DNA of 30,372 nucleotides from IMG/VR virus record IMGVR_UViG_3300020044_006527, positions 1-30,372 of that record; one strand, 5' to 3'. The position numbers and the translations under genes are program-made. Position 1 is the stretch's first letter, and every line of letters begins with the position of its first letter. Below are positions 1 through 30,372 of this stretch, piece after piece. This stretch comes from a virus. Taxonomy: Duplodnaviria; Caudoviricetes. Under the pieces are notes generated by a model. It saw nothing but the letters and a program-made list of their open reading frames with translations. It was not told the origin of the DNA and did no database searches.

Positions 1-3
1 AAC

Positions 4-291
4 ATGGCGAAAGTAGTCGCCGAATGCAAACCCTGCGGTGCTCGATTGTCGAAGGATCGAAAGCCACCCGAGAAGACATGCGCCCCGTGTCACGATCGTG
101 TCATCGATGATTCGATCACGCACGCACACGAACCACGCCGAAGCAGCGAACGCAATCAAGAAGCATTCGCGCTGAGGTGGCGCGGCTATGAGTGGCATAC
201 GATCGCAACGATGCTTCAGTATCCTTCGGAGCAGGCCAGCCAAGCAGCTGCTCGAGACTATGCGAAACGAAAGGGATTCGTCCTGCCATGA
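4..291 (+). CDS. Zn-ribbon + HTH-like putative DNA-binding protein (copy B)
   Basis: CKPC...CAPC then AFALRWRGYEWHTIATML helix-turn-helix-like segment; 6 aa differences from 4616..4903. Confidence 0.7.
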   Translation: MAKVVAECKPCGARLSKDRKPPEKTCAPCHDRVIDDSITHAHEPRRSSERNQEAFALRWRGYEWHTIATMLQYPSEQASQAAARDYAKRKGFVLP

Positions 292-554
292 GTACGCTGA
301 TGCCTAGTGGACGCGCCGCCGAGTCGATGAGTAGCCTTGATCGTGTGATGAGTCTCGCTTACGAGTACGGCTATCGCGTTGGCTTACAGCTCGGCGCGCA
401 TGGTCGGGTTGTCATGCATGTTCGCGACATGGAAGGCGACAACAAGGTAATCGCCGTGATCTCTGACACGATTGAGAATGCTGCGAATGTTTTGTTTGAT
501 CGAATTCTAAAATCGGGGTATGTCCCCCGGGATCGTTTTTTGGGGGTGGGGTAG
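288..554 (+). CDS. Hypothetical phage protein, 88 aa (copy B)
   Basis: ATGA overlap with previous stop; protein identical to 4353..4619 despite synonymous DNA changes. Confidence 0.8.
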   Translation: MSTLMPSGRAAESMSSLDRVMSLAYEYGYRVGLQLGAHGRVVMHVRDMEGDNKVIAVISDTIENAANVLFDRILKSGYVPRDRFLGVG

Positions 555-748
555 TGGGTATCCGGCAGGTCTGCCTAGGTTGTGGCTCGCTGACGACGAA
601 TGGTTCGCGTTGCGCATCTTGTGCTGCTCGGAGGGAGAGGGCGCGTAGCCTGAGCCGTCCCCACTACCGAGGCGACTACCAGACGAGGGCGAAGCAGGTG
701 CGAGCGGCTGCGAATAACGATCCGAATTGTGTTTGTTGGTTGTGTGGA
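554..748 (+). pseudogene. HNH endonuclease 5' fragment, cut before the catalytic DH motif
   Basis: Matches the 4353 gene up to CVCWLCG, then the DNA switches to Rpf-like sequence. Confidence 0.85.
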
Positions 749-929
749 TCAACTCTCGCCGCGCGATCAGCTCTGGGCCTGCTTCTTCCTCTTCTGGAAA
801 CACGCGCGCATTGGACAACACCTGCGTGGCTCGTACGAGGCGGGGCAACGCTACGGCTCGACCGTTTGGGACGTACACACACAATTCGGCTTCTGGGGCT
901 TCGCAGCTGACGGCGAGACAATCGCATGA
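745..929 (+). pseudogene. 3' fragment of Rpf-like transglycosylase gene
   Basis: DQLSPRDQLWACFFLFWKHARIG...DGETIA matches the C-terminus of 9134..9820. Confidence 0.85.
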
Positions 930-1027
930 ACGCAGACACACTCCTCAACATCCTCGTATGGGGACTCGTCGTATTTACCATCATCGTCCTGATCGTTGAG
1001 TACGCGCGACACCGAGGCGCGAAGTGA
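926..1027 (+). CDS. 33-aa single-pass membrane peptide
   Basis: MNADTLLNILVWGLVVFTIIVLIVEYARHRGAK; ATGA/GTGA overlaps; conserved at 9036..9137. Confidence 0.7.
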   Translation: MNADTLLNILVWGLVVFTIIVLIVEYARHRGAK

Positions 1028-1197
1028 ACGCCGAAACGTGGCGCATCATGCGCGCACTCGTCCAGGCTCGCCGCGAATGCGAGCAAGAACTGCGCGTACG
1101 CCGCGGTATGAATCCACTCCTCTATTGGAGCGCTCGGCGACGATCACTAGACGAAGCCATCAGAATTGTCAGAGGACTTGAGCATCATGACGCTTGA
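1024..1197 (+). CDS. Hypothetical basic protein, 57 aa
   Basis: MNAETWRIMRALVQARRECEQELRVRRG...; coupled to upstream stop; conserved at 8869..9039. Confidence 0.7.
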   Translation: MNAETWRIMRALVQARRECEQELRVRRGMNPLLYWSARRRSLDEAIRIVRGLEHHDA

Positions 1198-1261
1198 AGC
1201 ACTCGGCGGATGCCTCCTACTTGTTCTACTTGCCATCATTCTCACGAAAGGGAACTTCTAG
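1187..1261 (+). CDS. 24-aa hydrophobic peptide
   Basis: MTLEALGGCLLLVLLAIILTKGNF; fills the gap exactly; conserved at 8805..8879. Confidence 0.55.
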   Translation: MTLEALGGCLLLVLLAIILTKGNF

Positions 1262-1262
1262 A

Positions 1263-1496
1263 ATGACCACTCTGACCATTCTCAGCACGCTCGGAAAGAA
1301 GAAATACCTTGAGGATGTCCTACTCAGCATCCTCGCAAAGCATGACGGCCTGACCGACGAACAAATTGCAAAGCAAACCGTAAGCCGGCTGAACCGGCTC
1401 TATTCTCATGCCGTCATCGATGGGACAGACTTCATTCTCGTCCCCGCCGATCAGAAACCACACCCGACCACCAATGAGGAAGCACTAGCAGCATGA
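1263..1496 (+). CDS. Hypothetical phage protein, 77 aa
   Basis: AAAGGGA RBS before ATG 1263; near-identical protein at 8570..8803. Confidence 0.75.
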   Translation: MTTLTILSTLGKKKYLEDVLLSILAKHDGLTDEQIAKQTVSRLNRLYSHAVIDGTDFILVPADQKPHPTTNEEALAA

Positions 1497-1795
1497 CCAC
1501 CATTGACGAGCTCCGCGCGAAGCGCGATGTTTGGCCCACAATCGCCGAACACATCCCACAAGCAATCAACCGGTGCCACTACGCACTAGACGAAATCCTC
1601 GAGAATCCTGATCTCATGCAACACCTTGAGCGCAAGTTCCGCAAAGGCGAAGCCGAACACGGCGGCAAATGGATGACACACGCCGACTCGTCCTGGCTCA
1701 TCGCAGAAGCAGCAGAAGAAATCCTCGACTTCATCCTCTACAACGCCATGTACCAGATCCACACACAAGCGATGAATGAGGAGACGGGAATTTGA
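1493..1795 (+). CDS. Hypothetical protein, possibly all-alpha NTP pyrophosphohydrolase-like
   Basis: RKGEAEHG...EAAEEILDFILY acidic helix motif; homologue at 8271..8573; function tentative. Confidence 0.65.
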   Translation: MTTIDELRAKRDVWPTIAEHIPQAINRCHYALDEILENPDLMQHLERKFRKGEAEHGGKWMTHADSSWLIAEAAEEILDFILYNAMYQIHTQAMNEETGI

Positions 1796-1944
1796 CTCCG
1801 CGCGACATCAGCGAAGAACACGACCGGTATCGCCTTGCTCTAGAGCAGATCGAACGGATGAAACGCACACCACGCGCCTACCGACACACCAAATTTGGTG
1901 ACCTCATCAAGATCGCACAAGACGCACTCCGCATCGAAGAGTAG
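1792..1944 (+). CDS. Hypothetical protein, 50 aa
   Basis: MTPRDISEEHDRYRLALEQIERMKRTPRAYRHTKFGDLIKIAQDALRIEE; conserved at 8122..8274. Confidence 0.7.
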   Translation: MTPRDISEEHDRYRLALEQIERMKRTPRAYRHTKFGDLIKIAQDALRIEE

Positions 1945-1954
1945 AAAGATCACA

Positions 1955-3715
1955 TTGCACACCACCACTACGCCAGCTGCGCGAGCAGCATTCGACTACA
2001 TCAATGGCAATGCTTGGGTCTTATGCGCCGTCAATCCTGACAAGCGACCCCTAGGCTCGTGGAGCGTAGGCGGAACCAATCGATACGACTATCGCAACGC
2101 CGAGAACCTCTACGCGACAAATGCGCAAGCGTTCGGAATCATCGCAGGCGCGTCAAATCTGATCATCATCGATCTTGACAATGAGGATGCGATCAGAGCA
2201 TGGGCAACACGGTTCGGCGTACCAACCACGCGCATTGCGAACACGCCTCGAGGCAGGCACCTCTATTACCAGAATGATCCGAGCCTAAACCTCGGGCCGT
2301 CCACGAGCATCATGCCAGGCGTAGACGTACGCGCCGGAGAATCCTACGCAATCACACCACCCAGCACCACAAGCGGAGGCTCATACTCGTGGGCCAACCA
2401 GAATCCCATCGAACCACTACCCACACAACTCGTAGACGTCCTCCGCGAAACAAGCCAACCAGACCGGCGACACATCCCCGACGGCGAACCAATCCCCGAA
2501 GGCTCACGCAATGACGAGCTGTGGAATCGCGCACTCCGCGCACTCCGCGCCGGACTCAGCCACGAAGCAACCTACGGCGCCATCCGAAGCGAAGCCGAAA
2601 CCTATTGTGAAGGCACACTCACCGAACTTGAGCTAGGCGAAATCGTCACCAGCGCACGCATCTACCACGAACGCAACGACGCAGACGACGACACAAGCAT
2701 CGAAGAAATCATAGAAAACGCGAGCTTAGAACACACCGCAGACCTCGCCACCAGCCTACAACCACTCGACGTCGCAAGCATGCTCGAAACCGAGCCACCC
2801 GACATCCGCTGGATATGGGAAGGCTACTTAGCCGAAGGCACACTCAACCTCCTCCACGGAGACGCAGGCCTCGGCAAAAGCCTCATAAGTCTCGCCATCG
2901 CCGCAAAATGCACCATCGGAGACGAACTCCTAAACAAGCCGACCGCCACATGCGACGTAGCAATCATCGATGCAGAAAACAGTCACGACGAGATTCATCG
3001 TCGCATCCGCACCGCCTATGATCGCGTCAGCAACATCAACCGACTCCACTACTACCGCACCGACGCAACCATCCTCGGACAACGCGACAAAACCGCCGAA
3101 CTATTCGCCTGGATAAGCAAAACCACCAACGCGAAACTCATCATCCTCGACTCTCAACGCGCACTCTGGGAAGGCGACGAACGCGAACAATCCGAAGCCG
3201 GACGCATGCTCCGATACTTGGCACGCATCGCAGAAGCACTCAGCGTCAGCATCCTCATCATTCACCACGACACGAAAGCAGGACAATACTCCGGCAGCTC
3301 AGACATCTCAGCCGCACTCACCGGCAGCCGACTCCACCTCACACGCGCAGCAAAAACCAATGACGCCGACGCAGAAGGATGGAGCGAACGCAAACTCATC
3401 CACGCAAAATGCCGCATCGGAGCCGAACAACCAATCGAACAATTCCGCCTCGAGCTTCACAACGGAATCAACCTCATCCACGCCGGCCCGACCAGCAATA
3501 TCGACTACATCGCGCGCCTCGTCAGCTCATATGCACGCGAACACGAAGCCTGGCCGAACGTCCCCACAAGAGACATCCACGCAGAGATCGAAGAGATGCG
3601 AGAGCGCCGAACACGCGCCAACGTGTACGCGCACATGCACGGCATGGGCAGCATCGAAAGCCCTCCGAAACACGGCGAACGGCATGTCACATTCGTGTCA
3701 CAAAGTAGCCTCTAA
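1955..3715 (+). CDS. Bifunctional primase-polymerase fused to AAA_25/RepA-like helicase (allele B)
   Basis: Prim-pol motifs IIIDLD, TPRGRHLYY, GVDVRAGESYAITPPS; PriCT-like IPEGSRNDEL; Walker A GDAGLGKS, Walker B LIILDS, IIHH; TTG start chosen by alignment to allele A. Confidence 0.9.
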   Translation: MHTTTTPAARAAFDYINGNAWVLCAVNPDKRPLGSWSVGGTNRYDYRNAENLYATNAQAFGIIAGASNLIIIDLDNEDAIRAWATRFGVPTTRIANTPRGRHLYYQNDPSLNLGPSTSIMPGVDVRAGESYAITPPSTTSGGSYSWANQNPIEPLPTQLVDVLRETSQPDRRHIPDGEPIPEGSRNDELWNRALRALRAGLSHEATYGAIRSEAETYCEGTLTELELGEIVTSARIYHERNDADDDTSIEEIIENASLEHTADLATSLQPLDVASMLETEPPDIRWIWEGYLAEGTLNLLHGDAGLGKSLISLAIAAKCTIGDELLNKPTATCDVAIIDAENSHDEIHRRIRTAYDRVSNINRLHYYRTDATILGQRDKTAELFAWISKTTNAKLIILDSQRALWEGDEREQSEAGRMLRYLARIAEALSVSILIIHHDTKAGQYSGSSDISAALTGSRLHLTRAAKTNDADAEGWSERKLIHAKCRIGAEQPIEQFRLELHNGINLIHAGPTSNIDYIARLVSSYAREHEAWPNVPTRDIHAEIEEMRERRTRANVYAHMHGMGSIESPPKHGERHVTFVSQSSL

Positions 3716-3737
3716 ACATTGTGCGAATCGTCACATA

Positions 3738-3938
3738 ACTTGCACACGACTTGCACATGCACAACTTGCACATGTACAAGTGCAAGTGGAGCCGCATAAC
3801 CATGCGGGTTTGCGCCCCACTTGCACAACTTGCACAAAACCGTGTACAAGTGGGATTCTTGGCTAAACAAAGCCAAAAAATCCACTTGCACACTTGCACC
3901 TACTACGTAGGCATGCGCAAGTGCGCAAGTGCCTACGT
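3738..3938. repeat. Iteron-like ACTTGCAC cluster, putative replication origin B
   Basis: Seven direct ACTTGCAC copies (3738, 3749, 3764, 3819, 3828, 3884, 3892), one exact and two near-exact inverted copies, plus hairpins, directly after the primase-helicase stop. Confidence 0.75.
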
Positions 3939-3983
3939 TAGGCGCACGAAGTGAACCGAACAGACTGCGACAATACAACCACC

Positions 3984-4021
3984 ATGAGCAGCGACAACCA
4001 ACCCGAGCTCTACCCAATCGC
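3984..4021 (+). pseudogene. 5' fragment of the homologue of 4891..5136
   Basis: MSSDNQPELYPIA vs MSSEQTPELYPIA; identical 23-bp upstream sequence; homology stops at 4021. Confidence 0.8.
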
Positions 4022-4029
4022 ATCACGAG

Positions 4030-4353
4030 CTCGCCACGCCGGCCACGCCCATCGCCACGACGACTATTGCACGACCGGTGGGCAGGCATCAAAATCGAAT
4101 CAGGATTGCCAGGCTCAACATGATCAGCAGTCCACGGGTCGTCCACCCTAGCCGTTTCTCCACACAACCAACAAACACAATTCGGATCGTTATTCGCAGC
4201 CGTTCGCACCTGCTTCGCCCTCGTCTGGTAGTCGCCTCGGTAGTGGGGACGGCTCAGGCTACGCGCCCTCTCCCTCCGAGCAGCACAAGATTCGCAACGC
4301 GAACCATTCATCGTCAACGTTCCACAACCGAGACAGACCTGCCGGATACCCAC
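4030..4353 (-). CDS. HNH endonuclease (terminase-associated type); native stop apparently lost at junction, ORF reads on to 3712
   Basis: CLGC, CESC, CWLC, TADHV...PAHRSCNSRRG; lower coordinate approximate. Confidence 0.8.
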
Positions 4354-4619
4354 TACCCCACCCCCAAAAAACGATCCCGGGGGACATACCCCGATTTTAG
4401 AATTCGATCAAACAAAACATTCGCCGCATTCTCAATCGTGTCAGAGATCACCGCAATCACCTTATTGTCGCCTTCCATGTCGCGAACATGCATGACAACG
4501 CGACCATGCGCGCCGAGCTGCAAGCCAACGCGATAACCGTACTCGTAAGCGAGACTCATCACACGATCAAGGCTACTCATCGACTCGGCGGCGCGTCCAC
4601 TAGGCATAAGCGTACTCAT
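4353..4619 (-). CDS. Hypothetical phage protein, 88 aa (copy A)
   Basis: Identical protein to 288..554; ATGA overlap. Confidence 0.8.
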   Translation of the reverse strand: MSTLMPSGRAAESMSSLDRVMSLAYEYGYRVGLQLGAHGRVVMHVRDMEGDNKVIAVISDTIENAANVLFDRILKSGYVPRDRFLGVG

Positions 4620-4903
4620 GGCAGGACGAACCCCTTTCGTTTCGCATAGTCTCGAGCAGCCGCCTGGCTTGCCTGCTCCGAAGGATACTGAAGCATCGTC
4701 GCGATCGTATGCCACTCATAACCGCGCCACCTCAGCGCGAATGCTTCTTGATTACGTTCGCTGCTTCGGCGTGGTTCGTGCGCGTGCTTGATCGAATCAT
4801 CAATGACACGATCATGACATGGGGCGCATGTCTTCTCGCGTGGCTTTCGATACTTCGACAATCGAGCACCACACCGTTTGCACTCGGCCACTACTTCAAC
4901 CAT
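4616..4903 (-). CDS. Zn-ribbon + HTH-like putative DNA-binding protein (copy A)
   Basis: CKRC...CAPC and C-terminal HTH-like segment. Confidence 0.7.
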   Translation of the reverse strand: MVEVVAECKRCGARLSKYRKPREKTCAPCHDRVIDDSIKHAHEPRRSSERNQEAFALRWRGYEWHTIATMLQYPSEQASQAAARDYAKRKGFVLP

Positions 4904-5136
4904 GTTGGCGCATTATCTAGCAGGACGGGTCCGATCTCTTCCAACTCGGATGCGGGAAGCGTGAGGACGGTTTCTGGTTGAGCCTGGACGATGCGGAGGA
5001 TCTGCGCTGCGTACTCGCTCGCATTGTCATCGAACAGGTCGTGATCATTGTCGCGGATCGTGATCATGGCAGCGAGGAAGATGTAGGCGGACGAGTGAGC
5101 GATTGGGTAGAGCTCTGGTGTCTGTTCGCTGCTCAT
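4891..5136 (-). CDS. Hypothetical acidic protein, 81 aa
   Basis: Overlaps downstream start; N-terminus conserved at 3984. Confidence 0.7.
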   Translation of the reverse strand: MSSEQTPELYPIAHSSAYIFLAAMITIRDNDHDLFDDNASEYAAQILRIVQAQPETVLTLPASELEEIGPVLLDNAPTWLK

Positions 5137-5164
5137 GGTGGTTGTATTGTCGCAGTCTGGTCAG

Positions 5165-5387
5165 ATAGTGTCGTATGTGTTCATCATCTACATACTCTCC
5201 ATGCTATTCCTGTTCATATAGAGGATGGATAGGATGGAGAGAATGATGTAAATAAGCCAAATCCACATTGTGAGATTATGTAGAGAGTGAACATATATTT
5301 GTGTGGTTTGATTCTTTTGTGTGTTCATGCTCGTCATCCTCTCCATGCTCTACATATACGGCGATAGGATGCAATCTAAGCCAAAAG
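5165..5387. repeat. AT-rich repeat region, putative replication origin A
   Basis: CTCTCCATGCT x2, TGTGTTCAT x2, TCTACATA x2 plus an inverted copy, GATAGGATG x2; directly downstream of primase-helicase A. Confidence 0.6.
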
Positions 5388-7214
5388 TTAGGCTTCGGCG
5401 TCGTCTGGCGATACGTAGTCTGCGCTCTGATATATGTACGCTCCCCCGAATCCGCTCTTTCGCATTTTGCCTCCGATGGTTGAGATGGCGCGCTTGACGA
5501 CGGGTGGTGTCCATTCGGAGTTTGCTTTGCGAGCTGCTTCGTCTGTTTCGTTTTTTGCGCTTGCTCCGTACCGGTCTTTGAGGTACGACTCGAGCCATCC
5601 GGCGCATTCGCTGATCCTGGCGTGATCATTGACTTTGCGCTCGTCGAGGATCTCTTCTGCGTCGAGGTTGGATTCTCCGATGAAGGTTGCGCGGCTTGTG
5701 TAGACGGGCCGGCCGTGCTCGTCGATGCTGAGTTCTTCGGTGTTGATGCGATAGATCAGGCTCGGCATTTTTTTGCCGAGGTTTGTTTTGCCGTGAGCTA
5801 GGGCGACGTCTTTGCGTGCTTCGCCGTCTTCTGTTGCGGCTGCGGGTACGTGACCGACGATGAAGGCGCTGCGTGCGATTTTGTAGAGCGCGGATGATCC
5901 TCCTGCGCGCATGTATCCGCTGCCTCCTGTTGTGCGGTTGGTGTGTCCGACGGCGATGGTGGCTATGCGATGGTCGCGGCAGGCTTGTAGGTATGGGCCG
6001 AGTGCGTCTCGATTGTCTCTTTCGTTTTTGACGTCGGCGGCGAGGTGTTCGCTGATGGGGTCGAGGATGATTACTTCGGCTTTGTGGTGGAGTGCGCGTT
6101 CGATGATTTTGTCGTGTTCGCTTGATAGGTCGATCGCTTGTGCGCCGTAGTCGCGTACGCTGTCGATGGTGTGGCATCTGGTGAGGTCGACGCCGGCGGC
6201 GATGAGGCGTGGTTTTATGACGCGGATGGGGTCGTCTTCTGGTGAGGAGATTAGGACGGTTCCCCCTGCTTTGGTGATTTGTGCGATGAGTGCGACTGTG
6301 ATGGTGCCTTTGCCGACGCCTGGGTCGCCGTAGAGCATGGTGAGTTCTCCGAGTGGGAATCTTCCGTGTAGGTGTTCGCCGCGTACCCAGTCGACTGCTT
6401 CTGGTGCTGGCATGTCGGCGAAGCTAACGGTACGGATTTGCGAAGGATTGGATTCTTCGTTTGTGTTTGTTGCGAGTGTTTTGTTGTGGTGCTTTTTTGC
6501 GCTTTTGATTGTTGCGATGATTTCAGTTTCTGTGAGGTCGCCTTCTGCGTATTCTGTAACGATTGACTTGACGCATAGCGAAACTGCTGCTTCGTCCATT
6601 CCTGCGCGGAAGAGCTTTAGCGCGTAGTGGAACATTGCATCGTTGCGTTGTCCTTCGGGGATTGGGTCTCCTACTTCGATGCTGAATGTTTCGTGCTTAT
6701 TGTTCTCTTCGAGGAGTTGTCGGATGTTTTGAGGGAGTTCGGCGATGGGTAGATCGTTTGCCCAGCGGTATTCGCCGCCTAGTGTTTTGCTTGGAGGCAT
6801 GATTGCGTACGAGTTTCCTGCGCGTACGTCGATGCCTGGTAGGATCGCTGTTGATGGGCCTAGCGTTAGGTCTGTTGGTGCTTTGAAGTAGATGTGTCTT
6901 CCGCGTGGTGTGATGACGATTCGCGTTTCTGGTCGTCCGAATCGTTGCGCGTATTCGCGGATTGCTTGTTCGTTGTCGAGGTCGATGATGATGATTCCGC
7001 TCGCGCCAGCTACGAGTCCGAATGCGTTGGCGTTTCCAGCGTTTGAGAAGACGAGTTCGCTGTTGCGATCGTTGTATCTGTTCGGGTCGCCTTCTTGTCC
7101 CCATTCGCCGAGTGGTCGCTTGTCTGCTCCGACGGCTACGAGCGTCCATCCTTGCGCGTTGATGTAGCCGAACGCTGCTCGTGCTGCTTCGGTTGTCTTC
7201 GGATGCTCACTCAT
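5388..7214 (-). CDS. Bifunctional primase-polymerase fused to AAA_25/RepA-like helicase (allele A)
   Basis: IIIDLD, TPRGRHIYF, GIDVRAGNSYAIMPPS, IPEGQRND; Walker A GDPGVGKG, Walker B VIILDP, GSSALYKIARS. Confidence 0.92.
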   Translation of the reverse strand: MSEHPKTTEAARAAFGYINAQGWTLVAVGADKRPLGEWGQEGDPNRYNDRNSELVFSNAGNANAFGLVAGASGIIIIDLDNEQAIREYAQRFGRPETRIVITPRGRHIYFKAPTDLTLGPSTAILPGIDVRAGNSYAIMPPSKTLGGEYRWANDLPIAELPQNIRQLLEENNKHETFSIEVGDPIPEGQRNDAMFHYALKLFRAGMDEAAVSLCVKSIVTEYAEGDLTETEIIATIKSAKKHHNKTLATNTNEESNPSQIRTVSFADMPAPEAVDWVRGEHLHGRFPLGELTMLYGDPGVGKGTITVALIAQITKAGGTVLISSPEDDPIRVIKPRLIAAGVDLTRCHTIDSVRDYGAQAIDLSSEHDKIIERALHHKAEVIILDPISEHLAADVKNERDNRDALGPYLQACRDHRIATIAVGHTNRTTGGSGYMRAGGSSALYKIARSAFIVGHVPAAATEDGEARKDVALAHGKTNLGKKMPSLIYRINTEELSIDEHGRPVYTSRATFIGESNLDAEEILDERKVNDHARISECAGWLESYLKDRYGASAKNETDEAARKANSEWTPPVVKRAISTIGGKMRKSGFGGAYIYQSADYVSPDDAEA

Positions 7215-7669
7215 TTACTTGCCTTACCTGTTGCGACTCCGGTCATCTGGTGCCAGAGTCGATGGTGATGCTCACAGAGCTGGACGGTCGGATAGTCAGT
7301 CGACAATTGCCAATCGATTGAAGATGGGAAGATATGATGAGTTTGGCTGAATCTCTCCTTGCATGACTTAATTTCGCATGGCGCGCCGTCGTGTTCTTTG
7401 ATCGTGGCGATTGCTTCTTGAAGTTGTTTGGGTACGCGTAGTGCTCCGCTTCTTGAGCGGCCACAGTTGTCGCAGAAGAGTTTGTAGAACATCCTTCCGT
7501 CGATTTGTCGAACGCCGCCGATGCCTGTGTCGGCTGATCGGCATCCGCATGGTGATGCGGAGAGGAGTGGTTCTAGATTCGCTTGATGATTGTTCTCGAG
7601 CATCCATTCAAGAAGCTCGTCGCCGATACGCAAAAGGCGTGTGGTCTTGGTGAGGCTTTTAGCCATCAT
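7211..7669 (-). CDS. Zn-finger/HNH-like protein
   Basis: CGC, CDNC, CEIKSC, THHIFP...LCEHHHRLWH; ATGA-coupled to primase. Confidence 0.65.
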   Translation of the reverse strand: MMAKSLTKTTRLLRIGDELLEWMLENNHQANLEPLLSASPCGCRSADTGIGGVRQIDGRMFYKLFCDNCGRSRSGALRVPKQLQEAIATIKEHDGAPCEIKSCKERFSQTHHIFPSSIDWQLSTDYPTVQLCEHHHRLWHQMTGVATGKASK

Positions 7670-7750
7670 GTCTCCATTCTCTAGATGCGCCTGCTAGGCG
7701 TCCGGTTTGGCCGGTGTTGTGATGATACACCCACGGTTGCATGACTCTAC

Positions 7751-7783
7751 AAAGACGACGACCGCCCCGAAGGACGGCCGTCG
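7751..7783 (-). terminator. Intrinsic terminator-like hairpin
   Basis: CGACGGCCGUCC-UUCG-GGGCGGUCGUCG followed by UCUUU on the minus strand. Confidence 0.7.
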
Positions 7784-7838
7784 CTAGCAGGCGCAGGAGA
7801 GAACAGGAACCCTGCGCTTCTGATTGTAGTGAATCGGC

Positions 7839-8111
7839 TCACGTCTTGTCGTTGCTTGTGTGTTCCTCAATGTAACGACTGAGTTTGTCTCCGTCGATGA
7901 TCATTTGTGCGCTTCTCAAATACTCATCGTGAGGCATTGCGCTCTTGCGGATGATGATTACTTCCTGATTGTGCGTGTTGTCGTATGTCTGGATATTGAT
8001 CTTGCTTTTGCGAGCTACTTTGCGCCAATGTCTGCGGATCTGTTTGGCGTGCGTCTCGTCTCGGTAAGGCTCTGAGAATGAGAGGACAGAGAGGAGAAGA
8101 TCTGTGTCCAT
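7839..8111 (-). CDS. Hypothetical protein (only in copy A)
   Basis: ORF in operon orientation; start could be TTG 8132. Confidence 0.6.
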   Translation of the reverse strand: MDTDLLLSVLSFSEPYRDETHAKQIRRHWRKVARKSKINIQTYDNTHNQEVIIIRKSAMPHDEYLRSAQMIIDGDKLSRYIEEHTSNDKT

Positions 8112-8121
8112 TGCGAGCGTG

Positions 8122-8274
8122 TCACTCTTCAAGGCGTAGTGCCTCCTGTGCGATCTTGATGAGGTCGCCGAACTTGGTGTGTCGGTAGGCGCGTGGTGTG
8201 CGTTTCATGCGTTCGATCTGCTCGAGGGCGAGCTTGTATCGTTCGTGTTCTTCGCTGATGTCGCGCGGACTCAT
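8122..8274 (-). CDS. Hypothetical protein, 50 aa
   Basis: Homologue of 1792..1944. Confidence 0.7.
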   Translation of the reverse strand: MSPRDISEEHERYKLALEQIERMKRTPRAYRHTKFGDLIKIAQEALRLEE

Positions 8275-8573
8275 ACGCCTGTTTCCTCATTCATTGCTTG
8301 CGTGTGGATCTGGTACATGGCGTTGTAGAGGATGAAGTCGAGGATTTCTTCGGATGCTTCGGCGATGAGCCAGGACGAGTCGGCGTGTGTCATCCATTTG
8401 CCGCCGTGTTCGGCTTCGCCTTTGCGGAACTTCCGCTCGAGGTGTTGGAAGAGTTCCGGGTTTTCGAGGATTTCGTCTAGTGCGTTGTGGCACCGGTTGA
8501 TTGCTTGTGGGATGTGTTCGAGGATTGTGGGCCATACGTCACGCTTGGCGCGGAGCTCGTCAATGGTGGTCAT
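8271..8573 (-). CDS. Hypothetical protein, possibly all-alpha NTP pyrophosphohydrolase-like
   Basis: Homologue of 1493..1795. Confidence 0.65.
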   Translation of the reverse strand: MTTIDELRAKRDVWPTILEHIPQAINRCHNALDEILENPELFQHLERKFRKGEAEHGGKWMTHADSSWLIAEASEEILDFILYNAMYQIHTQAMNEETGV

Positions 8574-8803
8574 GCTGCTAGTGCTTCCTCATTGGTGGTG
8601 GGGTGTGGTTTCTGATCGGCGGGGACGAGAATGAAGTCTGTTCCATCGATGACGGCGTGCGAGTAGAGCCGGTTTAGTCGGCTTACGGTTTGCTTTGCAA
8701 TTTGCTCGTCGGTGAGGCCGTCACGTTTGGCGAGGATGCTGAGTAGGACATCCTCGAGGTATTTCTTCTTTCCGAGCGTGCTCAGAATGGTCAGAGTGGT
8801 CAT
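8570..8803 (-). CDS. Hypothetical phage protein, 77 aa
   Basis: Homologue of 1263..1496; RBS present. Confidence 0.75.
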   Translation of the reverse strand: MTTLTILSTLGKKKYLEDVLLSILAKRDGLTDEQIAKQTVSRLNRLYSHAVIDGTDFILVPADQKPHPTTNEEALAA

Positions 8804-8804
8804 T

Positions 8805-8879
8805 CTAGAAGTTCCCTTTTGTGAGGATGATCGCAAGTAGAACAAGTAGGAGGCAGCCGACGAGTGCTTCAAGCGTCAT
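8805..8879 (-). CDS. 24-aa hydrophobic peptide
   Basis: MTLEALVGCLLLVLLAIILTKGNF; homologue of 1187..1261. Confidence 0.55.
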   Translation of the reverse strand: MTLEALVGCLLLVLLAIILTKGNF

Positions 8880-9039
8880 GGTTGAGTCCTCTGACGATTC
8901 TGATGGCTTCGTCTAGTGATCGTCGCCGAGCGCTCCAATAGAGGAGTGGATTGAGGCCGCGGCGTACGCGCAGCTCTTGCTCGCATTCGCGGCGTGCCTG
9001 GACGAGTGCGCGCATGATGCGCCACGTTTCGGCGTTCAC
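8869..9039 (-). CDS. Hypothetical basic protein, 56 aa
   Basis: Homologue of 1024..1197 with an in-frame 1-codon indel. Confidence 0.7.
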   Translation of the reverse strand: MNAETWRIMRALVQARRECEQELRVRRGLNPLLYWSARRRSLDEAIRIVRGLNHDA

Positions 9040-9137
9040 TTCGCGCCTCGGTGTCGCGCGTATTCAACGATGAGGACGATGATGGTGAATACGGCGAGTC
9101 CCCATACGAGAATGTTGAGGAGTGTGTCTGCGTTCAT
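9036..9137 (-). CDS. 33-aa single-pass membrane peptide
   Basis: Homologue of 926..1027. Confidence 0.7.
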   Translation of the reverse strand: MNADTLLNILVWGLAVFTIIVLIVEYARHRGAK

Positions 9138-9820
9138 GCGATCGTCTCGCCGTCAGGAGCGAAGCCCCAGAAGCCGAATTGTGTGTGTACGTCCCAGACG
9201 GTCGAGCCGTAGCGTTGTCCAGCATCGTACGAGCCGCGCATGTGTTGTCCGATGCGCGCGTGTTTCCAGAAGAGGAAGAAGCACGCCCAGAGCTGATCGC
9301 GCGGCGAGAGTTGATCCATACTCGACGGCCACGAGGCGTGGCGGATCTCTTGAAAATTGGCGATGGTTAGCCCGCATCCTCCGGGGAACGAATAGTTTCC
9401 GCGTTGTTTCCATGCGACAGCAGCCCACCCGTATCCCTTGGCTGGTTGTTCGCGTTTGCAGATTTCAAGGTAGACCTTGTATCCGGGCGGCAGGTTTGCA
9501 AGTTGCGGCTTGTATGTGACGCGCTGCGAAGCATCACCCGATCCGATACGGATCGTCTTTGCGTTTGCGTAATCAGCGCCGGCGAGTCCGATGAGGTAGA
9601 CGATGATGACGAGTGCGATGCCGATGAAGAGTCCGCGCGTGAAGCTCTTTGCGGCGCGCTTCTCATTCTTGACGGCTTCGCGGCGTCGCCCGATTTCGAT
9701 GCCTACTTCTCGAGCGAGGATACGATCGCGAGCGTTGCGTCGTTCGATCTGCTCGGTCGTCCATTCCCACTCGCCGCACGGTTCACTCGTCGGCTTGGGC
9801 TTCGTCGTTGTGTTGCTCAT
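9134..9820 (-). CDS. Membrane-anchored Rpf-like (lysozyme-fold) transglycosylase
   Basis: AAGGGAGG RBS; TM helix GLFIGIALVIIVYLIGL; YLEICKRE, FPGGCGL, DQLSPRDQL, TVWD resemble Rpf IAQCE, YGGLQF, ASREEQI, GAWP. Confidence 0.65.
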   Translation of the reverse strand: MSNTTTKPKPTSEPCGEWEWTTEQIERRNARDRILAREVGIEIGRRREAVKNEKRAAKSFTRGLFIGIALVIIVYLIGLAGADYANAKTIRIGSGDASQRVTYKPQLANLPPGYKVYLEICKREQPAKGYGWAAVAWKQRGNYSFPGGCGLTIANFQEIRHASWPSSMDQLSPRDQLWACFFLFWKHARIGQHMRGSYDAGQRYGSTVWDVHTQFGFWGFAPDGETIA

Positions 9821-9869
9821 TGTGAGCCTCCCTTGGTAGTGGTGCCGATTAGGTTCGGCTCTTCGGGGT

Positions 9870-10394
9870 TTAGTCCTGCAAGGAGTCCGCACTATACGCC
9901 GCGCGTGCTGCGTATGCAATGCAGATCGCATCAGCCGAGTCCTGGTCGAGCGTGTCGGCCCATCCACTCTGAATGCACGATATGTCGCATATACGCACGG
10001 AATATGACATGGCGCCCTCTTTGCCTTTACGCGGTAAAGATAGGAGTGCGCGCCATGATTGGGGCATGACGCGCTCAATCGTTGCGTACGGGAAGCTCGT
10101 CAGGGCGAATGCTTCGGCGTGACCAATGCAGCGCGCGTGGTTGAGGCTGCCTTGCCGGTTCGGTCCGAGCCATGCGTCTTCGATGACGATCGCGCGTGTC
10201 TGCTCATGCGTGATGCGTTCGATGCGTCGTGCTTCGTCACGGATTAGTTTCCAAGCGTCACGCCGATCCGCCAAGCCCTCTTTGGTATGGATCGTGGCGA
10301 ATGCGAGGAGCGTTTCGTCGTAGATGATCGCGTACGCGGTGCGGAGGAGGCTCGTGTCCAGGCCGATGATGATGCCAGACCGAGCCTCCCCCAT
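9870..10394 (-). CDS. RuvC-like Holliday junction resolvase
   Basis: IIGLDTSLLRTAYA, IVIED, PQSWR, DSADAICIA acidic triad pattern. Confidence 0.85.
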   Translation of the reverse strand: MGEARSGIIIGLDTSLLRTAYAIIYDETLLAFATIHTKEGLADRRDAWKLIRDEARRIERITHEQTRAIVIEDAWLGPNRQGSLNHARCIGHAEAFALTSFPYATIERVMPQSWRALLSLPRKGKEGAMSYSVRICDISCIQSGWADTLDQDSADAICIAYAARAAYSADSLQD

Positions 10395-10396
10395 GA

Positions 10397-10903
10397 CTAG
10401 ACCGCCGTCTGTTCGAGTTTGATGCTGCGTCGCTTCTCGGGGAGATGCGGCTCGAGCTCGTCCGCCAATCCGGCCGGACACGTTTCGATGTAGTTCTGGA
10501 TCTTCGCCGGCGTTACGTGCGCCTGGAGGGGCGCGATGTTATCGACGGCTTCCCACGGAATCGCACCATCCGCCGCGCACCGCTCCATGATCTCGCGGAT
10601 CCGCTGAGACGCGATGCCACTAACGCTCGCACGACTGATGCTCTCCTTCGCGGTGCCGTACTCCGTAATGATCGGACCCGCTAGAGAGTGAATCCGCACG
10701 CCGAGCTCTGGCTCAACGCTCGTGCTGATCATGCGAGCAAGATCACGCAGATGCTGCGCGACGAGTCCCCACGCGACGAGATCATCATTCGACGCATCCG
10801 CCACCGGCAGAATCTCACCGTCTAGCGTGATGAGTTCGCCATGCTCTGCGAGTCCACGCAGTTGCGTGATGTTCGCGGGAGGAACGTACGGAACGAGACT
10901 CAT
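10397..10903 (-). CDS. Hypothetical phage protein, 168 aa
   Basis: TGATG-coupled to upstream gene; fills the operon. Confidence 0.8.
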   Translation of the reverse strand: MSLVPYVPPANITQLRGLAEHGELITLDGEILPVADASNDDLVAWGLVAQHLRDLARMISTSVEPELGVRIHSLAGPIITEYGTAKESISRASVSGIASQRIREIMERCAADGAIPWEAVDNIAPLQAHVTPAKIQNYIETCPAGLADELEPHLPEKRRSIKLEQTAV

Positions 10904-11337
10904 CAGAACGGAATGTCGTCGTCGGTCGTCGGCGCGACACTACTGACGGGAGCCGTCGTCGGCGTGCTCGTCATGTCGGGGATCGTGGTTGGCGTTGTCG
11001 GAGCGTTTGTGAGCTGCCAACCACTCCTGCCGTTGGATTCCCAGCGTCCGAGGTAGAACGGGCCGACGGCATCAGCACCATTGGCGACGGCGATGCTGAT
11101 CCGCTTTGCCTGTTCGATGCGTGACGCGCTTGCCTGGAAGGCTAGGCGAGCATCGTCCTTGCCCTTCTCTTTGATCGTGAAGATCGTCTGCGTCCCGTAA
11201 TTCCCTTCCTGCTCGGCGATCGCGCCGGTGATGTAGAACGGGCGCTGCTCGGTGTGTAGGGCGGCTTTGTCGTCCTTGTCGAGATAGACGCCGCCGCCTC
11301 CTGCGAGGATCTCATCTGCGCTAACAATGTTTGCCAT
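10903..11337 (-). CDS. Putative single-stranded DNA-binding protein
   Basis: GGGAGG RBS; beta-rich core, T/P linker, C-terminal DDDIPF tail. Confidence 0.65.
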   Translation of the reverse strand: MANIVSADEILAGGGGVYLDKDDKAALHTEQRPFYITGAIAEQEGNYGTQTIFTIKEKGKDDARLAFQASASRIEQAKRISIAVANGADAVGPFYLGRWESNGRSGWQLTNAPTTPTTIPDMTSTPTTAPVSSVAPTTDDDIPF

Positions 11338-11418
11338 GACTATGTGCCTCCCGGCTTGTCGGGCTGTAGTGGAAAGCCGAACCATACACGACGGTATCGG
11401 ACGCCTCTATATTTTTTG

Positions 11419-11458
11419 TGTCTAGGCACTTGACAAGGGGATGGTTTGCCCCTATCTT
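11419..11458 (+). promoter_or_regulatory. Sigma70/SigA promoter with overlapping inverted repeats
   Basis: TTGACA (11430)-17 bp-TATCTT (11453); TGTCTAG-gca-CTTGACA and AGGGG-N8-CCCCT dyads. Confidence 0.8.
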
Positions 11459-11494
11459 TTGTGCATGGCAACCACCACTCAAGGAGAAGCAGCC

Positions 11495-11779
11495 ATGAAT
11501 ACGACCGACAAGATCTACGACGCCAGCATCAATCGTTGGGTAGACGCGGCAATCATTCGCGAAGTAACGGCGACCGAGATTCTGCATCTCGCATCAAAGA
11601 TGCCTTACGCAGCTGACGAAGATGCTCGGAACTCCTACGATTATCTCTCCAATCGCTTCGGATTCTGGCCTTTCCGTAACGCCACGGCAATCGAAGGCCC
11701 AGAGGTGCTCATGGAGCGATCTCTGATGATCCGCGCCGCTGCCGAGAACGCCGCCATCTCTCAGGAGGTGGCGGCATGA
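11495..11779 (+). CDS. Hypothetical early protein
   Basis: AAGGAG RBS at 11481; alternative in-frame leaderless ATG at 11465. Confidence 0.75.
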   Translation: MNTTDKIYDASINRWVDAAIIREVTATEILHLASKMPYAADEDARNSYDYLSNRFGFWPFRNATAIEGPEVLMERSLMIRAAAENAAISQEVAA

Positions 11780-11964
11780 GCGCCATCTACCTCAACGACA
11801 ATGGGCGCTGCACGTGCTCTGATCATGCTGGCGAGTATCTCCGCAAGAGCATCACGGAGAAGCCCGACGCGCAGTTCCACAAGACTCCGCTCGAAACGTG
11901 GGAACGCTTTGATGCTGACGATATTCGTTCGTATGGTCTTGATTGTGACGAGTGCGCACGATGA
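11776..11964 (+). CDS. Small Cys/His Zn-binding-like protein
   Basis: CTCSDH...CDEC; GGAGG RBS; ATGA overlap. Confidence 0.7.
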   Translation: MSAIYLNDNGRCTCSDHAGEYLRKSITEKPDAQFHKTPLETWERFDADDIRSYGLDCDECAR

Positions 11965-12143
11965 GCGAGTGGTTGTATGAGCCGGTTGTCTGGTCGGATT
12001 CGTGGCGGCGTGGCGAGTGGATTGTGTCGCGTCATCCGCGCCGACATAACGGGTATTACGTCGTGTCGCATCGTGGAGAAGAAGTAGCGTTGAAGGATTC
12101 GCTCGAGTTGGCAAAACGATTCGTGGAAAGGCAGACGACATGA
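11961..12143 (+). CDS. Hypothetical protein, 60 aa
   Basis: ATGA overlaps on both sides. Confidence 0.65.
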   Translation: MSEWLYEPVVWSDSWRRGEWIVSRHPRRHNGYYVVSHRGEEVALKDSLELAKRFVERQTT

Positions 12144-12382
12144 CGAGTAGCATGACGATCCGTGACGAGCTCGCGAAGTCTGCCGCGTTTGTCGCGAGTG
12201 CGGAGAGTGTCCTGGATGCTGCGAAGCGTGAGCGTGACGCGCTAATCATCACCGCAAACATTGGCGGACTCTCGCTCAGAACGATTGCCGACCTTGCTGG
12301 CGTGTCGCATCAGACGGTGGCGAATGTGGTGGCGGCACGGGCTGCCACCACTACGAGCCAGCCCGTGCCACCCGTCGAATAG
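12140..12382 (+). CDS. Helix-turn-helix DNA-binding protein
   Basis: GLSLRTIADLAGVSHQTVANVV. Confidence 0.85.
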   Translation: MTSSMTIRDELAKSAAFVASAESVLDAAKRERDALIITANIGGLSLRTIADLAGVSHQTVANVVAARAATTTSQPVPPVE

Positions 12383-12398
12383 TACGCGATAATGCGGG

Positions 12399-12466
12399 TG
12401 GCGGATTCCCTCCCCCGCCAGCCGGGTCCGCGACTCCTCGATTGAGGCGCGGACCCGGCACCCTCT
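12399..12466 (+). ncRNA. Two-hairpin structured element (candidate sRNA and/or terminator)
   Basis: TGGCGG/CCGCCA stem with ATTCCCTCCC loop; perfect 12-bp GCCGGGTCCGCG/CGCGGACCCGGC stem; upstream GTGCCA-17-GATAAT. Confidence 0.4.
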
Positions 12467-12470
12467 CGCC

Positions 12471-12500
12471 TTGACGCGGACCAATAGGTGCGACTAGAGT
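12471..12500 (+). promoter_or_regulatory. Putative promoter
   Basis: TTGACG-18 bp-TAGAGT upstream of GAAAGG RBS. Confidence 0.5.
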
Positions 12501-12526
12501 CGGGCGACCACTACGAAAGGCACATG

Positions 12527-12685
12527 ATGAGTAACAAGCGACGCAAGCGGCTCGGCTCGGAGAAGATCCGCCGCAACCTGGAAACACGGATTCTGCGTGG
12601 ACGATTGAAGGCGGAGGCGAAGCAGCTTCGCGCTGAGGCTTGCGCGTTGCGTGTGGCTATGAGTGCTGATCGCGGGGCTGAGTAG
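12527..12685 (+). CDS. Small basic protein
   Basis: GAAAGG RBS; TAGTG overlap with next gene. Confidence 0.6.
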   Translation: MSNKRRKRLGSEKIRRNLETRILRGRLKAEAKQLRAEACALRVAMSADRGAE

Positions 12686-13110
12686 TGCAGGGGAAGCGTT
12701 CGCCGGCGGCGTTGTTGATGCGTGAGTATGGCGTGTCGACGATGATGCTTGCGCGTGTGCTGGGTGTGGGTGATTCGCATGTGTTTCGGTATACGAATGG
12801 GCATCGGCGTTTGTCGGCGGTGATGATGTCGAAGATTCGTCGCGAGTTTCCGATGGTTGCGGACGAGCTTATTGCGGCGTGTGCTGCGGCTCGAGTGTTG
12901 CGTACGGCGGAGCCTGCGAGGATTGTTCGGGTGCGTGCTCCGAAGCGGCGTTGGCAACCTGTCGCGCAGGCTGCTGATCCTGATTGGGATGGCGAGCTCT
13001 ACACGATCGAAGAATGGCGATCCTTGTTTGGAGCGCCTGGCTCTTCGCAGGGTGTGAGTGGTCGCGTTGAGGGATTCTTTCCGACCGAGCCTTGCTTCTT
13101 AGGCGAGTAA
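12685..13110 (+). CDS. XRE/Cro-like HTH protein
   Basis: LMREYGVSTMMLARVLGVGDSHVFRYTNGHRRLS. Confidence 0.7.
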   Translation: MQGKRSPAALLMREYGVSTMMLARVLGVGDSHVFRYTNGHRRLSAVMMSKIRREFPMVADELIAACAAARVLRTAEPARIVRVRAPKRRWQPVAQAADPDWDGELYTIEEWRSLFGAPGSSQGVSGRVEGFFPTEPCFLGE

Positions 13111-13111
13111 C

Positions 13112-14113
13112 CTAGTCGAGCCAGATGATGTATTCGGCGGTGACGCGTCCCGCGTCCGGATCGATGAAGTGGAGGCGTTGCGATGGTAGTCCTTTTGCGG
13201 CTACGAACTCGCGCGCATACTCACTACCCGATTCGGTGCTGCCGGTCATGAAGACGCGACCACCATTCGCAATCTGAAACTGCGACACGTGATGATAATG
13301 CCCGAGGTATGCGTCTTGGAATGGTTCGGTAACGCCCGAGCTCCACGCCGTCGTTTTACGAATAATCCCGAATGCCGGGGTATTCCCGCCAAAGCTCTTG
13401 ATCTGATCACCATGCACGAGCATCGCGCGATACGCGCCAGCCTCGACAATCTCGTACCAACCCGAAGGCTCGTGCCAGACGAGGCGCTCTTGCCGCAGCT
13501 TGTCTCGGACGATCCGACACAGAATGCGATCCCAATTGTCGGGAACGCCGTCTGTCTTCTTTCCGATTCTTCCGTGATTACCGGCGACCTCATAGACGCG
13601 GACCGTTTTGAAGTGCTGAAGTAGCTCGAGGAGGACGGCTTCGATCAGATTCGCAGCCTCAAAGACCATCCCAAATAGCGTCGAATCAACCTCGAATGGT
13701 TGTCCTGGGAACGTCTGGATGTTCTCGATCATGTCGCCACCGAGCATCACGATGATCTCATCGACGGGGTGCGCGGCACGTTGGATCTCCGTCAGGCGAA
13801 GCGTCTTCGCAACGACACGCATCACGCGCTCTTTGCAGACCTCCGTAGAGTACGAGCTTGTCTCCTTGCCGAGTTGCCAATCCGTCAAGTGCAAGAGGGC
13901 CGTTTCTGCGCCGGCGCGTTTATCTCGCTTAGGAGGCTTCACACTTGGCGGATATCCAGCGATCCGCGCAGCATCATGCGCGGCACGCTCAACGGCTTCG
14001 ATGAGATCCGCGTTCTTCGCCTTCGCCTTCGCAAGTTGTCGCTGCAAACGTTGGCACGTTCGCGCGAGATCCTCATCCTTCTCGGCCTGTTCGATCTCAT
14101 CACGAATACTCAT
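13112..14113 (-). CDS. Calcineurin-like metallophosphoesterase with N-terminal coiled coil
   Basis: HLTDWQLG, GGDMIE, GNHG, HGD, GHYH motifs. Confidence 0.88.
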   Translation of the reverse strand: MSIRDEIEQAEKDEDLARTCQRLQRQLAKAKAKNADLIEAVERAAHDAARIAGYPPSVKPPKRDKRAGAETALLHLTDWQLGKETSSYSTEVCKERVMRVVAKTLRLTEIQRAAHPVDEIIVMLGGDMIENIQTFPGQPFEVDSTLFGMVFEAANLIEAVLLELLQHFKTVRVYEVAGNHGRIGKKTDGVPDNWDRILCRIVRDKLRQERLVWHEPSGWYEIVEAGAYRAMLVHGDQIKSFGGNTPAFGIIRKTTAWSSGVTEPFQDAYLGHYHHVSQFQIANGGRVFMTGSTESGSEYAREFVAAKGLPSQRLHFIDPDAGRVTAEYIIWLD

Positions 14114-14337
14114 ACGCACATCCTGCGATGCCGGCGGATCTGCTTACCCTCAGCATTGATCTGATAGCCTCGCTCGCCGAGTGCTCGAGCAATAGCAGTC
14201 GCGGCAATCGTAGAATCGTCCAGGCACTCTACGAGCTCTGCCGCATCCTCTTTACTCATATCGCTAATGCAGTAGCAGACGGCGCATTCGTAGCGTGGCT
14301 TCGTGTTCTCGCGCATGATGTCGTCTCGCAATCCCAT
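14110..14337 (-). CDS. Small putative Zn-binding/HTH-like protein
   Basis: AGGAGGGG RBS; CAVC...AIARALGERG...HRRMC; ATGA-coupled to the phosphoesterase. Confidence 0.7.
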   Translation of the reverse strand: MGLRDDIMRENTKPRYECAVCYCISDMSKEDAAELVECLDDSTIAATAIARALGERGYQINAEGKQIRRHRRMCV

Positions 14338-14389
14338 CAGATCCCCTCCTGGTCGCCACTAATCGTACGCCACTCGTGACGATTGTCCT

Positions 14390-15100
14390 CTACGTGATGC
14401 GAATGATGATCTGCGGCGGCTTCGCATTGCGATTGCGACGCCACAAGCCCGAACCATCCGCCTGCGACCCGTACTCGCTCGAGCTCGTATTGCCTTCAAT
14501 GCTGACGCACGCGCCCGTCACAAGATTCGGACGCGACACGAGCAATCCAATGTGATCCTGCTGCTTATCCTCATCGAACTGATACGTGATCGCATCACCC
14601 TGACGACTCGAGCGCCACCCGATGATACTCATGCCGTACTTCTTCTGCTCGGCAGCAGCGACCCAATCAGGAACGAACGCCTCATTCATACCCTTGCAGA
14701 ACGCAGCCCAACTCTTCCAACCAGCACACCGATACGCCCACGAAGTCGTGGCGGCACACCACGGCCACGCACCCGGCGCGAGCTGCGAACCGAGCTTCTG
14801 AATCTCCTCAACATACGGGCCACGATTATTGCCCCATGTCTCGAGCGGACCCTCAACAATACGCATACACCACGTAGCGCGCTCAGGCATCGTCCCCGGC
14901 AAGTCCTTACCAATCACCAGCAGCGTCTTCGGCGTAAGATCACCGGTCTGCTTGATGCGATTCTTCCGCTGCACACGCTTACAAAGTTCGCGCGCCGCAC
15001 TCCCGTACGTATCGCTTAGGTTGAAGCCTTTCGGGATCTGGATGCCGGCACGCTTCGCATAATCGCGAAGCGCGATCTTGGCTGCCTGACGATGCGTCAC
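14390..15100 (-). CDS. Endolysin: peptidoglycan-binding-like domain + CHAP amidase/peptidase
   Basis: PWCAATTSW, DHIGLL, SIEGNTS catalytic pattern; N-terminal YG...VQRKNRIKQTG. Confidence 0.88.
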   Translation of the reverse strand: MTHRQAAKIALRDYAKRAGIQIPKGFNLSDTYGSAARELCKRVQRKNRIKQTGDLTPKTLLVIGKDLPGTMPERATWCMRIVEGPLETWGNNRGPYVEEIQKLGSQLAPGAWPWCAATTSWAYRCAGWKSWAAFCKGMNEAFVPDWVAAAEQKKYGMSIIGWRSSRQGDAITYQFDEDKQQDHIGLLVSRPNLVTGACVSIEGNTSSSEYGSQADGSGLWRRNRNAKPPQIIIRIT

Positions 15101-15273
15101 GAGCGGCGAGGATCGGTGACAACATAACCCGCGACTGCGATGATGATCGTGATGAGAGCGCCCTGGACGAGCTCGGGAATCTCAAAGCCTGCAAGGCTCG
15201 CGCCCCACACGATAATCGTGACGAGTGCCGCAGCGAGCGTACTAGCAGCAACCTTCGGACTGACATTCTTCAT
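15097..15273 (-). CDS. Holin, 58 aa, two TM segments
   Basis: MKNVSPKVAASTLAAALVTIIVWGASLAGFEIPELVQGALITIIIAVAGYVVTDPRRS; GGAGG RBS; GTGA overlap with endolysin. Confidence 0.8.
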   Translation of the reverse strand: MKNVSPKVAASTLAAALVTIIVWGASLAGFEIPELVQGALITIIIAVAGYVVTDPRRS

Positions 15274-15292
15274 AGCGTTCCCTCCTCAGGGG

Positions 15293-15481
15293 TTAGATGA
15301 TCTGCGTGACGACGGCTGTTACAGCACCCGTCACGGCACTAATGGTAGCGATAATCGCCACAAGCTGACCCTTCGTCATATCAGAACCACGCCGCATCGC
15401 CTCACGCTCCTCCAACTTCAGAAGCCGAGCCTCGATCCGATCAAGGCTACGAAAGATGCGATCGATCTCAGCGTCACTCAT
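15293..15481 (-). CDS. Coiled-coil + C-terminal TM lysis-module membrane protein
   Basis: LDRIEARLLKLEERE then hydrophobic tail; adjacent to holin. Confidence 0.75.
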   Translation of the reverse strand: MSDAEIDRIFRSLDRIEARLLKLEEREAMRRGSDMTKGQLVAIIATISAVTGAVTAVVTQII

Positions 15482-16077
15482 TAGAATGAACTACGCAACC
15501 CGTAAATACGGTAAGTTCCAGAAAAAGTACCGGAAGATGGATAGAGCGTAAACCCATCATATTGACTGGAATTTACGAGAAAACCAGCACCTGTATAACT
15601 CGCAATTGCTGCACCATCATCGCCCTGACTGCTAATCACAACCTTTGTTTCTGCGACAGATTGAGGATCGATGAATTTCAATTGCACGGAATGTCTTGTT
15701 GGTGCAGCAGCACCCTGTCTAGCAAATCCGGTCATAATGAATGTTGCTGATCCGGACGAAGACTGAGAGTTTGCTCCATTGCTTCTAATTCCATATATTC
15801 CATATTGGTAATTAGCGGTAGCATCTGTTCCAGAAGCCCTCAATCTCAGATAAATATCTGGATTTGCGCTGAATGCTGTGAAGTTGAATGTAACTTCGTA
15901 ATTCGCGTATGTTGATGTGAAGACGTTATTTACGTTTACTGCGCTAGATGCTGAAAAAGATGCCGTGGCTACAAGGATATTCCCGACAGCATTAGAGTTG
16001 TCGCGAACGTCTGTGTTCCAGCGTGCTGCGGTGAGTACGTCGCCGGCGACTGCGGTTCCTGGTGTAGTCCAAGCCAT
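15481..16077 (-). CDS. Minor tail / putative receptor-binding protein
   Basis: MAWTTPGTAVAGDVLTAARWN N-terminus, beta-rich S/T/A C-terminus ending GTYRIYG; last gene of tail module. Confidence 0.75.
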   Translation of the reverse strand: MAWTTPGTAVAGDVLTAARWNTDVRDNSNAVGNILVATASFSASSAVNVNNVFTSTYANYEVTFNFTAFSANPDIYLRLRASGTDATANYQYGIYGIRSNGANSQSSSGSATFIMTGFARQGAAAPTRHSVQLKFIDPQSVAETKVVISSQGDDGAAIASYTGAGFLVNSSQYDGFTLYPSSGTFSGTYRIYGLRSSF

Positions 16078-16098
16078 GAGCGTATTCTACCGTTTCTG

Positions 16099-17301
16099 TT
16101 AGAGGCCGAAGGGAGAGCCGACAACGCTGCCACCAGCAAAGAGGCTGATAGGGTTGGCTGTCGGGTCGGATGACGAGCCGAAGACGAATGCGACCGTATC
16201 CGTAGACGCAAGCGTGAATTCGACGGTGTGTTGCTTTGGTCGGATCTGATGACGGATTCCGATGATCTGGACAGAGCGTGACACGCTCGTTCCGACCTTG
16301 CTTGGTTGGAATTGGATTGTCACGATGTCGGCGAGCTCGAGTGCGAGCAATGATGTTTGCTGCGCTGCGGTGAGGGCGGCGAGTTCGACGGCGATCGTAT
16401 TGAACCGCAAGTCTGGTTCGCCATACTTCTTAGCAAAATACCCGGCAAGCGCGAGCGCGTCCGCGGTGCCTTGCGAGCCGAGCGGCAAGAGTAGTCCGTT
16501 GATCTCGAGGCTCTGCACGCCATACGTCGTCTGACTCGTAGAGTTCGATGCGAGTTGCGTCTCGAGTCCAATTGGCGTGATGCCAACACGGTTATAGAGG
16601 AGTTCGGTGCCGTACGAGATCTCAATGTCGGTGTACGGGATGGCGGTGCCAGCGTCGGAGAATACGACGGTGCCTGGCGCGAGTGCTCCCGCGTTTCGAT
16701 CCTTGAACTCGACCTTATTCGCCTTCGTCATAAAGAGCAATCCAGGCTCGGATGCGGCGACGAGCTGGAGATACTCGAGTACCTCGCGGCCCTGCTCAAC
16801 AACATCCGCCTGAAGTGTCTGCACGCCGGTATCAATCGATCGCTCTGCCGCCGGCCACCCAACCTCGGATCGATCAAGGACGGCGCCAATACGCGCGCCC
16901 GTTGTCTGAGCAGTCGCCGTATGCGCATTCAACTGCTGACCACCAAACAAGATGAAACCATCGACACACGCAGCCGAAGCAGTCGCGTCACCCTCCACGC
17001 TGTAATCCAGCGACCAATCCTCCACGAGTCCCGTGAACTGCACCGCGGTAGAGCCACTCACGATGGTGCTTACTTTCATATTCTTCCGCGGCTTGATATT
17101 CGGATAGAACGGCGACGATGTGTAGAACGGATCGAACGCGCGAGACGTATTCGTAAACGACAGGTTCGCACTACCCGTCGTGAACCGATCAAGTTCGCGC
17201 GACAATCCTCGCGAGATCGTCACGCTCGTGGTGTACGAAGTGACGTCATAGAACGCGGTGCCGCTTCCGCCGATCTGGACGAGAACATCAGGAGCCGGCA
17301 C
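16099..17301 (-). CDS. Minor tail (baseplate hub-like) protein
   Basis: Follows tape measure; VTISRGLSRELDRF, FTGLVEDW patterns. Confidence 0.8.
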   Translation of the reverse strand: MPAPDVLVQIGGSGTAFYDVTSYTTSVTISRGLSRELDRFTTGSANLSFTNTSRAFDPFYTSSPFYPNIKPRKNMKVSTIVSGSTAVQFTGLVEDWSLDYSVEGDATASAACVDGFILFGGQQLNAHTATAQTTGARIGAVLDRSEVGWPAAERSIDTGVQTLQADVVEQGREVLEYLQLVAASEPGLLFMTKANKVEFKDRNAGALAPGTVVFSDAGTAIPYTDIEISYGTELLYNRVGITPIGLETQLASNSTSQTTYGVQSLEINGLLLPLGSQGTADALALAGYFAKKYGEPDLRFNTIAVELAALTAAQQTSLLALELADIVTIQFQPSKVGTSVSRSVQIIGIRHQIRPKQHTVEFTLASTDTVAFVFGSSSDPTANPISLFAGGSVVGSPFGL

Positions 17302-17305
17302 GACG

Positions 17306-19624
17306 CTAGCCCTTACGAAGCGTCGTCACGCGATTGAAGTCCGTCTTCGTAGAACCACCCGAAGTCTGACCCGCCACATTCTGCGTCACCGACAATAGCG
17401 GCGCGGAGAAGGCTTGACCATTACGCTTCTCAAACCGCTTGATCGACTCGACAATCGTCCGACCTAGCTCGTCAGGATCAGTACCAAGCCCAGCATTCAC
17501 CGTAAGATTGTAGACATTCGTCGTGCCACCGCCGCCACCACCAACAGCATCACGAAGCATATTCATCGCACTCGTCGAGTTCAACGGAATGACAGCCTCA
17601 GCACCAGCCTCACCAGCCGTAAACACTTGCTTCTTTAGAATGCCACCCATCGCCAAGCCATACGCCGAGCGAACAGGCTTCGCGTTCCCAGCATCCCAAT
17701 CCTGCATGATCTTCTTGATCTCAGCAGCCTCAGCAGCCGTGATCGTCGAACCACCCGGACTACCAGCACGCTTCCGAAAGTCTTGTGCCTGCTTCAATCG
17801 ATCCGCGCGTCGTTTCTGCCACGCCGCGAGCGCCTCATCATAACGGCGCTGATTCTCCTGCTTCAACGCAGACGACACGCCAGGCTGCTCCGCAGCAATC
17901 GGCTGACCCTGACCAGCAACCTTCGCAATGTCCGCAACGAGCGCAAGCACACCCTGTAGTTCGCGCTCAAACGCACCCGAGAAAGCGATACCAAGCTCAG
18001 ACCCAAAGTCAGAACCGATATACGCATTGAGTTGATCAGAGAAGGATTTTGCGCTGATGAGTCCACGATTGAACTCCTCGATGAGATTGTCAATGCGGCT
18101 CTTATCTGTCGCTTCAGCGTCCGAAAGTGCGCGATCACGAATTGTCTGCTGACGATCAAGCAAGAGCTGATCCAAGTCGAGCTGTGCGCTCGTCTTATCC
18201 TCAGCCATAGCGAGTGCATCTCGAGCAGCTTTCTCTTCGATCGCGAAACGCTCATCCTCAATACGTCGCTGCTCCGCAGTAATCTCAGCAGCATTTGATC
18301 CAGTCCCATTCACACGAAGTAACGCGGCACGCTTCTGCGACATAAACGAAAGCAGACTCGAGCCGAACGATTGGAGCTGCTTCCGCGCATCCTGAATAGC
18401 AGCCTTCACCGTATCCGTGATGATGTTCGCTTTCGATACTGCACCCTTACGACCAAATATCCTCTTGATGACCTTGTCGCCAAGTTCCTTCAAGTCGGCA
18501 GAATCAGATAGCTTGTTTAGGGCACCAGTCAATGCGTCATAGATAGCCTGGAAGAATGCCTTAGTCGAATTATGGATCTCTTCAACGAATCCCTGCAACA
18601 GTCCAGCAGCAAGCGTCCCACCACTAATCCGCATCGTGAACTGCCATACGCCGATGATGCGATCAAACAATCCGCTCAGAGACGCAGTAGCTTCCTTGGA
18701 TCCGGTACTACTGAACGCGCCAAGCAACGCGCGAACAGAATTCCTACCAGCCTGCACAGCGTCACGCTCAATACCATTGAAGAAAGCATCAAACTGCTGA
18801 CGACCACTCGGAATCAACTTCACACCAGCAGGAAGTTCAACACGGCCCTGCTGATCCCACCACGTATAGATACTGCGAATACTCGTCCACGCAACATTGC
18901 CAATGCTGCCAACAATCAGCCTAATACGCGCCTCAAGCGTCGGCTTCTCACGAAGCTGATTCAGGAAACTAGAAACCTTCGACGCAGCATTAGCCAACGC
19001 GACCACAAGCGGAGCGCCAATCGTCTCGCGCAGATTCTCCACAGCCTCATTGAAACGCTGAAACGATCCCGTAGCACTCGTCCCGAACGCTTCTGCCTGT
19101 CCCTGGACACGCTTAGAAACAATCGCGAGCGCCTCTTGCTTCGTCGTGTTCTCATCTACCGTGATCCCGAATTGCTTGAAGAGGCGCGTATTGCCATTCA
19201 TCGCGCGCCCAACGCTCATCGCATTCTTCTCAAGATCAACAAAACCCGTATTCGCTGAGAGATCAAGCGCAAGATTTAGACCATCCATCGCCTTCGTCGA
19301 ATCACCCGTAAGGCGAAGGATCGTCGTGAACGCTCGAGACGCAGCCTCATCATCCACACCAAGCGTCGTCGCAAGCTGCGTAAACTGATTCTGAAGGCGA
19401 TTGACATCATCACTCATGCCAAGCGACTTGAGCTGACCACGAAGCGCCTGCGTGCTCTTCTCAGCCTCAGCAGCCGCCTTCACACTCTTATACAGCTCGG
19501 CAGTAACACCAGCAGCAATCGCAACAGACGCGATCCTTCCAAACTTGGAAAGGCTACTACCAGCACCCTTCAAGCCGCGGCTAAGACCACTAAAATCACC
19601 GACGATAGGAACAACGATAGCCAT
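17306..19624 (-). CDS. Tail tape measure protein
   Basis: 772 aa Ala/Leu-rich helical; LAMGGI...GEAGAEAVIPL motif near C-terminus. Confidence 0.92.
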   Translation of the reverse strand: MAIVVPIVGDFSGLSRGLKGAGSSLSKFGRIASVAIAAGVTAELYKSVKAAAEAEKSTQALRGQLKSLGMSDDVNRLQNQFTQLATTLGVDDEAASRAFTTILRLTGDSTKAMDGLNLALDLSANTGFVDLEKNAMSVGRAMNGNTRLFKQFGITVDENTTKQEALAIVSKRVQGQAEAFGTSATGSFQRFNEAVENLRETIGAPLVVALANAASKVSSFLNQLREKPTLEARIRLIVGSIGNVAWTSIRSIYTWWDQQGRVELPAGVKLIPSGRQQFDAFFNGIERDAVQAGRNSVRALLGAFSSTGSKEATASLSGLFDRIIGVWQFTMRISGGTLAAGLLQGFVEEIHNSTKAFFQAIYDALTGALNKLSDSADLKELGDKVIKRIFGRKGAVSKANIITDTVKAAIQDARKQLQSFGSSLLSFMSQKRAALLRVNGTGSNAAEITAEQRRIEDERFAIEEKAARDALAMAEDKTSAQLDLDQLLLDRQQTIRDRALSDAEATDKSRIDNLIEEFNRGLISAKSFSDQLNAYIGSDFGSELGIAFSGAFERELQGVLALVADIAKVAGQGQPIAAEQPGVSSALKQENQRRYDEALAAWQKRRADRLKQAQDFRKRAGSPGGSTITAAEAAEIKKIMQDWDAGNAKPVRSAYGLAMGGILKKQVFTAGEAGAEAVIPLNSTSAMNMLRDAVGGGGGGTTNVYNLTVNAGLGTDPDELGRTIVESIKRFEKRNGQAFSAPLLSVTQNVAGQTSGGSTKTDFNRVTTLRKG

Positions 19625-19647
19625 ACGTCTAGTCTACCGGTTCTCGC

Positions 19648-20229
19648 TCAGAGTCCCGTGGCGCGCGTTCGATTACGCGAATACCGAGAACCAGAATAAC
19701 GCGATCGTAGTTGAGCGTTGATCGTGCGTTCCATGCTCTCCTTCGCCATAAGAATAGTCTTACGAATATCCGGCTCATACTTCTCAACCGTCGGCCAGAT
19801 GAAACGCGACGGCTTTCCATGCTTTGCCGTCATGTTCCGCGTGAAATTAGAGTTAGTCGCCTTGCCCCCCATATCAAGCGCATCCACAGCTGCCGCACTC
19901 GAGCGAATCCTAATGAACAAAACACGCTCGCCCGTGCTACGCATCCGCTTATTCTGAATGCTCACATTCGTCTTACGGCGAACATCACTAGCACGATATG
20001 CCGGCAAACGCTTCGATCCAGTCCGCTCAATCACTCCAGGAGCAGCACCCTGCTTTGGAGGCTGCCAGCGCGACAATGCAACCTCTGGAAACGATGCGCG
20101 AATCGCATTGACAATCGGACGCGCATCCGTCTTGAACTTCTTACGCGCCTCCTTAGCGTGCTCAGGCGCGATCTCTTGCAGGATCTGCATAACCTGACCA
20201 ATGCCCTCAACACGATACGGCTGCGCCAT
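19648..20229 (-). CDS. HK97 gp10-like tail completion protein
   Basis: VEGIGQVMQIL start and PSRFIWPTVE end; basic. Confidence 0.65.
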   Translation of the reverse strand: MAQPYRVEGIGQVMQILQEIAPEHAKEARKKFKTDARPIVNAIRASFPEVALSRWQPPKQGAAPGVIERTGSKRLPAYRASDVRRKTNVSIQNKRMRSTGERVLFIRIRSSAAAVDALDMGGKATNSNFTRNMTAKHGKPSRFIWPTVEKYEPDIRKTILMAKESMERTINAQLRSRYSGSRYSRNRTRATGL

Positions 20230-20233
20230 CACA

Positions 20234-20392
20234 CTATCCTTGCGAGTGAACCGCTCGCCACCTGATGTAGCCGAGCATTGTCCAAAGCATACGCTCCGAC
20301 TCGCATAAGAGTTGGCTCGGAGCTATGCCTGTTTCGACAGCGAGGCTCGCTATGAGCCAATGGGAGGAGTGCTCTCCGAGGGCTCTAAAGGG
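20234..20392 (-). CDS. -1 frameshift extension of tail assembly chaperone (gpGT-like)
   Basis: In-phase slippery C-CCT-TTA at 20386-20392; -1 frame open for 52 codons (HWLIASLAVETGIAPSQLL...) to TAG 20234. Confidence 0.8.
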   Translation of the reverse strand, partial: PFRALGEHSSHWLIASLAVETGIAPSQLLCESERMLWTMLGYIRWRAVHSQG

Positions 20393-20637
20393 CCAGACTC
20401 GGAACCTTCAATATCCTCGAGCGTCGCAACCCAATCCATGAAGTCCAGCGTTGTCTTGCCCTGGCGCTGCACACTATGCCACGCAAGCCACACGAAGTCG
20501 CGAGCGAAGATCGTATCTCCGCCGAGCTCAGTCGAAGGGCGCTGATACTTCTCTTCCCATGCGATGACATCGACAAGTTCGGCCGTAACCGTCTCGGCGA
20601 TGCCACCCTTCGGCTTGATCTTGAACTGAACTTCCAT
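20350..20637 (-). CDS. Tail assembly chaperone (gpG-like)
   Basis: GGAGG RBS; directly after major tail gene; slippery site near 3' end. Confidence 0.82.
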   Translation of the reverse strand: MEVQFKIKPKGGIAETVTAELVDVIAWEEKYQRPSTELGGDTIFARDFVWLAWHSVQRQGKTTLDFMDWVATLEDIEGSESGPLEPSESTPPIGS

Positions 20638-20677
20638 CTCATTCCCTCCAACTAGCACCCATGTGGGTGCGATGAGT

Positions 20678-21079
20678 TTAGGCTACAGCCTTCGTCACGG
20701 TACCCGACACGGGCCACGTGATCGAAGCGGTCGCGAGCTCGCCGACGGCGCCATTGACAGGCGTCCACTCGGTAACAAGCGGCGTCATCGTGTACGAAGG
20801 GTTCGCGGTACCAACGGCGGTGCCGTTCGGCTTGACGACCAGCGAAGTGGTCGAACCGATAAGAGGATAAATCAATCCTTCGATTGCGCTAAAGTCCTGG
20901 TGCATATCGAGCGTCACGCTGTTGTCCTGGAGGCCGCCGACGCGAGTCGTGGCACCCGAACCGAACGCGGTCGTCTCGACCTCATTCACGGAAATGTTCA
21001 GCGTCACCGAAGCGACGTACGAGCTAACATCCGTGCCGCCGAGGGTCACGTTTGCGTTGGTAAGCACAAGCTTTGCCAT
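20678..21079 (-). CDS. Major tail tube protein
   Basis: DVSSYVASVTL, VETTAFG, NPSYT, GAVGELAT actinophage-type tube motifs. Confidence 0.85.
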   Translation of the reverse strand: MAKLVLTNANVTLGGTDVSSYVASVTLNISVNEVETTAFGSGATTRVGGLQDNSVTLDMHQDFSAIEGLIYPLIGSTTSLVVKPNGTAVGTANPSYTMTPLVTEWTPVNGAVGELATASITWPVSGTVTKAVA

Positions 21080-21085
21080 GTGATT

Positions 21086-21283
21086 CTAGACCCCCTTCGA
21101 GGTGTCGTCGTGTTCCTTAGTCATTCTAGCCGACGATTTGGACGGTTCTACAGAAACGATCCGACCAGACCCCAGCAACCCGCAAAGCAGCGCCACGCTA
21201 CCAATCTCCGACTCAGAGATCGTCTCGCCACCCTTCTTCCCATACACCGTAAAACCCTCGACAACCTTATACGTCTTGCTCAT
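21086..21283 (-). CDS. Small hypothetical virion-module protein
   Basis: AAGGAG RBS; fills gap between terminator and tube genes. Confidence 0.65.
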   Translation of the reverse strand: MSKTYKVVEGFTVYGKKGGETISESEIGSVALLCGLLGSGRIVSVEPSKSSARMTKEHDDTSKGV

Positions 21284-21292
21284 CTCGTCTCC

Positions 21293-21697
21293 TTACGCGT
21301 ACACAATGACGCGGAACTCGATCATAAGGTACGTCGTGTCATTACCATCGATAGTCTGAATGCTACCGGCGGACTCTACGATACTCGTACGCGCATACCC
21401 GCCGAGCGTCGGATCAGCCTCGATCGCGTAGCGGATGCCGCCCTGATCGTAAGAGAGGTACGCGTCTAGGCGATCTTCTGCGCTGCGCTCCGCAGCACGA
21501 CCCACGATCACGCTGATCCGGTACGTCTGCGTGACGAGTCCATTACTCATCGCGCCGTGATACTCAATCGAATCAAGCGACGGGAATGCGAACGGCGCGT
21601 TCAGATTGTCGGGCTGTCGATCATAGGCTCGCAGGCCCGTGATCGTACCGAGCGCCGTTGCGAGCGCCGTCTTGATCTCGCCAACGGTCGCGCTCAC
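21293..21697 (-). CDS. Tail terminator-like protein
   Basis: Size, position, IRYAIEADPTLGG motif. Confidence 0.75.
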   Translation of the reverse strand: MSATVGEIKTALATALGTITGLRAYDRQPDNLNAPFAFPSLDSIEYHGAMSNGLVTQTYRISVIVGRAAERSAEDRLDAYLSYDQGGIRYAIEADPTLGGYARTSIVESAGSIQTIDGNDTTYLMIEFRVIVYA

Positions 21698-22314
21698 TTC
21701 ACGTTCCGCATCTTTCGATACGGCTGAACGAGCTGCTCCACATCAGGATCAAGAAACCGCGACACGCGAACCGCGCCAAAATCGCCAAAGCCGGCGACGC
21801 CGAGTGGCGAGTCGAATCGCTTGAAAATACGCGTAGCCTGGATGATCGTCGCCGTCTCAATCGCCTTCGGAATCGCCGGCCAACCCCATACCGCCGTAAC
21901 CTTGACGAGAGCCTGCCCCTCACCAAGCAGAACACTATTCGTCGGGAAAACATAATCACCGACGGCGCGAATGCGATCGTACGCCCACGTGATGCCATCC
22001 AGCATGCCATTCAGCGGTTCAAGCTGATAATCCGTCGCCGTCCACGTAACGTCCCACGTACCATCGCCGAGCGTACTCGTCTCGAGCGTGATCGCCGTAC
22101 CGCCCATATCATCCGTCTGCACGTAAAGCGAATCATTCGTGCTGAAGACGCGAGCCGCGGTGCCAGCATTGTAGAAACTCCGCATCGCGTACCCATCGAT
22201 GAGCCTGGACGCGGACTCAACGCTACCCTCGAGCAGCGTGTCATCCGTGGAGTCGGAGATGCGAAGCGCAGCCTTTACCTGTGCGAGCGTGCAATAGCCA
22301 TTCGTGATCGCCAT
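21694..22314 (-). CDS. Head-to-tail adaptor
   Basis: YCTLAQVKAALRI...DDTLL...ASRLIDGY, WGWPAIP...IETAT, DVEQLVQPYR. Confidence 0.85.
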   Translation of the reverse strand: MAITNGYCTLAQVKAALRISDSTDDTLLEGSVESASRLIDGYAMRSFYNAGTAARVFSTNDSLYVQTDDMGGTAITLETSTLGDGTWDVTWTATDYQLEPLNGMLDGITWAYDRIRAVGDYVFPTNSVLLGEGQALVKVTAVWGWPAIPKAIETATIIQATRIFKRFDSPLGVAGFGDFGAVRVSRFLDPDVEQLVQPYRKMRNVK

Positions 22315-22323
22315 GCTCGTATT

Positions 22324-22875
22324 CTACCCGCCCGTAGATAGGTTAGAACCGTGAAAGCGGTACGTCCACGTTTCCTCTTCAACGCATACAAACCGGGCAC
22401 CAGCATCCAACGCGCGCAACCAGAAATCCCAATCCTCAAAACCATACGCAGAATCAGCACGCCACCCGAGCTCCTCGCACAAGCCCGTGCGAATCAGCGT
22501 CGTCGCGGGAATATAGTTCTCACGCCTAAGACGATCAGGATCAAACGAACTATTCGGATTGAAGCCGCGCCCCTCGACACGACAATACGAATAGACAATA
22601 TCCGCCTCGTCCGAATGCGCTACGAGCGTCTCCAGGTGATGCGCATCCATCAAGTCATCATCGGCGAGTTGTGCGACCCAATCAGCCTCAGACGCGACAC
22701 ACGCTGGCAGCATCCTATTCAGCATCACCGCCGGCCCAGCGCGCAGATAATCAAGCATCACAAGATGAGTGATCGGCGCGAGCGTCTGCGCCTTCACACT
22801 CTCAATGCACTCAGCACGAAACTCGCTGCGTTCCGGCAAGCTCGTTGTAACGACGGCTACGCGAGCCACGCCCAC
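22324..22875 (-). CDS. Glycosyltransferase family 2 (GT-A)
   Basis: ECIESVKAQT, WVAQLADDD, FEDWDFWLRA, YRFHGSN. Confidence 0.9.
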   Translation of the reverse strand: MGVARVAVVTTSLPERSEFRAECIESVKAQTLAPITHLVMLDYLRAGPAVMLNRMLPACVASEADWVAQLADDDLMDAHHLETLVAHSDEADIVYSYCRVEGRGFNPNSSFDPDRLRRENYIPATTLIRTGLCEELGWRADSAYGFEDWDFWLRALDAGARFVCVEEETWTYRFHGSNLSTGG

Positions 22876-23513
22876 AATCCCTCCGCCTCACGCTGCGAAT
22901 CAGCCAGGCGCGCATACCGCTCCCACACCGAATCAGAAAGAAGACCCTCCGAATAGTCGCTAGGCAATGCAGCATCCTTACTCGTATTCGAGCCGAGCAA
23001 TCGAGCAGGCGCACCCGCAACCTTCGCATACGGCTGCACATGCTTCACCACACTCGAGTTCAACCCAACCATGGCGCGCTCACCAATGATCGTCCACGGA
23101 TGCGTCACCACGCCCTGACCAAACGTCGCAGCATCATCAATCAGCGTAAAGCCACCAAGAATGCTAAAGCTGCCCATCGTCACGCCAGCGCCAAGCTGTG
23201 AATCGTGCGCAATATGCGCACCCGCCATCAACAAACAATCCTCACCAACAATCGTCGGCCTGACAATGCCCTGATGCACCTGGACGAACTCGCGAATACA
23301 CGCACCATCACGAATGACAACACCACTAGCACGATGTGGCGAGTCCAAGCCACACGGATACGAACCGCGATGCTGCGCCGGCGCACCAACGACCGCATAC
23401 GGACCAATGTAGACACCATCACCAATCGTCAATGGACCCGTAAGGATCGTCGTCTCAAAGATCTCACAATCCGCACCGATCATCACCTCGCCATGCGTCT
23501 CGTCAATGATCAT
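22857..23513 (-). CDS. LpxA-like left-handed beta-helix sugar acyltransferase
   Basis: Hexapeptide repeats; IREFVQVHQG, LLMAGAHIAHD, VAGAPA. Confidence 0.88.
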   Translation of the reverse strand: MIIDETHGEVMIGADCEIFETTILTGPLTIGDGVYIGPYAVVGAPAQHRGSYPCGLDSPHRASGVVIRDGACIREFVQVHQGIVRPTIVGEDCLLMAGAHIAHDSQLGAGVTMGSFSILGGFTLIDDAATFGQGVVTHPWTIIGERAMVGLNSSVVKHVQPYAKVAGAPARLLGSNTSKDAALPSDYSEGLLSDSVWERYARLADSQREAEGLWAWLA

Positions 23514-24388
23514 GCTGCCTCCCGAATCTGATTCGCCAAATCTGTCACACGCCGAAACACGCCACGATTATCCGACGCACCATTATTGACCACAAGCGCC
23601 GTATCACTCAGCCGACGATAAACGGCACTCATCGGCGCGTCATCCTCTTGCCACGCAATCTCTAACTCTTTGCAATCCGACACGATCACATCATCGATCT
23701 GATCCCACACGACCGATGCTCGAGCACCACCAAGCGACACACTTCGCCGCGCCTCAAGCTGATCCGTACGCGCCTCAAGTAGCGCCGTCTTCTGCCCACT
23801 CACAAACTTCGCCGACACAACGCACTCCGTGATCTCGGCACTATCGATCAGCCATTCTGTTTCTGGTTCCCACTCGGCGAGCATCGCCAAGTCGTGGACG
23901 AGCATGTCGAAGAGGATCGGCGCATTCGTCCGATTCCCGGTCGCGTATCGGATCGAATCGAACGTGACGAGCTCGCCGAGCATCGGCTTGAACGTACAGA
24001 GCGTCTGCCACGACTGATGCGAAAGCATCGTGTAATCCACGATTACTTTGCGATGGTTATAGTCGGCGACGCGGAATAGGCGCAGATACTCGTCTAATGT
24101 CGTCACGCCAGGCTTCGCCAGCATGATGTTGGCATACGAGTGGAGCGCATCCTGCGCGTGCATAAACATGCTGCCAATCGGTGACGCGATCACGACGAGC
24201 TTTGGATGCGTCGCCTCGAGCGCATTACGCATCAAATGAAACGCATGAAGATTCGCCGCCTTCGCATCAGCAAGCGCACGCGGATCAGGATCATGCACAC
24301 CAGCCAAGAAATACGCGGGATGCTCGATCAGATTGCGAGCCATCACGCGACCCCAATACCCGTACCCGACGAGAAGCGTATCGATCAT
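23510..24388 (-). CDS. Gfo/Idh/MocA-family NAD-dependent oxidoreductase
   Basis: VGYGYWG Rossmann motif, LAKP (canonical EKP), DMLVHDL. Confidence 0.85.
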   Translation of the reverse strand: MIDTLLVGYGYWGRVMARNLIEHPAYFLAGVHDPDPRALADAKAANLHAFHLMRNALEATHPKLVVIASPIGSMFMHAQDALHSYANIMLAKPGVTTLDEYLRLFRVADYNHRKVIVDYTMLSHQSWQTLCTFKPMLGELVTFDSIRYATGNRTNAPILFDMLVHDLAMLAEWEPETEWLIDSAEITECVVSAKFVSGQKTALLEARTDQLEARRSVSLGGARASVVWDQIDDVIVSDCKELEIAWQEDDAPMSAVYRRLSDTALVVNNGASDNRGVFRRVTDLANQIREAA

Positions 24389-25062
24389 CCTTCCCATCCA
24401 TTCCGCACGCGCGTCGCAAGATCCCACTCAGCCGTCGCCGGCAAACCATCAGCCTGAACATTCGCCCACCGGTACTGCATATACGCCTGATTGGCTGCGA
24501 ACGTGCGCGCATTGTGCGCCTGATACTCCGGATTCCGATCCAACGTAGACGAGTTATCGTGACGCACATTCACCGTCGAATACTCGACGGGAATGCCCAT
24601 GATCAGAGCGCGCTGCTCGTAATCATTGTCCTCAAAGTACGCGGGGTGGAAGCGTTCGCAGAATAAGCCGACGCGCTGCACAACCTCGCGACCAATCCAC
24701 GCACAACACCACGCCGGCGACCCTGCTAGCACGATCCGATCAGGCTGAAGCTCGCGCGAATATCCCTCAAGCGGATCTTCGGAGAACCACGCGTCCGAGT
24801 TCAAGAGAAGCCAGCCAGGCGCATATGGCGTTGCCTTTATGCCGAGATTCCACGAACCAGCAACGCTCAACCCGGTTGGCATCCTCCACACATAGACGCG
24901 CATCGGATCATCATCGTCAAGCCACGACCGCACCGTAGTCTGCTCGAGCTCGTCACCATTGTCCACAAGGATCAGCGTATCGACGCACCACACCAGGCTC
25001 TTTACGCAGCGTTCAAGAAGATCATGCTGCCCAAGAACAGGGATGACGACAACGGGGATCAT
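24385..25062 (-). CDS. Glycosyltransferase family 2 (GT-A)
   Basis: VVIPVL, ILVDNG, SWNLGI, LLNSD, FHPAYFEDNDY. Confidence 0.9.
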   Translation of the reverse strand: MIPVVVIPVLGQHDLLERCVKSLVWCVDTLILVDNGDELEQTTVRSWLDDDDPMRVYVWRMPTGLSVAGSWNLGIKATPYAPGWLLLNSDAWFSEDPLEGYSRELQPDRIVLAGSPAWCCAWIGREVVQRVGLFCERFHPAYFEDNDYEQRALIMGIPVEYSTVNVRHDNSSTLDRNPEYQAHNARTFAANQAYMQYRWANVQADGLPATAEWDLATRVRNGWEG

Positions 25063-26300
25063 GGGCGCCAAGTCGCGAGCCGCTCGAGTGCCGGTCGCCA
25101 ATGCTCCACATAGACACGATCGGCGTGATACTCGCGCATTCCATCAACCGCCTTCGTGCTCTTCTCACCCTTCCGCGCATAAGCCTCTTTCAGACTCTTC
25201 ACGATCTGCGACACGTTCGGTGTAAAGAACCACGAGTCCTGGAACGGGTCCCACATCGGCTGTCCGTCAATGATCCAACCATCACGCACAAGCTCGGGTT
25301 GTGCCGTCCAATTAGACACGATCACCGGCGTCCCACACGCCTGTGCTTCGATGACAGGCACACCAAACCCCTCACCAGCAGAAGTCGCCAAGAGTACATC
25401 AGCAGCCGTATAAAGAGCTGCGAGCGCCTGCTGCGGCATATTCATCCGGTACAGGTACTGATCCACAAACCGAATCTGTTCCTTCTTGATACCACACCCA
25501 GCAATCAACCGGTGCAGATTCACACCACCGAGCGCAGCCGACTCGTCCGTATGTAGGTACAGGATCGCGTCAGGATGCTCAGACGCGAACACGCCAAACG
25601 CTAGGAGATTCTCGCCCCACGATTTACGCGGCGGCGTGCGACCCTTATTCGCACTATTCATCATCACCACGAACGCGTCAGGATCATCAATGCCCATGAT
25701 CTCGCGACCCGTAACATCACGACCAGCAGCATCCTTGAATGATTCCGTAAGCTTAAAGACGCGCTCATCAAGAGCGTGCGGAACGTAGAGATGATCAAGC
25801 CCGTCGAGCGTCATCATCTCCGAACCAAACTTACTCATGGCAATCGGCATGACATTCGGACGAAGCAGCCACTCCGTCACCTCTGGCGGCGTCGGCTTGT
25901 GATCAATCGGACACCACGCAGCAATCTTCGGGATCTGCGCAATGCTCGGATTCTTCAACGCCCACACATCAAACAAGGCGACGACCAGACTCGGCAAGTC
26001 TGATCCACTAGCCCAATGATCAGAGTGCGCCTTCAAGATATCGTCCGAATATTGGGTGACGCCCGTCGGATAGATCTTGATGCCATTCCAATCCGTAGAC
26101 GAACCAGACAGGCCATAGTTACAAGCAACAGCGACCTCGTGTCCGTCACGCGCCATCCGCTCGATCACCTGCGCGGTCTGCACGCCATACCCCGTAGGAA
26201 CGAACGGAGAATTACTATTCCATAGGATGCGTTGCGGCGTCACTCCAGGCACGCTCGGTGCGTGCTTCGCTGCTTGTCTGCGCTGTGCGCGATTCGCCAC
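25059..26300 (-). CDS. Glycosyltransferase family 4 (GT-B)
   Basis: PTGYGVQ, NKGRTPPRK, EGFGVPVIEAQACGTPVI (EX7E). Confidence 0.92.
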   Translation of the reverse strand: MANRAQRRQAAKHAPSVPGVTPQRILWNSNSPFVPTGYGVQTAQVIERMARDGHEVAVACNYGLSGSSTDWNGIKIYPTGVTQYSDDILKAHSDHWASGSDLPSLVVALFDVWALKNPSIAQIPKIAAWCPIDHKPTPPEVTEWLLRPNVMPIAMSKFGSEMMTLDGLDHLYVPHALDERVFKLTESFKDAAGRDVTGREIMGIDDPDAFVVMMNSANKGRTPPRKSWGENLLAFGVFASEHPDAILYLHTDESAALGGVNLHRLIAGCGIKKEQIRFVDQYLYRMNMPQQALAALYTAADVLLATSAGEGFGVPVIEAQACGTPVIVSNWTAQPELVRDGWIIDGQPMWDPFQDSWFFTPNVSQIVKSLKEAYARKGEKSTKAVDGMREYHADRVYVEHWRPALERLATWRP

Positions 26301-26312
26301 TAGGTTCCCTCC

Positions 26313-26354
26313 AAATAGAAACGGGCCGCCCCATCATAACGATGAGACGGCCCG
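26313..26354 (-). terminator. Intrinsic terminator after major capsid gene
   Basis: CGGGCCGUCUCAUCG-UUA-UGAUGGGGCGGCCCG followed by UUUCUAUUU. Confidence 0.8.
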
Positions 26355-26368
26355 AATACTACTAGGAG

Positions 26369-27553
26369 CTACGAAGCAGCGCCGGCGAAGTACTTGATGT
26401 GCGAGGTCTGCGGCAGGTTGCCATCGACGCGCATCGAAGCGCGGAACGTGACGAGATCCGCGTTGAACGCGAAGTCGTCGGAGCGGTCGATGCGGATACC
26501 GCCAACCGTGCGCACGTAGTACGACGGAATGTGGCCACAAATAACGCTCTTCGCACCCGTACCGGCCGAAGCCATATGCGGATTTTCGTAGACGGGGCGA
26601 TTCAACAGGAGATCGCGGTTGTTAGCGTCCAGCGAGGGGCTGAACACGTAGTTACCCGCGGTGTCCTTCAGCTTGCGCATGGCACCGATCGAAGCACCGT
26701 TGGCCATGAAGCCGACACCCGGCAGGAGCCGAGCAGCGCCATCGAGGCTGTAGTGCAGGTCGATCAGGTTGTCAGCGGTGAACGCACCGGAGACGCCCGT
26801 GCCACCCGTGATGCCCGAACCAGCGGCGGTCACGATGCCGGTCGGAGCGGTCGTGCCAGCACCCGTGGTGAGCGCAGACTGCACGTTGAAGCCGAGGCCG
26901 TTGCCGATCTGCTCCGCCAGGAACGCGGTGATGTCCACGCCGGCATCCTCGATCAGCTCGCGGGAGAGCTGAATGATGAAGCCGTACTTGAACGCGCCGA
27001 GCGTCGTGAACGAGTTGAACGCCGGATCAGACTCGCTGAAGTTGGCGCCCTGAGCGGTGACGGTGCCCGAGGTGCTGTAGGTTCCGAGGGACGGAATCTG
27101 AAGGTTCTCGCCGCCGGCCGTGTTCAGCACGGTCGGAACGTCGAGCATCGGACCGACGAGACGGGCGCGCATGATCACCATGTCGTAGAACGACGTCGGG
27201 ACGGGCGAGCCGGTCGAGCTCGTCAGGATGTCGCGCTTCTGGAAGTCGAACGAACGAACCTCGCCACGAGCGAGCTTGCGGATCGCTTCAGCGTCCGTAT
27301 CGTCGCCAGCCGGAACTTCGTCCGTGCGGATCTCAGCAGCAACGGCGTCGAGACGCGCGGCGCGCTCCTCGTCAGCCTTGAGCTGCTCGATCACCTGAGC
27401 GCGCGTGTCGAGATCGGCGCTGATGCGATCGTACTTCTCCTGCTCCTCGGAAGTCAGGTCGCGGTTCTCTGCGCCTGCCGTATCGAGAATGTGCTTCGCC
27501 TCATGCCACGCGGCCTGGCGAAGATCGTGCTGTCGCTTGATGTACTCCGACAT
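26369..27553 (-). CDS. Major capsid protein, HK97 fold with N-terminal scaffold (delta) domain
   Basis: Coiled-coil N-terminus; LSRELIEDA, LRKLKDTAGNY-type and LLNRPV motifs, FRASMRVDG. Confidence 0.95.
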   Translation of the reverse strand: MSEYIKRQHDLRQAAWHEAKHILDTAGAENRDLTSEEQEKYDRISADLDTRAQVIEQLKADEERAARLDAVAAEIRTDEVPAGDDTDAEAIRKLARGEVRSFDFQKRDILTSSTGSPVPTSFYDMVIMRARLVGPMLDVPTVLNTAGGENLQIPSLGTYSTSGTVTAQGANFSESDPAFNSFTTLGAFKYGFIIQLSRELIEDAGVDITAFLAEQIGNGLGFNVQSALTTGAGTTAPTGIVTAAGSGITGGTGVSGAFTADNLIDLHYSLDGAARLLPGVGFMANGASIGAMRKLKDTAGNYVFSPSLDANNRDLLLNRPVYENPHMASAGTGAKSVICGHIPSYYVRTVGGIRIDRSDDFAFNADLVTFRASMRVDGNLPQTSHIKYFAGAAS

Positions 27554-27598
27554 GATCTACACCCCTTTCAAGGGTAACGGTTGTGTACTGCTACCGGC

Positions 27599-27653
27599 CG
27601 CGGCTCCGCGAATCCGAATACGCTCGCGGCTCCGCAAGCGCACACATAGAATA
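27599..27653 (-). promoter_or_regulatory. Capsid leader with tandem GCGGAGCCGCG hairpins and upstream TATTCT -10-like box
   Basis: CGCGGCTCCGC at 27599-27609 and 27625-27635; AGAATA at 27648 and 27661. Confidence 0.5.
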
Positions 27654-27681
27654 ACGCACCAGAATAAGCGTTATAGATTCG

Positions 27682-29352
27682 CTAGACGCGAGCGATGAGC
27701 AAGTCGAGCTGCTTCTGCTTCAACGCGAGCGAAGCAGCAACGTCGTCACGCTCAGAACGCAGACGACCAATCGCCGTGTCAAGCACTTCAGCAAGATCCG
27801 GAGATAGCGTCTCGCCCTTCTCCAGCGCATCAATCGCAGCATTCAGCTTGTCAGACTCGAGGCCGGTAGCCTCTACCAGACCGTCAAGGCTACGTACGCT
27901 TGCCGTAGTCGCCTCGTAAGCCGGGAAGCCGGTCACAATGGATACCTCATGCAAGCGGACCTCGCGGAGTTCGCGCGTCTGACCATCAGCACTCCACGAA
28001 TCACCACCACTCGGAACGCTAAAGCCGAACGACATATCGGCAACGTCGCCACGCTTGATCAGGTACGCCATGTCGCGACCAGCCGTCGTATCAGGAAGAT
28101 CCGCCTCAACGCGCAAGCCATGAGAATCCTCAGACAATCGCAGCGTCCCGGCACGCTTTGACGCGAGCACCTGCGTCGTATCGTGATTCACGAACATCTT
28201 GATCTCATTACGCGACCGCAGCGACCGCGAAAACGCTCCAGGCTGAATGCGCTCAATGAATGGAAGTGGCTGAGAATCAGAATTGAAGACTGCGGAATAT
28301 CCAACGAAAGTCATTCCGCTTCCGGATTCGCTATCACGCAGCTCGAACTCATTGACACAGACGCGACGAGTCTCTACACCATTCTCCATACGAAACAGGT
28401 TAGCACTAGGCTCGCTCACCACGTGAGCGCGCACAAGATCCTCATTCCGAATCTCCTCAGCCTTCGCGTCAAACCACGCAATAGCCGCCTCAGGATGCAC
28501 AGGATCAATACCCCACAAGTAGAACGCGACCGCGCCAGCGCCGGGGAACTCCTCAAGTTCGGGATTCGTATTCTGCTCTGCCTCAAGATCAACCATGTGA
28601 CGAGCCGCCCACGCCGACACGCGCACAACCTTGTCTTCGCTGATCTGACCATCAGCCATCAAGCGAGCCTCACGAATCGTGCGCTCGACCAGACCATCGC
28701 CACCAAGACCAGCCTCGTAATACTCAACACCACGAGCAGCAGCATCGCGAATATACTCGGGCAGCGTAAGATCAACGGCGCGCTCCTCAGCACGCTCAAC
28801 CATCTGCGGCAATTCCTCAGGATCAACCGCGCCAGGCTCAAGCGTGGTAATGCCAAGCCGCGCATACTCGGCACGCACATCAGCATTATTCTCGATCGCG
28901 AGCTCGATGTTCCAAACGTCGAGAAGATCCTTCACCGTGTCACTCTTGTACGCGACCTCTGGCATTGCCGAATCACGCATATAGAGATATTCGGGATCGA
29001 TGTCCACAGCCTCGAGCTGGGCGATTGTCTCTTCGCGGCGGCGCTCGCGACGCGCCGTCACGATCAGCACCTCGCCCTCATACTCATCCACAAACTTGAC
29101 GACATTCTCAATTGGCGAACCATCCGCTCGAAATAGCGTGTCGTCAATGTCTACGACGATTGCTGCCGGCCCATCAAGGTTCCGCTCGCCACCCGGTTCC
29201 ATATCTTCCGCGAGTGACACGGCGACCATCTGATCGATAGCGTCCTGCTTTGACTCGTGACAACCAATCGTCGTCAGCGACCCATCAGTTTCCTCCTTGA
29301 CGGTCGCCCACCCGGAGCAATCAGGCTGCGTATCTGTGATGAAATAAGGCAT
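27682..29352 (-). CDS. HK97-family prohead protease with N-terminal HAD-like and unknown domains
   Basis: C-terminal GYSAVFNS, FVNHD, MSFGF, LHEVSIVTGFPAY; internal VVDIDDTL...IVTAR...YK. Confidence 0.9.
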   Translation of the reverse strand: MPYFITDTQPDCSGWATVKEETDGSLTTIGCHESKQDAIDQMVAVSLAEDMEPGGERNLDGPAAIVVDIDDTLFRADGSPIENVVKFVDEYEGEVLIVTARRERRREETIAQLEAVDIDPEYLYMRDSAMPEVAYKSDTVKDLLDVWNIELAIENNADVRAEYARLGITTLEPGAVDPEELPQMVERAEERAVDLTLPEYIRDAAARGVEYYEAGLGGDGLVERTIREARLMADGQISEDKVVRVSAWAARHMVDLEAEQNTNPELEEFPGAGAVAFYLWGIDPVHPEAAIAWFDAKAEEIRNEDLVRAHVVSEPSANLFRMENGVETRRVCVNEFELRDSESGSGMTFVGYSAVFNSDSQPLPFIERIQPGAFSRSLRSRNEIKMFVNHDTTQVLASKRAGTLRLSEDSHGLRVEADLPDTTAGRDMAYLIKRGDVADMSFGFSVPSGGDSWSADGQTRELREVRLHEVSIVTGFPAYEATTASVRSLDGLVEATGLESDKLNAAIDALEKGETLSPDLAEVLDTAIGRLRSERDDVAASLALKQKQLDLLIARV

Positions 29353-29354
29353 CC

Positions 29355-29615
29355 TTACTCCATGATCTGAATCATCAGACTAACTTCTCTTGACGCGCTC
29401 GAGATTCCCCACAGAGACTCGTTCGGATTGAGTGTAATGTTGCGCTCATCATTCGCGTCAAGATGAATGCCATCATTGACAGTCACGGATTCGTTACCAA
29501 GATAGACGCGACCACCAGCATCATTATGAATGCAAACCCGCTGCGACTGATTCCGCGCAGACACGATCTCTTGCCGAGTCTGATTCAGCGTAATGCGATT
29601 CGTGAAGATTGTCAT
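29355..29615 (-). CDS. Small beta-rich hypothetical protein
   Basis: GGAGG RBS, ATGA overlap with portal. Confidence 0.75.
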   Translation of the reverse strand: MTIFTNRITLNQTRQEIVSARNQSQRVCIHNDAGGRVYLGNESVTVNDGIHLDANDERNITLNPNESLWGISSASREVSLMIQIME

Positions 29616-30372
29616 GCTTCCTCCACCTGATACGCGGACGCGGGATCAGCAGGATCAATCTGAGCAATGCCCTGTAGTTGCACGGATGGCACGCCCGTGT
29701 GCTGAATCATCGGCAAGCCAAGCGCCTCGAGCACGGCATTCGGATCAAAACCCGAATTGATCAGGCGCTGCGCAATCGCACTCTTCTTGTCAAGTTCCGT
29801 CAAGTTCGACGCGGCAAGATCCACATTCGCAAGCGGCACACGATTCACATCGCCGCCCTCGACCGGCGGAAGATCCTCATACCGACGAACATCATTCACG
29901 CTGAAGAAGCCAGCCTGCAAGCCCGTAGAGAATGCTGCATATCGCGAAGCGGTATCGCCACGCAGCAAGCCATTCACATTGAACGAGAGAAACGCCACGC
30001 CAGGAAGCAGGCGCGAATACGAATCCTCGATCTTCACGATGTACGGGCGAAGCGTATGCGTCACAAACTGAATGCCATTCTGCTCAACGCTCGCATAACT
30101 CATTGCGCCAGGCGTTGTCACGCCAATCATCGAAGGCGGACAACGGAACGTACGCGCAATCTCCTCAACCGAGAACTGGCGAGACTCGAGCATCTGCGCC
30201 TCGTTCGGCTCAACACTCGTCTTCGTAAACTTCGCACCACCAAACAAAACACCAGGACGATGCGAACGACGAACGCTACGATGCTGCGCCTCAAACGAGT
30301 CCGCAAGATCCTTCGCCTGCTCACGCGTCAAGTTCCCCGGATACTCAATCAGTCCGCCAACCGTCGAACCCT
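29612..30372 (-). CDS. HK97-family portal protein (5' part outside window)
   Basis: EAQMLESRQFSVEEIARTFRCPP, LLRGD, SVNDVRRYEDLPPVEGGD; frame open to window end. Confidence 0.95.
   Translation of the reverse strand, partial: GSTVGGLIEYPGNLTREQAKDLADSFEAQHRSVRRSHRPGVLFGGAKFTKTSVEPNEAQMLESRQFSVEEIARTFRCPPSMIGVTTPGAMSYASVEQNGIQFVTHTLRPYIVKIEDSYSRLLPGVAFLSFNVNGLLRGDTASRYAAFSTGLQAGFFSVNDVRRYEDLPPVEGGDVNRVPLANVDLAASNLTELDKKSAIAQRLINSGFDPNAVLEALGLPMIQHTGVPSVQLQGIAQIDPADPASAYQVEEA

Follow-up and report, generated by a model that had tools for sequence, protein, structure and literature searches.

A Putative Exchangeable Rep-Origin Module in Lake Siphophages, Recovered from a Probably Chimeric Viral Record

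Between the same neighbour genes, related freshwater phages carry different primase-helicases, each enzyme with a distinct repeat array (a likely origin of replication) behind its gene. Two such units are found in the IMG/VR record IMGVR_UViG_3300020044_006527, the whole 30,372 nucleotides of which were analysed here (the window). With a probability of roughly 85%, this record is best explained as two freshwater siphophage strains joined by a library artefact, natural genomes having a single Rep-origin unit as an allelic module. Bases 1-4021 most likely represent one strain (B), joined to a second strain (A) of the same uncultured lake siphophage. A chimera of co-occurring strains had been the fallback of an earlier note on this DNA and is now the best reading, in preference to the invertible two-replicon genome that the note had also described.

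Organization of the Record

The features of the window to which the analysis refers are as follows.

1-748, plus strand: first piece of strain B, with the 95-aa and 88-aa genes and the 5' half of a packaging-type HNH gene (from translations and homology to 4906-4159)
745-748: junction J1, where the HNH gene, cut after its CWLCG motif, is fused in the same direction but out of frame to the 228-aa gene tail, the two sharing 4 nt of microhomology
745-1944, plus strand: strain B genes upstream of rep, the left "arm", comprising the tail of the 228-aa gene and genes of 33, 57, 77, 100 and 50 aa
1955-3715, plus strand: RepB, with Prim-Pol, PriCT-1, AAA_25 helicase and C-terminal winged-helix-like domains
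3716-3960: putative origin B, with ACTTGCAC-type iterons in both orientations and a shared AGCCAA motif
3961-4021, plus strand: strain B 81-aa gene, comprising its conserved leader and first 13 codons, truncated at J2
4014-4021: junction J2, an inversion that links the plus-strand 81-aa gene of B, across 8 nt of microhomology, to the final codons of the minus-strand HNH gene of A
4014-4272, minus strand: strain A HNH endonuclease gene (PHROG HNH matches), its last codons and stop missing at J2
4353-5136, minus strand: strain A 81-aa, 95-aa and 88-aa genes, the conserved right flank
5160-5387: putative origin A (GC 0.39), whose CATTCTC/CTCTCCAT-like repeats are degenerate and occur in both orientations
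5388-7214, minus strand: RepA, 608 aa, with Prim-Pol, PriCT-1, AAA_25 helicase and C-terminal winged-helix-like domains
7211-7669, minus strand: 152-aa Cys/His-rich nuclease-like ORF in a variable slot, 39% to the slot gene of relative L020
7664-7843, minus strand: covarying, optional, conserved non-coding element with a promoter-like box, a GC hairpin (7755-7784) with a short U run, and a second -10-like box
7839-8114, minus strand: ORF of 91-97 aa in the variable slot
8122-9318, minus strand: the right "arm", holding the strain A genes that precede rep; it runs on unbroken through the 228-aa gene (9134-9820) to the remainder of genome A
9319-30372, minus strand: remainder of genome A, with RuvC-like resolvase, exonuclease, endolysin, tail, glycosyltransferase, capsid and protease genes

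The two inverted homologies recognized previously were recovered by alignment, with the arms (742-1942 and 9321-8124) 92.3% identical over 1201 nt and a shorter pair (3958-4026 and 5162-5095) 88.4% identical over 69 nt. As had also been stated, the 50-aa gene's stop codon marks the end of homology, which restarts 23 nt upstream of an ATG, here placed at 3984. A third homology, between 1-748 and 4906-4159 (94.8% identical), had been overlooked, and it alters the whole layout. The proposal that the DNA between the arms differs holds for the helicases, C-termini and iterons, but not for the primase domains, which are 66.7% identical in DNA and 59% in protein. Differences between the arms are mostly synonymous (13/1, 15/6, 12/6, 14/6 and 9/0 synonymous/non-synonymous codons in five genes); this bias rules out sequencing error as their source and bears out the view that the arms come from separate lineages.

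Several features of the record are incomplete. The left arm lacks a natural left end, beginning within the 228-aa gene, where it is joined to half an HNH gene. The portal gene is cut at the end of the record, and the window has no counterpart to the terminase region, which in L001 and L016 spans about 2.8 kb from HNH to portal. An intact end of the HNH gene is visible in L004.

Junctions and Their Explanation

Both junctions fall within genes. For random pairs of breakpoints, at least 8 shared nucleotides are expected at a rate of 2e-4 and at least 4 at a rate of 0.019. J2 lies 75-82 nt from a probable genome end, so placed since the independent contigs L004 and L020 stop there and a conserved 10-nt motif starts there in six other loci. 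In lake metagenome runs, J1 was exited in normal gene order by contigs of 6 of 8 runs (X4, X5, X2, X8, X11 and X17), as was J2 (X5, X7, X2, X8, X11 and X17). No piece among those listed from the eight runs, which are other samples examined as contigs with a share of sampled words of at most 0.32 in any run, bridged either junction, and no independent contig crossed 4014-4021. The exact junction words of J1 and J2 likewise gave 0 matches in viral_contigs, a scan that may omit the window's own record. Cassette B was without cover in run X8 and covered only in patches in X2 and X17, observations that were not counted as evidence.

The earlier note had proposed asking whether relatives carry one cassette or both. 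All nine relative contigs that span the locus from Rep to the 81-aa gene carry a single Rep; this count leaves out L003, L006-L015 and L022, in which the cassette is not spanned in this gene order (the loci L010 and L012 extend past the ends of their contigs). The arms were duplicated in none of the 12 relatives tested.

The join most likely arose by microhomology-primed template switching during library amplification. Against such an artefact, J2 joins two strains, J1 is a same-direction join, the rarer kind, and the event would have to have happened twice within 3.3 kb. Moreover, piece B almost closes a 4.2-kb circle, with about 190 nt missing, and a natural mini-circle would likewise give a near-closed piece. 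The record could be a real dead-end molecule from a cell co-infected by A and B, formed by illegitimate recombination at microhomologies and possibly derived from a replicating 4.2-kb B mini-circle closed at J1, in the manner of a defective interfering genome. Microhomology fits illegitimate joins in vivo equally well, the nearly circular piece retains Rep and origin intact, and co-infection is plausible given that both cassette types were covered in all four lake runs of the first set. Lacking the presumed packaging end and terminase, however, the piece could not use the usual packaging pathway, and the absence of J1 from both the contigs listed for the eight runs and viral_contigs also speaks against an origin of this kind, which is considered improbable.

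A mis-join by the assembler through a strain-variant graph, with no chimeric molecule at all, would suit a lake population that is highly microdiverse and breaks into many short contigs. Assembly words are usually longer than 4-8 nt, whereas the junctions share merely 4 and 8 nt, and the longest identical runs (up to 71 nt in the arms and 91 nt in 1-748) do not lie at the joins, making this route quite improbable. The natural two-replicon genome of the earlier note, in which a crossover in the 1.2-kb arms would invert 1945-8121 and switch the expressed Rep, draws on inverted, 92% identical arms placed around two intact Rep-origin units. Both orientations, however, lack the terminase, the probable genome end and a complete HNH end, and the inverted form would put a 13-codon stub behind RepB. 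The arms diverge as separate strains do, recombinase family matches numbered 0 among the 39 ORFs scanned, each junction interrupts genes at a microhomology and is exited by contigs in normal order, and none of the nine spanning relatives holds two cassettes. A switch of this type is therefore exceedingly unlikely. For the preferred reading, two strains joined during library preparation, the overlooked third homology and the microhomology junctions in mid-gene would serve as flags for other chimeric viral records.

Replication Proteins and Putative Origins

The primase-helicases proposed for the two cassettes were confirmed at the level of domains. The RepB frame is open from 1895, and the TTG at 1955 was chosen as the probable start from homolog lengths of 584-593 aa. 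The helicase of RepA belongs to a different clade (18% to RepB). Prim-Pol, PriCT-1 and AAA_25 domains were also found in all six relatives scanned, with PriCT-1 below cutoff in L025. We take the AAA_25 helicase of RepA and RepB to be RecA-like; no match to the SF3/D5 helicase family was obtained, nor was there a Pfam match to the RepA_N origin-binding domain in the Reps scanned. Both C-termini were modelled as helix-strand-helix-helix-wing, with pLDDT of about 90 over the domain core. Structure searches with them returned winged-helix domains as top matches, none reaching E 0.001 (best 4.5e-3 and 0.12), and the best ESM Atlas score for the RepA C-terminus was an uninformative 0.77. Homologs of RepA in cultured phages amounted to 212 records, none of which reached 60% identity or spanned 80% of RepA, while a genome_contigs scan yielded at least 21 loci, the best among the matches listed being an Actinomycetota MAG at 26% identity. 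L020 has an additional stand-alone Prim-Pol gene of 177 aa, without a helicase.

The repeats described for cassette B were also recovered, as all seven copies of ACTTGCAC in the window lie within 3738-3899. At no more than one mismatch the array holds 13 copies, against a background maximum of 2 in 85 windows. The repeats claimed for cassette A are weaker: the iteron word of L001 occurs there in 7 copies at no more than one mismatch (background maximum 4 in 90 windows), but the array's own top 7-mer does not stand out from shuffled sequence (p = 0.19). Putative origin A contains two AGCCAA motifs and is 79% identical over 62 nt to that of L001. Ten distinct modules were compared, leaving out L005 and L030 as duplicates of L004 and L019, respectively; the L018 origin is represented by only 120 nt, and the array boundary in L020 was placed by hand. 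The top 7-mer exceeded 500 shuffles (p < 0.05), in both orientations, in nine of the ten, the exception being A. Iterons of 7-11 nt fall into 8 types among these modules, and array GC spans 0.39 (A) to 0.59. Inverted iterons could form hairpins.

Probable Exchange of the Rep-Origin Module

Unrelated Reps with unrelated iteron arrays lie within near-identical flanks, which supports module swapping. In A, B and L004, flank proteins are 92-98% identical, yet helicases are 13-18% identical, C-termini at most 10%, and iterons different; L019 and L025 similarly share 92% in the right flank but 9% in the C-terminus. Conversely, L018 and L019 have left flanks that are 58% identical, yet C-termini at 87% and origins at 97%. 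In a 3288-nt contig from run X2, the positions corresponding to 1942 and 3958 are linked through an L004-type cassette. From such comparisons, Rep and its downstream array can be regarded as a module exchanged between strains, an interpretation supported in two lineages. The earlier proposal that enzyme and cognate array swap together is thus backed by relatives and lake contigs alike.

Across the ten modules, the iteron word is tied less closely to the helicase than to the winged-helix-like domain at the C-terminus. B and L025 (whose left-flank value is based on 40 residues) have the helicase in common (78%), with a C-terminus at 43% and a different iteron; for helicase and C-terminus, respectively, L004 and L020 show 68 and 20, and L016 and L019 show 60 and 25.

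These patterns are consistent with the Rep-plus-origin unit being an allelic module in the phage population. The C-terminal domain is predicted to bind the inverted iterons that lie directly behind the gene encoding it; the helicase would then be loaded and the DNA opened, after which the Prim-Pol domain would prime synthesis. Because domain and iterons would have to match, they would travel together. Exchange would likely proceed through homologous recombination where the surroundings are conserved, with the 50-aa gene as one flank and the 81-aa gene leader as the other, and the primase and helicase domains may also be reshuffled. What remains is a naturally occurring set of primase-helicases, each paired with its own iteron array on a nearly identical backbone. 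It permits a direct test of co-evolution between the small winged-helix-like domain and the origin, and it points to exchange of replication specificity between strains of an uncultured, abundant phage of lakes.

The Variable Slot

The extra ORF, terminator and HNH-like gene had been counted as parts of cassette A. Their distribution argues otherwise, with these parts, the hairpin element included, also present beside other Rep types: L001 has an A-type Rep without the extra ORFs, in L002 a B-type Rep follows a DNA methylase, and the 152-aa gene has its homolog in L020 beside another Rep type. They occupy instead a separate variable slot, outside the Rep-origin module. The 152-aa ORF is present as described, but its HNH-like label is based on motifs alone, Pfam and PHROG giving no match. 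The ORF of 91-97 aa likewise has no Pfam or PHROG family match, nor a tblastn match in any relative locus compared.

The hairpin taken for a terminator is also present, but the terminator scanner made no call. It lies in the 7664-7843 element, which contains a 12-nt inverted repeat (7686-7697/7784-7795) that extends to the following gene's ribosome-binding site. A pattern scan for the element found four loci, all on relative contigs already in the set. An Rfam scan of 1-10500 returned nothing for it, only one chance match (E 0.8). The element presumably resembles the C4 RNA of P1 and the CI RNA of P4; a literature search on same-operon antisense RNAs gave no useful parallel among the matches listed.

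Comparison with Known Systems

Invertible phase-variation segments such as Mu G and P1 C rely on a dedicated invertase and short crossover sites, and each genome holds both alternatives. Unlike these, the window gave no recombinase match in 39 ORFs, and its arms are diverged coding DNA starting in mid-gene. Chimeras from multiple displacement amplification (MDA) offer a likeness, being described as inversions with deletion, mostly intramolecular, with 2-21 nt of junction complementarity (PMC1855051). The 4- and 8-nt junctions fit this range, and J2 inverts and loses the downstream region; unlike most such chimeras, J2 connects different strains, and in J1 the joined parts keep one direction.

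The principle of Rep-origin matching is already known from SaPI and PLE. The SaPI account reports a primase-helicase fusion (PriRep5), a C-terminal winged helix said to read iterons, and 6-12 short iterons in opposite orientations directly downstream of the gene (PMC9371898). The fused primase-helicase and the inverted short iterons immediately 3' of rep are alike here, but with an AAA_25 helicase and Prim-Pol. The AT-rich centre of SaPI origins may have a counterpart in A, though probably not in all arrays, and unlike the satellite, the phage is self-sufficient, with its own capsid, portal and tail and no integrase match in 39 ORFs. For pRN1, ORF904 is described as combining Prim-Pol, helicase and winged helix, with an essential origin directly 3' of the gene (PMC4234260); as presented there, this archaeal plasmid differs in its SF3 helicase and in an essential stem-loop in place of an iteron array.

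In the PLE of Vibrio cholerae, origin and origin-binding domain are reported to co-vary, to cross-cluster relative to the flanks through repeated swaps, and to require cognate pairs (PMC8263062). Origin and putative binding domain likewise swap jointly across backbones here. As described in that work, PLE has an N-terminal RepA_N domain, iterons of about 30 bp and two types, unlike the C-terminal domain, 7-11-nt iterons and 8 types of the lake phages. It is tentatively conceivable that origin specificity forms a diversified "self" code in this wild population, with at least 8 iteron types on a common scaffold, each recognized by its matching C-terminal domain and traded among strains that co-occur, under the pressure of conflict between relatives infecting one cell. 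By analogy with Odn for PLE, slot nucleases and the methyltransferase would then be origin-directed weapons or shields, and 7664-7843 would encode a same-strand small RNA shutting off translation of the slot gene or rep.

Marine phages have been described with different replication genes on a common morphogenesis backbone (PMC8528129). As reported there, those exchanges involve multi-gene modules and distant groups; in the lake siphophage, the unit is apparently one gene with its origin, exchanged among strains that remain 92-98% identical in their flanking proteins.

Layout of the record and its junctions

The window, which covers the record completely, is best read as a chimera of two related phage strains, A and B, that carry allelic replication modules (probability about 0.85). 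Both large ORFs, RepA and RepB, encode Prim-Pol, PriCT-1 and AAA_25 domains, and among the 39 ORFs scanned no match to terminase, integrase or recombinase families was found.

Parts of the record, in gene order
30372 to 4014, minus strand: siphophage gene order, with cut portal, protease, capsid, glycosyltransferases, tail, endolysin, exonuclease, RuvC-like resolvase, small genes, RepA, three small genes, HNH nuclease
1–4021: strain B piece, with 95-aa gene, 88-aa gene, half HNH gene, junction J1 (745–748), 228-aa gene tail, upstream genes, RepB, RepB repeat array, 13 codons of 81-aa gene, junction J2 (4014–4021)

Self-comparison recovered both homologies named in the earlier note, 742–1942 with 9321–8124 (92.3% identity) and 3958–4026 with 5162–5095 (88.4%), and added two absent from its list: the primase domains, 1975–2411 with 7188–6743 (66.7%), and 1–748 with 4906–4159 (94.8%). 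Through the latter, bases 1–4021 can be recognized as a strain B piece in permuted order. Changes in the five genes common to both copies are mostly synonymous, indicating that the copies derive from separate strains. At J1, similarity to the HNH donor ends at 748 and similarity to the 228-aa donor begins at 745, an overlap of 4 nt; at J2, similarity to the 81-aa gene (of A, L004 and L005) reaches 4021 and similarity to the end of the L004 HNH gene starts at 4014, an overlap of 8 nt. Of random breakpoint pairs in the window sequence, a fraction of 0.019 have 4 nt or more in common and a fraction of 2e-4 have 8 nt or more.

Independent contigs and relatives

Twenty-four runs were listed, each with a sampled-word share of at most 0.32; eight lake metagenome runs were examined, all as contigs. 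Among the pieces listed, contigs continue at J1 into the 228-aa gene or an intact HNH gene in 6/8 runs; at J2 they run on, again in 6/8, into either the 81-aa gene or the hairpin that follows HNH.

Normal continuations at the junctions
J1: joint 762–9408 in X4, X5; joint 748–4158 in X2, X8; loose ends at 745 in X2, X8, X17 and at 756 in X11
J2: joint 4021–5098 in X5; loose ends at 4014 in X7, X2, X8, X17 and at 4022 in X2, X11

No piece bridging J1 or J2 was present among those listed from the eight runs, and the exact junction words gave 0 matches in viral_contigs, a set from which the window's own record may be missing. Both cassettes were covered in 4/4 runs of one run set. In nine related contigs (L001, L004, L005, L016, L017, L019, L020, L025, L030), the stretch from Rep through to the 81-aa gene is covered; all nine have the same gene order and one Rep at the locus, and duplicated arms occur in 0/12 relative contigs. 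Counter to simple uniformity, L020 has a further primase gene about 7 kb upstream.

L020 3568–4101, minus strand: stand-alone 177-aa Prim-Pol gene of the other primase clade, without helicase, lying outside the rep locus on the opposite strand

Given this single Rep and the normal order in which contigs leave J1 and J2, the facing-cassette switch proposed for one genome is most likely an artefact, and a natural switch is highly improbable.

Probable genome end and chimera origin

The L004 and L020 contigs stop 30 nt past a hairpin 3' of the HNH gene, exactly at the start of a 10-nt motif conserved in L001, L016, L017, L019, L025 and L030.

L004 11641–11697; L020 14136–14193: C-run/G-run hairpin, conserved 3' of the HNH gene, with the 10-nt motif 29 nt further on; also in the other six loci

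Past the motif, these six loci carry two genes, putatively terS and terL by their position and a Walker A motif. The stop is likely a cos-like genome end, lying 75–82 nt from J2, and the ~2.8 kb between HNH and portal in relatives is missing from the window. HNH genes are described as often adjoining cos and terminase (PMC3592412).

The chimera was likely made by MDA-like template joining, as judged from its junctions. In the MDA data described, 85% of chimeras are inversions and 77% of junctions show 2–21 nt of complementarity; most are intramolecular, joins between molecules being rarer (PMC1855051). J2 is consistent with an inversion in which two related templates were joined close to the end of a molecule; J1, a same-direction join, is of the rarer type. 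A recombinant formed in vivo as a dead end, or a mini-circle of B (4.2 kb), is less likely than a library chimera: piece B is only ~190 nt short of closing, but it lacks a packaging end, and J1 did not turn up in the listed run pieces or in viral_contigs.

Exchange of Rep-plus-array modules

Among 10 distinct Rep-plus-downstream units, a repeat array in both orientations directly follows the stop codon in 10/10. Against 500 dinucleotide shuffles, the top 7-mer reached p < 0.05 in nine (0/500 in six; 0.026–0.036 in three). The A array alone gave p = 0.19; it contains the L001 word seven times at ≤1 mismatch (background maximum 4 in 90 windows) and is 79% identical to the L001 array over 62 nt. 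Eight iteron types were distinguished, one common to A and L001 and another to L018 and L019; the L025 word also occurs five times in L020 at ≤1 mismatch.

That Rep and its array swap as a module, as the earlier note held, is borne out by pairs of both kinds, and the swap is real and of a known kind. Flanks are shared and modules differ in A, B and L004 (flank proteins 92–98%, helicase 13–18%, C-terminus ≤10%) and in L019 and L025 (right flank 92%, left flank 90% on just 40 residues, C-terminus 9%), between-clade identities below ~20% being unalignable. Conversely, modules are shared between different flanks in L018/L019 (left flank 58%, C-terminus 87%, array 97%) and A/L001 (correspondingly 58–63% and 65%). 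Related helicases with diverged C-termini and different iterons are found in B/L025 (helicase 78%, C-terminus 43%), L004/L020 (68%, 20%), L016/L019 (60%, 25%) and A/L017 (58%, 41%); the B and L025 arrays have a 26-nt scaffold in common.

In AlphaFold models, the last 120 residues form a helix-strand-helix-helix-wing core. Top Foldseek matches were mostly winged-helix proteins, among them Fur, MecI and ESCRT-II, none reaching E 0.001. The motif AGCCAA (expected 0.15 per 250 nt) is present in 8/10 otherwise unrelated arrays and is a candidate common signal for priming or loading.

3859–3876; 5255–5260; 5379–5384: AGCCAA motif in the window

Four pairings of the two primase clades with the three helicase clades are found. 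The protein collection also holds ~650-aa proteins (P0051–P0068) whose identity to the helicase region of RepB is ~50%; several carry Toprim in place of Prim-Pol. Such Toprim proteins on a B-like helicase would represent further primase-domain exchange.

A separately varying slot

Between the 50-aa gene and rep lies a slot whose contents, by comparison of loci, vary independently of the Rep module.

Slot contents
Empty: B, L001, L004
DNA methylase: L002
Non-coding element alone: L017, L025
Non-coding element and HNH gene: L016
Non-coding element and gene without family: L007, L019
152-aa homolog, no element: L020
ORF, element and 152-aa gene: A

Because the slot varies on its own, "cassette A", described earlier as one cassette, comprises two variable units, its extra ORF, element and 152-aa gene belonging to the slot.

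7664–7843, minus strand: optional non-coding element, ~180 nt; also in L007, L010, L011, L016, L017, L018, L019, L025, L030
L002 5656–6948: N6/N4 DNA methylase gene; also in L014, L015, L017, at positions that differ among relatives and include the slot before rep

In runs X1 and X5, loose ends show the methylase slot start seen in L002 as well. The non-coding element is 71–81% identical across phages whose proteins are 55–80% identical, and comprises a promoter-like box, a GC hairpin with a short U run and a second -10-like box; a long-range helix extends to the next ribosome-binding site. Its fold z is -4.4. Across eight sequences, 96% of cells are paired and 7/26 pairs show double changes (0/500 shuffles), values biased by deriving the structure from the same sequences. 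Rfam gave no match for the element, which could act on the slot gene or rep as a small RNA made from the same strand or as an attenuator.

Other features

22324–26300, minus strand: three glycosyltransferase-like genes, oxidoreductase and hexapeptide-repeat transferase, between capsid and head-tail adaptor
27682–29352, minus strand: N-terminal HAD-like acid phosphatase domain joined to a prohead protease (phosphatase match below Pfam cutoff)
15481–16077: 198-aa ORF of low GC (0.43) near the lysis genes, no family match

The first of these blocks suggests virion glycosylation.

Comparison with known systems

The literature search on replication-module swapping found no paper on this phage group, though one may exist. 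Exchange of replication modules on common backbones is described for marine phages (PMC8528129), and in PLE the origin and binding domain swap as a unit, with cognate pairing demonstrated experimentally (PMC8263062). In SaPI PriRep5, as described, a C-terminal winged helix reads 6–12 opposed iterons right 3' of the gene (PMC9371898), and in pRN1 the origin region lies 3' of the Prim-Pol-helicase gene (PMC4234260). The Rep modules here would work like both, with a C-terminal domain and opposed iterons after the gene as in the former and an array 3' of a Prim-Pol-helicase gene as in the latter, but they belong to neither family because helicase family and element type differ.
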